A stretch of DNA of 64,000 nt, taken from the NCBI GenBank assembly GCA_903884535.1, contig CAISEZ010000067.1:358-64357 (forward strand), written 5' to 3'. Position numbers and translations under genes: made by a program. The notes beneath the pieces were generated by a model. That model was given only the letters and a program-made list of their open reading frames with translations, did not search any database and was not told where the DNA came from. How positions within the stretch are numbered: the stretch's first letter is position 1; every line of letters begins with the position of its first letter. This DNA comes from an uncultured Verrucomicrobia subdivision 3 bacterium (GTDB lineage Bacteria > Verrucomicrobiota > Verrucomicrobiia > Limisphaerales > UBA11358). Shown piece after piece: positions 1-64,000 of this stretch.

Positions 1-516
1 GCAGGTGACGAGAAACTTAAAATTCGGATTTTCCTTTTCCAGTTCGCGGAATTCCGTGTTGAAAATGATGTCCTTGGGCTGGCGCACGCTGTAGAGCACC
101 GTGATTTTCGTCTCCAGTTTGCGGCGGGTGGCCTCGCGCGCAAACGCCCGGAACGGCGTCACGCCCGAACCGCCAGCGATGCAGACGAGGTGCTTGTTCG
201 GCTCCAGCACCGGCAGGAATTTGCCGACCGGCAGGATCACGAAAATTTTATCACCCACCTTCGCCCAGTCCACCATGCGCGTGCCCATCTTGCCGTCGCG
301 CTTGATGGTGACCTCATAAAAACCACGGTCCAGGGCGCAGGATGAAAGCGAATAGGCGCGTTTGTAGTTGGTGGTGTCCGGCCAGTAAAGCGTGATGAAC
401 TGCCCGGTCTTGAAATCGGGATTGTGGCCGTCGGGCCATTTGAGCTTGAGGGTCTTGGTGTCGGGCAGTTCCATCGTCGCAGTTTCGACGACCATTTCGA
501 GAATTTCTTTGGCCAT
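1..516 (-). CDS. FAD/NAD(P)-binding oxidoreductase, ferredoxin-NADP reductase-like; C-terminus lies beyond the window edge
   Basis: Hand-translated minus frame from ATG at 516: MAKEILEMVVETATMELPDTKTLKLKWPDGHNPDFKTGQF... with no stop down to base 1. It contains RAYSLSS (RxYS FAD motif) and IAGGSGVTP (nucleotide-binding motif). It is absent from the ORF track because no stop codon falls inside the window. Confidence 0.7.
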   Translation of the reverse strand, partial: MAKEILEMVVETATMELPDTKTLKLKWPDGHNPDFKTGQFITLYWPDTTNYKRAYSLSSCALDRGFYEVTIKRDGKMGTRMVDWAKVGDKIFVILPVGKFLPVLEPNKHLVCIAGGSGVTPFRAFAREATRRKLETKITVLYSVRQPKDIIFNTEFRELEKENPNFKFLVTC

Positions 517-648
517 AAATCAGGTGGGTTGGAGGTTAAATTAATTTTTCAGGCGCGGCAAGCGACGATGTGTTTTTTGGCGGCCGCAAATAAAATCATG
601 CGGAATTTTAAGGCACGGCCGGCGCCTGACTTTCCAAAATCTGCGATT

Positions 649-1479
649 TCATGGACAATTATTGGTGTTCAGCCGCGCGATGACTTCCTGCGCGAGCAAC
701 TGGTAAGCCGCCGAGCCGGAGCTGTATTTGTCATAATAAATGATCGGCTGGCCGTGACTCGGCGCCTCGGCGAGCCGCGTGGTGCGCGGAATCAGCGTTT
801 CAAACACTTTTGCGCCGAGCAGCCGGCGGACTTCGTCCACGACTTCGTTGGAAAGCTTTGTGCGGCCGTCGAACATCGTCATCACCACACCGAAGATTTC
901 CAGGCGCGGGTTGACGCCGGCAGCGCGAAGCTGGTCCAGCACGCGGTTCATCATCGAGATGCCTTCGAGTGCGTAATATTCGCATTGCAGCGGAATGAGA
1001 ATGCCGTCGCACGCAGCGAAGGCGTTCAGTGAAAGAATTCCAAGCGACGGCGGGCAGTCGAGCAGCACGAGGTCGAACCGTCCGCTATCGCGCACGGGCT
1101 GGAGCGCGAGGGCGACGCGATGCAGATGGTTTTCCAGCCGGGCGAGTTCGAGGTCGGCGGCGCACAAATCCACCTCGCTCGGAATGGCGGATAGATTTTC
1201 GTAGGCGGTCGGTTTTATTTTTTCCAGCAGACCGCCCTCACCCAACAGCACGAGATAGGCGCTGGCGCCGTCAATTTTTTCGAGGCCGACGCCGCTGGTG
1301 GCATTGGCTTGGGGATCCAGATCGAACAGCAAAACCCTTTTTCCTTCAGCCGCGAGGCAGGCGGCGAGGTTGACGGCAGTGGTGGTTTTTCCCACCCCGC
1401 CTTTTTGGTTGGCGACCGCGATGACTTTGGTTGGCACTCCGCAGATTAAATGAAAAACGCGGCGGCGTTTCAAGCGCAC
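649..1479 (-). CDS. parA: ParA/Soj-family partitioning ATPase
   Basis: Deviant Walker A motif VANQKGGVGKTTTAVNLA, plus DLDPQANAT and a ParA-like C-terminus. The true start may be the GTG at 1437 (VPTKVIAV...). No parB gene lies next to it. Confidence 0.9.
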   Translation of the reverse strand: MRLKRRRVFHLICGVPTKVIAVANQKGGVGKTTTAVNLAACLAAEGKRVLLFDLDPQANATSGVGLEKIDGASAYLVLLGEGGLLEKIKPTAYENLSAIPSEVDLCAADLELARLENHLHRVALALQPVRDSGRFDLVLLDCPPSLGILSLNAFAACDGILIPLQCEYYALEGISMMNRVLDQLRAAGVNPRLEIFGVVMTMFDGRTKLSNEVVDEVRRLLGAKVFETLIPRTTRLAEAPSHGQPIIYYDKYSSGSAAYQLLAQEVIARLNTNNCP

Positions 1480-1511
1480 ACCGCGTAAATCAAATTGTTT
1501 TTCGAATCAGT

Positions 1512-2027
1512 TCAGTTGCCGCTGCCCGTCGGCGAAAAGCTTGCCGCCTGAAACAAGCCCGAGGAGCCACCGGCTTGGCCGAACAGGGTGGTCACCGGCT
1601 GCAGGCTGGTCACGGGATTGGTGCTGGCCACGATGCCGGAGGCCTGAACGACGCCGCCAAGATCGGGACTGGTCACGGCTGCCAGCGACGGGGTCGGCTG
1701 CGAATCCGCCGTGGCCGTCAGAATATTTTTCGGCAGCGAATCGGGGCGTTCGGAAATGATGACGCCAATCACCAATAAAACAACCATGCTGGTGGCAAAT
1801 CCACCAATGACACCGGGACGGGTTTCGAATAACTGCAACAGCCAAGCCAGCCACGGTGCCTGATCGGCGATGCGTTCGGTGCTAGATTGGGCGCGGCCTT
1901 CGCCGGACTGGAGTCGTGAAATGACCTGATCGGAGAAAGTGTTGAAATAGCCCGGCGGCGGCACTTCGTGCTGCTTGAGTTTCAAGAGCTGGCGCAACGT
2001 TTTAAAATTATTATCGCTATGTTTCAT
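1512..2027 (-). CDS. putative membrane anti-sigma factor
   Basis: It lies immediately downstream of the ECF sigma gene, 4 nt after that gene's stop. MKHSDNNFKTLRQLLKL... is followed by one hydrophobic helix (GVIGGFATSMVVLLVIGVII) and a Ser/Thr/Pro-rich tail. The start is set at MKH rather than the longer ORF. Confidence 0.5.
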   Translation of the reverse strand: MKHSDNNFKTLRQLLKLKQHEVPPPGYFNTFSDQVISRLQSGEGRAQSSTERIADQAPWLAWLLQLFETRPGVIGGFATSMVVLLVIGVIISERPDSLPKNILTATADSQPTPSLAAVTSPDLGGVVQASGIVASTNPVTSLQPVTTLFGQAGGSSGLFQAASFSPTGSGN

Positions 2028-2031
2028 GCTT

Positions 2032-2655
2032 TCATGCTGGATTGATATATTCGGCCAAAAATCCCTGCAACTGCTGGCGCGCGTAAAACAACCGCGAACG
2101 CACCGTCCCAATATTGCAGTTCATCATCTCGGCAATCTCGTCGTGCGACACGCCCTGCACATCATGCAAGACCACGACCATTCTGTGAGGTTCAGACAGC
2201 TTGAGCAACGCCTCGTTCAATTTTTGTTGCAGTTCCGTCAAACCGACCTCGCGCACCGGGGTTTTATCCGAAATCAGCGCCATTAAATCCGGATCATGCT
2301 CGGCATTAAAATCCAGATCATTGAGGCTCATGTGCTGACGATTTTTCCGCTGTTTCAGGAAATTAATCGTCTTATTGACCGCTATCCGGTAAAGCCAGGT
2401 GTAAAATGTCGATCCGCCCTTGAAAGACGGCAACGCCTGAAATGCCTTGATAAAAGATTCCTGCGCGAGGTCGTTGGCGTCCTCGTGATTCGACGTCATG
2501 TGATAAATCGTCGCGTAGATGCGCTGCTGGTAACGCTTCACTAGCTCGTCATAGGCGGCAAAATCCCCCCGGCGCGCTTGCTTGACCAAATCCCCCTCCA
2601 GCATTCCAGCCGGTGTATTGGGGTCAATTATGGGATTCGGTTCGGACATAATCAT
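2032..2655 (-). CDS. ECF-type RNA polymerase sigma-70 factor
   Basis: Region 2 (DLAQESFIKAF, YTWLYRIAVN) and region 4 (VVVLHDVQGVSHDEIAEMMNCNIGTVRSRLFYAR) are present. The start is taken at MIMSEPN (2655), which overlaps the upstream gene's stop as ATGA. The 90-aa N-terminal extension in the ORF track is rejected. Confidence 0.9.
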   Translation of the reverse strand: MIMSEPNPIIDPNTPAGMLEGDLVKQARRGDFAAYDELVKRYQQRIYATIYHMTSNHEDANDLAQESFIKAFQALPSFKGGSTFYTWLYRIAVNKTINFLKQRKNRQHMSLNDLDFNAEHDPDLMALISDKTPVREVGLTELQQKLNEALLKLSEPHRMVVVLHDVQGVSHDEIAEMMNCNIGTVRSRLFYARQQLQGFLAEYINPA

Positions 2656-3701
2656 TGAACCGCCAAAGCCTCGGTTTGTTGCGCCAAATAATCTGTCATC
2701 GCCAGCAATCCGGTTCGACCCGACGACGCCGGGAGCGTCGCCAGGGCTTTCCGCGCCCGTTCCAGAAAGCCGTGAATCGCTTCGACCGTCGGGCCGAATG
2801 TCCGGTATTTCGCCAGCAAGGCGTTCACCGCCGCCAAGTTTTCCGGCTGCCAGTTTTGGATGGAATTTTCCAGGGCAGCGCGTTCCGCAGCGTTGGCGCG
2901 TTCCCAAGCTAGCAAGAGCGGCCAAGTCAATTTGCCTTTGGCCAGATCCGTGCCGAGCGATTTTCCGGCCTCGGCTTCGGTGCCGAACAAATCCACGCAG
3001 TCGTCATAAACTTGGTAAGCCGTGCCGAAGGCGGTGCCGAATTCACGCACGGCCGCACGCTGTTCCGTCGTCGCGCCGCCCAAAAATGCCGCCAGATCGC
3101 ACGCCAGCGTGAACAGCTCGCCGGTTTTCATTTCGATTACGCGAAAATAATCCTTCCGCGCCGCCACGAAATTCCGCCGCTGCTGCGTTTGCAAAATTTC
3201 GCCGGAACAAACCGTGTTCGTCGCCAGCGCCACGGCGCGGCAGACTTCGGTGGTCGGAAAACTCGCCGCGAGCCGCAAGGCCTCGGCAAACAAGCAATCC
3301 CCGAACAGCACCGCAATTTCATTCCCCCATTTCGCGGCGACCGTCGGGCTGCTGCGCCGGACGGTGGCTTCGTCCATCACGTCGTCGTGGACAAGCGTGG
3401 CGAGATGCACCATCTCAATGATGACCGCAACTTTAACGTGTGCGTCGGTCGGCTTGCCGAAACAGCCCGCCGCCAGCGCCACCAGCGTCGGGCGCAAATG
3501 CTTGCCGCCATTGTTCAGCGCGTGCTCGGCGTAGGGCACGATCTGCGGATCAAAGCCCTGCGCCTGCCGCATCAGTTGGTCCGTCACGGCATGAAGAAAC
3601 GGCTCGACCGGTTCCACGATTTTTTTCCAGGAACAAGTCGGGTCGCCATGAGAAACGCGTTCACTGATTGAACCCGTGACATTGATTGCAGCAGCCAGCA
3701 T
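2652..3701 (-). CDS. trans-polyprenyl diphosphate synthase (IspB/HepT-like)
   Basis: Both Asp-rich motifs are present: LVHDDVMDE (FARM) and YQVYDDCVD (SARM). The start is uncertain, either 3701 or 3767. Confidence 0.85.
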   Translation of the reverse strand: MLAAAINVTGSISERVSHGDPTCSWKKIVEPVEPFLHAVTDQLMRQAQGFDPQIVPYAEHALNNGGKHLRPTLVALAAGCFGKPTDAHVKVAVIIEMVHLATLVHDDVMDEATVRRSSPTVAAKWGNEIAVLFGDCLFAEALRLAASFPTTEVCRAVALATNTVCSGEILQTQQRRNFVAARKDYFRVIEMKTGELFTLACDLAAFLGGATTEQRAAVREFGTAFGTAYQVYDDCVDLFGTEAEAGKSLGTDLAKGKLTWPLLLAWERANAAERAALENSIQNWQPENLAAVNALLAKYRTFGPTVEAIHGFLERARKALATLPASSGRTGLLAMTDYLAQQTEALAVQ

Positions 3702-3866
3702 TGGCTTGAATTTAATTTCCACAGCGAGGCGAGTCAAACCTGTTATATTTTGTTCTGCGCGAAACAAAGCATGCTTTGTCCGCCGCCATCAAGAGTTTGA
3801 CTTGAAAAACCCGCGCCAGCGAGCATCATAGACCGGTTCGGTGCAGACGCCAAAAACATTCGTTAC

Positions 3867-4964
3867 ATGAAAAAAACATCTTTTGCCGTGCCCATTTCGA
3901 TGACCGCCGCCTTGGCGTGCGTCATTTCATTGAACCTGAGCTGCGGTAAGAACACGCCGCCGCCGTCCGCCAGCACGGAACCAGCGCCAAATCCCACCAA
4001 CACGAACCCCAATACCGCCGACGCCAATGCCGCTGTGACCGCAACGTCAACCAATCCCGCACCAGTTGCGGTAGCCGAACCGCCGGCCATCACCAATTTG
4101 CCGCTCGCCGCGACCACACCCGTGCCGCCGCCGGCCACACCGGAACCTGCGCCCACCGTGCCGCCGGTCGCCCCGCCGCACCACACCATCGTCGAAATGC
4201 CCGCGACTGTGCCGGTGGCCCCGACCAATTTTTACAGCGGCGACTTCGCCAAAAAAGCCAGTCGCTGCACGCTCGCCAAATGCCAGATGGAAGACGAGGA
4301 TGATTATTTCTCCTTCCTAGTCCGCGCCGGATACCAGCACGTCAATCACGGCGACAACAACGACACGTATTATGTGAGCGCCCGGGTCGCCGTCAACGGC
4401 GACGAACTCCGCGAACACGCCGGCAAAAATGCCTGGCTGATGCCGGACGCCTACGCCGAAATTTCCCACCAATATTTGCCCAAGCCCGACGACAGCAAAC
4501 ATCCCGGCTCCGGCGAAGGCATCCAATTCCGCGCCGACTTTTACTGGCCGTGGATGCACTGGACCAGCCAGATGTTCGCCCGCACCAACGCCGTTTGTCC
4601 CATGTGCCGGCCGCTCGCGCTCGGTTTCGGACCGACCGCCAATATCGGCTTCGACCAGCTTTTCGACGGCAGCCCGGCGCGGCTGGCGCGTTACGCCGGC
4701 GTGCGCGCCACGCTCAACCACGGTTTTATCGAATACGTTGTCGGCGGCACCGACGGCCTGTCCGGCGTCCGCAATCAAGTGCTCACCGAACTGCCGTTTT
4801 ATGCCAGCCGCAAAAACGGCGTGCGCTATTATTTCCGCGGCCTGTGGAACACCGGCTACAACAGCTCGCACGACGAATTGGAAGCCGGGCTGTTTGTGGA
4901 ACTGCCGATTGAAACGCTCGTCTCGCCGTGCAAATGGGGCAGCCTGATTCCCGGCCACAAATAA
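3867..4964 (+). CDS. hypothetical lipoprotein with Pro/Thr/Ala-rich linker
   Basis: A signal peptide with lipobox (ISLNLSCG) is followed by a long low-complexity PT/PA linker and a C-terminal ~230 aa globular region with no recognisable motifs. A strong terminator follows. Confidence 0.6.
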   Translation: MKKTSFAVPISMTAALACVISLNLSCGKNTPPPSASTEPAPNPTNTNPNTADANAAVTATSTNPAPVAVAEPPAITNLPLAATTPVPPPATPEPAPTVPPVAPPHHTIVEMPATVPVAPTNFYSGDFAKKASRCTLAKCQMEDEDDYFSFLVRAGYQHVNHGDNNDTYYVSARVAVNGDELREHAGKNAWLMPDAYAEISHQYLPKPDDSKHPGSGEGIQFRADFYWPWMHWTSQMFARTNAVCPMCRPLALGFGPTANIGFDQLFDGSPARLARYAGVRATLNHGFIEYVVGGTDGLSGVRNQVLTELPFYASRKNGVRYYFRGLWNTGYNSSHDELEAGLFVELPIETLVSPCKWGSLIPGHK

Positions 4965-4980
4965 ATTCTGATTCGCCAAA

Positions 4981-5010
4981 GCCCGGCGGGATTTCCCGCC
5001 GGGCTTTTTT
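4981..5010 (+). terminator. rho-independent terminator
   Basis: A perfect 10-bp stem gcccggcggg / cccgccgggc with a 4-nt loop, followed by TTTTTT. It starts 17 nt after the stop at 4964. Confidence 0.8.
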
Positions 5011-5157
5011 ATTTCTAAAAAATTCACGGATAGCCAGACGAAATACGGCTCGACAACTAGAACGGCCGGAAATACGGTCTAGCTGAAATGAGCCAGAAAA
5101 ATAAAACCAAGGATAGGCTGCGAAGCCCGCCGCCGAATCTTTGTTAGGCCGATTCGT

Positions 5158-5556
5158 ATGCTCCAACGCCAGTTCACATCAAAAAGTTTGCGGTTGGCAT
5201 TGCTAGGAGTCGCTGGCATTGGCATTACACATTTTTACATTTCAGATCTGGCTTGGTGTTTGGGGCTTTATGCCGCGTTGAGGCGTGGCCATGTGACATG
5301 GTCAGAGTTTTTCTATCACGCGACTTCATCCTTTGTTCTTTTAGCAGCTTTTATCATAGCTTTTGTCTTTGCTTGGCGGTTTCGGACATTTGCTGCGCCG
5401 CTGTTACTCGTTTCCATTTTGTCAGCTTGTCTTTGCTTTTATTACGATGCGAAGCATCATAACTACCAAATTCAGACGATGGAGATTGGCACAGGATGCA
5501 CGCATATTTATTTTACTTGGTGGTGGTATGATGACATTCACAATCCGAACAGATAG
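5158..5556 (+). CDS. hypothetical small integral membrane protein
   Basis: The 132-aa ORF has about four hydrophobic segments. It sits in a visibly AT-richer stretch bounded by two terminators. No family is recognised. Confidence 0.4.
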   Translation: MLQRQFTSKSLRLALLGVAGIGITHFYISDLAWCLGLYAALRRGHVTWSEFFYHATSSFVLLAAFIIAFVFAWRFRTFAAPLLLVSILSACLCFYYDAKHHNYQIQTMEIGTGCTHIYFTWWWYDDIHNPNR

Positions 5557-5603
5557 GCATCGGCCTAATTTGAAGATAGGCTGCGAACTAAGCTGGTAAA
5601 ATT

Positions 5604-5647
5604 AAAAAAACGCGGACGGCTTTCGCCATCCGCGCTTTGAATTTTTT
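5604..5647. terminator. bidirectional rho-independent terminator between convergent genes
   Basis: An A-run, then stem cgcggacgg / ccatccgcg (one mismatch), then a T-run. It reads as stem plus U-tract on either strand. It lies 9 nt downstream of the pnp stop. Confidence 0.7.
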
Positions 5648-5655
5648 CGGACGAA

Positions 5656-7806
5656 TTACGCCTGCGGTGCCGGAGCGCCAGCAGCGGCGGCTTCTTCCTT
5701 GTCGCGATCTTCCATCGCGGCTTTGCGGGAGAGACGGACGCGGCCTTTTTCATCCACGCCGAGGCACTTCACCGTGATTTCGTCGCCTTCTTTGACGATG
5801 TCTTCGGTGCGCTTCACGCGGAAGTTGGCGAGCTCGCTGATGTGGACCAAGCCGTCTTTTCCGGGGAGGAATTCAACGAACGCGCCGAATTCTTTCACGG
5901 TGACGACTTTGCCACGATAGATCTTGCCGATCTCGGCTTCGGCACCCATGCCGGTGATGGCGTCCACGGCGATCTTCATGCCTTCCGCCGAAACGGAGAA
6001 CACGTTGACCGTGCCGTCGTCTTCGATGTCGATTTCGCAGCCGGATTCTTCGACGAGGCGCTTGATGTTTTTGCCGCCAGGCCCGATGAGCATGCCGATC
6101 TTCTCGGGATTGATCTTGAGAACCTGAATGCGGGGCGCGTATTTGCTCAGTTCCTTGCGCGGTTCGGAAATGGTCTTGGCCATGTCAGCGAGGATGCTGA
6201 GACGGGCAACGCGGGCTTTTTCAACCGCAATTTCCATGAGCGCGTGCGGAATGCCTTTGAGCTTGAGATCAAGCTGGAAACCGGTGATGCCTTTTTCCGT
6301 GCCGGCGATTTTGCAATCCATGTCGCAATACGCATCTTCCCAGCCGATGATGTCGGTGAGCAACTGGTATTTGGAAATGGTGTCGCCGGAATATTCGGTG
6401 CAGATGCCGACGCTGATGCCAGCGACCGGACGAATCATCGGAACACCGGCGTCGAGCAGCGCGAGCGTGCCGCCGCAGACGGACGCCATCGAGGTGGAAC
6501 CGTTGGATTCCATGATCTCGCTGGTGACGCGGATGGTGTAAGGATAATTCTCGGTCGGAATCATGGATTCGATCGAGCGTTCGGCGAGCGCGCCGTGGCC
6601 GATTTCGCGACGGCCGGGGCCGGTGATGCGGCCGGTTTCGCCGACGGAGAAATTCGGGAAGTTGTAATGGAGAATGAATTTCTTCTCGGTGCCGCCGCCG
6701 GTGTAAGAATCAAATTCCTGCGTGTCGTCGCCGGTGCCGAGCGTGGCGAGCGTGACCGCCTGGGTTTCGCCACGGGCGAAAAGTGCGGAACCGTGAGCGC
6801 GCGGCAAAATGCTGACTTCGCTCGTGATCGGACGGACCACGTCAAAGCCGCGACCATCAAGGCGTTTGCCGCTTTCGAGGATCAATTTGCGGACGGCTTC
6901 TTTTTGGATGTAATAAAACGCGTCGTTGATAACGAACGGCGTGACTTTCTCCGCGCCGTATTTGGCAACAAGCTTTTCGCCGACTTCGTTCTTAATGGCG
7001 TTGCACGCGGCTTCGCGGTTGAGCTTGCCGGGCAGGAGCAACGCGGGGACGAAACGGTCGCCGGCGAGCGCCTTCGCATCGGCGAGGATTTCGTCGGGGA
7101 CAATCTTGAGCGTGATTTCGCGCTTCTTCTTGCCGACTTTCTTGACAAGTTCCTTCTGCGCTTCGATCAGCGGCTGGCAGCATTCCTGGCCGAATTTCAA
7201 CGCCGCAGCAAAATCAACTTCGGAAATTTCCTTGGCCGCGCCTTCATACATGACAATGTCTTTTTCATTGCCGACGTAGATGAGGTCGAGATCGCTCTCG
7301 GCCTGTTCTGCGTGTGTCGGATTGGCGATAAACTTGCCGTCAATGCGACCGACGCGCACCGCGCCAAGCGGTCCAGCCCACGGAATATCGCTGACCATCA
7401 ACGCCGCACTCGCGCCGACGATGCTCAAAATATCGGGATCATTTTCGCCGTCCGCGCTGAGCAGCACGGTCTGCACTTGCACTTCGTTATACCAGCCCTT
7501 CGGAAAGAGCGGACGGATCGGGCGGTCGGTGAGACGGCAGGTGAGAATTTCTTTTTCCGTCGGACGGCCTTCGCGCTTGAAGTAGCCGCCGGGGAATTTT
7601 CCAGCCGCCGCCGCTTTTTCGCGGTAGTCAACGGTGAGCGGAAAAAAGTCCTGGCCTTCTTTCGCCTTGGTGGCGGCCACGGCGGCCACGATGACGATGG
7701 TTTCGCCCATCTGGACGGTCACGGCCCCGTCAGCCTGTTTGGCCAGCTTGCCGGTTTCGATGGTGATTTGTTTGTCGCCGACTGTGGCGGTAATTTTCTC
7801 TGACAT
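5656..7806 (-). CDS. pnp: polyribonucleotide nucleotidyltransferase (PNPase)
   Basis: Full-length 716 aa with two RNase PH domains, a KH domain ([15 protein letters not shown]) and an S1 domain ([15 protein letters not shown]). It has the classic rpsO-pnp arrangement. Confidence 0.97.
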
Positions 7807-7958
7807 ATCTGACTTTCTGAACCACCGCCTCCTGAGGAACTTCAGTGAACCCCGAAAGATTTCGGAGCTGAATGAAATTTCCCGAAGGCGGCGGAATTTT
7901 CTTGCGCGAGGTTTTTGGTTGGGGAAACGAGCCTTCGCGGACGGCCCGGCTCCGGTTG

Positions 7959-7985
7959 GAAGGCGCGGGGAAAACCCGCGCCTTC
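7959..7985 (-). promoter_or_regulatory. perfect 11-bp hairpin in the rpsO-pnp intergenic leader
   Basis: gaaggcgcggg-gaaaa-cccgcgccttc, located 10 nt downstream of the rpsO stop on the minus strand, with no U-tract. This position matches the attenuator/processing hairpins known in rpsO-pnp leaders of other bacteria. Confidence 0.5.
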
Positions 7986-7994
7986 GCGGTGAAA

Positions 7995-8252
7995 TTATTT
8001 ACGCAGCTTGAGCTTCTTGGTGACCGCCTGATAACGGCCCACCGCAGTATTGGCGAGGTAATCCAGCAGCCGGCGGCGCTGGCTGACCATCAATAGCAGA
8101 CCACGGCGCGAGCTGTGATCCTTCTTGTTCGTCTGCAAATGCTCGGTCAAATGGTTGATGCGGTGCGTGAGCAGCGCGATTTGCACGTCGGCGGAACCCG
8201 TGTCCTTGGCGTGCGTTTTAAATGTGTCAATCGTCTTTGTCTTCGCTTCCAT
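7995..8252 (-). CDS. rpsO: 30S ribosomal protein S15
   Basis: [66 protein letters not shown] is typical S15. The start is set at MEAK, not the longer ORF. Confidence 0.95.
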
Positions 8253-8313
8253 ATAGTAAATTAGGGACGAAGAATAATTTTTTACACGACCGCTGTAAAG
8301 CGAATTTCTTCGC

Positions 8314-9735
8314 TTAAACGGCATGCCACGCCCAAACCAGCCGCCGGCGGGTCGCCGGCGTCAGCTTGAACGGCTCGCTGATCCGCAAACCTTCCACCCA
8401 AAACAGCTCGCCCGCCGCCGTGGTCGCCACCACCAACTCACGCCGCCGCTCGCGCGGAATTTTGGCGTTCACAAACAAATCCTGCAGCTTCACCGGCGAC
8501 GGCAAACCAATCGGCTGGAACCGGTCGCCCGCCCGCCAATGGCGCAGAATGATTTCGCCGCCGATTTTGTCCGCGTCAAAAAGTTCCGTGCAGTGGGGCG
8601 AGCGTCCACGCGAGCCGTTTTCTTTTTGGAGCGTGAAATCAAATTCAAGACGGCCAAATCTTGCCCGCCCCGCCCTGCCCGACAATTTTAATTTGATTTC
8701 ATCGGATTTGAATTTGGTTTCAACTGGTTCCAGCAACCGGATTTTTCCCGCCGCATCGCGTGCCACCGACAAACCTGGACCAACACTGACAACCTTCACC
8801 GGCGTTTCACGAAGCTGCTCGATTAGCTCAAAATCTGTTCCGACACCCAGCTCGATCAATTGAAGCTGCAAAACTCGCCGCTGCACCGCGACGGGCAGCC
8901 GTTCAAAAATTTCTTTACTGATGGTGGCAGCCGACGTGAGTCGGCTCTGGCTGTTTTTATGAGCGGACTCACGTCCGCTGCTACCAAGCCATCGCCGCGC
9001 CGCTTCGCCGGCAAACTCCGCCTCCGCGCCGGTGATTTCCATCAGCCGCAAAACGGTCTTGGTCAGTCCGGCCTGGTATTTTTTTTGCAGCAGCGGCAGC
9101 AGTTCGTTCCGAATCCGGTTGCGCAAAAAATCGGAAGACGCATTCGACGCATCCTCGCGAAACTTAATATTATTTTCGCGCCCAAAATCGAGCAGTTCTA
9201 TTTTTGTCAATCCCAGCAATGGCCGGACGAGCGTGAGCTTTTTGTCCACCGGCGACGGCGAACACCATTTCATGCCGGCCAGACCTTCGCCGCCGGCACC
9301 GCGCAGCACACGCAGGAAAAAAAGTTCCACCTGGTCATTGGCGTGGTGCGCAAGGGCGACCACGGAAATTTTCTGCGCCTTGGCCGTGTGCGCCAAAAAT
9401 TCGTGCCGCAATTTGCGCGCCGCCATTTCAATGGAAAATTTTGATTTTGCGGCGTAGGTTTTCACATCCGCGCGGCCGATAAAAACCGGCAGCGCCAAAT
9501 CCGCCGCCGTTTGACGGACGAGTTTTTCATCCGCGTCGCTGGCGCGCCCGCGCAATTGGTGATTGAAATGCGCGACAGAAATTTTCCAGAGAAATTTTGG
9601 CGCGAGCGAATGCAGTGCGTGCAGCAGCACCAGCGAATCCGCGCCGCCGGAAACGGCCACGAGAATTTCCCGGCCGCGCGGCAGCAGACCGCGCGAGACG
9701 ATTTCACTTTCAAGCGATTGAACAAACTGGCTCAC
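8314..9735 (-). CDS. tilS: tRNA(Ile)-lysidine synthetase
   Basis: N-terminal PP-loop [13 protein letters not shown], a TilS substrate domain and a C-terminal TilS_C-like region ([12 protein letters not shown]...[11 protein letters not shown]). Confidence 0.9.
8923..8985. repeat. 63-nt palindromic element (two 25-nt inverted arms, each itself a hairpin) embedded in frame in tilS
   Basis: The left arm is ggtggcagccgacgtgagtcggctc, the spacer is 13 nt, and the right arm is gagcggactcacgtccgctgctacc. The reverse complement of the right arm differs from the left arm at 3 positions, two of which are compensatory. A second, diverged copy lies at 23699-23767. Confidence 0.75.
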
Positions 9736-9783
9736 ACAGCCATCTTGCTTTTTTTTGAACCGCGGGGCAAGCGGCCCACAAAA

Positions 9784-12732
9784 TTATTGGATGAACTCGA
9801 GCCGGTAAAACTTCTTTTGAAAATTGGCTGCTTGCGGCTCGGTGAACTGCCAGAGGCCATTGGTGCCGGGCATGTTCGTGGCGACCGGCAGCCAGCCAGC
9901 TGGTGACAATAGATTAGTCGTGGCCTCCAAAACATAGCTGGCACCCGGCGTGCCAGTCAGATTCAAGGTGAAGCCGCCGTTGTGATTGGCGGCGACGCTC
10001 TGAATATTGAACACCGGCAGATCCACGATCAACGCGGCTACGCTGCTGGTGCTGCTGCCATAGACATTGGTGATGACGAGGCTGTAATTGCCGGCATTGG
10101 TTGTGGTGACGCCGGCAAGCGTGAGCACGTTGGTGGTGGCACCGGTGATGCCGGTTCCGTTGGCGATGATATTGCCATTCTTGAGCCATTGATAACCAAA
10201 CGGCGCGGCCCCGCTCGCTCTCGCGCTGAAAGTCGCCGAGTTGCCGGCCAGCACAGTGAGGTTGGTCGGCTGCAAAGTGATGGTCGGCGATGCCAGTGGT
10301 ATCACGCTGATATCATCAAGTCCAAAACCGTCCGGCGGATTCGCCGCGCCGAATTGGAGCGTGGTGCTGGCACCCGTGACCTTGACAACAAACGTAAGAT
10401 TCGTCCACGCCAATACCGGCGGGTTGTTGAGGAAATAAATTTGGTTACCGTTCCAATTAACAAGAAATTCCTGGCCGGCCCCGCTCACCGGATTGGCGAG
10501 CCAGAAGGATAAAAGATAACTTTGCCCGGGAGTCGTGGTCAGGGTTTGGGTCAGCGTGGCCGGCGTATTGTCGCCCATGAAAACGCCATACGTCCCGGAA
10601 TGAACGAAACTGGCACCGCCACTTAACGAACCGGCACTGACCACCACGTTGTAAATGGTCTGGCCCGATACGCCGTTGCCCACCAAGGTCCAACTGGTGA
10701 AACTGCCGGTCTCGAAGCCGCCGTTCTGAACGATGTTTGGGTTGAGGACTTGCAAGTCCACGGGACGGAGTTGCAGCACGGAGGTGGTCTGGTTGGAGAA
10801 AATCAAGTCGGCGTGGTAGCTGCCGGCCGCCAGACTGGCAACTGCGGAATTCAGACTGACAGTCACGGGCATCTGGCCGCCGGCCGCTAGCACGCCGTTG
10901 GTCGGCGACACCGTCAGCCAGGTTGGCGTGTTGGACAACTGCCAACTGAACGCGGCGGCGCCGGAATTCGTCAGCGTATAAATTTGCGAGGTCACGGTGA
11001 ACGGGCCGCCGGGATTGCCGCTGGAAACGAGTCCGCCGGCCGGAAAAATTCCCCATGTGTCCGCCAGTCCGAACAGCGCATTGATGAGATTTGTTCCCGC
11101 CGGCGTGCCCCAACCGGTGCAGAGATCGTAGCCGGTGGTCGCGGCAAACAAACTTGGACTGCTGCTCGAAAAATTATTTCCCATCGTCGTGTCGTGAAAA
11201 CAACTGGCATAATTGGGACCGCGTGCAATCGCGTAAAGCGACGGATTGGCAAAGCCCACCGGCGCGCGGCCCGCCGCCGCCGCCTGCTGGTTCACCAGCG
11301 CCATGAAGCCCGCCCACAACGGCGCGGCGCAGCTCGTGCCGCCGACGCTGCCGCTGGTGCCATTGCCGTAATAATCCTCGACATTATCCGCCGTCAGGGC
11401 CACGTCGGGAATATTCCGCATGGTTGTGGAACCGCTGTTGGCCGCCATGCTGATGCCCTGTTGCCAGGACGGGATGGAATAGGTGGTGCTAATGCCACCG
11501 CTGCTGCCCACGCCATTGCCCCGGTTCCACACGGTTTCCGAGTTGTAATCAGCGCCCGTGCCAGTGGTCAAAGTGGTGCCGCCAACCTGGGTGATGTTCA
11601 CACTTTCGGACGGAAACGACACCGCGCCGACGAATGCGTCGGAGTCGCCGGTGGCGTTGAAAAACGATTGGCCCTGCGCGGCCAGTTGTTTGAAAATATT
11701 TTCGGAGGTGGCGTTGGGGCTGCCGCCGCCCCACGAGGTGCTCAAATTTTTAACCAGATAATTTGTGGCCATCGCGTTCAAAACGTCGTTGAAATAGGCC
11801 AGGTTGTTGGGCGCCTCAAACACCACGATTTTCGCCAGGCCCGGTGCCATGGACATCGCCATCTCGATGTCCAGCGACACTTCGATATTACCGCTGTTGG
11901 CACCCGTCGTCGGTGTGCCGCTGAAACCGTCCAGCAAAACGGTTTGAATGACAATATTCGTCCGACCACCGCCTGCCAACGTCGCGTAGGTGGCGATGTC
12001 GCTGGCATAAAATCCGTCGAACTGCACCAGCCCGACCATCTCGCCCGCGCCGGTCAACGGCGTGCCCGGCACATACGCGTTTCGGAAATCATCACCGAGA
12101 TAAGTTCCACCCGAACCCGAACCCGCTTGCGGTGTGAGCGACCGACTCGCCGTGTCCTGCATCCGCAAATTCGGATGCAGCCGCGCAAAATCATTCAAGC
12201 CACTCACGTCCAAAACCGGCACGGCCGCATTCACCGTCGGCTCGGTGTCCGGCGCAAAAAAATCGCGGTTCTCCGTCGGATGCCGGTAGGTCCGCAACTT
12301 GATGTGAAACGCCTTTTCCACCGCCGCCGCCGGGCCAGCCACGTCGAGCAGCAGGCGGTTGCCATGCGTCGCGACAATCGTCAGGCCGTTCGTCCGGGCA
12401 AAATTTTGCACCGCCGCGTAATCCTGTTCGGTCGGGCCAAAACGCGCGGTGAACATTTCCGGCGTGAGATAATTGCGGAAATTCGGGCTGGCCGGATCCG
12501 AAACCTGGCCGAGAAATTGATCCAACCCCGCCGCATCGCGCAGCGGCACGCCGATGGCCAGATGCAACTGGTTGGTGGCCGGCACGCGCCCGGTGGCCGC
12601 CAGCCGACTCGTCACCGCCGGCACATGGCCGGACAAAGTTTTCAGGGCCGCGCCAAAAACGGGACAGCGGCCCAGCGACCAAGCCACAACAAACGTGGCA
12701 ATAATCTTGAGAAAACTACATTTCGACAACAT
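9784..12732 (-). CDS. secreted sedolisin (peptidase S53) family protease with Ig-like and C-terminal FYRL module
   Basis: A signal peptide is followed by a pro-kumamolisin activation domain (NFRNYLTPEMFTARFGPTEQDY) and the S53 catalytic Ser motif GGTSCAAPLWAGFMALVNQ. A CBM-like segment (VQNGGFETGSFTSWT), an Ig I-set-like repeat and the tail ...KKFYRLEFIQ follow. Confidence 0.85.
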   Translation of the reverse strand: MLSKCSFLKIIATFVVAWSLGRCPVFGAALKTLSGHVPAVTSRLAATGRVPATNQLHLAIGVPLRDAAGLDQFLGQVSDPASPNFRNYLTPEMFTARFGPTEQDYAAVQNFARTNGLTIVATHGNRLLLDVAGPAAAVEKAFHIKLRTYRHPTENRDFFAPDTEPTVNAAVPVLDVSGLNDFARLHPNLRMQDTASRSLTPQAGSGSGGTYLGDDFRNAYVPGTPLTGAGEMVGLVQFDGFYASDIATYATLAGGGRTNIVIQTVLLDGFSGTPTTGANSGNIEVSLDIEMAMSMAPGLAKIVVFEAPNNLAYFNDVLNAMATNYLVKNLSTSWGGGSPNATSENIFKQLAAQGQSFFNATGDSDAFVGAVSFPSESVNITQVGGTTLTTGTGADYNSETVWNRGNGVGSSGGISTTYSIPSWQQGISMAANSGSTTMRNIPDVALTADNVEDYYGNGTSGSVGGTSCAAPLWAGFMALVNQQAAAAGRAPVGFANPSLYAIARGPNYASCFHDTTMGNNFSSSSPSLFAATTGYDLCTGWGTPAGTNLINALFGLADTWGIFPAGGLVSSGNPGGPFTVTSQIYTLTNSGAAAFSWQLSNTPTWLTVSPTNGVLAAGGQMPVTVSLNSAVASLAAGSYHADLIFSNQTTSVLQLRPVDLQVLNPNIVQNGGFETGSFTSWTLVGNGVSGQTIYNVVVSAGSLSGGASFVHSGTYGVFMGDNTPATLTQTLTTTPGQSYLLSFWLANPVSGAGQEFLVNWNGNQIYFLNNPPVLAWTNLTFVVKVTGASTTLQFGAANPPDGFGLDDISVIPLASPTITLQPTNLTVLAGNSATFSARASGAAPFGYQWLKNGNIIANGTGITGATTNVLTLAGVTTTNAGNYSLVITNVYGSSTSSVAALIVDLPVFNIQSVAANHNGGFTLNLTGTPGASYVLEATTNLLSPAGWLPVATNMPGTNGLWQFTEPQAANFQKKFYRLEFIQ

Positions 12733-12862
12733 GGTTCAAAAATCTGACTCGCCTTATCGGATAAAAGCACGCCGCGTTCCAAAATTATTCAGGTCGCGGC
12801 TCGTTCAAAATAATGGGCTTTTCCACCAAGTCAAATTTGACGCGGCCAAAACAAAATATCCG

Positions 12863-12897
12863 CCGCTTTCCGCTTTCCGCCTTCCGCTTTCCGCTTT
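12863..12897. repeat. tandem heptamer microsatellite (CCGCTTT)x5, one unit CCGCCTT
   Basis: Read directly: ccgcttt ccgcttt ccgcctt ccgcttt ccgcttt. It ends 11 nt upstream of the GTG start at 12909. Confidence 0.9.
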
Positions 12898-12908
12898 AAC
12901 TTCATTTC

Positions 12909-13691
12909 GTGTCCGTCAAATTCACCATCCTCGGCAGCGGTTCCGCCGGCAATTGCGCCTATCTGGAAACCGCCGAGGCCCGCATCCTCGTGGACGCCGG
13001 CTTTTCGCCGCGCCAGATTCGCCAGCGCCTCGCCACGCTCGGCCGCACCCCGGAAAATCTCACCGCTATTTTAATCACGCACGAGCACAGCGATCACATC
13101 GCCGGTCTCACTGGCATTGCGCAGAAGCTGAACATTCCGATTTACTGCAACCGCGCCACGAAGGAGGCATTTGAATTTCAACTGGAGAAAAAATTCAACT
13201 GCAATCTGTTCGACACCGGCGCGAGTTTTGAGATTGCCGACACGCGCGTGGACACGTTTGCCATTCCGCACGACGCGCAGGACCCGGTCGGATATTTAAT
13301 CCGCACCGCCGCCGGCAATTTCGGTTTTGCCACCGACCTCGGCCATGTCACCAAGCTGGTGCTCGAACGCATCCGAATTGCGAATGTCCTCGTGCTCGAA
13401 TCCAATCACGACGTGAAAATGCTGCAGGATTGTCCGCGCCGCTCGTGGGCGTTGAAGCAGCGCATCCTCGGCCGGCACGGCCATATTTCCAATGTGACCG
13501 CCGCTGAAACCGTGGCGCAAATCATGTCCGCCGACCTGCGACATCTTTACCTCGCGCACTTGAGCCGCGAATGCAACAAACCCGAACTCGCGCATCACGT
13601 CATGGCCGAACAGCTCCACCACATCGGCGCGAAACATGTCGCGATGCAAATCGCCGCGCAGGAAGTGCCGTGTGCGACTTTGGAATTGTAA
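12909..13691 (+). CDS. MBL-fold metallo-hydrolase
   Basis: HxHxDH motif ITHEHSDHIAG and a beta-lactamase-fold pattern. It starts with GTG. Confidence 0.8.
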   Translation: MSVKFTILGSGSAGNCAYLETAEARILVDAGFSPRQIRQRLATLGRTPENLTAILITHEHSDHIAGLTGIAQKLNIPIYCNRATKEAFEFQLEKKFNCNLFDTGASFEIADTRVDTFAIPHDAQDPVGYLIRTAAGNFGFATDLGHVTKLVLERIRIANVLVLESNHDVKMLQDCPRRSWALKQRILGRHGHISNVTAAETVAQIMSADLRHLYLAHLSRECNKPELAHHVMAEQLHHIGAKHVAMQIAAQEVPCATLEL

Positions 13692-13693
13692 TC

Positions 13694-14512
13694 ATGCTCC
13701 GCCTCGAAAAAATTTCCTCGCTCGACCGGCTGGAACTCGAACCGTATCGCACGCTCAAGCGTTCCGGCGAGCACGCGGCGCTCGGCATTTTTGTGGTGGA
13801 AGGCGACAAGGTTTTTGAGCGCCTGCTGGAAAGCAATTTCACGATAGTTTCCGTTCTGCTGATCGAAGAGCGGCTGGCTGAATTCGAGCCGTTGCTGCGG
13901 GCGCGGCCGGAAAATGAAATCGCCGTTTACGTCTGCGAGAAAAATTTGCTGACCGGCATGGTCGGCTTTGAACTTTACCAAGGTGTGCTGGCCATCGCCA
14001 AAATCCCGCCGGCATTGTCGCTGGAAAAAATTCTCGCCACCAGTCCGCGCCCGCGTTTTTTGGTGGCGATGGACGGTTTGGCCAACGCGGAAAATGTCGG
14101 CGCGCTGATGCGCAACTGCGTGGCGTTCGGCGTCTCCGCTTTGATCGCCGGCGAAACGTGCAGCAGCCTGTTCCTGCGCCGCACGGTCCGCAACTCGATG
14201 GGCGCGCTGTTCAAACTGCCGGTGCTGGAATCCACGAATCTGGTGCAGACCTTGCATGAATTGCGCGTGCAGGGCATCCGCTGCGTCGCCGCGCATCCGC
14301 GCCCGGACGGAAAGGTCTTGTCGCATGCTAGTTTCACCAGCGATTGCTGCCTGGTTTTTGGCAGCGAAGGCCACGGCATTTCCCAGGAAGTTTTGGCCGT
14401 GTGCGATGAGGCGGCGGTGATTCCGATGCTGAATGATGTGGATTCACTCAACGTCAGCGCGGCAGCAGCGGTATTTCTTTATGAGGTGAACCGGCAGCGG
14501 GGAAAAAGCTGA
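13694..14512 (+). CDS. TrmH/SpoU-family RNA 2'-O-methyltransferase
   Basis: SpoU motifs are present: DGLANAENVGALMRNCVAFG, LVFGSEGHGIS and IPMLNDVDSLNVSAAAAVFLYE. The start is set at MLRLEK (13694), 2 nt after the MBL gene's stop. Confidence 0.8.
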   Translation: MLRLEKISSLDRLELEPYRTLKRSGEHAALGIFVVEGDKVFERLLESNFTIVSVLLIEERLAEFEPLLRARPENEIAVYVCEKNLLTGMVGFELYQGVLAIAKIPPALSLEKILATSPRPRFLVAMDGLANAENVGALMRNCVAFGVSALIAGETCSSLFLRRTVRNSMGALFKLPVLESTNLVQTLHELRVQGIRCVAAHPRPDGKVLSHASFTSDCCLVFGSEGHGISQEVLAVCDEAAVIPMLNDVDSLNVSAAAAVFLYEVNRQRGKS

Positions 14513-14549
14513 ACCGCCAAGCCGCCAAGGGCACCAAAACCCAAAGTTT

Positions 14550-15773
14550 TCAACTTGGCGGGCTGGGCGACTGGGCGGCTGAACAAATCTTCTCCGCAAA
14601 ATCCACCGCCTTGCGGCACAGTGGTTGCCAGTCAAGCTCGGCTTGAACGCGGACCGAAGAAGTGGCCGCGAGCGGCTGCCAGTTGGCTACCGGTTCATCC
14701 AGCCAGGCCAAAATCTTCCGGCCAAAATCGTCGCCGTTGAATTCGGAAAATTTCACCAACGGATCATTTTTGAAAAAGCTCCGAACGCTTTTCAGCGGCG
14801 TGCAAACCGTCGGCAGTCCGGTGGCGACGTATTCCACAATCTTCGCCACAAACGCGCAGTGCGTGCCGGCGGATTCCTCGTAGGGCACGATGCCCACCGT
14901 GGCGCTGGCGAGCATTTTTGAAACTTCGGCATAAGGCGTAAAACCCGTCGCCTCGAATTTGAAATTGGGAATGGCCTGCGCCCGTTGCAGAAATTTTTCC
15001 AGCCCGGCGGTGCGCTTGCCGACGAACCGAAAAATCGTCTCCGGTTTTTGCGCCACGACACATTTCACCGCGTCAAAGGCAATCTGGCCGAGGTGATGCG
15101 CGTCGAATGAGCCGTGCATGACCACGACCGGCGGCTGGCCCGCCGGCGGCAGTTGCCCGCGCAACGGAAAAGCCGACGCATCGTAGCCGTAATAAATTGG
15201 GCAGATTTTTTCGCGCGGATAGCCGCGCGCGGCGAGGCGGTCGGCAAATTCATCGGAGATGGCGCACACGCCGTCCACGCCGTAGCGCGCCGGCAGTGAC
15301 ATTTCATAACGCATTAGCGCTTGCACCAGCGGTTTGGGCGCGACGTAGGCCGGCCACGTTTCCATGAAGCCGGTGAGGAGGTCGGGGAAATTCATCACCA
15401 CCGGCACGCCGAGTTTCTTTTTTAATTTCCCGGCGGCCACGGCGGAAATGGCGTGCTGCGAAAAGATCAGATCGAATTTTATTTCCCGCGCGGCGGCGGC
15501 CACCAGGCGTTCGAGAAAAAAAGGATATGCGACGTATTTGAAATTGCGGAGCTTCGCGTAACGGCCCATCTGCCATCGGGTGAACGGATGCAGTTTGACG
15601 CCGAATTTTATTTCCACGCTTGCCGCATCATCAATCTCCGGGCCAAAAACATGAACCGCGTGGCCGCGCCGCGCCATTTCCTGCACCAGAAAAACGGCCT
15701 CGGCCGAACCACCGCCGGACGGCGGATAAAACGGCTCATGCGTGAGAAACGCGATGCAGAGTTGGGACGGCAC
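14550..15773 (-). CDS. glycosyltransferase family 4 (GT-B fold)
   Basis: N-terminal FYPPSGGGSAE motif and a C-terminal Rossmann half with VPYEESAGTHCAFVAKIVEYVATGLP (EX7E-like region). Confidence 0.75.
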   Translation of the reverse strand: MPSQLCIAFLTHEPFYPPSGGGSAEAVFLVQEMARRGHAVHVFGPEIDDAASVEIKFGVKLHPFTRWQMGRYAKLRNFKYVAYPFFLERLVAAAAREIKFDLIFSQHAISAVAAGKLKKKLGVPVVMNFPDLLTGFMETWPAYVAPKPLVQALMRYEMSLPARYGVDGVCAISDEFADRLAARGYPREKICPIYYGYDASAFPLRGQLPPAGQPPVVVMHGSFDAHHLGQIAFDAVKCVVAQKPETIFRFVGKRTAGLEKFLQRAQAIPNFKFEATGFTPYAEVSKMLASATVGIVPYEESAGTHCAFVAKIVEYVATGLPTVCTPLKSVRSFFKNDPLVKFSEFNGDDFGRKILAWLDEPVANWQPLAATSSVRVQAELDWQPLCRKAVDFAEKICSAAQSPSPPS

Positions 15774-15878
15774 AGGCAGACGCTAAAGATTTGGGCGCGG
15801 CGGTTCAACCAGATTTCGCGCGGCGAAATGTTTTGACTTGCGGCGGGGACAATTTAAATTGTGCCTCCGCATTTGGAC

Positions 15879-15954
15879 GGGGGATTAGCTCAGTTGGTAG
15901 AGCGTCTCAATGGCATTGAGAAGGTCAGCGGTTCGAGACCGCTATCCTCCACCA
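15879..15954 (+). tRNA. tRNA-Ala (anticodon GGC), CCA encoded
   Basis: Hand-folded cloverleaf: acceptor GGGGGAT/ATCCTCC with the G3:U70 alanine identity pair, D-arm GCTC/GAGC, and anticodon stem TCTCA/TGAGA with loop ATGGCAT. The T-arm is AGCGG TTCGAGA CCGCT, followed by a 3' ACCA. Confidence 0.95.
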
Positions 15955-16530
15955 TCCAAATACATGGCAAAAACCTGAGCGGTTTTGCATTGCTTGCTTT
16001 TTATTCCCGGTCGGATATTGGGTTCACAATTGCCGCGCCCGGTCCGACAAGCGCGGCAGGCTCTCGGCCAAGTCTGCTGTGGTTAAAAGTCGTTGTGGCC
16101 CCTTCGGCATAGGGCTTTTTTCTGGCACCACGTATTGATTTCCAATTTCTCATCGCTTAACAAAGCAAGGCTTGTGGCAATTTTGGGGCTAGTGTTACTG
16201 ACCAAAGCGGGTGACGTGATCCCCGTGTTACTCACCGGTGTGGAGCGACCAAACCAACGCCGGTGGGTGGATGCGTCGAACGTCGCCGTCCCGCTCATGG
16301 GCTTGAACCGCGACAGCCAGCATTAACGCAAGCAGTAGAGCGGCGATGGTATTCCCGGTGTTTTTGTTGCAACTTTGTAGCAATATGAAAAATTTGGTTT
16401 ATCAGCCGAATTTAGGGGCATTTGTTGCGTCAACGCGGACGGGATTTATTTTACAAAAATTGAGCGCTGACGCTGCCCAACCATCGTTTGTTCCTGTCAA
16501 AATCAACCCTGCCCTCAGCGAAACTAACGC

Positions 16531-17277
16531 TCAATGCGGATGGAGATGATGCAAAATATGCGGCCGCTCCAGCCCATGTGCGAGCATCAGCGGCTCGTCG
16601 GCGAGCAATTCCACGGTGCGCCCGTCGGCGATGATTTGGCCGTGATCTAGAATGATCGAGCGCGGACATAATTCCACGGCCATTTCCAAATCGTGCGTGG
16701 CGATGAGCTTGGTCGCCGGGATTTCCCGCAACAGCGCCTTGAACTCGCGCCGGCCGCGCGGATCGAGGTCGCTGGTCGGCTCGTCCAAAACCAGCATCGC
16801 CGGTTCGCACGCCAGCACGCCCGCGAGGCAGGCGCGGCGTTTTTCGCCGTGGCTCAGATGATGGGTGAAACGCTGCTCAAAGCCGGGTAACCCAACCTGG
16901 GCCAGAGCTAATTTCACACGCGCTGCAATTTCCGCTTCGCCCAGGCCAAGCTGTTGCGGACCGAACGCCACGTCCTCGGCCACTGTGGGGCAAAACAACT
17001 GGTCGTCCGGATCTTGAAATACCAGCCCGACCTGCCGCCGGATTTTAGCCAGATTTTCCGGCGCGAGCGCTTCGCCGGAAATTTTCACTGCGCCGTCGCC
17101 GATGATTTTTTCCGGGAGCAGCCCGTTCAAGTGCAGCAGCAACGTGGATTTGCCGGAACCGTTCGGCCCGAGCAGCGCAATGCACTCCCCCGGCGACACG
17201 CGAAAGCTGATGCCGCGCAAGGCCTCCGTGCCGTCGTGATAACGGTATTTCAGATTGGTGATTTCAATCGCGTTCAT
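16531..17277 (-). CDS. cbiO: ECF/CbiO-type ABC transporter ATP-binding protein (nickel/cobalt uptake)
   Basis: Walker A GPNGSGKST, signature LSHGEKRR and Walker B MLVLDEPTSDLD. It lies immediately downstream of cbiQ. Confidence 0.9.
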   Translation of the reverse strand: MNAIEITNLKYRYHDGTEALRGISFRVSPGECIALLGPNGSGKSTLLLHLNGLLPEKIIGDGAVKISGEALAPENLAKIRRQVGLVFQDPDDQLFCPTVAEDVAFGPQQLGLGEAEIAARVKLALAQVGLPGFEQRFTHHLSHGEKRRACLAGVLACEPAMLVLDEPTSDLDPRGRREFKALLREIPATKLIATHDLEMAVELCPRSIILDHGQIIADGRTVELLADEPLMLAHGLERPHILHHLHPH

Positions 17278-17889
17278 TTACTTCCAACCGCGCGCCGTCA
17301 TGGCGCTGTAAATCCGCTCGGCGCGTTCCGACGCGCGCACAAATAATTGTCCGACCACCGACGACAGCGTCTGCCATTGGAACCGTCGGCCGCGCGTGAA
17401 GGTCCGACTCGCGCGGGCGCGGCGCATCCGCTCCGTCTCGTCCGCCAGCACGAACAAATACCGGTGCATCAGCGTCAGCGTGGTGACAAACAGCCACGGC
17501 ACGCGCAGCCGTTGCAACACGCGCACCAGTTCCGTGAACGGCGTGGTGTTGGCCAGCAGAACCGTCGTGAGCAGACACAGGTTGGCCTTGACCATGACGG
17601 CCGCAAAAATCTTCCCGCCGCCCGGCTGAAACCACATCAGGCCCGCCACGCCCAGCACCAGCGGCTCCAGCAGCACCATCCGTTTCAACAAAAATAAAAA
17701 GGAAAGCCGGCTGAATACGAGCAAAGCTGTCAAGATGACTGCCACCACAAACAAGCCCGCTATCTGCGTGCGCGGCAGCAGCACGACGGCCAGCACCAGC
17801 GCCAGCGCGATGGCCAGTTTTAAACCGGCTGGCGAGCGGTGCAGCGCACTTTGGCCTTGGCCATGATCCATGAAATGACGGGCGGTCAT
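17278..17889 (-). CDS. cbiQ: ECF transporter transmembrane (T) component CbiQ/NikQ
   Basis: Multi-pass membrane protein with the C-terminal CbiQ-like ARASRTF...ERAERIYSAMTARG region. Its stop abuts the cbiO start. Confidence 0.8.
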   Translation of the reverse strand: MTARHFMDHGQGQSALHRSPAGLKLAIALALVLAVVLLPRTQIAGLFVVAVILTALLVFSRLSFLFLLKRMVLLEPLVLGVAGLMWFQPGGGKIFAAVMVKANLCLLTTVLLANTTPFTELVRVLQRLRVPWLFVTTLTLMHRYLFVLADETERMRRARASRTFTRGRRFQWQTLSSVVGQLFVRASERAERIYSAMTARGWK

Positions 17890-17930
17890 TGGCGGAAATT
17901 AATCGTTTGGACTTGACGGAGAAACTTAAA

Positions 17931-17958
17931 GTATTACGTTTTTGACTATTGGTAACAC
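17931..17958. promoter_or_regulatory. candidate NikR operator GTATTAC-N14-GTAACAC in the divergent cbiQO / cbiM-nikR promoter region
   Basis: An inverted repeat read directly in the 101-bp intergenic region. It overlaps a TTGACT -35-like hexamer at 17942-17947. As I recall it, it is one mismatch from the GTGTTAC-N13/14-GTAACAC NikR signal predicted by comparative genomics outside enterobacteria. Confidence 0.55.
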
Positions 17959-17990
17959 TTACCATAAGCCCGTAAGCCCGACAAGATTTT

Positions 17991-18938
17991 ATGCACATCC
18001 CCGATGGGTTTCTGGACGCCAAGACGCTCGCCCTCACCGGCGCGCTCTCGGTCGGCGGACTGGCCGTGGCGGCGCGGCAGGTCAACCGCTCGCTGCCACG
18101 CCACAAGATTCCGCTGATGGGATTGGGCGCGGCGTTTGTGTTCGCGGCGCAAATGTTGAATTTTCCTGTGGCCGGCGGCACTTCAGGCCACCTACTCGGC
18201 GGCGTGCTGGCCGGCGTGCTGCTCGGCCCCGGCGCGGCGGCGATTGTGATTGCCTGCGTGTTGACGGTGCAGGCACTGCTCTTCAGCGACGGCGGCGTGC
18301 TGGCGCTGGGCGCGAACATTTTTAATATGTCGTTCATCGGTGCGGTCGTCGGCTGCGCCATTTACCGGTCGGCGCGAAAAATTTTTCCAGGCTTACGCGG
18401 ACGCATCACGGCGGTGTTTTTCGCCGCCTGGCTTTCGACGGTGCTGGCGGCGGTGACATGCGCCGGAGAACTGGCCCTGTCCGGCACGCTGCCGCCGGAA
18501 GTGGTTTTTCCGGCGATGATCAGCGTCCATGTGCTCATCGGTGTCGGCGAAGGATTGATCACGTCGCTGGTGATTCTGGCGATTGCGCGGACGCGACCTG
18601 ATTTGCTCGAAGCGGAAGATGTCCCGACCACGCGTGGCACCGGCTGGGAATTTCTCGCATTCGGGTTGGTCATCGCGCTGGGGTTGGCGATTTTCGTTTC
18701 GCCTTACGCCTGCGCGTGGCCAGATGGATTGGACAAGATCGCGGCGAAATTCGGTTTTGCCGGCCATGCCGCCACACTCGTCAAGACGTGGATTCCCGAC
18801 TACAAAATGCCTGGCATCAGTTCGGCAGGTATCGCCACAGCCATCGCGGGAGCCGTCGGCACACTCATCATGTTCGGCCTCGCCTGCGTCGTTGGGCGCG
18901 TGCTGGTTCATAAAAAATCCGAAATGGACAAATCTTAA
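17991..18938 (+). CDS. cbiM: CbiM/NikM substrate-capture component fused to a C-terminal PDGLE domain
   Basis: The N-terminus MHIPDGFLD is the hallmark Met1-His2 metal-binding start. About seven TM helices are followed by ...CAWPDGLDKIAAKFGF (PDGLE motif) and a final TM helix. No separate cbiN is present. Confidence 0.85.
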   Translation: MHIPDGFLDAKTLALTGALSVGGLAVAARQVNRSLPRHKIPLMGLGAAFVFAAQMLNFPVAGGTSGHLLGGVLAGVLLGPGAAAIVIACVLTVQALLFSDGGVLALGANIFNMSFIGAVVGCAIYRSARKIFPGLRGRITAVFFAAWLSTVLAAVTCAGELALSGTLPPEVVFPAMISVHVLIGVGEGLITSLVILAIARTRPDLLEAEDVPTTRGTGWEFLAFGLVIALGLAIFVSPYACAWPDGLDKIAAKFGFAGHAATLVKTWIPDYKMPGISSAGIATAIAGAVGTLIMFGLACVVGRVLVHKKSEMDKS

Positions 18939-18944
18939 GCTTTT

Positions 18945-19373
18945 ATGAAAAGAGAAACCGCCACGCGCTTCAGCGTTTCGCTGCCGCCCGCGCTGCTCGA
19001 ACAACTGGATGAGATGACGCACGAAAAAGGCTATGACAACCGCTCGCTTGCCATTGCTGACATGATCCGCGCCCAGCTCGTGGAGCACCGCCAAAAATCA
19101 GATTCCGGCGAAATCGCCGGAACCATCACGCTGGTCTATGACCATCACAAGCCGCATTTGCAGGCGAGTCTCACAGACATCCAGCACGATCATCACGATG
19201 CAATTCTCTCCACGGTTCACGTCCACTTGGATCATCACAACTGCCTGGAAGTTTTGATCGTGCGCGGCAAGGCCAGCGTCATCCGCCGGATTGCCGACGA
19301 GCTCATCGCGGCGAAGGGCGTGAAGCACGGCAAGCTCACAGTGACGACGACGGGAAAAGATTTGCCGTCCTAA
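18945..19373 (+). CDS. nikR: nickel-responsive transcriptional regulator NikR
   Basis: N-terminal ribbon-helix-helix (RFSVSLPPALLEQLDEM). The C-terminal ACT-like domain carries HVHLDHHNC, which gives the H-x-H-x5-C spacing of the E. coli NikR high-affinity Ni site. Confidence 0.9.
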   Translation: MKRETATRFSVSLPPALLEQLDEMTHEKGYDNRSLAIADMIRAQLVEHRQKSDSGEIAGTITLVYDHHKPHLQASLTDIQHDHHDAILSTVHVHLDHHNCLEVLIVRGKASVIRRIADELIAAKGVKHGKLTVTTTGKDLPS

Positions 19374-19391
19374 ACCAACGTGGAAGGCCGG

Positions 19392-20573
19392 TCAACTTTT
19401 GCTCAAACGCTCCACCGGTTTTTCGAAAAACATCCGGTGCGCTTCTTCGAGGATGTCCGGGAGGCGGTCGGCAAACGGACTGTTCTTCAATACGCCGCGC
19501 AAATCGTGTTCGCGCAGTTTCGCGGCGTTCTCGCCGGGAAACCAGTGTTCAGCCTGGCCAAGTAGATTGTAGCGCATTTTGCCCCACGCCAGCAGGTCGA
19601 GCGGTTTGGCGTAGGTCCAAAGGCGCAAAATTTCCGAGAGGTTAATTTGGCCGGGAACATCCCCATAGTTCGGCAAACCTTCAAACCACCGTGCACACCA
19701 GTCGGCACCGAGAATTTTTTCCATTTCATTGCGCCAGCGTTTTTCAATCGGCGCAATTGTCGCGGGAATGTTATCGTAAAATTCCAGCGCGGCGACGTGC
19801 TCGTCAAAATCCGCCGGCTTCGCCGCGCCACAACTCAAGGTGTGAACTTCCGGACGATTGAGACAATAAAGATCATTGAACTGCATTGGCGTGAGCGGCG
19901 CAGACAGCGCTTTGATTTTTTCGCCCGGCTCCTGAAGTTTGCCGCCCTTGTCGTTCGGGCTGATGATGAACATACCCATGTCCAATTTGTTTGCGGCGAC
20001 GACCGCCGGCCAGTTCAGGTCGTTGACGAAATACCAGTGCAGGTTGACATAATCGAATTCGCCAGTATTGACAGCCTCCAAAATGGTATCCGTGGTGCCG
20101 TGCGTGGAAAAACCGATGTGATGGCAGCGGCCCTCCTTCTGCAGTTTCCGCGCGGCTTCAAGACAACCGCCTTTCTTCAGCGACCAGTCGAGCGTCTCGC
20201 GGTGGTTAATGCCGTGCAACGACAACAAGTCCACATGATCCAGCTTCAGGTAGTTCATCGAGTCGTCGAATGTCTTGAGAAATTCTTCCGCCGTCGCCTT
20301 GGGAGAAACCTTGGTCTGCACGATCATTTTGTCGCGCGGCAGTTTCGGCAACAACGCGCCGAGCTGCATTTCCGATGTGCCGTAACCGCGGGCGGTTTCG
20401 ATGTGATTGATGCCGAGTTCCAGCGCGCGATGAATGCAGGCCTCGAGGTTTTCCTGGTTGGCGCGGGGAATTTCCTGCGGCGGCACATCCTGCCATTTGT
20501 GCTGGTAACGCATCCCGCCGCAGGAAATGACCGGCATCTGCAAATTGGTCCGGCCAAAACGACGATATTTCAT
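19392..20573 (-). CDS. aldo/keto reductase family oxidoreductase
   Basis: [23 protein letters not shown]...[16 protein letters not shown] is a typical AKR N-terminus. The start is set at MKYRRF (20573). The 60-aa upstream extension is rejected. Confidence 0.8.
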
Positions 20574-20689
20574 GGAGCGGAAAGTAAATCGTGTTCGACC
20601 CCAACGCAAGCGGCGGGATGCGGCCGCGCACCCGCCGGGGAGCAGAATTCCCGCGTGACAGCCAGCGCGGCGTGAGGCATTGTCCCGCG

Positions 20690-21454
20690 ATGACAACGAC
20701 CGAAGCCGCGCAACTGCTGGACCGATTTCGCGACGGGAAAATCCCGCGCGCAAAAGTCCTGCACGCCTTTCAGGCCGCGCCGGTGGCCGACCTCGGTTTC
20801 GCGCAGGTGGACACGCACCGCGCGCTGCGGAAAAATTTCCCCGAAGTCATTTTCGGGGCCGGCAAGACGCCGGAACAAGTGGTGAAAATCGCGGCCAAAC
20901 TTTTGGAACACGGCCAGCAAGTGCTGGTCACCCGCATCACCGCCGACCATGCCCGCGCGCTCCGGAAAAAATTCAAACGCACCGTCCACCACACCCTCGC
21001 CCGCTGCGTGACCATCGAGAAAAAAACTTTACCCAAGCGCGCCGGCTTCATCGCCGTGGTCTGTGCCGGCACGAGCGATTTGCCGGTGGCCGAGGAAGCC
21101 GCCGTCACCGTCGAAGTGATGGGCAACCGCGTGGAACGCATTCACGACATCGGCGTGGCCGGCCTGCATCGGATGCTGGCGCGGATGGAAACCATTCAAG
21201 AGGCGAACGTCATCATCGCCGTCGCCGGCATGGAGGGGGCGCTGCCCAGCGTTGTTGCCGGCCTCGTTTCCAAGCCGGTCATCGCCGTGCCAACCAGCGT
21301 TGGCTACGGCGCGAGTTTCGGCGGGGTCGCCGCACTACTCGCCATGCTGAACAGTTGCGCCAGCGGCGTGACCGTGGTGAATATTGACAACGGCTTCGGG
21401 GCTGGTTACGCGGCAAGCCAGATCAATTCCTTGGCCACAGATAAACACAGATGA
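20690..21454 (+). CDS. larB: nickel-pincer cofactor biosynthesis protein LarB (PurE-like carboxylase/hydrolase)
   Basis: [31 protein letters not shown] and [16 protein letters not shown] are characteristic of LarB. The start is set at MTTTEAAQ. The last codons and the stop lie inside the CACAGAT repeat element. Confidence 0.9.
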
Positions 21455-21516
21455 AACACAGATTCTTTTGGCTTCTGTAACTTTCTCCCATCTGTGTTAA
21501 TCTGTGTGCATCCGTG
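21436..21516. repeat. AT-rich palindromic element: 3x CACAGAT then 3x ATC(T/C)GTG at about 10-bp spacing
   Basis: Direct copies are at 21436, 21446 and 21457. Inverted copies are at 21490, 21500 and 21510 (the last is ATCCGTG). It spans the larB stop (21452-21454) and ends 17 nt before the larC ATG. Confidence 0.7.
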
Positions 21517-21533
21517 GTTGAAATAATTTTTCG

Positions 21534-22865
21534 ATGAAAACGCTTTACCTCGACATTTTCAGTGGCATTGCCGGCGACATGTTCGTCGCCGCGCTGCTCG
21601 ACCTCGGCGTGGACGCCGGGAAGCTCGAATGCGAATTAAAAAAACTCAAGCTCGACGGCTACCATCTGCACATCTCCCGCGGACAAAAGTCCGCCATTGC
21701 CGGCGTAAAATTTAATGTGCACCTCGCCCATGCGCACGACGACCACGAACATTCCCATGAACATGGCCACCAGCACGGCCATCATCACCATGCGCACGAA
21801 CATCCGCATGGCCACGAGCACGAGGATCACCACCACGACTACCAGCAAAATTTTGCCGAAATTAAAAAATTGATTTCCCGCAGCAAACTTTCCGCGTGGG
21901 TGAAGCAAAAATCCATCGCTGTCTTCCAGCGCATCGCCGTGGCGGAAGGGAAAATCCACGGCTTGCCGCCGGGCGAAGTTCACTTCCACGAAGTCGGCGC
22001 GGTGGATTCCATCGTGGACATCGTCGGCGCGGCCATCGCCCTGGAAATGCTCGGCAAACCGCGCGTATTCGCCTCGCCGGTGGTCGAAGGCACGGGCTGG
22101 ATTCAATGTGCGCACGGGCGTTTTCCCGTTCCCGCGCCGGCCACATTGGCCATTCTCGGCGCGCGAAAAATTCCCATTTCACAATGCGAGGAACCCCACG
22201 AACTTGTCACGCCCACGGGTGCGGCGCTGCTCGCGGAATTTGTCGAGAGTTTTGGCCCGATGGAAAATCTGGTCGCCGAAAAAATCGGCTTCGGCCTAGG
22301 CACGCGCGATAACCAGACGCGGCCAAATGTGCTGCGCGCCGTGCTAGGCACGCAGGCCAAAGCCCAAGGCCCAAAGGCCAAAGCGAGCGTCGCGATGCAA
22401 TCATCTGCCCATTTAGATTGGGAAATGGATCGCATCGCGGTGCTGGAAACGAATTTGGACGATTGCGCCGGAGAAATTCTCGGGGCATTGGTTGAAACTG
22501 CGCTGGCAGCCGGCGCGCTCGATGTTTTTCACACGCCGATTCAGATGAAGAAAAACCGGCCCGGCGTGCTGCTCACGGTTTTGTGCGCCGAAACGGACGC
22601 CGACAAATTCAGCGAATTCATTTTGCGGGAGACGACGGCGTTTGGTGTCCGCAAGACCATTGCGGAACGGCGCAAGTTGCGGCGCGAATTTGCCGACGTG
22701 AAAACCGCTTTCGGCAAGGTCACGGTGAAAATCGGCCGGCTTGGTGGTAAAGTGGTTCAAGTGGCGCCGGAATTTGAATCGGTCAGAAGACTGGCGGCGC
22801 AAAAAAAAGTGCCGGTAAAACAGATATTCGAGGCGGCGGTTCAAGCCGCAAAAAATTTAAAGTAA
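21534..22865 (+). CDS. larC: nickel insertion protein LarC (DUF111 family), single unfused ORF with His-rich tract
   Basis: N-terminus MKTLYLDIFSGIAGDMFVAALLDLG, the His-rich stretch HAHDDHEHSHEHGHQHGHHHHAHEHPHGHEHEDHHHD, and a C-terminal LarC2-like domain. Confidence 0.9.
   Translation: MKTLYLDIFSGIAGDMFVAALLDLGVDAGKLECELKKLKLDGYHLHISRGQKSAIAGVKFNVHLAHAHDDHEHSHEHGHQHGHHHHAHEHPHGHEHEDHHHDYQQNFAEIKKLISRSKLSAWVKQKSIAVFQRIAVAEGKIHGLPPGEVHFHEVGAVDSIVDIVGAAIALEMLGKPRVFASPVVEGTGWIQCAHGRFPVPAPATLAILGARKIPISQCEEPHELVTPTGAALLAEFVESFGPMENLVAEKIGFGLGTRDNQTRPNVLRAVLGTQAKAQGPKAKASVAMQSSAHLDWEMDRIAVLETNLDDCAGEILGALVETALAAGALDVFHTPIQMKKNRPGVLLTVLCAETDADKFSEFILRETTAFGVRKTIAERRKLRREFADVKTAFGKVTVKIGRLGGKVVQVAPEFESVRRLAAQKKVPVKQIFEAAVQAAKNLK
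22356..22383. repeat. imperfect heptamer tandem repeat (GCCAAAG/CCCAAGG/CCCAAAG/GCCAAAG) inside larC
   Basis: Read directly. It encodes AKAQGPKAKA in the inter-domain linker of LarC. Confidence 0.7.
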
Positions 22866-23695
22866 TGAGCGAAGCGAATAACAAACTGGAAACATTGCGG
22901 GCACTGCTGAAAAGCTACGGCTCCTGCCTCGTGGCGTATTCCGGCGGCGTGGATTCGGTTTTTCTCGCGCGTGTCGCACACGACGTTCTCGGCGACCGCG
23001 CGCTGGCGGCCATTGCCGATTCGGCGAGTTTGCCGCGCCGCGAACTGGCGGAAGCCCTCGACATCGCGACAAAATTCGGCTTCCCCGTGCGCGTGCTGCA
23101 CACGCAGGAATTTGCCAACGAAAATTACACAACGAACCCGGCGAACCGCTGTTATTTCTGCAAGCACGAGTTGTTCGAGGAATTGGCACCGCTGGCGCGC
23201 GCGGAAAATTTCGCCGTGATTGCCTACGGCGAAAACGCCAGCGACATTGGCGATTTCCGGCCGGGCGCAAAAGCGGCGGCCGAATTTCAAGTGCGCGCGC
23301 CGCTCAAGAAAGTGGGTTTGACCAAGGCGGAAATCCGCGAGCTATCCGCGCAGCTCGGTTTGCCGACGGCGGACAAACCGCAAATGGCGTGCCTGAGCTC
23401 GCGCGTGCCTTACGGCGAGACCGTGACGCCGGAAAAACTGCGGATGATCGAGCTGGCGGAATATGCGTTGCGGGATCTTGGCTTTCACGACGTGCGCGTG
23501 CGGCATCATGAACTGCAAAAACAAAATCTCGCCCGCATTGAAGTCGGCCCGGCAGAAATGCAAAAATTTTTGACGGACGGCTTTATGGATAAAATCGCCA
23601 GCGCCTTGAAGGAAATCGGCTACGCGCACGTCACGCTGGATTTACAAGGCTATCGGCGCGGCAGCACGAATGAAGCGTTAGCTAAAGGTGTTTAG
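22865..23695 (+). CDS. larE: LarE ATP-dependent sulfur transferase (PP-loop ATP pyrophosphatase)
   Basis: PP-loop VAYSGGVDSVFLA. Three Cys residues are present (NRCYFCKHE and QMACLSSR). The ATG overlaps the larC stop. Confidence 0.9.
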   Translation: MSEANNKLETLRALLKSYGSCLVAYSGGVDSVFLARVAHDVLGDRALAAIADSASLPRRELAEALDIATKFGFPVRVLHTQEFANENYTTNPANRCYFCKHELFEELAPLARAENFAVIAYGENASDIGDFRPGAKAAAEFQVRAPLKKVGLTKAEIRELSAQLGLPTADKPQMACLSSRVPYGETVTPEKLRMIELAEYALRDLGFHDVRVRHHELQKQNLARIEVGPAEMQKFLTDGFMDKIASALKEIGYAHVTLDLQGYRRGSTNEALAKGV

Positions 23696-23698
23696 TTT

Positions 23699-23767
23699 GG
23701 TGGCACCCGGCATCAATCGGCCCAAATCATGCCCGGCAAGTTTGAGCGGACTCACGTCCGCTGCTAC
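23699..23767. repeat. diverged second copy of the tilS-type palindromic element, between convergent larE and the zinc-ribbon gene
   Basis: The right arm gagcggactcacgtccgctgctac (23744-23767) is identical over 24 nt to 8961-8984. The left arm ggtggcacccggcatcaatcggccc resembles ggtggcagccgacgtgagtcggctc. Confidence 0.55.
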
Positions 23768-23973
23768 GAGGTCGGTGGCTTTTCCTGAAGGCGACGGAGC
23801 TGGTTTTCCAATTGCGTGACGCGGCTGCTGAGGCGCTCTAAAATTTTCCGGGTTTCGACAGGTATGACGACGCAGTCCTCACAATGATGGCGCGTCGCGG
23901 CACTGCCCTTGACGGGATATTCAAATTTCTTACCGCAGGCGCGGCAGGTGCGGGGACGTTCTCCGGAAGGCAT
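23764..23973 (-). CDS. small zinc-ribbon protein with C-terminal coiled-coil
   Basis: A 69-aa protein with two Cys pairs, CRACGKKF...HHCEDC, followed by the helical tail ILERLSSRVTQLENQLRRLQE. It is the last gene of the minus-strand redox operon. Confidence 0.45.
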   Translation of the reverse strand: MPSGERPRTCRACGKKFEYPVKGSAATRHHCEDCVVIPVETRKILERLSSRVTQLENQLRRLQEKPPTS

Positions 23974-23988
23974 CTTCGTAAAAGGTTT

Positions 23989-25611
23989 TCAGCGTTGCCG
24001 TTTTTCCAGTTCATTCACCGCGCTGGTCACGCCGCCATCCATCAGCAGCCGGCGGTCGCGCGAACGGGTTTCGCCGATGGCGGTGACGCGGATGGCGGCC
24101 TCGTCGGTGACAGGACATTCATGCTCACAGATGCCGCAACCAATGCACAGCGCGGGATCCATGTAAGGCTGGCGCAGGGTAATGGAATTGCCGTCGCGCT
24201 TGATGATGGTGACTTCGCGCGAGAAAATGGCTTTGGGCGACACGGGACAAACTTCCTCGCAGACGACGCACGGCGTTTCCATGGCCCACGGCAGGCAGCG
24301 GCCACGGTCAAAGAAGGCGGTGCCGAGCTTGATCGGCCCTTCCGTCACGAACGGTCCGGTGCCGGTTTTTTCCTCAATGGTCACGCGCTGGATCGCGCCG
24401 GTGGGACAGACCTGGCCGCAGAGCGTGCAGTTCACCTCGCAGAAGCCGAGCTTCATGTTGAGGATCGGCGTCCAGACGCCTTCCAGGCCGGATTCGAAAA
24501 CAGCAGGTTGCAGCACATTCGTCGGGCAAGTGCGAATGCACTGATCACATTTTATGCAGCGGTCGAGAAAATCTTTTTCCTCCACGGAACCGGGCGGGCG
24601 GATGACTTTCTTGTCGTAATTGCGGTCGCTTGCGCCGGAGGTGCGGCCAAACGCGTAAAAACCCAATCCAATCAACGTGCCCAGAAAGGCGCGGCGGCCG
24701 GTCACGACGGGCGCGGTGACTTCCTGTTTGAGCGAAGGCAAAAATTTGAAGGAGAGCGCATCTTCCGGGCAATCCTCGATGCAGTTAAAACAAACGAAGC
24801 ATTCACTCTTGCGCAATTGCGTGTGCGGGTCGGACGCGCCTTCGCAACTTTTCAAACACAAATCGCAGTCCACGCACTTGGTAGTGTCGCGGTCAATGCG
24901 CCATAGCGCCGCTGTGGACAGCGTGCCGAGAAACGCGCCCAGCGGACACAGCACGCGGCAGAAGAAACGCGGGATGACGACATTCATGCCGACGAGGAAC
25001 AGCAGCATGAAACCAATAATCCACGCGCCGACGTGAAAGTATTGCCGGACGTAAATGGACGATGGGAAAAGCAAATTGAGCATCGGCAAAACTACGGTGC
25101 TCATGGAGCGATGAAACAGGCAGATTGGGTCGAGCCAGCCAATTTGCAACGTGCCGCCGATAGCCGCAGCGATCATCGCGATGAGGATGACGTATTTCAG
25201 CGAATATAATTTTTTGTAGCGGTTTGCTTCGATGCGCTCGCGTTCGTCGGCGTGGCGCTTGCCCAGCAGCCAGCCGGTGAAGTGATGCAGAATGCCGTAG
25301 GGACAAATCCAGTTGCAAAAAATACGTCCGAACAGCAGCGTCGGCAAAATCAGCAGCAAGCTCCACATCAGCCCCATATAAACCGTATGCGTGGTGATGG
25401 CCGTGGCAAAAGAAACGAGCGGATCGAGTTCGAGAAACAGCGAGACCGGATAGCCTTTGAGGTAGCGCAGGTCGGTGACGAAGACGAAAAACAAAAACAG
25501 CGTGAAGAAAAAAACCTGTGCAACGCGGCGGACGTTGCGCAGCTTGAGCAGATCCGAAAAATTGAATTTGAATTTCACGCCTGCACTTCTTTGTAAAGGG
25601 TGTTTTTCCAA
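23989..25611 (-). CDS. membrane-bound polyferredoxin (NapH/MauN-like 4Fe-4S binding protein)
   Basis: The N-terminal half has several TM helices and the CNWICPYG motif. The soluble half has multiple CxxCxxCxxxCP motifs ([55 protein letters not shown]). The start is uncertain because it overlaps the upstream gene by 37 nt. Confidence 0.8.
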
Positions 25612-26594
25612 TCCACTTTGCCGAGGCCCCGGTCGTTCGCTTTGTGCAGATAAGTCAGTTCGGCGATGTCGCGTTCGAGCAAATGCGAATAGCCGTAACT
25701 GTCCACGGCAACCATGTCCGTGCCGGCCACAATCGTATTCATCACCTTCACATCGGACAGGCGGCCACCGGTCGGGCCGTTGCTCATCAGCACATTCATG
25801 CCGTCAAGGATGACCAACGTGGGTTTCATCATCAGGGCAAAATCGGAGACGATGCTGTGGATGTGTTGATGAAATTGATTCCGTCGGCCGCCCAGCAGCC
25901 CATACCAGTTTTTAGTCGTCATCGAGGCATGGCAGAGGTTGTGATCCTTGCACGGTGCGAGGCCGATGACTTTCGTCGCGCGCTTGAAGGGCGTATTGAA
26001 AAAAGTCCATTCCTTCAAAATCTCGCCGTCAAGCGACAGCGGCGCGAAAGAATTTGTTTCGGGATACAGCAAATCCAGATTCATTTCCGACGCGACGGCG
26101 GTCAGACCGCTCTTGAGAAAACAGCCGGTCGGTGAATTGATCGGGTTGTCGGCAATGACGACTTTGTGCGCGCCGGCCTCAAAACAAAGTTTGGCCACGG
26201 CGCGCAGCGCGTCGGGATGCGTCGTGGCGGCGAGCGCGGGCGGACGATCGAACGCGACATTCGGCTTAATCATCACCACATCGCCGTTTTGAATGAAGCG
26301 CTCCATGCCGCCGAGAGCGGCCATTGCGGCGCGGATAGTCTTTTCATGTTCCGTGCCGTGCGCGATGGCAAGCGACGGATACACTTTACTGATTTCCGGC
26401 GCGTAGCTGCGGAGTTGCAGGCCTTTTACTTTTTCAAAACCGGGGACGAAGTGTTTCGGCTGCCAAAGCTTGCGGGCGGCCAGACCGGAGCCGGCAATGA
26501 GCGCGCCGGTGATGCCGAGACGCACCAAAAATTCGCGCCGGCTGACGGAATTTTCCGGTGACCGCGTTGAATCGTTCTGGTTCGATGAACTCAT
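25575..26594 (-). CDS. Tat-exported DUF362 domain protein
   Basis: Twin-arginine signal [18 protein letters not shown]. The body (VMIKPNVAF...[17 protein letters not shown]...VVIADNP...[10 protein letters not shown]...[11 protein letters not shown]...[10 protein letters not shown]) matches the DUF362 pattern as I recall it. Confidence 0.7.
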
Positions 26595-26615
26595 TTTAAT
26601 CGTTAGCTAATCTAT

Positions 26616-27803
26616 TCACTTAATCTCGCCGCGCAAATACTTTTCGATGAACGCCCGCGCCTTGGCCGCATCGGTTGCGTCGAACACGCCGCCGAGTTCA
26701 CCTTCGCGCTGATAAATGACTTTCCATTTGCCGAAAACTTGGGCGCTGAAAATTTTCCCGCCGTTCACGTCCGGCAGCACTTCCGCCTTGCCGAACCGCG
26801 CGCAAAAATCCTGAAACGATTGCCACGCCTTGGCCGCAGCATCCGGCGTGGCGACCATGATGAAAAACGGCAGTTCCGCGCCGTCAGAATTATATTTTGC
26901 CTGAAACACCTCCTTGAAATCCGCCTGGCCCTGCGCGTTTTCCGGCACGAACGACACGCTGTCGGCGATCATGCCGGCGGCGGGCAGCTTGCGTCGACCC
27001 GCCAGACCGGAATCATCCACCGGTAAAACTTGCGCGCGGTTTTGCGCAATCGCTTTCGCCAGCGCCAGTGTTTCCGGCTTCACATCCGACGCGATGATCT
27101 GAACATAGACGGCACCCTGCCGATAAAAGTAACCCATCTCGCCGGAATAACCATCAGGCGCAAAATCCAGCGGCTGGCCTTTCGGGTCACGTTCCAGCGC
27201 GAACATGCCGAACGCGTCCACCGGCGAGTCGAAACGGTATTCGTAAATGTCCACAAAACTACCGGCCGCCGCGACGACGCTGAATGTGCGGCAACGAAGT
27301 TGTTGGACGTTGAAGCTTTGATACGCCGGTGAACGGCCGTCAATTTTTTCGTAGAGATTGTCGGAATTATAAAATTCCGTGGGCGACATCGGCTTGAGGC
27401 CGTCGAGCGCGATTTCCATCGGTTCGCCTTTTTCGGCGGGCTTGGGTGTCGTGCCTGATCCTTCCGCGCCGCCTTCTGCCGAACCTTCCTCGGCGGCGGC
27501 CGGCTTTGCGGCCACCGGATTTTCCGCAGCCGGTTTTATTGCCGGCGTCGAAAGCGCAGTGCCGGTTTTGCCCTCGACGGCGACGGCGGTGGATTTCAGA
27601 GAGTCAGTGCGGACGGCGAAAAGATTCGGGTCAAAATGTTTCCCCTTGATCGCGATGGCGAGGCCAATGCCCGCAAGCAAAACAACGATGACCACACTGG
27701 CGAGGCGCTCGGCCAATGGAATGTTGGTGCGGACAAATTCGCGGCGGTTGCCGGCGGCAGATTTTTTCTCGTTCGCCATGAATTCAAAATTGAGAACCGC
27801 CAA
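26616..27803 (-). CDS. hypothetical N-terminally membrane-anchored periplasmic protein
   Basis: One TM helix (LASVVIVVLLAGIGLAIAI), an Ala/Pro/Glu-rich linker and a ~270 aa globular domain with no motif I recognise. The alternative start MANEKK is at 27779. Confidence 0.55.
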   Translation of the reverse strand: MAVLNFEFMANEKKSAAGNRREFVRTNIPLAERLASVVIVVLLAGIGLAIAIKGKHFDPNLFAVRTDSLKSTAVAVEGKTGTALSTPAIKPAAENPVAAKPAAAEEGSAEGGAEGSGTTPKPAEKGEPMEIALDGLKPMSPTEFYNSDNLYEKIDGRSPAYQSFNVQQLRCRTFSVVAAAGSFVDIYEYRFDSPVDAFGMFALERDPKGQPLDFAPDGYSGEMGYFYRQGAVYVQIIASDVKPETLALAKAIAQNRAQVLPVDDSGLAGRRKLPAAGMIADSVSFVPENAQGQADFKEVFQAKYNSDGAELPFFIMVATPDAAAKAWQSFQDFCARFGKAEVLPDVNGGKIFSAQVFGKWKVIYQREGELGGVFDATDAAKARAFIEKYLRGEIK

Positions 27804-27859
27804 ACCAGACGGGCTGGCAGCGAATAGATTTCAAGCCATATCTTCCCGCAGTTCCGCAA

Positions 27860-29086
27860 TCAGGCGAAGTAGCGCTCGGCGCGACGGATGATTTCCGGAT
27901 AGTCCGTCTTGGCGTGGCAGCCATCGCGCAACGCGGCGAGATCCACCTGCGAAGCATCCCGAACGGACGCCGGCAGCGCCTGGTAATAGTCGCGCGCCTC
28001 GAGGTTGCCGTCCTGTTCGTAGTAGGTGACGAACCGGGCGATGTCGTGGAAAGCAAAACCGGTTTGTTTGGCAAACGCCTCGCATGACGGACAGCCGGTG
28101 CACATGGTGCGGCGGCCGGCGAGCAGGGTTTCCCGGAGCAGTTCCATGTGCGCGAATTTGAGCGGCGCCTTGTAGCTGCGCGCGGCGGCGGTGCTGCTGG
28201 TCATCTGGTCCACGTTGTCAATCATGTTGCAGATGACGGAAATGCGCGGGTCGCTCCAGGCGGAATGCAGCACGGCCTGATGCGTGGTCAGGCCGAGCTT
28301 GTCGAGTTCCGGCAGGCGCTTCGGCACGTCCTTGGTGCTGCGCATCGTCTTCATCGCGACGAGGCCGATGCCGGCTTTGTGCGCGGCGTCAATCGCCTTG
28401 TCGAGCGGGCCGTCTTTGGGATAAAACGGATTGAACGCGAGCATGATGATGTCAATGAACCCGCCTTCTGCCGCCGCGTTCAAATAATCCGGCAACCGGC
28501 CGTCGTGACAGGAGAAACCGACCATTTTAACCTTGCCGGAGCTTTTCAATTTCTCGGCAACTTTTTTGTAGGCATCGCTCTTCGGCCAGTTCAAGGAATC
28601 CTCGCCGTATTCACGCGGGCCGAGACCGTGGATGTAAAACGCGTCGAGATAAGTCGTGCCGCACGCCGCAAGCCGCTTGTCAATCATCTCCAGCAACTGC
28701 TCCGGGCCTTGGTGAGGATGATCCTTGGAGACGAGAAAAATTTCCTTGCGGCGCTCCGGATATTTGGCGAGCCACTGGGCAAAGATCCCTTCCGACTTGC
28801 CCTTGAGATAACAATCAGCCGTGTCGAAATAGCGGATGCCCATGGACCACGCGATGTCAATGTAGTCCGTGTTTAGTGCGGCCATCATGCCGCCCATGCA
28901 GAGCATCGTGACCGCCGGTCCGCTATTGCCAAGCTGACGGCGCGGCAGCGCATCGGTGGACGCGGGCACCTCGGCAGCCATGGCGGCTTGCGTGAACAGC
29001 GACGGCGCAGCGGCCAGCGCGACGGGCAACGACATGGTGGATTTGAGAAAGTTACGGCGGGAAGTGGGCGGCAGGTTTTCTTTCAT
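27860..29086 (-). CDS. Tat-exported aldo/keto reductase with C-terminal CxxCxxC motif
   Basis: Twin-arginine signal SRRNFLKSTMSLPVALAAAP, an AKR core (IRYFDTADCYLKGKSE) and a C-terminal MCTGCPSCE cysteine motif. Confidence 0.8.
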   Translation of the reverse strand: MKENLPPTSRRNFLKSTMSLPVALAAAPSLFTQAAMAAEVPASTDALPRRQLGNSGPAVTMLCMGGMMAALNTDYIDIAWSMGIRYFDTADCYLKGKSEGIFAQWLAKYPERRKEIFLVSKDHPHQGPEQLLEMIDKRLAACGTTYLDAFYIHGLGPREYGEDSLNWPKSDAYKKVAEKLKSSGKVKMVGFSCHDGRLPDYLNAAAEGGFIDIIMLAFNPFYPKDGPLDKAIDAAHKAGIGLVAMKTMRSTKDVPKRLPELDKLGLTTHQAVLHSAWSDPRISVICNMIDNVDQMTSSTAAARSYKAPLKFAHMELLRETLLAGRRTMCTGCPSCEAFAKQTGFAFHDIARFVTYYEQDGNLEARDYYQALPASVRDASQVDLAALRDGCHAKTDYPEIIRRAERYFA

Positions 29087-29107
29087 AGCAGGCTGTTTTT
29101 TTCCACC

Positions 29108-29803
29108 CTAGCATCTGCCGAAAAAACTGCAATCCGATTTGAACCCCATTGCCAAGGTCACCCCCCCCTGTTTGCGGGCCAATTTCATGACCGCCTCGGT
29201 CTGGCTGTGAACATGCAACTTCTCATAGATGCGTTGAATGTAAGTGCGCACAGTGCTGAGGCTGATGCCCAGTTCGTTGGCTATTTCCTTGTAGGGATGA
29301 CCGCGGGAGAGCGACTGGAGCACCTCCAATTCGCGGGCGGTGAGCGATTCGGTTTCCTCGCAGGCGGCGGCATTTGCGGCAGCGTGGGATTGAAACGATT
29401 GCACGACTTTGCGGGCAATGTGGCCGGACATCGGCGAGCCGCCGTCAAACACCTCGCGGATGGCCTCGAGAATTTTCGCCGGGCGATTGCTCTTCACCAG
29501 ATAACCAAATGCTCCCGCCGATAAAGCCTGAAAAACCTGTTCCCCTTCCTCGAAGACGGTCAGCATAATGATCTTCAGCGTCGGCGTAACTTTGCGTAAC
29601 TTTGCGACGCATTCAATGCCGCTCATGCCGGGCAGGTTGATGTCCATCAGCACAACATCCGGCAGATGCAGCGGCAGGTCGGCCAGCGCGGCTTCGGCAT
29701 TCGCGTAGGCTTTCAGACAGCGATAACCCGGCTGTCCGGCAAAATAACGCACCAACGTTTCACGCAGCTTGGCATCGTCTTCGACAATGGAAACTTTTAT
29801 CAT
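29108..29803 (-). CDS. NarL/LuxR-family response regulator
   Basis: Receiver domain (IVEDD...VVLMDINLPGMSG) and a LuxR helix-turn-helix (LTARELEVLQSLSRGHPYKEIANELGISLSTVRTYIQRIYEKL). The start is set at MIKVSIVEDD. Confidence 0.9.
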   Translation of the reverse strand: MIKVSIVEDDAKLRETLVRYFAGQPGYRCLKAYANAEAALADLPLHLPDVVLMDINLPGMSGIECVAKLRKVTPTLKIIMLTVFEEGEQVFQALSAGAFGYLVKSNRPAKILEAIREVFDGGSPMSGHIARKVVQSFQSHAAANAAACEETESLTARELEVLQSLSRGHPYKEIANELGISLSTVRTYIQRIYEKLHVHSQTEAVMKLARKQGGVTLAMGFKSDCSFFGRC

Positions 29804-29947
29804 CGTGGATTCAAGGACGGCGACCGGATCGAGCCGCGTCACTGCCGAATTTACCACACCCATGTCTGGAACCATATTCATTTTCTACTGCCATCGTAGC
29901 CGGAAGCCGGATCAGCGGATAGTCGGATAAAGTGTGGACAAGCCGGA

Positions 29948-32900
29948 TCATGGTGCCGCCTCGGGGTTGCGGGGCGCCTGGAAAACGATGCGTGTGCCCT
30001 GCCCGGGCGTGCTGGTGCATTCCACCTGCCCGCCGACGCTGCGCAAACGTTCCTTCATGTTTCCCAAACCATTGCCGCCCCCCGCGCGCTTCGGCGGGGC
30101 CGCCACATCAAAACCAGCACCGTCGTCTTCGATGATAATTTTGAATTCATTCCCGGCGAGTGCCAACTGCACCCGCACGCGCCGGGCGTTGGCATGTTTA
30201 AGCACGTTGGTAAAAGCCTCCTTGGCGGCCAGAAAAACCTGATGCCGAACCTCGGTCGGCAACCCACAATTCGGCATTTCCGGCGGCAGATCGAAAACGC
30301 ATCGCACAAGACTGCCGTCAAAATAATCCTCCGCATATCGGCAGAGATAATTCACCAAATCGGCCAGCGTGTCATTGCGGGGATTGACGGCCCAGACCAC
30401 TTCCTCAAAGGAGCGAATGGTTTCGCGCGCGGTATCGGAAATCTCCTTCACATCGCCACTCGCGGTGGCCGGCAAGTCGGGGTTGCCTCCGGCCATCTCG
30501 CTCAACAGCGAAAGGCGCGTCAGCTTCGCGCCGACTTCATCGTGCATGTCGCGGGCAATGCGGGCGCGTTCCCGTTCCAGCGCCGACTGCTGCTCCAACC
30601 GCAGCATGCGCAGCCGCAGCCGGCGGAAAGAAACATAGCGCACAATCGCCACCACGCTCGCGGTGAAGGCGAGCAGCACCAGTGCGCGAAACCACCATTC
30701 CTGCCAGAAGAATGGCGCCACCACAATGGCCACCACCGCGCCGGTGTCGTTCCAAACGCCGGCATTGTTGCAGGCCAGCACGCGGAAGCGGTAATCGCCG
30801 GCCAGCAGATGGGGATACCGCGCGCTGCGTTCCGCTTTGCCTGCGTCCAGCCATTTTTCATCATAGTTTTCGAGGCGATAGCGGAATCGGACATTTTCCG
30901 GCGAGGCGAAACTCAAGGCGGCAAATTCAAATTCCACCTTGCGATGGCCAGGGGGAATGTGCAGCACCGCGTCGGCTTGGCGCAGATCGGGCAAGCCGGT
31001 GCCGTCCTCGGTTTGCACTGGCGAACCGCCGGCATAGAGCGCCGCCGTTTGGTCATCCACTTGCGCGCGTTCCACGACCACCGGCGGCGGCGCGGGATTG
31101 GCGCGGATGTTTTCCGGCTGCACCGTCAGCAGGCCGCTGCGCAGGGCAAACCACAAGCGTCCGTCATCGGCCTTGCAGACGTTGGGAAAGCTAGAAGTGT
31201 TTGGCTGAAAATTCGGCAACCCTTCGTTTCGGCCGAAGACCTGCGAGCGCAATTTTCCCGGCCGACCGCCGGCCACCGCCGCCAGTTCATTCGATTGCAC
31301 CTGGAACACGCCGCGGTTGCCAACGATCCAGAGATTTCCGCTCCGGTCCGCCAAAAGTTGCGAGGCGAAATCATCCATCAAACCATCGGCCTCGGTGATA
31401 CGGGTCATTTTCCCCGCCTGTAACCGGCCAATGCCCGCGCCGGCATAGCCCACCCACAAAGCCCCGTCGGCCGTGGTTTCCAATGCCCGCACCGGCGAAC
31501 TGTTTTCCTGCATGACCGCCGTTTCGACAACCAGCGACGAATCTTCGACTCGCAAAACCTGTCCTTCCAGCGTGCCGACCCAGAGGGTGCCGTCGTCGCT
31601 CTCGGTCATTGCGCGGATGGTGTGATTCACGCCGGGCAGCGGTAACGGATCCGCCAACTTGCCGTCGCGCAGCCGTTGTATCCGGCTGGGCGAACCGGTG
31701 ACAACCCAAACATCGTCATTCGCGGCCACAAAAATCAGATGCACCGCCCCGCCCCGCAGATTGTTTGTCCGCTGCCAAGATTGCCAGACACCGTTGTGGA
31801 AAAAATTCAAAGTGCGGTTGCGGGCGCCGACCCACACGCCGCCTTTTTTGTCCGCCGCCACACACGTCGCCGCATCGTTCGTCCAACCGGCATCCGCCCC
31901 GAATATTTCCCATTTACCGTTTTGCAATTTTGACAAAGTTCCACTTTGCGAAGCGACCCACATGACGCCTTCCGTGTCCTGGCAGACGGACGCCACCGAT
32001 TCAAACGGCAGGCCCGCGTCGCGCCCGATTAGTTTGACGGCGCTGGAGCGGATGAAATTCAAACCGCCGCCACGCGTGCCTGCCCAAATGTTGCCTTCGC
32101 GATCTTCACTCACGCAGTTCACCGATTGATGTGAGGTGGGGACTTTTTCCAACACGCCGGCTTTGAACCGGAAGAGTCCGTCCGCCGCGGTGCCAATCCA
32201 CAACGCGCCCGCACGAGTTTCAAATAGCACTTGCGGTTCAACATTGTTGGTGAACCGCGCGAGTGCCAACGGCGTTTGATTTTCCTCATATTTCAACAGG
32301 CTGGAGCCGACGCAAAGCCACAAACCTGAATTCGCCGCCCCCAAAATGCGGACGGACGTTTCATTGAAGGATAATTTTTGCTGAAACCGGCCATCGCGAA
32401 AGACGCCCACCTGCCCGCCTTTGGAAAGCCACAATTCGCCGTTGGCATCGCTGCATACCCAAGCATTGACGCCCGCTGGCAAACCTTCCGACGTGGAAAA
32501 CCGGCTGACCTTGTCATTCTTGATCCGGCACAGCGCGCCGGAAGAAATAATCCAGATCGCGCCTTCGCGATCCAGCGCCATGGACGTGATCCGCTCGGCG
32601 GACAACCCGTCGGCGGTGCCGAAGGTCCGCACTTTGTTGGCCTCCAAACAAATCACCGCCCCGGAATCCATCCCCAGCCAGAAATTTCCGTGAGGATCTA
32701 TCAGCATCGCGCGCACGGATTTTTTTAGCAGGCTCGGCAGCGGCACTGCCGAAAAACTCGTGCCATTGAAACGCATCAATCCGCCGTAGGTTGCCACCCA
32801 CAAATAACCGTCGGCAGTTTGCGCCACCCCCGTGACACTGTTGTCCGGCAAACCGTCTTCCGTCTGCCAGGCGCGAAACGACCAGTGGGACGTATCCGTC

Positions 32901-32983
32901 GCCACTTGAGCGCGCCCGAACTGCAAAGCAAAAACCAATGGCAACAAAAGCAAAAAAATCAAATATCTAAAGCGAACGGGCAT
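29948..32983 (-). CDS. sensor histidine kinase with periplasmic beta-propeller (Reg_prop repeats) and Y_Y_Y domain
   Basis: A signal or TM segment, then many repeats of the DGxLWVGTxxGL type, then Y_Y_Y-like FRYRLENYDEKW and a TM helix. The HisKA_3 H-box is ARDMHDEVGAKLTRL and the HATPase motif is DDGAGF...GGNGLGNMKERL. Confidence 0.9.
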   Translation of the reverse strand: MPVRFRYLIFLLLLPLVFALQFGRAQVATDTSHWSFRAWQTEDGLPDNSVTGVAQTADGYLWVATYGGLMRFNGTSFSAVPLPSLLKKSVRAMLIDPHGNFWLGMDSGAVICLEANKVRTFGTADGLSAERITSMALDREGAIWIISSGALCRIKNDKVSRFSTSEGLPAGVNAWVCSDANGELWLSKGGQVGVFRDGRFQQKLSFNETSVRILGAANSGLWLCVGSSLLKYEENQTPLALARFTNNVEPQVLFETRAGALWIGTAADGLFRFKAGVLEKVPTSHQSVNCVSEDREGNIWAGTRGGGLNFIRSSAVKLIGRDAGLPFESVASVCQDTEGVMWVASQSGTLSKLQNGKWEIFGADAGWTNDAATCVAADKKGGVWVGARNRTLNFFHNGVWQSWQRTNNLRGGAVHLIFVAANDDVWVVTGSPSRIQRLRDGKLADPLPLPGVNHTIRAMTESDDGTLWVGTLEGQVLRVEDSSLVVETAVMQENSSPVRALETTADGALWVGYAGAGIGRLQAGKMTRITEADGLMDDFASQLLADRSGNLWIVGNRGVFQVQSNELAAVAGGRPGKLRSQVFGRNEGLPNFQPNTSSFPNVCKADDGRLWFALRSGLLTVQPENIRANPAPPPVVVERAQVDDQTAALYAGGSPVQTEDGTGLPDLRQADAVLHIPPGHRKVEFEFAALSFASPENVRFRYRLENYDEKWLDAGKAERSARYPHLLAGDYRFRVLACNNAGVWNDTGAVVAIVVAPFFWQEWWFRALVLLAFTASVVAIVRYVSFRRLRLRMLRLEQQSALERERARIARDMHDEVGAKLTRLSLLSEMAGGNPDLPATASGDVKEISDTARETIRSFEEVVWAVNPRNDTLADLVNYLCRYAEDYFDGSLVRCVFDLPPEMPNCGLPTEVRHQVFLAAKEAFTNVLKHANARRVRVQLALAGNEFKIIIEDDGAGFDVAAPPKRAGGGNGLGNMKERLRSVGGQVECTSTPGQGTRIVFQAPRNPEAAP

Positions 32984-33086
32984 GATTCAATTTTAAATAA
33001 GAATGCGCTCCGCACAAGATTTGATGCAGGCACAAAAAGCGCCGCCGCGGTGTGAAGCCGTCTGATAAATAGCTTTGTTCATAATT

Positions 33087-34511
33087 TTATCGCGCGGTCA
33101 CTACATGACTGTCGGCAATAGATTTTGAGGACTTCACATAATCCACGGTCATATTTTGAGGAGTGACAGTGACCCGCACATGGCCCGAGTTGCCGCGAAA
33201 CACGCCCTGTTTATAGCCATAATTTTGCAAATCGCGGATGCGGTCGTCGCCGGCGAAGCTCGGTTGCGGCACCATCAGATACAAAATGCCGTCGAGTTCC
33301 TGTCGCGCGTAGAAATTGTCGTGCGCCCGGAAAACCGCGGTGACGTGGTTTTGCAAAAGCAATTTGTGAACCGGCATCGGCCAGCCGGGGCGATGCTGCG
33401 CGAAGCCCTCGCTGCTGTCAGAGTTTTTTCCGCCCCATTCATTGAACCCGGCAATTTCGACGCCGCCGCGTGAAGCCTGATCGCCGGCAAGCAGGTTGTG
33501 AATGAAAATGAATTTGTATTTCGCCGGGCTGCCCGCAAGTGTTTTTGCAAGCCAGTCGTATTGCTCGCGGCCGAGCGACCACGCCCAGCCGTCGCTGGTG
33601 CGCCCGCCCGAACGGAGTGAATAACGATACGGATCAAGCACCACGAACAGCGCATCGCCCCACGTCCACGAATAATAATTTTCCAGCAAGCCGCTCGGCG
33701 GTTTGGGAATGGAATCGCCAGAATAAAAACCATCAGGCACGGGATTCGGAAAATATTTTTTGCGGAGCGCGTTGGACCAGACGGCAAGGTCGTCGGGCGA
33801 ATCGTCGTCATAGCGGCTGCTTTCGCCGTCATGCACGCCCAGCGCAAGAAACAGCGGCGCACCGATCTGGCCGAGATAAAACCGCTGCGCGAAATATTGT
33901 CGTGCCGCCTCGTCGCGCGTGGCATGCTTGTCGGTCATAAACAGATTGCCGAGATCAATGTGAAAATCCGGCGCATCGGCGCGGATGTTGGCGAGCGATT
34001 GCTCATACACTTGCGCACTGGTGTGTTCGTCCAGGTGCACATCGGCAGTCATCGTGAACGTGAAACTACTTCCCGCCGGTCGCGCGGTGTGGAAAGAAAA
34101 TTCTGTGCGGTCTTTGAACTGTGCCGCACCAACTGCCCGCGAATGGAATTGGAAAATATATTTCGTATCCGCTTGCAATGAACCGATGACGAATACAAAT
34201 GGCACGCCCGCCTTGAGTTGGCGCGTCGCCGTTTGATTGGTGCCAGCGCCGGGTTGCATCCGATATGTCACAAAACCTTCCAGGTCGTGATATGCCAGCG
34301 CGCTCAACGTCACCGAATTATTTTCCGGTCGCGCGAGAATAAAATCGTAATCATGCGCGGGCACGGCGACGTTGAAAACATTGGCGCCCGATTGTGCGCG
34401 ATGCCCATGCGCCAGCTTGATGTCATTGGTGGGTGCGCCAAACCCGGACAAAGGAACAAGGCAAAGCAACAGGCGGCAGCTTGTCAAAATTTTATGAATG
34501 TCGGTGATCAC
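33087..34511 (-). CDS. secreted metallophosphoesterase-like protein with degenerate metal-binding motifs (paralog 1)
   Basis: It is clearly homologous to the ORFs at 36330-37880 and 41894-44419 (WTWGDALFVVLDPY, AKYKFIFIH, HRPGWPMPVH, SGHVRVTVTP). The canonical motifs are altered: GD to GN, GNH to GVH, and GHDH to AHDN. Confidence 0.7.
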   Translation of the reverse strand: MITDIHKILTSCRLLLCLVPLSGFGAPTNDIKLAHGHRAQSGANVFNVAVPAHDYDFILARPENNSVTLSALAYHDLEGFVTYRMQPGAGTNQTATRQLKAGVPFVFVIGSLQADTKYIFQFHSRAVGAAQFKDRTEFSFHTARPAGSSFTFTMTADVHLDEHTSAQVYEQSLANIRADAPDFHIDLGNLFMTDKHATRDEAARQYFAQRFYLGQIGAPLFLALGVHDGESSRYDDDSPDDLAVWSNALRKKYFPNPVPDGFYSGDSIPKPPSGLLENYYSWTWGDALFVVLDPYRYSLRSGGRTSDGWAWSLGREQYDWLAKTLAGSPAKYKFIFIHNLLAGDQASRGGVEIAGFNEWGGKNSDSSEGFAQHRPGWPMPVHKLLLQNHVTAVFRAHDNFYARQELDGILYLMVPQPSFAGDDRIRDLQNYGYKQGVFRGNSGHVRVTVTPQNMTVDYVKSSKSIADSHVVTAR

Positions 34512-34558
34512 AATTCGCCGTGGAAAACGTTTTTAAGGAGGATTGGGAACATGGGCAA

Positions 34559-36304
34559 TCAAGGGAGGGCCACGCCAATGCGGTAGAAACGCTGGGAACT
34601 GGCCGTGTTGGTGTCGCCGAGGAAGTCCACGCCACCGCTGCCGGCGAGATTGGTTTGCGTCGAGACCGGATTCCATGCGCCGGCGGTCAGGCTGGTGGCG
34701 TAAAACAGAGAGTATTTCCGGCTGGCCGAGGATTGATAATAGACCTTAATGCCGCCGGCGTTGGTGACGCTTTGAATCTTGAAATACGAAAGCGCATTCG
34801 TGGGATTAGTGTCGGCAACGTATTCGTTAAAATTGCTCACGCCGTCATGATCCGGGTCGCCACCGGCACAAGAGGCGGCGTTCGTCGTGGTGCCGCTACC
34901 ACCGAAGTATTGTCGCCGCCAGCCGTCGGGGATGCCGTCGCCGACGTGATCCACGCTGCTGTAGTTTCCGCCGCGCACCAACCGGACAAAATTAAAACTA
35001 CGAATCGCATCGCCTTGCGGACCGAATGAATATCCCTTGTAAACCACACCATTGTTGGTGACGAAATAAGTGATGGCGGGGAAGCTGTAAGGCGGCCCGG
35101 TCTTTGGATCACTGCGCTGCGCACCGGCACCGTGGACATCCACCCATTTGGGATTGGTGGACGGCCAGCCGAGCGCCCGGCCAAAGGCGACATAGTCTGC
35201 ATCCGTGCCGCCGGTGTTGTTGGTGCTGTAGCCGCCATGAGTGGTGGAAGTCCAGTAATACGGAAAATCCCGCTGCCCGGCCTCGTTGGTGATGACGGAG
35301 CAGGTGAAGTAATTTGTATCAACCGCCGGCAGGCCGTTGTAGTCGGGCGCATTCGAGTAGTTGACGATGCTTTGCAGTTCCTTGACGTTTGGCATTCGCC
35401 AGTCATTGTGACCAAGATACGTTGCGGTGTTCTGCGCCTGCACCCAGGCCAGAGCGTTCGACCAGAGAATGCCCGACGCATTATCAGTTTGCGACCATGT
35501 GAGTCCGGTGGCCACATCGGTAATGGTTCCATCCCCGTTGTTGGTGAAGTTGTTCATACCATAGTTCGTTCCAGCACGGACCAATTGCACATAAAATGTC
35601 TTGAGCGTATGGCTCAAAACATCCGTCTCGTCATAACCCTTGATGCGGCCGTCAGAGAAATTCACGCCGAAATCTTTTTCGAAGCCGGATTCGCTGGGGT
35701 CAAAAATAAACGTGGTGCTCGAAGCATACTGCTGGTCAATCAGCCGTTCGCCGAGAGCAGTGTTGCCATAGGCGAACAGAAAATAGTTCGTGTTGATAAA
35801 CGGCGTCAGGACGGAAGTGTCCGAACCCGTGTAACTGCTCGGATCCGTGCCGCGACAATCAAAGAGCGCATACAATTCCTTGAGCGTCGGCAGCCGCCAG
35901 TCGCTGAAGCCGCCCCAGTTGGTGGCGTTCACTTTCGTGACCCACGCGGGAATGTTGGTAAAAACCATCCGGTCGGTTTTGACGGGCGGCGTGAGCGTGA
36001 GATTCGGGCTGCGCATCCAAGTCAGACCCGTGTTGTTGTCGCGAACCGTCTTGCCATCGCCGCTCAGCGTGTAGCTGGACTGGTTGCCGAAGACCTGACC
36101 GTCCTGACCATAAAACGCCAGCCCCAACAATGGCGCATTGGTGATGCCGCTGGTGCTGTAACAGTTGGTCTGCATGGTATCTACGACGAACCAGGCAGGT
36201 GCGGCGGTGACATTACTGGCAGAACGTCCAACCGTCAGCAGTGCAAAAAAGATGAACCAGTTTTTCACGGCTTGATTCTGCGCGAAGAAACCTTTAGCAG
36301 ACAT
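34559..36304 (-). CDS. secreted DUF1566 (Lcl C-terminal-like) domain protein with FYRI C-terminal module
   Basis: Two DUF1566-type motifs (GLTWMRSP...FSDWRLPTLKELYALF and GLTWSQ...HNDWRMPNVKELQSIV), a GDPDHDGVSNFNEYVADTNPTNA calcium-binding-like linker, and the tail ...SQRFYRIGVALP. The start is set at MSAKGFF (36304). Confidence 0.7.
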   Translation of the reverse strand: MSAKGFFAQNQAVKNWFIFFALLTVGRSASNVTAAPAWFVVDTMQTNCYSTSGITNAPLLGLAFYGQDGQVFGNQSSYTLSGDGKTVRDNNTGLTWMRSPNLTLTPPVKTDRMVFTNIPAWVTKVNATNWGGFSDWRLPTLKELYALFDCRGTDPSSYTGSDTSVLTPFINTNYFLFAYGNTALGERLIDQQYASSTTFIFDPSESGFEKDFGVNFSDGRIKGYDETDVLSHTLKTFYVQLVRAGTNYGMNNFTNNGDGTITDVATGLTWSQTDNASGILWSNALAWVQAQNTATYLGHNDWRMPNVKELQSIVNYSNAPDYNGLPAVDTNYFTCSVITNEAGQRDFPYYWTSTTHGGYSTNNTGGTDADYVAFGRALGWPSTNPKWVDVHGAGAQRSDPKTGPPYSFPAITYFVTNNGVVYKGYSFGPQGDAIRSFNFVRLVRGGNYSSVDHVGDGIPDGWRRQYFGGSGTTTNAASCAGGDPDHDGVSNFNEYVADTNPTNALSYFKIQSVTNAGGIKVYYQSSASRKYSLFYATSLTAGAWNPVSTQTNLAGSGGVDFLGDTNTASSQRFYRIGVALP

Positions 36305-36329
36305 TAAGCCGGAAAATATTTTGCGGCAT

Positions 36330-37880
36330 TTACACATGAAGCACCTTTGCCTTAACGGTGTAACTGTGCGCGATGTCGCCGGTCTTATTCTGTGCCGTTT
36401 CGTCTTTCGGCAAAAAGCTGCGGACGTATTCCACCTTTACACTTTCCGGCGAGACGGTGACGCGCAAGTGACCGGAGTTCGGCAGCTTCACGCCAGATTG
36501 GTAGCGATCCTCATTGTAAGTCATGTAGCCGTGATCGGCCGGCATCGGCACTTCCTGGTAAACTATGCCGTCGCGTTCCTGCCGACAAAAAAGATGGTCG
36601 TGGCCCTGGAAAAAAATCGTGACGCCATGTTTCACCATGAGCTGATGCACCGGCAATTCCCAGCCGGGCCGACGTTCTTTGAATTCGTAGTCGCCGCGAC
36701 GATTTTTGCCGCCCCATTCATACAAATCACATTCGTCCACGCCGCCGCGACCGGTGCCGAGAACGTGATGCGCGAAGACAAATTTATATTTTGCCTTACT
36801 GGTTTCAAGCGTGCGTTTGAACCAATAATATTGCATGTCGCCAAGTGTTAGTTCCCACCAATCGCGTTGCCCGCGTCCAGCTTTGCCGCCGCCCATATCT
36901 TGCTCGCGAAACCCGCTGTCTACCTGCGCCGGGGAATGCCAGTAGTTGTCCAGGATCACAAACAATGCGTCGCCCCACGTCCACGCGCAATAATCTTTGC
37001 GTAGGCCAACCGACGGCAGCGTCTCGGTGTCGCCGGAATAAAACTTGTCCGGCGCCGGCGTGGGATAAAATTGGTTGCGCGCGTTTTGCACGTGAACGGC
37101 GACGGCGTGGCGTTCGTCGGTTTGATTGAAATTAAACAGCGACGCCTGTTCGTGATTTCCATTCAACAGAAACACCGGCGCAGACTGCGCGACGAGACCG
37201 AGAAACGGCCGTTGCAAAGTGTAGCGTTCAGCAACCGACTCAAAATTAACCTCGCGCACCGGCGTGACGCTGAAATCATCGCCCATGCAAATGTAAAAAT
37301 CCGGTTTGTCGGCGGCGGCGTTGAGCAAGGTGCGCGCATACAAGTTTGGTTCGCTCATCTGCGGACGTTCCGGATGCGAGTCGCCCTGAATCGCAAACGT
37401 AAACGTGTTGCCCGCCGCGCGCTGCGTGTGAAAACGGCACTCCGGTCGTGCGATGAAATTCGTTTCGCCCGGCTTGCGAAATTGCAGCCGGTAAAAATAC
37501 TGCGTGTTCGGCTGCAATTTCTCGAAAACGGTTTCGCCCGGTTTGTTCGCCGCAAACGTGAGCATGAAAGTTTTGTTCGAGTAATTCCCGGCCGAAGTTC
37601 CGTATTCAAAAAATCCTTCAATCGTTTCCTTGGCCAGCGAGTTCACAGACACCGCCTGATCGCTCACGCGGCCAAGCACCAGCGACAACCAACTGAACGA
37701 CGCGAGTTCTGGCGGCAGCACATAATCTTGCGCGTCGCGGTGATTGCGACCGCCGCCGCCGCCGCCAACTCTTCGGCGCTGGCCGGGTTCGTTGTTTTGC
37801 GCGGCTAGCGGCAGAGAAAACCACGCGAGCGTTGAAGACAGAAGCAGGAGGAATTTCCTACGATTAGCTGTGAATTTCAT
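36330..37880 (-). CDS. secreted metallophosphoesterase (paralog 2, intact motifs)
   Basis: A signal peptide is followed by GDSH, MGDDF, NGNHE, FAHH and GHDH, the full calcineurin-like phosphoesterase motif set. The start is set at MKFTANRRKF (37880). Confidence 0.75.
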   Translation of the reverse strand: MKFTANRRKFLLLLSSTLAWFSLPLAAQNNEPGQRRRVGGGGGGRNHRDAQDYVLPPELASFSWLSLVLGRVSDQAVSVNSLAKETIEGFFEYGTSAGNYSNKTFMLTFAANKPGETVFEKLQPNTQYFYRLQFRKPGETNFIARPECRFHTQRAAGNTFTFAIQGDSHPERPQMSEPNLYARTLLNAAADKPDFYICMGDDFSVTPVREVNFESVAERYTLQRPFLGLVAQSAPVFLLNGNHEQASLFNFNQTDERHAVAVHVQNARNQFYPTPAPDKFYSGDTETLPSVGLRKDYCAWTWGDALFVILDNYWHSPAQVDSGFREQDMGGGKAGRGQRDWWELTLGDMQYYWFKRTLETSKAKYKFVFAHHVLGTGRGGVDECDLYEWGGKNRRGDYEFKERRPGWELPVHQLMVKHGVTIFFQGHDHLFCRQERDGIVYQEVPMPADHGYMTYNEDRYQSGVKLPNSGHLRVTVSPESVKVEYVRSFLPKDETAQNKTGDIAHSYTVKAKVLHV

Positions 37881-37893
37881 GATTTCCTTTTGG

Positions 37894-40800
37894 TTAGCGG
37901 TGTGCGTTGATTCGGTAAAACAGATTGGTTCCACCGGCGGTGCCAGTAGGCAGCACTGAATTAGTGATGCTGGTGGGTGGCGGGTTGGTGAAGATGGCAG
38001 TCCATTGAGGTGCCGGAAGCGTCGGCGAACATTCGAGGTATTGCCAGGCGTTGACGCCGCCGATCCAAGTGAGGTTTACATTGGTGCCGACGACGTTGAG
38101 ATTGATGAAGGCTAAACGGGAAGCGGCATTCGTCGGATTGAGGTCGGCGGTGTAATTTTGCAGCGTCGTGTTGCCGTTCGAGTTGATGAGACTCGCGACG
38201 GACGCGAGCGTGGGATCGAAGCCGTATTTGATGGCCCAACCGTCGGGAATACCGTCGTTGGCGGAAGACCACACGTTCGGATCGAGGCCGTATTGAAATT
38301 CTTGAATATCCGTCAGCCCGTTGCCCGAATGACTGCTCGTGGCGGTGACGGCGGAGAGAGTGCCGAAGTGTGCGCGCACCCAGATGTCGGGCAGACCGAG
38401 GCCGACCGTGTCGGTCGCCGCGCCGTTGTAAGTTTCAATCGTGCCGCGCGGCGTCAAATCCTTGCCGGTGAAGCCGGAAAAATTCGTCGCGTAACGATGG
38501 ACTTTGAAAACTTCATTGAGCGTCTGTAGTGGAAAATTCGTGTTGCTGTTCGGATCGAATGGAATGGTGCTGCCCTGGGCCAGCGGAGTGGTGGTCACAG
38601 GACTGATGTATTTCCAAATGGTTTGCGAATTACTGGTGACTTCAAACAGCGTGCCGCGAATGCCAAAAGTGATGAGCGTGTCGCCGTTGGGTTCGCGTTC
38701 CACGCCGCCGATGTCCGCACCATAAAAATTCGTCGCCGGATTGTTGGTGTATTGCCAGAAATAACTCGTCGGCCCGAAATAGGTGTTGCCGACACGTGAA
38801 TAAAAACCATTCGCGTCCACCGGCGGCGCAATTTCATCAATCGAAGTGTAAGCCGGATTGGCGCGGTTGATTCCGTTGTCGTGAATGAGAATATGGCCCG
38901 CACCGGGACAATTGGTCGGAATCCAAATGGCGCAGTGCTGTTGCCAGAGCATTTCTTTGTGCGTCGCGTCGGTGAGATTGTTGACGGCCGGATTGCCCCA
39001 GCGATAAAGCAAGTCACCACCTTTGCCGTAGCGACCACCGGTATGGCCGGCAGCTTGCGCGGTCGTCGTGCTGTGGTCAATTACCCAAATTTCGCATTGA
39101 TTGCGCGAGCTGATGAGGATTTGGTCAAGCTGCGGGTTGTAATCAATGCCGTTAAAATGATTCCAGAACTGTTGGAGCGGGCCGCTATTGGCGTTGATTA
39201 GCTCTACGTGATTGCTGACCACGCCGTAGTTGGATTTGGTCACGTCATTTTGTTGGACGAGGTGATCCCAGACGTGCCACTGCCAGACAATCGTGCCGTT
39301 GGTCGTGCCGTCCTTCGCGGCGGGCTGCACTTCAACAATGGCGTCGGGCAGCAAGTAACCGCCGTTGGTGGTCACGCTAACTTGCGTCTGCGAATTCGTC
39401 TGAAAACCGGCGGCGAGAACTTCCGCCAAAGGCTTCTCCTCACACATAATCATCAGCACATTGCCGTTGGGCAAAAGCGCGATGTCGTGATGGCTGAGGT
39501 TCGTGATGGTGTTCTGTTCATAGCACCAGACCAGATTATTTTGCCAGTCGCGCTCTTCCAACCGACCGCCCTCCCCGCCGCCGGTGTTGAGCAGCGATTG
39601 CGAGCCGAGCGAACAAGTCCGCAGCAAATGGCCGTTGGGCATGAGATATTCCGAGCGGCCGGGGTTGTAAGTGGTCGTCCACTGGTGAACATACTGACCG
39701 GTGTTGTTGATCAGGTAAGTGGTGTCGGCCTGCATCGGCGAGAACAGCGTGTAACCCGGCTGCGCAGTCGCGAGGTTGGTGAACAGACCCACCGTCTGCG
39801 TCAGTTTTTCCTGACGCATCACCCGGAAGCCCGTTTGACTCCACTGACCGTAAGGATCGCCGGGCGGACCGCCGCCGAGAAAATACGACGGATCACGATT
39901 GGAAACCCGCGCGTGGCCGTAGTCGAAGTCGCTCGCCGAATTGCCGTTCCACCAAGTGCCCCCACGCAGGCAGCGGTAGGGCGAGCCGTTGAAATAATCA
40001 TTGGTGGTCAAAATGGAAAGCACCGGACCGGGTGGATTGGTGACAATGTTGTTGTTCGTGCAATAGGCGTAGTAATTGTTCATATACCAGTCGTTGCACC
40101 ACTCCCACACATTACCGCCCATGTCGTAGATGCCGTAGGGATTCGAGCCGTCGCTGGTCTGATAAGTCGTCTGGCTGCCGGGCCAGTTGTAATTCGTCGT
40201 GTAACGCAGCGCACCGTTGTAAAAGCCCACCGGTGTCGTGCAGGGATAATCGTTCGTCGTTTCAAACGGGTCGCCGGAATTTTCCCAGTTCGCATAGGAG
40301 CCGTCGGCGTTGGTATTCATGCCCCACGGGAACATGACGTAGGGATTGGTCTGCCCGCCGTGGGCGGCGTATTCCCACTCGGCTTCGGTTGGTAAGCGCC
40401 AGCCATTCGCGCTGATATCCACATCGCCGTTGGTAAGATTGTAACACGCGTTGAAACCATTCGTCTGGCTCAACCAATTGCAATACGCAATCGCGCCGAA
40501 CCACCGCACGCTCGTGACCGGATGCAAATCGCGGCTGCTTAGCACGACGAACGTTCCGCTCTGATACTGAATGCGGCTCGATGAGGAAGCGTCGTGCGTG
40601 TAAAAATATTCATTCGTGCCGCCGACGGCATAGACGACGTTATTGCTCACCGTGATCAAGCCCCGCGCCAGCGCGGCGTTCAAGTAGTCGCAATACTCAC
40701 GGCAGGTCACGAGCGTCGTGTCCATATAGAGCGGCGAGATGTAAACATTGTGAACCGGCACTTCGTCGGTGTAATGCTTGATGTCAATGTAGTCAAACTG

Positions 40801-41451
40801 GTCGCCCATCAGAAAATTCCCGCCGGGAATCCGCACGTATTGCGCCGTGAATGGAATGATGGCGTTGGAAGTGCCGGTGGTGGTCGTGAGGGCGATTTGG
40901 TCCAGAAAGATCCGGTTGCCGGTATTTCCTTCGCTGAATTCAAAGCGCAAGGTCAAATTGCTGACCAAGTCGCCGGGTTGAAGGTTGTAGGTGTAAAGTT
41001 GCCAGCTTTGGCTTGCGGAAGACTGACCAGAAAGGCGGGTTGTGAAACCCGTTCCAGGATTGATCTGCATCGCCCAACCGGCATTGCTGCTGGTGATATT
41101 GACCTGAAGATAAAACGTCAGCGTGGCGCTGTTGCCGCGAGCATCAATCGGCAACGTCGTGGTGATGGTGCTGTCGGTCAGATTGGTTGTGCCACTCTTG
41201 AACGAAAAACCGTTGGTATTGCCGCTGCCATAATTGGCATTCGGATTTTGCTCGAAGGGATTATTGACACTGAAAGTGACAGCCCAAGGATTATTGCAAC
41301 CCGAACCGGTCCAAGGCTTGACCACATTGGTCGCCATCGTTTCCAAAAAAACCACCGTGTTTGTCGTTGCCGCACTTGCGCTCCACACTCCGACCAATGC
41401 GGCCAGCAACAGCGTCATCCGAAGAAATAACTGATAGCGAATCGTTCTCAT
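37894..41451 (-). CDS. secreted multidomain protein: N-terminal lectin/CBM-like domain, FGE-sulfatase-fold (SUMF1/EgtB/PvdO-like) domain, arylsulfotransferase (ASST)-like beta-propeller, FYRI C-terminal module
   Basis: The FGE-fold segment is VRIPGGNFLMGD...RWFGAIAYCNWLS...GWRLPTEAEWEYAAHGG...GNVWEWCNDWY...RCLRGGTWWN...GFRVMR. The ASST-like segment is GYTLFSP...TYLINNTGQYVHQW...HHDIALLPNGNVLMI...DLLYRWGNP. An IPDGWAIKYGFDP linker precedes the tail ...NLFYRINAHR. Confidence 0.75.
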   Translation of the reverse strand: MRTIRYQLFLRMTLLLAALVGVWSASAATTNTVVFLETMATNVVKPWTGSGCNNPWAVTFSVNNPFEQNPNANYGSGNTNGFSFKSGTTNLTDSTITTTLPIDARGNSATLTFYLQVNITSSNAGWAMQINPGTGFTTRLSGQSSASQSWQLYTYNLQPGDLVSNLTLRFEFSEGNTGNRIFLDQIALTTTTGTSNAIIPFTAQYVRIPGGNFLMGDQFDYIDIKHYTDEVPVHNVYISPLYMDTTLVTCREYCDYLNAALARGLITVSNNVVYAVGGTNEYFYTHDASSSSRIQYQSGTFVVLSSRDLHPVTSVRWFGAIAYCNWLSQTNGFNACYNLTNGDVDISANGWRLPTEAEWEYAAHGGQTNPYVMFPWGMNTNADGSYANWENSGDPFETTNDYPCTTPVGFYNGALRYTTNYNWPGSQTTYQTSDGSNPYGIYDMGGNVWEWCNDWYMNNYYAYCTNNNIVTNPPGPVLSILTTNDYFNGSPYRCLRGGTWWNGNSASDFDYGHARVSNRDPSYFLGGGPPGDPYGQWSQTGFRVMRQEKLTQTVGLFTNLATAQPGYTLFSPMQADTTYLINNTGQYVHQWTTTYNPGRSEYLMPNGHLLRTCSLGSQSLLNTGGGEGGRLEERDWQNNLVWCYEQNTITNLSHHDIALLPNGNVLMIMCEEKPLAEVLAAGFQTNSQTQVSVTTNGGYLLPDAIVEVQPAAKDGTTNGTIVWQWHVWDHLVQQNDVTKSNYGVVSNHVELINANSGPLQQFWNHFNGIDYNPQLDQILISSRNQCEIWVIDHSTTTAQAAGHTGGRYGKGGDLLYRWGNPAVNNLTDATHKEMLWQQHCAIWIPTNCPGAGHILIHDNGINRANPAYTSIDEIAPPVDANGFYSRVGNTYFGPTSYFWQYTNNPATNFYGADIGGVEREPNGDTLITFGIRGTLFEVTSNSQTIWKYISPVTTTPLAQGSTIPFDPNSNTNFPLQTLNEVFKVHRYATNFSGFTGKDLTPRGTIETYNGAATDTVGLGLPDIWVRAHFGTLSAVTATSSHSGNGLTDIQEFQYGLDPNVWSSANDGIPDGWAIKYGFDPTLASVASLINSNGNTTLQNYTADLNPTNAASRLAFINLNVVGTNVNLTWIGGVNAWQYLECSPTLPAPQWTAIFTNPPPTSITNSVLPTGTAGGTNLFYRINAHR

Positions 41452-41456
41452 GGCGG

Positions 41457-41843
41457 TTAAGCAGGCAGGCCGTCTTTCTTCCCCACCAACGCCTCCAGCT
41501 TTTGTTCAGCAATTTCCATGTCAGACAATTTCGGGGCAGCAGCAGTGACTGTTTCCGGTTCGGTTGGCTGGACCACCGGCAACACCGGTTGACTAATTTT
41601 GCCAGTCTCCGGATATGCCATGCGGATCAACCAATTTCCGCGTAGCAGCCAAATGGCAACGGTCAGCGTAAAGGCAACCGGTAGGAAATTGGTTACGATG
41701 TTGATGAGCGGCGTGCTACGTGCCTGCGCCAGCACCATGAAGCTTTGCACGACGAGATCTTTCAGGCCGATGCAAAGGAAAAATAATCCAGTGAGCCGCA
41801 CCGCCAGCCGGAATATTTCCTTGTAGATATTTGTCTCTTTCAT
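41457..41843 (-). CDS. hypothetical small membrane protein
   Basis: A 128-aa ORF (MKETNIYKEIF...) with two hydrophobic helices and an acidic/coiled tail. It fills the gap between two large secreted-protein genes. The longer 354-aa ORF in the track overlaps the upstream gene and is rejected. Confidence 0.4.
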   Translation of the reverse strand: MKETNIYKEIFRLAVRLTGLFFLCIGLKDLVVQSFMVLAQARSTPLINIVTNFLPVAFTLTVAIWLLRGNWLIRMAYPETGKISQPVLPVVQPTEPETVTAAAPKLSDMEIAEQKLEALVGKKDGLPA

Positions 41844-41893
41844 GTTATTTGCTCTTTCTGTTTTGGTTGTTCTTTTCGGAATCATTGTTTTGC

Positions 41894-44419
41894 TTACCAC
41901 ATTAGCCGATAAAATTTCTTTGGCTGGCTTGAGACCGGATTGGTGTCGGTCCAGGTGTTGGTTTGTCCCACATTGAGATTGGTCCAAGTCATCAGCTCGA
42001 AGGACCACTGAACACAGTAGTTCAGCCCTGATTGTCCCGACCATTGCAAGATCATGTTGTTCGTGGCGATGGCACCATTGAGCAGGCCGTTTGCAGGAAT
42101 GTTGTAGCTGTAGCTGACCATCCGATTGGTGATGCCGGGGCCGGGCGAGGCCGGCGGATAGGCCGAAGAATACGAGCGCACATACTCCACCGTGACGATG
42201 ACTGGTGAGACGGTGACCCGCAAATGACCGGAGCTGCCAAAGAAAACGCCGCCTTGATAGTTGTATCCAAAGTTGGTGCCCGTGGCATAACTGTAGGAGT
42301 CGTAAGGGTAATGACTCGGTTGCGGAGTCTCCTGATAGATCAAATCTGGGCTGCCGTTGGTCGCGCCGCTGGCGTAGTAATCCTGTTTGCAAAAAAGATG
42401 GTCGTGACCGTGGAAAAATATTTGCGCGTGATTGGTCAACAGCAAGGCGCGGATCGGCATCGGCCAGCCCGGACGATGCGACGCAAAACCCGGCGTGCCG
42501 TTGGTATTCAGACCACCCCATTCAAAGTAAGGCGAAAACTCCAGCCCGCCGCGCGCCTGAGTGTCCCAACTGCCACCAATCAAGTGGTGAGCGAAAACAA
42601 ATTTGTATTTGGCCGTGCTGTTTTCCAGCGTGGACTTGAGCCAATAGTATTGATTCGTGCCGAGCGTCCACGCCCATGGGTCACTGGATTTGGTAACGCC
42701 TTGGTTGCTATACCAGAACGGGTCGAGCATCACGAACAGTGCGTCACCCCATTCAAAGGCGTAATACGCATCACGCGGTCGCTGCTGGTAATTGTCCACG
42801 CTGGTCGCACCTGAATAGAACCCACCGGGAATCGGGCACGCATAATATTGCTCCCGCGCGGTCGCGCCCCAAACCGGCGAGCAGTCATGTGGAGCACTGT
42901 TGCTCAACATCCAGCCCAGCTCGGGATCATGATTTCCGTTCACCAGAAACAGCGGCACTGAGTGGCCGATGATGCTGAAATATCTAGCCCGCGCATCGGC
43001 ACAATCAAAATTGAGGCTCGGCTGGGTCAGCGCATTGGTAATGCCGTAGTAATTATACAGCTTTTCACCCATGAACGTGTCGCCGAGGTCCACAAAGAAA
43101 TCCGGCTGATCGTTTAGAACATTGGTGTAGGTCTGCTTCCAAACGGCATCCACCGTTCCCCCGCTGCTAAGGCCGAAATCGCCATAATGCGGGTCCGCAT
43201 CAATGTCGAAAGTAAAGGTGCTGCCCCGTGCCCGCTGGGTGACAAAAGTGTGTTCCGCTCCGGTGTTGAATGAAGTCCCATTGTTGGTCGAGTAACACAT
43301 CCGGTAGAAATACCGTTGATTACGCTGAAGCTGGTCAATCATCAGCGGCGTTGGCACACCGTTGGTAATGGAAATGGTCGCGCTCAGGCCGGTGTAATAT
43401 CCCGATTGCGTGCCGTATTGGAAATACACTTGAAGATTTTGATTCGCGAGCACGCTCACGGCAATTGAAGTGTCCGTTGGCCGTCCCAGCATCAAATCAT
43501 AGCTCACAGCGGGTTGAACCGTGTAGCTGTAAGTTGAATTTGGCGCAGTCACCGGATTTGTCGCCGACAGGCTGGCAACGTCTGTGGCCGTCAGGAAATA
43601 ATTCACGGTCGTGCCGGAGGAAAATGCCGGAATTTGCCCGCCATAAATTCCGTCATCCGGGGCGCTGTCATGGTGCAGACCGTCGTCGAACATCACCACA
43701 TTCGTCCAACTGTCGCCACCGGTCGTCCCCACCACTGAAATCTGGTCTAGTAGAATCTTGTTCGTGTTTCCGCCGCCGGCAAACTCAAAGCGCAATTGAA
43801 GATTGGAAACCAATTCCGCAGAATGCAGATTATAATGGTAAAGCTGCCAGTTGTGAACAGAACCGGTCAGGTCGCTCATGCGGGTGACGAAGCCAGAACC
43901 AACGTTCAGTTGCATGGCCCAGCCGGTGTTGGTGATCAAATTTGCCGTCTTGATATAAAACTCGATGAATCCCGAATTTCCTTTGGCGTTGATACCGTTT
44001 CCGGTCGTGATGGTGCTGTCAGTGAGATTGACCGTTCCTCTGGTGAATTGTAATACGCAGGGATTGCCGCCGTAGTTTAAATTCGTGACCTGCGAGAACG
44101 GGTTTGTGCCGTTGTAGCCGACCGTCCATGGATTGTCGCAGCCCGACCCAGTCCACGGACTGAGGCCGCTCGCATTGGTGTCCATAGTTTCAAGAAAGAC
44201 GGTGTTGCTGAGAATCGGCGTCTCACTGGTAGTATAAGCCAGCGTTACGGATGCCAGGCTCACCGTATCTGTCACGCCCGCCGTGACCCAAACCGAATTG
44301 CCCTCAATCGCAACCGGGTTCGTCACGCTGAAAATTGCCGGCAATCCGTCGGCCATCGCCTGGCGGCTGACGGCAAGGACAAACGCCAGAGCAATAAACT
44401 TACGCAAGTAACTATTCAT
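41894..44419 (-). CDS. secreted metallophosphoesterase (paralog 3) with N-terminal lectin/CBM-like domain and FYRL C-terminal module
   Basis: The motif set ADPH, LGDTF, NGNHD, FAHH and GHDH is intact. The N-terminal ~150-aa domain is homologous to that of 37894-41451 (FLETM..PWTGSGC.NPW...NLTDSTITT...GWAMQ.N.G.GF.TR......WQLY.YNL...LVSNL.LRFEF). The tail is ...KKFYRLMW. Confidence 0.75.
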   Translation of the reverse strand: MNSYLRKFIALAFVLAVSRQAMADGLPAIFSVTNPVAIEGNSVWVTAGVTDTVSLASVTLAYTTSETPILSNTVFLETMDTNASGLSPWTGSGCDNPWTVGYNGTNPFSQVTNLNYGGNPCVLQFTRGTVNLTDSTITTGNGINAKGNSGFIEFYIKTANLITNTGWAMQLNVGSGFVTRMSDLTGSVHNWQLYHYNLHSAELVSNLQLRFEFAGGGNTNKILLDQISVVGTTGGDSWTNVVMFDDGLHHDSAPDDGIYGGQIPAFSSGTTVNYFLTATDVASLSATNPVTAPNSTYSYTVQPAVSYDLMLGRPTDTSIAVSVLANQNLQVYFQYGTQSGYYTGLSATISITNGVPTPLMIDQLQRNQRYFYRMCYSTNNGTSFNTGAEHTFVTQRARGSTFTFDIDADPHYGDFGLSSGGTVDAVWKQTYTNVLNDQPDFFVDLGDTFMGEKLYNYYGITNALTQPSLNFDCADARARYFSIIGHSVPLFLVNGNHDPELGWMLSNSAPHDCSPVWGATAREQYYACPIPGGFYSGATSVDNYQQRPRDAYYAFEWGDALFVMLDPFWYSNQGVTKSSDPWAWTLGTNQYYWLKSTLENSTAKYKFVFAHHLIGGSWDTQARGGLEFSPYFEWGGLNTNGTPGFASHRPGWPMPIRALLLTNHAQIFFHGHDHLFCKQDYYASGATNGSPDLIYQETPQPSHYPYDSYSYATGTNFGYNYQGGVFFGSSGHLRVTVSPVIVTVEYVRSYSSAYPPASPGPGITNRMVSYSYNIPANGLLNGAIATNNMILQWSGQSGLNYCVQWSFELMTWTNLNVGQTNTWTDTNPVSSQPKKFYRLMW

Positions 44420-44443
44420 AACAACTTGTCATGGACTGTCGGG

Positions 44444-46039
44444 TCAGTCGCCCTGGCCAACTGGTCGTTGATTTCCACTTTCGCGCTCGATGAAGACAGT
44501 CCGGTCGTAAGTAAACTTCAATTGCGCGCTGTCGAGCACGAGATCTTTCATGGCGGTGAGCAAAACGTTGCGATTGACCGCCGCCGGCGGCAAGGAAATT
44601 TCCACCGGCGCAGACAGCGCATAAACCGTGATGAAATACGTCTTCGCGCCCGGCCCTTTTGAGTGCGGCGGCGCGTAACCGAGACTGCGATTCACGCTGT
44701 TGTTCCCCGCGACGCCGATGCCGGTGGCGTTTTTTGGCAAGCTGTGAATGTCTGCAGGAATATTGTAGAGCGTCCAATACCACTTCACATCGCCCGGCCC
44801 GGGAAAATGATCCATGATGATGGCAAAATATTTTGTGCTGGCGGGCGCGCCACTCCACACGAGCGGTGGCGATGCGCTCGCACCATCGCCGGTGAATTCC
44901 ACCGGCAGCGAGCCGCCATTGGTGACCACACTGCTCGTCAAAATCAAATTTCCGCTGCGCTTCACGTTGATCATGACCGGCGCAACCGCGCCGCCGCGCG
45001 AATTTTCGAGACGCGAGCCGCGCTGATTTTCCGGCGGCGGATTGTCGCGCGGCGGCGGCCCGCCATTTCTACCGCCCGCACGATAAGTGGCTTCGCGCGT
45101 GGTGCCGTCGGCGTTGGAAAATTTAAATTTCCAAACTCCCGGGCCGACACTGGCGTAATTCACCGCCGCCGGCTGGCCGTTCACCGTATATTGCAAAGCA
45201 AACGTGTTCTCTTCCGGTGAATTGGTGAACGCGGTGATCTTCGCGCCGCGCAACGGCGGCTGGGCCGGGCGGATCGGCTGCGCGTGTGGCTGTGGATCAA
45301 CCTGCTCGTTCAACTCGACGACTTCGCCGTGAAAACCGCCCATGACATACGGATAACTCGTCGAGGCGTGATAGTGATAACCGAGCGCGACGGTTTCGTG
45401 TCCGTGAAATGCATCCAGACCCACCGGTGCAGCGCCGTCCAGTTCGGTCAGACCATAAATCGGATAGCCGTCGAGCGCGTAAGCGATGGGCAGATTTTTT
45501 CCGACGACGTTTTGCAACACGAGCGGCGCGACATGGTAATGATAATCATCCGCGCGTCCGCAATGTCCGCCCCACAAATCCAGTTCGCCGATCTCCTTGG
45601 AAATTTCGCCGCGATTGTTTTGCGGGTTGAAAATCGGAATGCCGTCCGCGCCGACTGCAATCGCGCCGCGCAAAAAATCATTTTTGATGCTGCGCGGATT
45701 TTTCGCCGGCACCGGATGCAGTGGAATCGCCCACGCATTCTCGCCGAAATACGGCTGCGGCAGCGGCACCTGCTGCTGCCAGGACGTGATGCCCACCATC
45801 ATGCCGTGGTCGGGCAAGCCGTTGTTCAGGACGTAAAGATATTTGTCATCCCAGGTCACCTTCAGGCGCGGCGCGAATTTCAAAAACGGCGCAGCCTGCG
45901 GCGGTGGATTGTTTGTGCCGCCGGACAGGCCCCGTCCGTTGCGGCTGCCAAACCAATCGGGCGCATTCGGCGCGGTGGTTTGTGCAAAAACTGCCGTGGC
46001 GGCCAAAATAATTTGGAGTTGTGGAATTATTTTTTTCAT
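44444..46039 (-). CDS. secreted YHYH-domain protein fused to a YbhB/YbcL (PEBP) family domain
   Basis: A signal peptide is followed by two YHYH motifs (CGRADDYHYHVAP and VALGYHYHAS). The C-terminal PEBP-like segment is PPLVWSGAPASTKYFAIIMDH...YWTLYNIP...YAPPHSKGPGAKTYFITVYAL. Confidence 0.75.
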   Translation of the reverse strand: MKKIIPQLQIILAATAVFAQTTAPNAPDWFGSRNGRGLSGGTNNPPPQAAPFLKFAPRLKVTWDDKYLYVLNNGLPDHGMMVGITSWQQQVPLPQPYFGENAWAIPLHPVPAKNPRSIKNDFLRGAIAVGADGIPIFNPQNNRGEISKEIGELDLWGGHCGRADDYHYHVAPLVLQNVVGKNLPIAYALDGYPIYGLTELDGAAPVGLDAFHGHETVALGYHYHASTSYPYVMGGFHGEVVELNEQVDPQPHAQPIRPAQPPLRGAKITAFTNSPEENTFALQYTVNGQPAAVNYASVGPGVWKFKFSNADGTTREATYRAGGRNGGPPPRDNPPPENQRGSRLENSRGGAVAPVMINVKRSGNLILTSSVVTNGGSLPVEFTGDGASASPPLVWSGAPASTKYFAIIMDHFPGPGDVKWYWTLYNIPADIHSLPKNATGIGVAGNNSVNRSLGYAPPHSKGPGAKTYFITVYALSAPVEISLPPAAVNRNVLLTAMKDLVLDSAQLKFTYDRTVFIERESGNQRPVGQGD

Positions 46040-47223
46040 CGGGTAAAGAATTGTTCATGCACCGCCACGAAGAGGTAATAAGCACCGCAAACAGAAATGG
46101 CCGACGCGCTGTAACGCAGCAACGCCGCACGACCTTGGTCCGACATTTTGTAACGGCTCAAAGCCAGCAGACCGAACAGCGGCAGCACCACCAACTGATG
46201 ACCGGCTTCCACACCGAGACTGAACGCACCCAATGCAATCCAGGTGCCGATGGCCGGCAAACCCGCCATCGCATCGAGCAAGCCGCCCGCAAAGCCAAGC
46301 CCGTGAATCAGGCCGAAACCGAACGCCACCGCCAGCCGAATTCGCGAACGCGCGCGCGCCGGCCAGAGGAGATTTTCCAGCGCGACGAACACGATGCTCA
46401 ACGCAATTACCGGCTCGACAATAAACGCTGGCAGTCGAAAAATGCCAAAGACGCACAGCGCCAGAGTCAGCGTGTGTGCAAAAGTAAATGCCGCGATGAC
46501 CTTGACCATTGCCCAAAAGGTTCTAGTGGCGATGACCAATGCGGAAATGAACAATAGATGGTCCCAACCGGTAAGGATATGCCTGCCGCCGTGCCAGAAA
46601 AATTCGCAAAACGTGCGCCAGCTCTGCGGTTGCGCGACGGCCTCCGATAACCTCGCCGATATTTCCAAGCCGGTCGGAATGATCGCCGGCTTTTGGCAAC
46701 CGAGCAGCCAAGTGGTCGCAGCTTCGTCGCCCGCGCGTTTTGCCCGGACGACATAGCTCACATCCCAGGCGGTGCCAGCGGCATAGGAATGTTCTTTGAG
46801 CATTTCATTTATGATGGTCACTTCGCCGGGCGGCGGGCGGCTCAGCGGATATTCCAATTCAAACTGGTAAAAAGTTTCTTCAGGCTCAGCAAGCGCAGGC
46901 GGGTATGTCAGCTTGATGCCGGTTCCCGCCAAAATATTTGGGCCAACAGAAAAGGTCAGATGTTTCAAAACATATTCACCGTGCTGCTCAAGCGCGCGAT
47001 TCAGAATCGCCGGCTCCAGGTTGGTGGTGGAACCGGCTGGAAGATTTTGCGCCACACAGATTTCTTTCAACGAAACATTCACGGCGACACGCATCAGCGA
47101 CGGCTCGAACTGAATCCACATCGCATCCTGCAAAATCGGATGGGCTGGCGCTGCGAGCACGCATCCAATCCAGATGAGGCAACGAAACAAGCGGGCTTTC
47201 ACGCAGAAAAAATACCTCGGCAA
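46036..47223 (-). CDS. HupE/UreJ_2-type membrane protein with N-terminal periplasmic domain
   Basis: The C-terminal half has HupE/UreJ-like TM helices (GGRHILTGWDHLLFISALV...AFTFAHTLTLAL...FGLIHGLGFAGGL...GVEAGHQLVVL). Its stop overlaps the start of the downstream YHYH gene as ATGA. Confidence 0.75.
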   Translation of the reverse strand: MPRYFFCVKARLFRCLIWIGCVLAAPAHPILQDAMWIQFEPSLMRVAVNVSLKEICVAQNLPAGSTTNLEPAILNRALEQHGEYVLKHLTFSVGPNILAGTGIKLTYPPALAEPEETFYQFELEYPLSRPPPGEVTIINEMLKEHSYAAGTAWDVSYVVRAKRAGDEAATTWLLGCQKPAIIPTGLEISARLSEAVAQPQSWRTFCEFFWHGGRHILTGWDHLLFISALVIATRTFWAMVKVIAAFTFAHTLTLALCVFGIFRLPAFIVEPVIALSIVFVALENLLWPARARSRIRLAVAFGFGLIHGLGFAGGLLDAMAGLPAIGTWIALGAFSLGVEAGHQLVVLPLFGLLALSRYKMSDQGRAALLRYSASAISVCGAYYLFVAVHEQFFTR

Positions 47224-47292
47224 ACCTTAAGAGAACATTAAGTAATTTTTCACCTTCCGAACAAAACTTCGTTGGCTTGCAGCCGTGCAAAA

Positions 47293-48852
47293 TTATTTTT
47301 CCGAGACCGGTGGCTTTGCGGCCTGCCAGCCGGCTTTCCACTCGACCATAAGTTGATTCACCAATGCGGCATTGGCGGGATCTTTGGCGACGTTGAGATT
47401 TTCCTGCGGATCGGTTTGGTGATCGTAAAGTTCGATAGCATCAATCTGCGAATGGTCCTTTTCCGAAACCCACACGGTGAAACGATAACGGTCGGTGCGC
47501 ATCGTGTAACCCATCAGATTAACGCTGTGCGTCGCCATCGCGCTGCGCGGATACTGGCTGAACGCCGCGGTTTTCCACGGACGCTTCGGGTCGTCCAGCA
47601 GCGGCTTCAGGCTCGTGCCTTCGAGAAATTTTGGCAGCGGCAACCCGGCAAGTTCCGCGAGCGTCGGATAAACATCCACAAACTCGACGAGCGCATCGGT
47701 GTGGGCACCGGCGTTTTTCATTCCCGGCATGGAAAGAATCAGTGGCGCGTTCACGTCAATTTCCACGTTGCTGTGCTTGGCCCACGCGTCATGCTCACCA
47801 AGTTTCCAACCGTGGTCACCCCACAAAATAACGATGGTTTTCGTTCGCAAATTCAGCCGGTCCAGTTCCGCGAGCACACGACCCACCTGCGCATCGGTGT
47901 AGCTCACGCAGGCAAAGTAGGCGTGCTTGAGTTGCGTGGCGAGCGCGTCGGGAAGATGTCCAGTCGGGATGCCGTGATACATCCGCATTTCATCGCCTTC
48001 GAGAATGGCATATTCCGGCGCGCCTTTGGGACGGAACGGATTTGGCGCAAGTTGAATTTCTTTCGGGTTATAGAGATCCCAATACTTTTTTGGCGCGACG
48101 AACGGCAAGTGCGGTTTGACAAAACCGACCGCCAGAAAAAACGGTTCTTTTTTTCCGGCAATGTTTTGCAGCGCCGCGACCGCCATGTCGCCCACCTTGC
48201 CGTCGGTGTAATAATTGTCGGGAACATCGGCGCACTCAAAGGCCGGGCCGCGCGTGTTGAGACGATTGGTCGCAATTTCGCCCGCCGCGTAAGGTTCCTT
48301 CTCGCCAGGCAGCGCTGCCTTGCTTTCGCCGTCGCCATCCGGTTCGCCGGCGGGTTTGTGCGCATTGAGCGCTTCATTTTCCGGCAACGCATAGACCGGT
48401 GCTTTGGGATTTTTCCAGGGAACCGACCACGACGGCGGATCGTTGAAACCTCCGTGATAAACCTTGCCCATGCCTTGCACGAAATATCCGTTCTGCTTGA
48501 AGAGTTGCGGCAGCGTAACGACATCGGGCAGCGCTACGCGAAAATGCGTTTTCAAATCCCAAACCTTGGTCGTGTCCGGTCGCGTGCCGGTCAGCAGGCT
48601 GGAGCGAGTCGGAGAACAGACCGCCTGTTGACAATACGCGCGATTGAAAACCATGCCTTGCGCCGCGATGCGGTCAATGTTCGGGCTCTTGATGTAAGTC
48701 TTGTCGTAGCAGCCCAACTCCGGACGCAAATCATCCACGACAATGAAAAGGACATTGGGTTTCATCGCGTTGGTGTCCGCAGCATTCAAAGTCGCAACGA
48801 ACAACAAAAATAAAAAACTCAAACCTGCGCCGACATATTTCTTGGTTTTCAT
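47293..48852 (-). CDS. family S1 sulfatase (iduronate-2-sulfatase-like)
   Basis: A signal peptide, then PNVLFIVVDDLRPELGCYD and the canonical formylglycine motif CSPTRSSLLTG. Confidence 0.9.
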   Translation of the reverse strand: MKTKKYVGAGLSFLFLLFVATLNAADTNAMKPNVLFIVVDDLRPELGCYDKTYIKSPNIDRIAAQGMVFNRAYCQQAVCSPTRSSLLTGTRPDTTKVWDLKTHFRVALPDVVTLPQLFKQNGYFVQGMGKVYHGGFNDPPSWSVPWKNPKAPVYALPENEALNAHKPAGEPDGDGESKAALPGEKEPYAAGEIATNRLNTRGPAFECADVPDNYYTDGKVGDMAVAALQNIAGKKEPFFLAVGFVKPHLPFVAPKKYWDLYNPKEIQLAPNPFRPKGAPEYAILEGDEMRMYHGIPTGHLPDALATQLKHAYFACVSYTDAQVGRVLAELDRLNLRTKTIVILWGDHGWKLGEHDAWAKHSNVEIDVNAPLILSMPGMKNAGAHTDALVEFVDVYPTLAELAGLPLPKFLEGTSLKPLLDDPKRPWKTAAFSQYPRSAMATHSVNLMGYTMRTDRYRFTVWVSEKDHSQIDAIELYDHQTDPQENLNVAKDPANAALVNQLMVEWKAGWQAAKPPVSEK

Positions 48853-48863
48853 ATGTTAACATT

Positions 48864-50102
48864 TCATTTTGAATAATCCGGTAACCAAGCGTTGCCAGAC
48901 ATGACTAGCAAACAGAGCAGATTCACCGAATCTTCAAAATAGCCATCCTTGCGATTTACGCCGTAGGCAAAAGTTTGATCTAGCCAAACCTGATGACCGG
49001 TGCCAACCGCCGCCACACCAGTTGGCGAAATAAAACAGGCCGAATCATAATTGCCACCTAACATGGTGCCATCGAGCCGGTAGCCGGGCTTGAAATTTTC
49101 CGGCTGTTTGGTCCTTGCTGTCACCCAGCGCATCAAACGGCCCAAAAAACGCCGCGCGCGGGCGTCGTCAAGCGTGGCTGCCGACCAACCGATGCGCCAC
49201 GGCACGCGGCAGGAGTTGTAGCTGAAATCACTGTCGTGTTTACTTTCTAAAAATTTCTTCTTCACCGGTTGCCAATGGCCTTTGCTCAAGACGGCAAAGT
49301 CTGGAATAAGTCCCGTGGCGGGCGCGGAGTTGGTTTGCAGTTCATCCAGCACGGCATAACAACGGTCTTCAACTTTCTGCCACAACGCATCGCCAGTGGC
49401 TTTTTCAAAAACATGAAAGTGCGTGGGCATGAAGTCGGATGGCCGCGTCTTTTCCGAATCAGACGATTCCGTATCCCAGTCACCCAGTCGCAGAGAAAAA
49501 TCTGGCCGCACCAGCGTGACGGCGATGTTTTGAATCAAGTTGGTGGCCTCTTGAAAATAAATTGCCTCACCCCATTGCCGGTGCGCCAGCAGCAACGCGA
49601 GCGCCATGTCCAGATCGCCGTCCGTGGCGCAATCGTCGCGCACCACGGCTTCATTGGTGGGAATCTGCCAGCACATCAGTCCCGGATTAATGCACGACGG
49701 ATAGCGTTTGCGGAAACGATTCAAACCATCGAAGCAGGCCTTCGCATTCGTATCGGCGCCGGCCATATAAGCCGTGACCAACATTCCATAACCCATCGCC
49801 TCGGAAACCGTCGTGCCTTTGCCGTCAAAATTGACCTTGTAGTCGCCGTTGATTTTAGCGGACGGCGCAAGGTAATGGCTCTTCCAGTAAAAATAATAAT
49901 CGCTGACAGCAGCGTTCACCTGCACCGGAGTTAGATTTGCTGGATATAAACCGAAAGCTGCAAATGAACCGGCCTGCGGAAAGGGATGAAGTATGCTGGC
50001 GTTGCAATCCGAAACGAAAACCAACCCAAGCACGAGCAACAGCCGACGGACAAACTTGTGAACGCCTGTCATTTCAATATCAGCCTGAACGCACGTTCGC
50101 AT
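48864..50102 (-). CDS. glycoside hydrolase family 8
   Basis: ATDGDLDMALALLLAHRQW fits the GH8 signature A-[ST]-D-[AG]-D-x2-[IM]-A-x-[SA]-[LIVM]-[LIVMG]-x-A-x3-[FW] exactly. The upstream SEAMGYGMLV motif is also present. The alternative start MTGVHKF is at 50072. Confidence 0.85.
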   Translation of the reverse strand: MRTCVQADIEMTGVHKFVRRLLLVLGLVFVSDCNASILHPFPQAGSFAAFGLYPANLTPVQVNAAVSDYYFYWKSHYLAPSAKINGDYKVNFDGKGTTVSEAMGYGMLVTAYMAGADTNAKACFDGLNRFRKRYPSCINPGLMCWQIPTNEAVVRDDCATDGDLDMALALLLAHRQWGEAIYFQEATNLIQNIAVTLVRPDFSLRLGDWDTESSDSEKTRPSDFMPTHFHVFEKATGDALWQKVEDRCYAVLDELQTNSAPATGLIPDFAVLSKGHWQPVKKKFLESKHDSDFSYNSCRVPWRIGWSAATLDDARARRFLGRLMRWVTARTKQPENFKPGYRLDGTMLGGNYDSACFISPTGVAAVGTGHQVWLDQTFAYGVNRKDGYFEDSVNLLCLLVMSGNAWLPDYSK

Positions 50103-50111
50103 CGGTGATTT

Positions 50112-53100
50112 TTATGGAGAGCGGAGCCGATAAAACCGCTGCGCGCTGTTGGTCGCATTCGAGTCGGTAAATTGAAAGAAACCGTTGGAGTTTTGCGTGG
50201 CGACGCCGAGCACCGGCCAATTGATCAACGGAATGGCCAAATTGGTGGTGCCAAGCACAGTCTGGGTGAAATTGGAATTGCCCTTGAACTGAATTTGAAA
50301 TTGGCCCGGCGAACCGACCATTCCAACTGAGCTGATCGTTGGCGGAATTGAGTTGGTCGTCGCCGCTGCACTGGCAAACGAGGCCTGAAAAGTCGCGCCG
50401 GGCGCGCTGCTGACATTCACGGACAGCACGATTTGCGGAGTGAGTTGCACCACGGTCACGCCGGCATCTGCCGACAAAACACTGGAAGCCGCCTGGTTCA
50501 ACGTCACGGTGACCGAACCCGGATTGACTTGCGTGGGGTCGGAAACGCCCACCGAGATACTGTTGGAATTTTGCAACGTGATGACCGAAGCCTGATTGTT
50601 CACTGAAATCAGGTCGGCGGAGTTATTGCCGCTGGTCCAGAAATTCGCCGCCACGACCCCGAGTGACGGCTTGCTCACCGCCTGCACGGTCGAGGTGTTG
50701 GTTAGCACGATGATGTCCGCTGCGGCGGCGTAGTTGCTGACGCTGGCGGCGCTCATGTTTGGGAGGAGGACATAGGCGTAGGTCGCGTTGGCTGGTCGCA
50801 CGCCGTGCTTGAAATACAGTTTCAAATAATTGTCCGTGTAGGTGGCCGAGTCGGAGGCGGTGGGGCGGATGTCCGTCCATTTGCCAGAGTTGGAGGTGAA
50901 GGTGGCGAGCAGATTGTTCGCGCCACCTGGAAAATAGTATCCGCCGACGCCATCAAGCGCACACCAAGAGGCGCTGGTGAGATTAGATCTCCAGCCGATG
51001 TTCGGGGCATTTTGCACGCCGTTGACCCAGAAATTATTCGTAGGCGAAGCGCCCAGCAGTCGGCGGTTTTCTACGGTGGTGTCCACCGCGTTGGGCTCGT
51101 TGCAACTTATTCCTGCCCCGAGGCAAATGATTTCATTGTCCAGCATGAACCAGGATTTTTTGGCGTTCAGGGTGGAGTAAACGCCGTTCGTGCCGAGGGG
51201 GTGCAAGGACATGCCAGCCACGCCGTAAGTATTCGCCACCTGCGCACCGCCAACCCAGTCTTGATCGGTCGTGTTTGGCAAAGCGTTCCAATTCGTCTCG
51301 GAAGTTGTCCCGGGCAGGTGATAATAATCCACGGTGGCCCAGTAGGTGTCGGTAAAGTTGGAGTCTGCGTTGCCCGCGTAAAGATAAGTCATACCGTCGC
51401 CGGTATCCCAGCCCTTCATATTATTGGCCGCGGAAGGGACAACGGTTTCGTTTTCGTAATTCGCAATTCTTGTGGATGACAGGCTCAAACCAAAACCAAA
51501 TCCGCTGCGTAGCGCTACTACGCGGTCCATGTTGTAGTAATGAAACTGCCCCGAAGCCAGTCGCGGCGTGTTCGCAAAGGTATTCAGTGCCGTTGCGACA
51601 TTCGTGTCCGTGGCAAACCCCGCGACGAAGCGGATGTCTGAAACAGCCTGGGCGCCGGCGGTGTATTCCGAGGTCGTTAAATCGCGTCCGCGCACCATGT
51701 CCATCAATGCCCCGTTGTAAATGAACGGCTCAAGATATGTGGCCCAGGCATAAACATTGGCCACGCCCGGATCGGTGATTTCCCACGGCGAGTTGTGTAG
51801 CAGATTCACGAGATTTCCAACCGTCTCCAACTGCACTAGCCCGTATTGGCCGTTGTAAGCCACATTACCGTGAAAAATATACGTGCCATCGCTGTAAAAC
51901 CCATCGCCGGCGGTTACATAAGGAAACGCGCGGCTCAAATTGGTCTGCGCTTCCACAATCTTGCCGTTGTTTTTGCCGAGAGCGCCGCGAACGATGCCCA
52001 CAAGAACAACACTGCTCAAGTTCGCGCCGGTCAATTGCGGCCAGCCGAAAGTCGCGTTGATCATCTTCGCGCTGTCAGGCCCGAAGTTATCCACCGCTGC
52101 GCAGTAATTGGAAATCTGCGTGGCGTTAAGAAACGGATAGAGTTCAACGACGGTGTTATTAAAAGCTTGCGCCCCGGAAATTTCCCAGTGAAACCAGTTG
52201 TCGTAAAAAGACGTTGCGGTTTTTGTGTAAACATTGGTGTTCATCCAATCCAATCCGTTGGCAATCGCGGTCGCCAGCGCGGCATTGGTGTAAAGCGAGC
52301 AGGTCGGCAGCGCATAAGCCAGCGCCATGGATTGCAAGCGCTGGAAGGTGCTGACCATGTTCGCCGAAACCGAACCTAACGGTAGGTCGCTCCACAAATA
52401 AAAACTGCCAGCGGACGGCGATGTGTTTATGGGACTACTACCCATCCAGTATTTGGTGGCGGTGCTAGCGACGCTCGTCGGTGTGGCGGCAGCGTTGAAT
52501 TGGTTGGTCAGCCAGACCAGCCTTAAGACGTCGAAGGGGTCGTAATTCAAGATGGTCAACGACGCGGGCGTGGAGGTCACAGCAACGGAGCAACCGCCAA
52601 AAGCCACGGCGCGATACTGGTAGCCGTTCATGTTGGTTGTGGTAGTGCCGGTGACGTAACTCGCTGTCGTGCCGCCCGTGCCATTGGTTACGTTAAGCCA
52701 GGTGAGACCGCCGTTCGCGCTGAACTGCCATTGGTAGGAAGCCGTGTTGATGGCGGTCAGGCTGAAGGTTGGCGTGAAACCAAAGCCAGTGATGACATTG
52801 ACGGGTGGAGTAATGACGTAGGCCAGATTGCTGCTGGGAGTTGCGACGTTGCTGTCAATCGACTTGGCGCTCTCACCGCCGCACGCCGCCACGGCGGTGA
52901 CCGCATAGACGTAATTGCTACCGTTAATCGCCGTCAAATCTGAGTAGCCGGTCGTGAAGCTATTTCCAATCGGCGTTCCATACGAACCGCCGTTCAGCTT
53001 CCGATATACGTTATAGTTGGCTGCGCCCGCGACGGAATTCCAACTCAAGGTCACCGGGCTGCAAACCGGAGTATTGGCCGCGACACCTGATGGCGCAGTA

Positions 53101-54440
53101 GAAGGCGGCGTGCAATCACCGAGCGCAAAATCGGATGACGCCGTCAAACTGATTCCCGCCGCAGAATAATTCGGCGCGGCAAATGTCGTCGGATATATGT
53201 TCGTGCTGCTTCCGTTGTAAGCCAGCAACACCGCTGAGTTCGCTGGAACATAGCCCGTGCCGTCCAAAGTCAAAGTAGCAACGTTGCCACTGCCCACCGA
53301 ACTCGCGACCGTCCAGTTGCGATTAGTGAACAGCGGCACTCCGGCTACGTTTGCGCTAAGCGAACTTGGCTCATGCGGCGTGACAGTGATGCTCGGCGTT
53401 CCGCTCAAGGTCGTGAGGTTCAGCGAAACCGGCCGGTAGTTGCCATTCGTGCCGATGGGATATGTTTTGGAAACGGCCGTGGAAAAGATTTGCGCCAGCG
53501 GTCCGCTGATGAATGTATTTGAAGTCGCGCCAAGAATTGCGCCCGCTGTTCCCATCGTCAGCAGATTCGCCGAGGTCGTTTTGAGAACGCCCGTGCTTAG
53601 GGTGAGATTTCCATTCACGGTGCAAGGTGCGCTCATTGTCACACCTGCCGCGTTGCTGATGGTTAAGTTATTGACCGCTGAAGGCAGCCCGGCAGTGACC
53701 TGCGCGGTGCTGCCGTTGAAAACAAAATTCGCCGTCGCATTCAGCGTCGGCGCGGTGACGTAATTCAGCATCGGCGTCGCCGAACCGCTGACAAAGATTC
53801 CATTTGGATTCGCGGTCTTGAGCGTTGCGCCTGAACCGAGAACGAAGGTGTTGTTAGCGTTGCCGTTGGCGTTGATGACTTGCGTGCCTGCGATCAAAGT
53901 TCCGTTCACCGTTAATTGCGTCGTGCCAGTGCCGCTCTTAAATTTGATCCCCGTGGTCAGCCCGGAAACGTCCAGCGTCACCCCGTTGGTCACGATCACG
54001 TAAAATTTTCCAGCCGAAGTGTCTCCTGATCCCGTCCAAGTCGCGTTGCCGGATGCAAAGGTGATTTTTGTCCCCGATGAACCTCCGTTGGCGAAGCCCG
54101 CGCTGCCGCTGTTGGAGTTGACCAAGTTGCCGTAAATATTAAGCGTGCTTTGACCTGAAGTAGTGACGTTCTCCAGCGCCCCGCCAGCATCAATAGTCAA
54201 ACCGCCGCACGAGACGGTGGTGGACGCATTTGTATCCACCACGACCACCGCGCCACTTCTGATTTCCACCGTATCGTTCGGGCCGGGTAATCCGTTAGGT
54301 GACCAAGTTGTCGCGGAACTCCAATTCGCTACTCCGTTATTTGTGGCTATGTAGGCGGTCGCTGAGGCACGCTGTGGAATCAGGCTTAATGCCGCCACTA
54401 AAACGCACGCCGTCGCAAAACGTTGAAGGAAGATAGACAT
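50112..54440 (-). CDS. large secreted polysaccharide lyase family 8-like enzyme with N-terminal beta-helix-type repeats, Fn3/Ig-like domains and FYRL C-terminal module
   Basis: The N-terminal ~450 aa consist of Gly/Thr/Asn-rich beta-strand repeats. Fn3-like (LSWNSVAGAANYNVYR) and Ig-like segments follow. The PL8-type core has DNWFHWEISGAQ and FYSDGTYIFHGNVAYNGQYG, comparable to the NWW..EIG and DGS.I.H....YTG.YG motifs of hyaluronate/chondroitin/xanthan lyases. The tail is ...AQRFYRLRSP. Confidence 0.75.
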   Translation of the reverse strand: MSIFLQRFATACVLVAALSLIPQRASATAYIATNNGVANWSSATTWSPNGLPGPNDTVEIRSGAVVVVDTNASTTVSCGGLTIDAGGALENVTTSGQSTLNIYGNLVNSNSGSAGFANGGSSGTKITFASGNATWTGSGDTSAGKFYVIVTNGVTLDVSGLTTGIKFKSGTGTTQLTVNGTLIAGTQVINANGNANNTFVLGSGATLKTANPNGIFVSGSATPMLNYVTAPTLNATANFVFNGSTAQVTAGLPSAVNNLTISNAAGVTMSAPCTVNGNLTLSTGVLKTTSANLLTMGTAGAILGATSNTFISGPLAQIFSTAVSKTYPIGTNGNYRPVSLNLTTLSGTPSITVTPHEPSSLSANVAGVPLFTNRNWTVASSVGSGNVATLTLDGTGYVPANSAVLLAYNGSSTNIYPTTFAAPNYSAAGISLTASSDFALGDCTPPSTAPSGVAANTPVCSPVTLSWNSVAGAANYNVYRKLNGGSYGTPIGNSFTTGYSDLTAINGSNYVYAVTAVAACGGESAKSIDSNVATPSSNLAYVITPPVNVITGFGFTPTFSLTAINTASYQWQFSANGGLTWLNVTNGTGGTTASYVTGTTTTNMNGYQYRAVAFGGCSVAVTSTPASLTILNYDPFDVLRLVWLTNQFNAAATPTSVASTATKYWMGSSPINTSPSAGSFYLWSDLPLGSVSANMVSTFQRLQSMALAYALPTCSLYTNAALATAIANGLDWMNTNVYTKTATSFYDNWFHWEISGAQAFNNTVVELYPFLNATQISNYCAAVDNFGPDSAKMINATFGWPQLTGANLSSVVLVGIVRGALGKNNGKIVEAQTNLSRAFPYVTAGDGFYSDGTYIFHGNVAYNGQYGLVQLETVGNLVNLLHNSPWEITDPGVANVYAWATYLEPFIYNGALMDMVRGRDLTTSEYTAGAQAVSDIRFVAGFATDTNVATALNTFANTPRLASGQFHYYNMDRVVALRSGFGFGLSLSSTRIANYENETVVPSAANNMKGWDTGDGMTYLYAGNADSNFTDTYWATVDYYHLPGTTSETNWNALPNTTDQDWVGGAQVANTYGVAGMSLHPLGTNGVYSTLNAKKSWFMLDNEIICLGAGISCNEPNAVDTTVENRRLLGASPTNNFWVNGVQNAPNIGWRSNLTSASWCALDGVGGYYFPGGANNLLATFTSNSGKWTDIRPTASDSATYTDNYLKLYFKHGVRPANATYAYVLLPNMSAASVSNYAAAADIIVLTNTSTVQAVSKPSLGVVAANFWTSGNNSADLISVNNQASVITLQNSNSISVGVSDPTQVNPGSVTVTLNQAASSVLSADAGVTVVQLTPQIVLSVNVSSAPGATFQASFASAAATTNSIPPTISSVGMVGSPGQFQIQFKGNSNFTQTVLGTTNLAIPLINWPVLGVATQNSNGFFQFTDSNATNSAQRFYRLRSP

Positions 54441-54453
54441 TTGTTTGCGGAAA

Positions 54454-56811
54454 TTATTTCACCAAAACAGGCTCACCTACCGCCGCATCATCCTTCACCC
54501 AAAGAACCGGCTGGGTGATGGCAATGTTCCGGCGCACTTCAGCATTCGTCGGATCGGGCGAAAGTTTTTTCCAAAGCTCGAGATACTTCGGCTCACCGAA
54601 TGCGAGGCCGGCAAAAAGCAAATTAGATTGGCGCGCCGGCCAGCCGTCCCACGCCATCACGTCAGGTTTGAGCGGCCATTTCGATTTGTCGGCGAGACAC
54701 GGGTAAAGATATTCCACGGCTTTGCGGATGCCTCGTCCATCAGGCAGTTCAAATTTCCAGAGATTATTGTCCGGAGTCGAAAGCACCTGGCAAAGTGTCG
54801 TCATGTTATCCAGTTGGAAAATTGAGTAGGCATAAGGCTTGGTGCGCTTGAGTTCGAGCGGGAAGCTGCCGTTGGTCGCCATCTGATTCGGCACAAAAAC
54901 TTCCATGAACTGCCGGCGACAATCCGCCAGCTTCACCTCGTCGCCGGTGAAACGTGCGTAGCACGCGAACTGCAGCCAGAACGCAACGGCGTGATTGTTT
55001 TTCGCGTTGGCTTCTTCGTGACCGTTTTTGCTAGTCGCCATCCACTCGGCTAGATCGGCAAACCACTTTTTTAAACCCGCCACCAGCTCCGGCGGGAATG
55101 CGGGCGACTTTTCCATCGCCACAATCGCCGCCGGAATTTCAATCATATGCAGGCCGTCAATAATGCCGAAGCCGCGGCCGTTGTCGCGGCCGGGAATTGC
55201 TTGAGCGTGCTCAAGGCTGGGATTCATGCGTGTCGCTTCATCGAGAAAGAAAACCCGCAGCAGCGTTGCGGCCTTTTGTGCGTAGCGCTCGTCGCCGGAA
55301 ATTTTGTAAGCCGCGCCCAGCGCCGCCACCGCGTCGCTCAACTGTCGCATCGCCATGCGGTGCTCATTGAAGTTGGCTGGATTGGTTTCACCGTCATGCT
55401 GAATGTAAGGCAGGCCGTTCGTCTTGGACGGATCGGGCCACCAATAATCAGCATTGGAGTAAAAATCATTCGGGCCGCCGACGCTGTGTTCGGCATGAAA
55501 CTTTGTGATGGTGATAGGCGCGAGGGTGAGGGCTGCGTCAGCCGCTTTCATAATCCGTTCCCGGTCAATCGCCCCGACATCCACGGATGGCTTGCCGTTG
55601 GTGAATTTGGGATAGAGCAATTGAAGACGCTGGTGGGCTGCATCAGGAAACCCGGCGAGTGTTTTTTCATACTTCGGGTCGTGATAGACGATCGCGGCCT
55701 GACGAAGCAGGGGCGCAAATTCGGACCGTTTGAAATTTTTAATCTGTTCGAAAGGCCATTTTTTTGATGGGTCCGCAATATACGGCAACAGATAGTCCAA
55801 GGCGGCGACCAGCCCGAATTTACCATTAGCAAGCCGGTGATGCCACAGGTCAACGCCGACATATTCGGATAACGTTGCCAGTGTGAAAGACGCATCGAGA
55901 TTGAACTGCGAATAGCTAAATGCCGCCGTCCGCGCCAATTCCAGCGGCTGTTTGCCATCCGGCTCGATTTGCGTTGCGATACGTTTTTGCTTGGCGTTCT
56001 CGGCGATTTGCTTGGCGACATCGTTATGCCCCAGCACCAGCGCTAGTTCAACCGCCTGCACGTCATACCACGTTCCGTGATTATTTCTGGAACTGGATTC
56101 AGCCTGGCCATGCTTGCTTGTGAGCAGCCAGTTAAAATATTTTTCCAACCACACCTTAAATTCGGTTTTGTCGTGCTCGGTCCACGCGGGCGAACCGGCG
56201 AGCAATTCCGCGGCGTCGGCCGCTTGCGAAACATGACGGCCTTCAAGAATGCCCGTGCCCCGACCGGTGTTTTCGCCGGGGACCGCCTGCGCGAATTCCA
56301 AGTTGGGATTCATCCGCGTCGCCGGATCGAGAAACCAGACGCGCAAAAAATTTGCGGCGTGTTCCGCGTAAGCCTCGTTGCCGGTGAAAAAATACGCCTG
56401 CGCCAAGGTCTCGACGCCATCACCCATTTCACCAATCCGACCGTGATCAAAACCTTCAACCCGACTTTCAGGATTCACCTTGCCGTCATGCCGGATGTAA
56501 GGCAACCCATTCGGTTTGGCGGGATCCGGCCAGTAGTATGGCGCGGTGCTCATGTAATCGTGTTTGTCGCCACTCGGCGGAATGTTGTTTTTGTCCACCA
56601 CCGAAACCGGCTCGTTCTTCAAAAGCTTATCGGCCACCTTGACGAGTGCGGCAAGCGCGGGCTGCAGCAATGGGTCATGTGCGGCCAACCGAGTTTTCAC
56701 ATTGCCCAGCGCACCGGGACTGACGGCAAAATAACGCGGCAAAGTTTCTTCGGCCTGGGCCAGCCCGCAAACCGCCAGCAGCAATAAAATGAAAGGCATC
56801 CGTTTAATCAT
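54454..56811 (-). CDS. secreted protein with two tandem alginate-lyase (PL5-like, alpha/alpha toroid) domains
   Basis: The two repeats are SGDKHDYMSTAPYYWPDPAKPNGLPYIRHDGKVNPE...NNHGTWY and GGPNDFYSNADYWWPDPSKTNGLPYIQHDGETNP...NNHAVAF. The start is set at MIKRMPFILLLL (56811). The 73-aa Arg-rich extension is rejected. Confidence 0.75.
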   Translation of the reverse strand: MIKRMPFILLLLAVCGLAQAEETLPRYFAVSPGALGNVKTRLAAHDPLLQPALAALVKVADKLLKNEPVSVVDKNNIPPSGDKHDYMSTAPYYWPDPAKPNGLPYIRHDGKVNPESRVEGFDHGRIGEMGDGVETLAQAYFFTGNEAYAEHAANFLRVWFLDPATRMNPNLEFAQAVPGENTGRGTGILEGRHVSQAADAAELLAGSPAWTEHDKTEFKVWLEKYFNWLLTSKHGQAESSSRNNHGTWYDVQAVELALVLGHNDVAKQIAENAKQKRIATQIEPDGKQPLELARTAAFSYSQFNLDASFTLATLSEYVGVDLWHHRLANGKFGLVAALDYLLPYIADPSKKWPFEQIKNFKRSEFAPLLRQAAIVYHDPKYEKTLAGFPDAAHQRLQLLYPKFTNGKPSVDVGAIDRERIMKAADAALTLAPITITKFHAEHSVGGPNDFYSNADYWWPDPSKTNGLPYIQHDGETNPANFNEHRMAMRQLSDAVAALGAAYKISGDERYAQKAATLLRVFFLDEATRMNPSLEHAQAIPGRDNGRGFGIIDGLHMIEIPAAIVAMEKSPAFPPELVAGLKKWFADLAEWMATSKNGHEEANAKNNHAVAFWLQFACYARFTGDEVKLADCRRQFMEVFVPNQMATNGSFPLELKRTKPYAYSIFQLDNMTTLCQVLSTPDNNLWKFELPDGRGIRKAVEYLYPCLADKSKWPLKPDVMAWDGWPARQSNLLFAGLAFGEPKYLELWKKLSPDPTNAEVRRNIAITQPVLWVKDDAAVGEPVLVK

Positions 56812-56819
56812 AGGAAAAA

Positions 56820-59267
56820 TTATTTTGCGTTTGGCACACTGAGAAAAACTGTTTTCAGACCGTCGCTGGAAACGCTGGCCATCGCCGCTTCGCCGGTGAG
56901 GAGCAGACTGATTTGTGCGCGACCGTTGTAAAGCTGCACGACGCGCGAACCGGTGGACGTGCCGAGGTTGTCGAGCAATTTTCCGTCGCCGGCAATTCCG
57001 AAGCGAATCGTGTTTGCAGCGTCGAGACACGGGACGCCAACTTTGTCAGATACTCGCGCCTCAATCGTGACGACATTGTTGCTTCGAGAAATTTCACTTA
57101 GTGTCAGCGTCGCCGGTTTGCTCCATGGCGCGGTCTGATACGACTGAGAAATTTCATCGGCGACTTCCACGCCACCAGATTTTCCGACAGCGCGCAAAAT
57201 GTTGGTGCCGTCATTCAGTTTGACGTTCCAGCGCAAACCGGCCGCGGGAAAATCCTGGCCGTTGCGCTGCTTCACTCCAGCCGAAACACCGTTGACGAAC
57301 AGCTCCACTTCGCGGCAGTTGGAAAATACTTTCACCATTTTTTCTTCGCCCGCTTTTCCCCAGCGCACCGGCCAGGTGTGACCGTAAATATGAATCATCG
57401 GCTTGTCCGCCCAGTAGCTTTGAAAAACGTAATAGCTTTCCTTCGGCGTGCCGTCGCGTTCGAGCACGCCCTTTTGATTCACACGCGGCACGGGATTTTC
57501 CGGCCGCAACGGCGTGGCGAAGTCCTTGAAAATCCACATCGCCGCACCGGTGAGATTTGTCATTGTCTCCTGTTCCTTCAAATGCCAGTCGAAGAGATTG
57601 ATGATGTAACTCTCCGACCAATCGCCATCGCGCGAGGCACGCGCCTTGCCACCGCTGGCTTTGTAGGCCTTGCCGACTTCCGCCGTCCCCTGCCCGGTTG
57701 CAACGGCGCCGAGGAATTTTTCCGGTTCTTCCGAATGCCGCCGCGCATGGCTGTCGCCGCCGTATTCCGCGTGAATGAAATGCGGCGTGTCGGCAATTCC
57801 TTTTTCAACCGAAGCGCGATATTCGGTGTAACGTCCACCATACCAGCCGGCCCAAATGCTCGGCGAATAAATGTCGGGAACATCCTTGCAAAAATCGCAG
57901 CGGCGAATCACGGTCTGCCGTGACGGGTCGAGTTGATGCGCCTGCGCATTCAACTTCGTCATGAAAGTGTGGATGGCGTCCTTGTCGAAAGTTTCGAAAT
58001 CGCCGGGCCAGTCGTTTTCATTTCCCAGTCCCCACAGAATGATGGACGGATGATTATAGTGCTGGTCAAGCATCGCCTTTTGCATGTCCAGCGCCTGCTG
58101 TTGATAATGTTCGCCACCAAGACCGCCGCGACACCACGGAATCTCTTCCCACGCAAGAATTCCAAGCTCATCGCACAATTCCAATACCAGCGGTGCCTGC
58201 TGGTAATGCCCCAGCCGCACAAAATTTGCGCCCATGTCTTTCATCGCCTGCAGCGTCTGGCGCACCACCGTGTCAGGCACGGCAGCGGCCACCCCGGCGT
58301 GGTCTTCATGATAATGCGTGCCGCGCAAGAGCAACCGTTCGCCATTCAGCTTGAACGGCCCATGCTCAACCCATTCGACCGAACGCACACCAAACTTTTC
58401 GGAAACTTGTTGCTCACCCTGCGCCGACTTGAGTGTGACGGTGCAACTATAAAGCGTTGGAACTTTCGGCGACCACAATTGCGGTGATATCATTTCAAAA
58501 GCCGCAATTTCTTTTTCGCCTGACCACGGAGAGAATTTTTGCGTCGAGGTTTGGACAACTTTTCCACTCGCGTCTTGAACTGCTACGGTCAGCTCTGTTT
58601 CGCCCTTCAGAATTGTCGGATTGTAAAGCCGACCGCGAATTTTCACGCTGGCCTTGCCGTCCGCTCCGAGCTTGGATTCGATGTGAATGCGCTCCAACGA
58701 AATCGCCGGAACATAAACCAAGCTGACATGTCGATAAAGTCCGCCGTAGCGGTTGAAGTCACTCAAATCAGACGGAATGCTCTCCGCATCACGCGAGTTG
58801 TCGCACATCACGGCCAAAGGCACTTCAGTTTCTTTCGCGACCGAATCAGTGATGTCCACATCCCATTGATCGTAGCCGCCCAGATGTTCGCCCACTTTTT
58901 TCAGGCCGACAAAGACCTGCGATTTTTGTCCGGCGCCGTCAAAGTGCAGCAGCGTGCGGCCGTTTGGAAACGGGTTGGCCACTTTCAAATGCGTGCGATA
59001 CCAGCCCAGCCCTTGATAATAATGAATATCGGGATCAACCGCGTCGCGGGCATTGAAACAATGCGGCAAGGTGACCGGCGACCAGGTGACATTGTCCGTC
59101 GCCTTGTCGCCGCGCCAGATTTCCCAGATGCTGCCAAGCGAGCCTTGATAAAATTCCCAGCCGCTGTCCAGCGGCTGGTGGTTCTGCGCGCTGCTCATAT
59201 TCGCGCAGGCCAGCAATGCCCCGGCCGCCAGCCACCGCAGCTTCATTAAAAAGTTTCGCTTTAACAT
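56820..59267 (-). CDS. glycoside hydrolase family 2
   Basis: A signal peptide, a sugar-binding N-terminal domain, and a TIM barrel with ANFVRLGHYQQ, NHPSIILWGLGNEN (acid/base) and IHAEYGGDS (nucleophile region). Confidence 0.85.
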   Translation of the reverse strand: MLKRNFLMKLRWLAAGALLACANMSSAQNHQPLDSGWEFYQGSLGSIWEIWRGDKATDNVTWSPVTLPHCFNARDAVDPDIHYYQGLGWYRTHLKVANPFPNGRTLLHFDGAGQKSQVFVGLKKVGEHLGGYDQWDVDITDSVAKETEVPLAVMCDNSRDAESIPSDLSDFNRYGGLYRHVSLVYVPAISLERIHIESKLGADGKASVKIRGRLYNPTILKGETELTVAVQDASGKVVQTSTQKFSPWSGEKEIAAFEMISPQLWSPKVPTLYSCTVTLKSAQGEQQVSEKFGVRSVEWVEHGPFKLNGERLLLRGTHYHEDHAGVAAAVPDTVVRQTLQAMKDMGANFVRLGHYQQAPLVLELCDELGILAWEEIPWCRGGLGGEHYQQQALDMQKAMLDQHYNHPSIILWGLGNENDWPGDFETFDKDAIHTFMTKLNAQAHQLDPSRQTVIRRCDFCKDVPDIYSPSIWAGWYGGRYTEYRASVEKGIADTPHFIHAEYGGDSHARRHSEEPEKFLGAVATGQGTAEVGKAYKASGGKARASRDGDWSESYIINLFDWHLKEQETMTNLTGAAMWIFKDFATPLRPENPVPRVNQKGVLERDGTPKESYYVFQSYWADKPMIHIYGHTWPVRWGKAGEEKMVKVFSNCREVELFVNGVSAGVKQRNGQDFPAAGLRWNVKLNDGTNILRAVGKSGGVEVADEISQSYQTAPWSKPATLTLSEISRSNNVVTIEARVSDKVGVPCLDAANTIRFGIAGDGKLLDNLGTSTGSRVVQLYNGRAQISLLLTGEAAMASVSSDGLKTVFLSVPNAK

Positions 59268-59354
59268 TTACGAATCATGTTTGCTGTTCACGGTCAAATC
59301 CGGATGATTTTTTTGTAAGCGCAGTTCGCTTGCTTCGAAATTTCATGCCGATTT

Positions 59355-60938
59355 TTAATTATCATCCACACCGAGCGGGTCATTGGCCGCAGCTTTTTTG
59401 GACTTTTTATTTCCCTTCGTTTTTGCGCCCTTTTCGCCCTGGAGTTCGCCAACGATCCGCTTGATCTCCTCGATGGTTTTATCCTTCAGCGGTTTTATGC
59501 CGACCTGGTCCTCCCATTGGGCCATCGCCACTTTCATGGTATTTACGGTGTCGGGATGTTCCGCGGCAAGATTGTGATGTTCGCCAATGTCTTCACGAAT
59601 GTTATAAAGCTCGTATTTGTTTTCATAGATAAAATGAACCAGCTTTATATCACCGTCCATCATCGCCGCCATGGCGGTATTCCCGGTTCCAATTTTCGCA
59701 TCATCAAAATACCAGTGGATGGGTTGCTTGCGCGGAGCGTTTGAATCTCCCTTAATCAACGGCGCAAAACTTTCGCCATCGAGATGCTCCTTGGGCCGGA
59801 GCGGAAGACCGGCAATATCCAGGAACGTCGGAAAATAATCAGTCCCCACCGTGGCACGATCCGTCTTCGTCCCCGGTTTCGTCACGCCCGGCCAATAAAC
59901 AATCAAGGGCACGCGCATGCCGCCCTCGTAAAGCCAGCCTTTGCCGGTGCGCAACGGCTTGTTGGACGTGGGCAGCGGCCTTCTGCCCAGCAGGTCGGAG
60001 GTCGAAAGCCCGCCGTTGTCTGACGAAAAAACAATCACGGTATTTTTGTCGTAGCCCAGTTCGGCCAGGGTTTGGCGAATGCGTGTCACACTATCGTCAA
60101 CACTCTTGATCATCGCCGCATAGACCGGAACATCTTGTTTGAGCTTCACCTTGCCGGTGTAATCATTTTCGTAATCCGGCCCTTCCATTTTCGGCATGGT
60201 CTTGAGCTTGTTTTCAAAATATTTCACATCCTCCGGTTTTGCTTCCAACGGCTCGTGAACTTGATAGTGAGCGAGGTAAATAAAAAACGGTTTACCCGGC
60301 GCCTCGGCTTTGTGCGCCTTGAGAAAATTGACTGTTTCATCGGTCAACCGGTCGGCCATGTATTCCCCTTTCTTTCCGGATTCCAATCCGTAGGGGGCAA
60401 CATTATGGGATTCATTCTTGCCAATGTCGGAAGGCTTGTCGGGCAGATAATACGGCCAAAAATGGGTGGCCAGCGCACCCAAAGCGCAACCGCCTTTGTT
60501 GATGTCAAATCCCCGGTGCTGCGGCCAGTAAGATTCGTCTCCGCCCAAATGCCATTTGCCGGCATAAAAGGTTTGATAGCCATTTTCTTGAAACGCCTTG
60601 CCGATTGTTCCCTGGTCCGCCGCCAAGCCACGCGGTCCCCGCAGTTCCGGGCGGTTATGATTCTTCCCGGTCATGATGGAATAGCGGGACTGGACGCAGC
60701 GCGGCGCGGCTTCATACGCGCGGGTGAACGACATGCCTTCCGAGGCCAGCTTGTCAATTCCGGGTGTCTCATAAAACTGACTGCCCATGAACGTGAGGTC
60801 TCGCCACCCGAGATCATCAATCAAGATGAATACGATGTTTGGCTTGTCCGCGTTCGCCACCGCCGCCGTTCCAGAAAAGCAGGCAGCCAAAACCGTCACA
60901 GATCCAATGGCAATTTTAATCAGTTTATTCATATCCAT
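59355..60938 (-). CDS. family S1 sulfatase with non-canonical active-site motif C-V-Q-S-R
   Basis: PNIVFILIDDLGWRD and GKWHLG are present. The formylglycine position reads APRCVQSRYSIMTG (DNA tgc gtc cag tcc cgc at 60684-60698), with Gln where Pro or Ala is expected. Confidence 0.85.
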   Translation of the reverse strand: MDMNKLIKIAIGSVTVLAACFSGTAAVANADKPNIVFILIDDLGWRDLTFMGSQFYETPGIDKLASEGMSFTRAYEAAPRCVQSRYSIMTGKNHNRPELRGPRGLAADQGTIGKAFQENGYQTFYAGKWHLGGDESYWPQHRGFDINKGGCALGALATHFWPYYLPDKPSDIGKNESHNVAPYGLESGKKGEYMADRLTDETVNFLKAHKAEAPGKPFFIYLAHYQVHEPLEAKPEDVKYFENKLKTMPKMEGPDYENDYTGKVKLKQDVPVYAAMIKSVDDSVTRIRQTLAELGYDKNTVIVFSSDNGGLSTSDLLGRRPLPTSNKPLRTGKGWLYEGGMRVPLIVYWPGVTKPGTKTDRATVGTDYFPTFLDIAGLPLRPKEHLDGESFAPLIKGDSNAPRKQPIHWYFDDAKIGTGNTAMAAMMDGDIKLVHFIYENKYELYNIREDIGEHHNLAAEHPDTVNTMKVAMAQWEDQVGIKPLKDKTIEEIKRIVGELQGEKGAKTKGNKKSKKAAANDPLGVDDN

Positions 60939-61056
60939 TCACAACTTACTTCCAGCATTTAAAGCGCAAAATATTTGAACCGGCATCCGGCATCACCAGA
61001 ACAGGATTACCGGCCAAATAAAATGCCCGCATGTTTCAAGCGCGCACGGCCGACAT

Positions 61057-62739
61057 TTATTTACTGGCCACCGCCGGCTTCGCGCCTTGCCAGCCGTTTT
61101 TCCATTGCGCCATCAACTTGGCAACCAGTTCGGCGTTCTCTGGTTTTTTGGCGATGTTGTAATTTTCCTGGGGATCAACCTGATGATCGTAGAGTTCAAC
61201 CGCTGCCACTTTTGAATGGTCCGTGTCGCCAACCCAAACCGTGAAGCGATAACGGTCGGTGCGCATCGTGTAGCCCATGAGTTTGCCCGCGCCGGTCTTG
61301 CCGGCGTTCCGCGGATATTGACTAAACGCTGCGGACTTCCATTCGCGTTTCGACTCATCGAGCAACGGCTTGAAACTCGTGCCTTCGAGATGGCTCGGCA
61401 GCGGAATGCCGGCCAGATCACACAGCGTGGGATACATGTCCACAAACTCTACCAATGCGTCCGTGTGCGTGCCGGCATTTTTCATGCTCGGAACAGATAG
61501 AATCAACGGGGCGTTCACGTCGTTTTCCACATTGCTATGTTTGCCCCACGCCATATGTTCGCCGAGTTTCCAGCCATGGTCGCCCCAGAGAATGATGATG
61601 GTGTTGCTGCGCAGATTGAGGTGGTCCAGTTCCGCCAGCACCTTACCGATTTGCGCGTCGGTATAGCTGGTGCCGGCGAAGTAGGCCTGCTTGAGCTTGT
61701 GTTGAATTTCCGGCGGAATCGGGCCGCTCGGAGGGACGCCCTTGTAAGCGCGGACTTCACCATCATTTGGAAGCACCGTATATTCTGGCGCGTCAACGGG
61801 CAGAAACTGATTGGGCGCGAGATCAATCTTCGCGGGGTCATACATGTCCCAATATTTTTTCGGCGCGACCCACGGCAGGTGCGGCTTGTGAAAACCCACG
61901 GCGAGAAAAAACGGCTGTGACTTCTTGCTGATGTCGTCCAAGGTTTTGACCGCGAGGTCGGCCGTCTTGCCATCAACGTAAGTATTATCCGGCACGTCGG
62001 CACATTCATAGATCGGACCACGTGAATTGGCCTTGCCGCCTTCAGCGCCACCCGAATTGGCCGCGGTTATTTCCGCATTTGCCGCTGCTTTACCTTTGGC
62101 CTTCTTGCCATTTTTCTTTCCCTTTTTAACCGGAGTCTCGCCGGCAATGGTTTCGTTATTTAAAGTATTTGTCTTCGGCAGCGAATAAGCTTCCGGCGAA
62201 GCGCCTTTGTTACCCTTGCCATCTTCATCCACCGGTTGAACATTCACTCCAACCAATGCCGCATTTTCCGCCAGCGCGTAAACTGGCGCCTTGGGTTCCT
62301 GCCACGGCACGGACCACGTGGCCGGGTCATCCAGCCCGCCATGAAATATTTTGCCCATGCCTTGGACAAAATAGCCGTTCGTCTTGAACTGCTGCCCGAG
62401 CGTCACGACATCCGGCAAGTTCGAGCGGAAATGGGTGACCAAATCCCAAACCTTCGAAGTGTCTGGCCGCACACCGGTCATCACGCAAGTCCGCGACGGC
62501 GAGCAAACCGCCTGCTGGCAATAGGCGCGGTTAAAAACCATGCCGACGCCGGCGAGTCCGTCAATATTGGGACTCTTGATATAGTCCTTGCCATAGCAGC
62601 CCAGCTCCGGCCGCAAATCGTCCACAACGAGGAAGAGCACGTTTGGTTTTTGCGGCACCGGATCGGCGGCAACCACCGGCAACGCGCCCGTCGCCAATAT
62701 CAGGGCTACAATCTGGAGTAGATTTGTTTTTAATTTCAT
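61057..62739 (-). CDS. family S1 sulfatase (paralog of 47293-48852) with Lys/Gly/Ala-rich insertion
   Basis: PNVLFLVVDDLRPELGCYG and CSPSRTCVMTG are present. It aligns along its whole length with 47293-48852 except for an extra low-complexity segment (...PVKKGKKNGKKAKGKAAANAE...). Confidence 0.9.
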   Translation of the reverse strand: MKLKTNLLQIVALILATGALPVVAADPVPQKPNVLFLVVDDLRPELGCYGKDYIKSPNIDGLAGVGMVFNRAYCQQAVCSPSRTCVMTGVRPDTSKVWDLVTHFRSNLPDVVTLGQQFKTNGYFVQGMGKIFHGGLDDPATWSVPWQEPKAPVYALAENAALVGVNVQPVDEDGKGNKGASPEAYSLPKTNTLNNETIAGETPVKKGKKNGKKAKGKAAANAEITAANSGGAEGGKANSRGPIYECADVPDNTYVDGKTADLAVKTLDDISKKSQPFFLAVGFHKPHLPWVAPKKYWDMYDPAKIDLAPNQFLPVDAPEYTVLPNDGEVRAYKGVPPSGPIPPEIQHKLKQAYFAGTSYTDAQIGKVLAELDHLNLRSNTIIILWGDHGWKLGEHMAWGKHSNVENDVNAPLILSVPSMKNAGTHTDALVEFVDMYPTLCDLAGIPLPSHLEGTSFKPLLDESKREWKSAAFSQYPRNAGKTGAGKLMGYTMRTDRYRFTVWVGDTDHSKVAAVELYDHQVDPQENYNIAKKPENAELVAKLMAQWKNGWQGAKPAVASK

Positions 62740-62769
62740 ATTGAGTAATATTTTTTTGGTTCGCTTGAA

Positions 62770-64000
62770 TTAATCGTTTGGACCGTTGACGGTTTCACTG
62801 TTCACGGCATTGGTATCAACGCCGCTCTGGGATTTTAGCTTTAACCGGGCCGCCTTTTTAACTGCTTTGTTCTCCCGGTTGGCGTGCCGGCCCGAACCGT
62901 CACCTGGATCCATGATTCCACCGGCAGGGTTAAGCTGGTCAAGAATAGATTGCAGATGCGCCCGGGCAGCGATCGCCGCCTGACTTTGCGTATTGGTGGA
63001 CACGAGCGGCTCGGCATACGGCGCGTTTTTCATGTCGAATAAGTCGGCCGATTGATCCAACTTCCAATCCACCTCGCGGTCATACCAATGACGGCCCAGT
63101 TCAACAAAAATCCAGTCCCGCGGCCACACGTCGGACTGACCAAGCAATTGCGGTGCGAAATCTTTTCCATCTATGACCAGCTTCGACGGTATTTTGGCTC
63201 CGACGATGTCGGCGAACGTCGGGAAGAAATCGGCCAAGCTGATAAAGTTCTGCGTTACCTTGCCGACCGGAGTCCTGCCCGGCCAACTGGCCATACAAGG
63301 CACCAGCGCCCCGCCCTCAAGCATGGTTCCCTTGTGACCGGAAATGGCTCGACCACCATTGATCGTGCAGCGATCAGCATAGCCCGGAGCCGTCCCGTTA
63401 TCGCCAGCAAATACAATCAAGGTATTATCGCGCAAATTCAACCGGTCCAGTTCAGCCAAGAGTTTGCCGACCAGCTTGTCCATGTAAGTGACATTGTCCT
63501 GGTATATTTTGAACTGATCCTTGGTTCCCGGGACCGTGTCGGGCGTGGGCAGGATATCTTCATGAACATGCGACATGGCATAATAAACGTAGAACGGCTG
63601 GTCTTTGTGCTGGTTGATGAAGTTCAAGACAAAAGTCTGCATCTTGTCGGGCAGGTATTCTCCATCCAGCAACGGCGTCTCCTTGCCATTCACAGTATAA
63701 GTCTTGGCGCGCTCCTGGGTATTCCAATAATCACCACTTCCCTTGAACCGTAAATACTCGTCAAAATCCCAGTCGCTCGGCTGCAGCGGCAACTGGTTCC
63801 ACTTTCCCACCATCGCCGTCACATAGCCGGCTGGCTTAAGGATCGCGGGCATCATGGTCTCTTTGTCGGGTTTCAACAGCGGACCGCTGTCGTTGCCGGT
63901 CATGCCGGTGTGATAAGCGTAACGGCCCGTCATCAGTAAGGCACGCGACGGCCCGCAAAGCGGCGCGGCGTAACAATGCGCAAAGCGAATGCCGCCTTGC
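62770..64000 (-). CDS. family S1 sulfatase; N-terminus lies beyond the window edge
   Basis: The frame stays open upstream of the Met at 63933. Hand translation of 63934-64000 gives QGGIRFAHCYAAPLCGPSRALL, which contains the CxPxR motif. The gene therefore continues past 64000. Confidence 0.9.
   Translation of the reverse strand, partial: QGGIRFAHCYAAPLCGPSRALLMTGRYAYHTGMTGNDSGPLLKPDKETMMPAILKPAGYVTAMVGKWNQLPLQPSDWDFDEYLRFKGSGDYWNTQERAKTYTVNGKETPLLDGEYLPDKMQTFVLNFINQHKDQPFYVYYAMSHVHEDILPTPDTVPGTKDQFKIYQDNVTYMDKLVGKLLAELDRLNLRDNTLIVFAGDNGTAPGYADRCTINGGRAISGHKGTMLEGGALVPCMASWPGRTPVGKVTQNFISLADFFPTFADIVGAKIPSKLVIDGKDFAPQLLGQSDVWPRDWIFVELGRHWYDREVDWKLDQSADLFDMKNAPYAEPLVSTNTQSQAAIAARAHLQSILDQLNPAGGIMDPGDGSGRHANRENKAVKKAARLKLKSQSGVDTNAVNSETVNGPND

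What the first reader, a model, noticed from the sequence alone, without database searches (positions are those of the whole stretch)
34559..44419. Shared C-terminal module ending in FYR[LI] on five unrelated secreted enzymes: candidate sorting or anchoring tag
Five large signal-peptide proteins with unrelated catalytic domains end in the same ~60-80 aa module:
- S53 protease (9784-12732): ...KKFYRLEFIQ
- DUF1566 protein (34559-36304): ...SQRFYRIGVALP
- FGE-like/ASST-like protein (37894-41451): ...NLFYRINAHR
- metallophosphoesterase (41894-44419): ...KKFYRLMW
- PL8 lyase (50112-54440): ...AQRFYRLRSP

Upstream of the FYR motif they share an alternating hydrophobic strand, a G..xY.L/V...S/T..L segment and a conserved Trp about 25-35 residues before the end. 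Two of them enter the module through DxDxDG...NPTNA linkers.

A conserved extreme C-terminal beta-sandwich on otherwise unrelated exported enzymes is how known cargo tags behave, for example T9SS CTDs and PEP-CTERM/exosortase signals. No matching sorting machinery is visible in the window. I cannot tell whether this module already has a family name.
Basis: partly seen in the sequence, partly recalled or inferred. Interest (0 to 1): 0.7.

Follow-up and report, generated by a model that had tools for sequence, protein, structure and literature searches.

The report
Unnamed C-terminal beta-sandwich on Verrucomicrobial exported proteins
Five unrelated exported proteins in this Verrucomicrobiota genome piece end in the same ~75-residue fibronectin-III-like domain, which has no family name and almost always sits at the very end of secreted proteins, so it may help place them on or outside the cell, though that is unproven.

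Summary
Exactly five ORFs in the window end in FYR[LI]. An HMM built without them or their closest relatives finds all five tails (E 1.7e-28 to 1.8e-12) and nothing else (next E 0.29).

What the module is:
- A ~75-aa all-beta domain, predicted by AlphaFold2 as a six-stranded sandwich (pLDDT 84). Its nearest solved folds are FN3 domains, none significantly.
- No Pfam or NCBIfam model covers it, even at E<=10.
- A profile of the five tails hits up to 20,954 cluster representatives, an upper bound because canonical FN3 arrays cross-hit.
- Genome hits are almost all Verrucomicrobiota MAGs.

Position is tightly constrained:
- 115 of 120 carrier ORFs in 80 related loci plus the window end within 5 aa of the module.
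- 116 of the 120 closest S53 homologues carry it, always terminally.
- The stop falls 4-5 aa after FYR in 85% of terminal copies.
- Carriers have signal peptides and very diverse passenger domains.

Against a pure tag: the module also forms tandem arrays, internal copies keep FYR, and about 5% of carriers have further domains after it. FYR is therefore the domain's last strand, not a terminal peptide. No sorting machinery was found.

The sorting or anchoring reading is plausible but unproven. This is a new, unnamed domain family used much like known C-terminal cargo domains.

The parts
9787..10041 (-). C-terminal FYR module (last 85 aa, structured part about 75 aa) of the S53-type protease; ends ...KKFYRLEFIQ
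   Evidence: sequence; independent HMM, E 1.7e-28, ORF residues 899-981; alignment A1.
34562..34816 (-). C-terminal FYR module of the Lcl_C/DUF1566 protein, preceded by a TSP3-like DPDHDG...NPTNA segment; ends ...QRFYRIGVALP
   Evidence: E 2.1e-18; upstream linker sequence.
37897..38151 (-). C-terminal FYR module of the FGE-sulfatase/ASST fusion protein; ends ...NLFYRINAHR. It is one of the two weakest-scoring tails, with MPE.
   Evidence: E 1.6e-13; AlphaFold2: six strands, pLDDT 83.7, pTM 0.72; FN3-like fold matches.
41897..42151 (-). C-terminal FYR module of the 841-aa metallophosphoesterase; ends ...KKFYRLMW
   Evidence: E 1.8e-12; two tail-less paralogues stop just after the shared catalytic-core end motif.
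50115..50369 (-). C-terminal FYR module of the PL8 polysaccharide lyase; ends ...QRFYRLRSP
   Evidence: E 1.8e-22; AlphaFold2: six strands, pLDDT 84.1, pTM 0.68; best folds are FN3 domains, none with E<=1e-3.
9784..12732 (-). Carrier 1: signal peptide, Pro-kumamolisin activation domain, S53-type protease, BACON-like Ig, DUF642-like domain, Ig_3, then the module
   Evidence: In some searches, 116 of the 120 closest homologues keep the module at the extreme C-terminus while the middle domains vary.
34559..36337 (-). Carrier 2: signal peptide, Lcl_C (DUF1566) domains, TSP3-like segment, then the module. The alternative start at 36304 gives 581 aa.
37894..41451 (-). Carrier 3: signal peptide, FGE-sulfatase domain, arylsulfotransferase (ASST) beta-propeller, then the module
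41894..44419 (-). Carrier 4: signal peptide, N-terminal Ig-like region with a choice-of-anchor X motif, Metallophos/PhoD core, then the module
   Evidence: NF041940 scores 28.2 bits against a cut-off of 25; NCBI name: 'MAG: metallophosphoesterase [Verrucomicrobiota bacterium]'.
50112..54440 (-). Carrier 5: signal peptide, G8-like N-terminal region, PL8 lyase (Lyase_8_N, Lyase_8, Lyase_8_C), then the module

Best explanation
The five tails are copies of an unnamed, Verrucomicrobiota-centred domain family. It is a ~75-residue, six-stranded, FN3-like beta-sandwich. Its last strand carries the F-Y-R-[LIVA] motif, and it ends 4-5 residues later, usually in Pro or Gln.

The lineage adds this domain to the extreme C-terminus of Sec-exported, multi-domain extracellular proteins, both enzymes and adhesin-like repeat proteins. 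The most likely role is a folded C-terminal localisation module. After export it is recognised by, or binds to, a cell-envelope component or partner protein. The passenger is thereby kept at, or delivered to, the cell surface. In some proteins tandem copies form a stalk that ends in the same terminal unit.

Shown: homology of the tails, the lack of a family name, the fold class, the positional constraint, the signal peptides, the passenger diversity and the taxonomic range.

Inferred: any role in localisation, the binding partner, and whether the module is cleaved.
For: Homology and scale:
- An independent HMM hits all five tails and nothing else in the window.
- The five-tail profile finds 20,954 cluster representatives at E<=1e-3 and 860 at E<=1e-10.
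- No Pfam or NCBIfam model matches.

Position:
- In about 138 of the 150 best hits the last copy ends within 8 aa of the C-terminus.
- In 1.2 Mb of related loci plus the window, 115 of 120 carrier ORFs end within 5 aa of the stop, and 117 have a single copy.
- Among the 120 closest S53 homologues (893-1658 aa, shuffled middle domains), 116 carry it. All 116 are terminal and 115 are single copy.
- The stop lies 4-5 aa after FYR in 331 of 391 terminal copies. The last residue is P in 59% and Q in 23%.

Export and cargo:
- A signal-peptide heuristic is positive in 83 of 109 complete carriers and in all five window proteins.
- Sixty-nine carriers hold 61 Pfam families, including Kelch, PKD, LRR/BspA, LamG, Ig, FGE-sulfatase and YDG.
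- Of three paralogous metallophosphoesterases in one gene cluster, only one extends into the module.
- That carrier also holds a choice-of-anchor X motif above its cut-off.

Fold and host:
- Two AlphaFold2 models give the same six-strand topology (pLDDT 84, pTM 0.68-0.72).
- The best PDB folds are FN3 domains (TM 0.55-0.63).
- Seventy-nine genome loci are almost all Verrucomicrobiota MAGs.
Against: - The module is repeatable. Of the top 150 hits, 142 have 2-8 copies.
- Internal copies keep FYR in 250 of 299 cases, and terminal copies are hardly distinct. No feature specific to the terminus has been found.
- About 5% of carriers have further domains after it.
- No candidate machinery lies in the window or recurs near carriers. 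Recurrent neighbours are housekeeping genes.
- FN3-like domains are often passive spacers.
- There is a marginal local match to a CBM32/discoidin segment (E 3e-4 over 58 aa).
- No publication or experiment on this module was found.
Confidence: 0.45

Rival explanations
1. It is a true secretion signal domain, a functional analogue of the T9SS C-terminal domain. An as yet unknown outer-membrane translocon in Verrucomicrobiota would recognise the folded module at the C-terminus, and the module might then be cleaved off.
For: - Extreme C-terminal placement with the stop 4-5 aa after the last strand.
- A single copy in 117 of 120 genomic carriers.
- Size and beta-sandwich class similar to known cargo C-terminal domains.
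- Signal peptides and very diverse cargo.
Against: - No match to Por_Secre_tail or the T9SS type A and B models, even at E<=10.
- No T9SS C-terminal domain structure among the top 50 fold matches for either model.
- Tandem and internal copies, which secretion-signal domains are not known to form.
- No machinery found.
- T9SS is described for Bacteroidota (abstract of PMC10994853, listed), whereas the host here is Verrucomicrobiota.
Confidence: 0.2
2. It is a generic structural FN3/Ig-like module, acting as a spacer, a stabiliser or a folding aid. Its terminal position would reflect how these genes grow by domain accretion, not a localisation function.
For: - FN3-like fold.
- Tandem arrays with all motifs kept in internal copies.
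- Almost no difference between terminal and internal copies.
- The profile cross-detects canonical FN3 arrays such as P0077, where the FN3 F-strand YYYRL aligns with FYRL.
Against: - Passive spacers lie between domains. Here the module is last in 116 of 116 S53 homologues whose other domains are shuffled and in 115 of 120 genomic carriers.
- The distance from the last strand to the stop is tightly fixed.
- Sequence-level homology to FN3 is not supported: hhalign probability is 36% over the B-C strands only, and Pfam fn3 does not match.
Confidence: 0.2
3. It is a carbohydrate- or ligand-binding module that targets enzymes to a substrate such as a polysaccharide or a surface glycan.
For: - The host is a polysaccharide degrader: sulfatases, PL8, alginate lyase, GH2 and GH8 lie in the window.
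- There is a marginal local sequence match to CBM32/discoidin modules of a Paenibacillus glucanase/chitosanase (E 3e-4) and weak F5_F8_type_C_2 hints.
- Binding modules are often C-terminal and tandem.
Against: - Passengers include proteases, phosphoesterases, Kelch, LRR and PKD proteins, which share no substrate.
- The CBM32 match covers only 58 of about 135 residues, and the fold matches are FN3, not discoidin.
- The positional constraint appears stricter than would be expected for substrate-binding modules (own knowledge; not measured here).
Confidence: 0.12

Closest known systems
T9SS C-terminal domain (Por_Secre_tail, TIGR04183/PF18962; type B TIGR04131)
   Same: A 70-100-aa beta-sandwich at the extreme C-terminus of Sec-exported proteins with very diverse passengers, both enzymes and adhesins. 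It is usually present as one copy per protein.
   Different: There is no sequence match. Six strands are predicted, with FN3 domains as the nearest folds. The module occurs in tandem and internally. The host phylum is Verrucomicrobiota, and no T9SS genes were seen.
Fibronectin type III domain (PF00041)
   Same: FN3 is the best structural match (TM 0.55-0.63). The strand order is similar, the last-strand motif resembles the FN3 F-strand [YF]x[FYV]R[VLI], and both can form tandem arrays.
   Different: Pfam fn3 does not match, although it does match separate N-terminal FN3 domains in the same proteins. The hhalign probability is only 36%. Only six strands are predicted, and the protein stops where the FN3 G strand would begin. 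The strong C-terminal bias is not a known FN3 property (own knowledge; not measured here).
Bacterial pre-peptidase C-terminal (PPC) domain, PF04151 (comparison from my own knowledge of the family)
   Same: A small beta-sandwich appended to the C-terminus of secreted enzymes, sometimes in more than one copy. It is thought to aid secretion and to be removed afterwards.
   Different: There is no sequence match in the Pfam scans. The lineage differs. Here the passengers go far beyond peptidases.
PEP-CTERM/exosortase and LPXTG/sortase signals
   Same: They mark many unrelated exported proteins at the C-terminus. PEP-CTERM proteins occur in the same group of MAGs.
   Different: Those signals are short motifs followed by a transmembrane helix and a basic cluster. 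The FYR tails have no such helix or cluster and form a folded domain.

Membership tests
T9SS C-terminal domain (type A Por_Secre_tail, type B) | Sequence match to TIGR04183/PF18962 or TIGR04131 | tested here: not met
   hmmscan of the five tails against Pfam and NCBIfam at E<=10 gave no hits. Full-length scans show no such domain.
T9SS C-terminal domain (type A Por_Secre_tail, type B) | Single copy at the extreme C-terminus of a signal-peptide protein | tested here: inconclusive
   This holds for the five window proteins and for 115-117 of 120 genomic carriers. However, 142 of the 150 best hits hold 2-8 copies, and about 5% of carriers have domains after the module.
T9SS C-terminal domain (type A Por_Secre_tail, type B) | Host encodes the T9SS core (PorK/L/M/N, SprA/Sov, PorU/V) | not testable with these tools
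   None lies in the 64-kb window. The GldK/GldJ hits are far below cut-off and reflect only the shared FGE-sulfatase fold. Whole genomes could not be scanned.
Fibronectin type III (PF00041) | Sequence or profile match to the fn3 family | tested here: not met
   Pfam fn3 does not hit the tails or the FYR repeats of multi-copy proteins, although it does hit other domains in the same proteins. hhalign against an FN3 alignment gives a probability of 36% over 26 columns.
Fibronectin type III (PF00041) | Seven-stranded (A, B, C, C', E, F, G) beta-sandwich fold | tested here: inconclusive
   AlphaFold2 predicts six strands in both models. FN3 domains are the best PDB matches, but with E>=0.01 and TM 0.55-0.63.
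PEP-CTERM / exosortase-type and LPXTG-type signals | Short motif, then a hydrophobic transmembrane helix, then a basic C-terminal cluster | tested here: not met
   The tail sequences have no C-terminal hydrophobic helix or R/K cluster. A PEP-CTERM pattern scan finds 10 other proteins in the related loci.
CBM32 / discoidin (F5_F8_type_C) | Full-length match to the ~135-aa jelly-roll domain | tested here: not met
   There is only a 58-residue local match at E 3e-4 to 4zxe and 2rv9. The Pfam F5_F8_type_C models give no hit on the window tails. The fold matches are FN3, not discoidin.
Pre-peptidase C-terminal domain (PPC, PF04151) | Sequence match to PF04151 | tested here: not met
   No Pfam hit at E<=10 on the tails or at E<=1 on ten multi-copy proteins.

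The most novel reading that the evidence does not exclude
The FYR module is the cargo-recognition or attachment domain of an undescribed outer-membrane secretion or surface-display pathway in Verrucomicrobiota. It would be a counterpart of the T9SS C-terminal domain of Bacteroidota. Because the FN3-like fold appears to stop where the seventh strand would be, a partner protein might complete the fold by strand complementation.
Probability: 0.2. Interest if true: 0.85.

Novelty: new variant of a known kind. Interest (0 to 1): 0.55.

Why it matters
Verrucomicrobiota are major degraders of sulfated and other complex polysaccharides in soils, peat and waters. I found no account of how they place large enzymes and adhesins outside the cell.

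A large domain family (hundreds to thousands of sequence clusters) without a Pfam or NCBIfam name, fixed at the C-terminus of their exported proteins, gives three things:
- A simple sequence marker for the probable extracellular or surface proteome of this phylum.
- A concrete handle for finding a receptor or pathway, through reporter fusions, pull-downs and phylogenetic profiling.
- A domain model that would improve annotation of tens of thousands of 'hypothetical' tails.

If it proves to be only a structural FN3-like cap, the gain is limited to annotation.

Tried and rejected
- **Named families:** Pfam and NCBIfam scans of the tails at E<=10 gave nothing. Pfam scans of ten multi-copy proteins and 69 carriers found no family covering the module.
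- **Leave-one-out with four tails:** too weak to recover the FGE and MPE tails. A larger independent HMM resolved this.
- **Word-indexed search with the tail profile:** returned only short fragments, all 'hypothetical'.
- **Genome scan with the 55-sequence alignment:** It worked with a PL8-like tail subfamily, so the genome sample is biased towards that subfamily and its Kelch-type carriers.
- **Profile-profile test against FN3:** not significant.
- **PDB sequence search:** only a marginal local CBM32 match.
- **Fold search:** no hit at E<=1e-3 for either model.
- **Conserved neighbours of carriers:** only housekeeping synteny, namely DnaG, prephenate dehydrogenase, EPSP synthase, a sigma-54 response regulator and a TPR protein.
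- **Anchor swap among S53 homologues** (looking for PEP-CTERM or T9SS tails in place of the module): the 120 listed hits were all close relatives that keep the module, so the test could not be made.
- **NPTNA/DxDxDG linker as part of the module:** rejected because it is rare.
- **Stand-alone modules:** the 68-79-aa module ORFs all sit just downstream of longer same-strand ORFs. They are broken genes.
- **Literature:** seven searches found no description.

Full report
**1. Checking the observation**

The five minus-strand ORFs exist and end exactly as quoted. A six-frame scan for [FY][YF]R[LIVM] in the last 20 residues of ORFs of at least 80 aa returns these five and no others.

Pfam confirms unrelated passenger domains:
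- Pro-kumamolisin activation domain with Ig-like domains (S53-type protease)
- Lcl_C/DUF1566
- FGE-sulfatase plus arylsulfotransferase
- Metallophos/PhoD
- Lyase_8_N, Lyase_8 and Lyase_8_C

All five have signal-peptide-like N-termini. The start of the DUF1566 gene is ambiguous. This does not affect the finding.

**2. Is the similarity more than chance?**

Pairwise identity among the tails is only 25-33%. Leave-one-out HMMs built from four tails recover S53, DUF1566 and PL8 (E 1.7e-6, 3.7e-6, 4e-7). They miss FGE and MPE.

I then built a family HMM from module instances found elsewhere. It excluded the window tails and the top-listed relatives (five per tail) at 50% identity or more; others may remain in the training set. 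That HMM hits all five tails at E 1.7e-28, 1.8e-22, 2.1e-18, 1.6e-13 and 1.8e-12. The next window ORF scores E 0.29. The training instances were themselves found with the five-tail profile, so some circularity remains. The gap of more than eleven orders of magnitude is nevertheless decisive.

W and F-Y-R are invariant in the five tails and nearly invariant in a 55-sequence alignment.

**3. What the module is**

No Pfam or NCBIfam model matches the tails even at E<=10. No family covers the module in ten multi-copy proteins or is shared by 69 carriers.

AlphaFold2 models of the PL8 tail and of the FGE tail, one of the two weakest-scoring tails, agree. Both show six beta strands in the same order and spacing (pLDDT 84.1 and 83.7, pTM 0.68 and 0.72).

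Foldseek against the PDB gives no hit at E<=1e-3. The best real matches are FN3 domains with TM 0.55-0.63: neogenin FN6, PTP-delta, DCC, Tencon, and the FN3 domain of pectate lyase PelI.

At sequence level the link to FN3 is not established. hhalign gives a probability of 36% over the B-C strands only. However, the five-tail profile cross-detects a true FN3 array (P0077), and there the FN3 F-strand YYYRL aligns with FYRL.

A PDB sequence search gives only a marginal 58-residue local match to CBM32/discoidin modules (E 3e-4).

**4. Size and range of the family**

An exhaustive profile search of 1.84 billion cluster representatives gives 20,954 proteins at E<=1e-3 and 860 at E<=1e-10. The first number is an upper bound, because canonical FN3 arrays can cross-hit.

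A genome scan with a PL8-like tail subfamily returned 79 loci. Nearly all are from Verrucomicrobiota MAGs: Verrucomicrobiia, Pedosphaera, Limisphaerales, subdivision 3 and a few Akkermansiaceae. A minority carry other labels and come from automated MAG catalogues, so they may be mislabelled bins.

The window's own proteins occur in NCBI and ENA MAG assemblies. One cluster member is named 'MAG: metallophosphoesterase [Verrucomicrobiota bacterium]'.

**5. Position and architecture**

- **Top 150 hits.** These favour multi-copy proteins because scores add up. Of them, 142 hold 2-8 copies, often in tandem. Even so, the last copy ends within 8 residues of the C-terminus in about 138 of 150.
- **Internal copies.** They keep the [FY][FY][RK] strand in 250 of 299 cases, against 136 of 142 terminal copies. 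Terminal copies are only slightly closer to the terminal-tail profile: best-scoring in 62 of 129 proteins against 48.8 expected (z 2.5, +2 bits). FYR is therefore the domain's last strand and not a terminus-specific peptide.
- **Genome sample.** In 80 loci plus the window (1.2 Mb of loci), 120 ORFs carry the module. Of these, 117 have one copy and 115 end within 5 residues of the stop. The five exceptions include a family in which about 242 further residues follow the module.
- **Closest S53 homologues.** The 120 listed range from 893 to 1658 aa, and their middle domains vary widely. Of these, 116 carry the module, all at the extreme C-terminus, and 115 have a single copy.
- **Distance to the stop.** Across 391 terminal copies the stop lies 4-5 residues after FYR in 331. 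The last residue is Pro in 59% and Gln in 23%.
- **Short stand-alone ORFs.** These are ends of broken genes.

**6. The carriers**

A signal-peptide heuristic is positive in 83 of 109 complete carrier ORFs. Sixty-nine carriers together hit 61 Pfam families. These include Kelch propellers (32, reflecting the seed bias), PKD, LRR/BspA, Laminin_G_3, Ig, FGE-sulfatase, YDG and Big_3_5. Passengers are thus both enzymes and adhesin-like repeat proteins.

The window offers a natural comparison. Three paralogous metallophosphoesterases lie in one same-strand gene cluster and share the end motif of the catalytic core. The 474-aa and 534-aa proteins stop soon after that motif. The 841-aa protein continues into the module.

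That carrier also contains a choice-of-anchor X motif above its cut-off. By its name, this family accompanies alternative C-terminal anchors. That is a weak hint, taken from the family name rather than tested here.

**7. Search for machinery**

The window encodes sulfatases, PL8, alginate lyase, GH2, GH8, a Reg_prop/Y_Y_Y sensor kinase with a LuxR-type regulator, HupE, a PEBP-domain protein, PNPase, TilS, ParA, LarC and others. It encodes no secretion, sortase or exosortase genes.

Clustering of neighbours in the 79 loci found only housekeeping synteny. PEP-CTERM proteins occur in the same group of MAGs. The module is therefore not a substitute for that system in these genomes.

Whole-genome co-occurrence could not be tested with the tools available.

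**8. Interpretation**

The combination of features is what known cargo or anchor domains show. The module is almost always last, the distance to the stop is fixed, carriers have signal peptides, passengers are highly diverse, and paralogues differ by the tail. A passive spacer would not be expected to behave this way.

Against this stand several points. The module is repeatable, terminal and internal copies are alike, some proteins hold it internally, and there is neither machinery nor experiment.

I therefore rate a folded C-terminal localisation module, more likely surface retention or attachment than a cleaved secretion signal, as the best single explanation (0.45). The rivals are:
- A T9SS-C-terminal-domain-like secretion signal (0.2)
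- A generic structural FN3-like cap (0.2)
- A ligand- or carbohydrate-binding module (0.12)

**9. Comparison with known families**

The module works most like the T9SS C-terminal domain, or like the PPC domain as I know it. It fails the sequence tests for both.

It looks most like FN3 but fails the Pfam and profile tests. It also appears to lack the seventh strand.

It is not a PEP-CTERM or LPXTG type signal.

Seven literature searches found no description. The searched library lacks most subscription-journal papers, so this is not proof of absence.

**10. Verdict**

- Novelty: a new, unnamed domain family that is a variant of a known kind, namely C-terminal beta-sandwich modules on exported proteins.
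- Interest is moderate (0.55). It would be high if a dedicated Verrucomicrobial display or secretion pathway were found behind it.

Noticed in passing
window 33087-34511, 36330-37934, 41894-44419 (all minus strand): Three paralogous signal-peptide metallophosphoesterases lie in one same-strand cluster and share the core-end motif SGH[LV]RVTV.P..[MV].V.YV[KR]S. Only the 841-aa one continues into the C-terminal module and has a long N-terminal Ig-like extension. The cluster runs on into a YHYH+PEBP protein (44444-46039) and a HupE/UreJ membrane protein (46036-47223).
   Followed up: partly
window 37894-41451 (-): One 1185-aa exported protein fuses an FGE-sulfatase domain with an arylsulfotransferase (ASST) beta-propeller. 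Its weak GldK/GldJ hits reflect only the shared FGE fold and are far below cut-off.
   Followed up: no
window 9784-12732 (-): The S53-type protease belongs to a very large expansion: 7375 homologues at E<=1e-10 among the 8000 candidates scored. Middle domains are heavily shuffled (Ig_3, Big_9, Cadherin_5, DUF5011, HYR, CBM_4_9), while the N-terminal protease and the C-terminal module stay constant.
   Followed up: partly
window 34817-34900 (-), upstream of the DUF1566 module: A thrombospondin-type-3-like calcium-binding motif (DPDHDGVSNFNEYVADTNPTNALS) sits directly before the module. The FGE protein keeps only the NPTNA part. The motif is rare in the family overall (about 3-4% of instances).
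   Followed up: yes
window 29108-32983 (-): A Reg_prop/Y_Y_Y hybrid sensor histidine kinase (1011 aa) and a LuxR-type response regulator lie directly downstream of the exported-protein cluster. This pair may regulate the cluster.
   Followed up: no
window 54454-57030 and 56820-59267 (-): The ORF holding two alginate-lyase domains, read from its first GTG, overlaps the GH2 gene by about 210 nt. Its N-terminal 50 residues look non-native (Arg-rich, no signal peptide). The true start is probably further downstream.
   Followed up: no
L063:7274-9055 (+); proteins P0051, P0052, P0059, P0097: Some small and medium proteins consist of a signal peptide, one Big_9, fn3 or MBG domain, and 5-8 tandem FYR modules. 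These could be stalk or scaffold proteins built from the same module that caps the enzymes.
   Followed up: partly
L008:5106-7415; L021:3-908, 3390-5558 and 6828-9449: In one paralogous family the module is internal and is followed by about 242 residues ending in GFRV.LVT. This is probably an FGE-sulfatase domain, since four members of the carrier set hit PF03781. It is the main exception to the C-terminal rule in the genome sample.
   Followed up: partly
L002, L020, L031, L032, L036, L054, L056, L060, L062, L065, L066, L070, L073, L079, L080: These contigs encode PL8-like-tail carriers but are labelled Binatia, Saccharimonadales, Bifidobacteriaceae, Acidoferrum, Limnocylindrales, Acetobacteraceae and similar. 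They come mostly from automated MAG catalogues. The labels probably reflect mis-binning or mislabelling rather than true spread of the module.
   Followed up: no
L015:9950-10186, L016:9971-10186, L021:10828-11049, L045:9944-10147: Module-only ORFs of 68-79 aa sit immediately downstream of longer same-strand ORFs. The carrier genes appear interrupted by a frameshift or stop, so these are pseudogenes or assembly errors.
   Followed up: yes
module residues about 20-60 (for example window 50190-50310, minus strand): The segment 'Y.L..TTNL....W..L' resembles the 'Y.iqvS.D...nWt.v' segment of discoidin/CBM32 domains. The PDB profile match is E 3e-4 to 4zxe and 2rv9, with weak F5_F8_type_C_2 and DUF3999 hints. 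I could not tell whether this reflects distant homology or convergence.
   Followed up: partly
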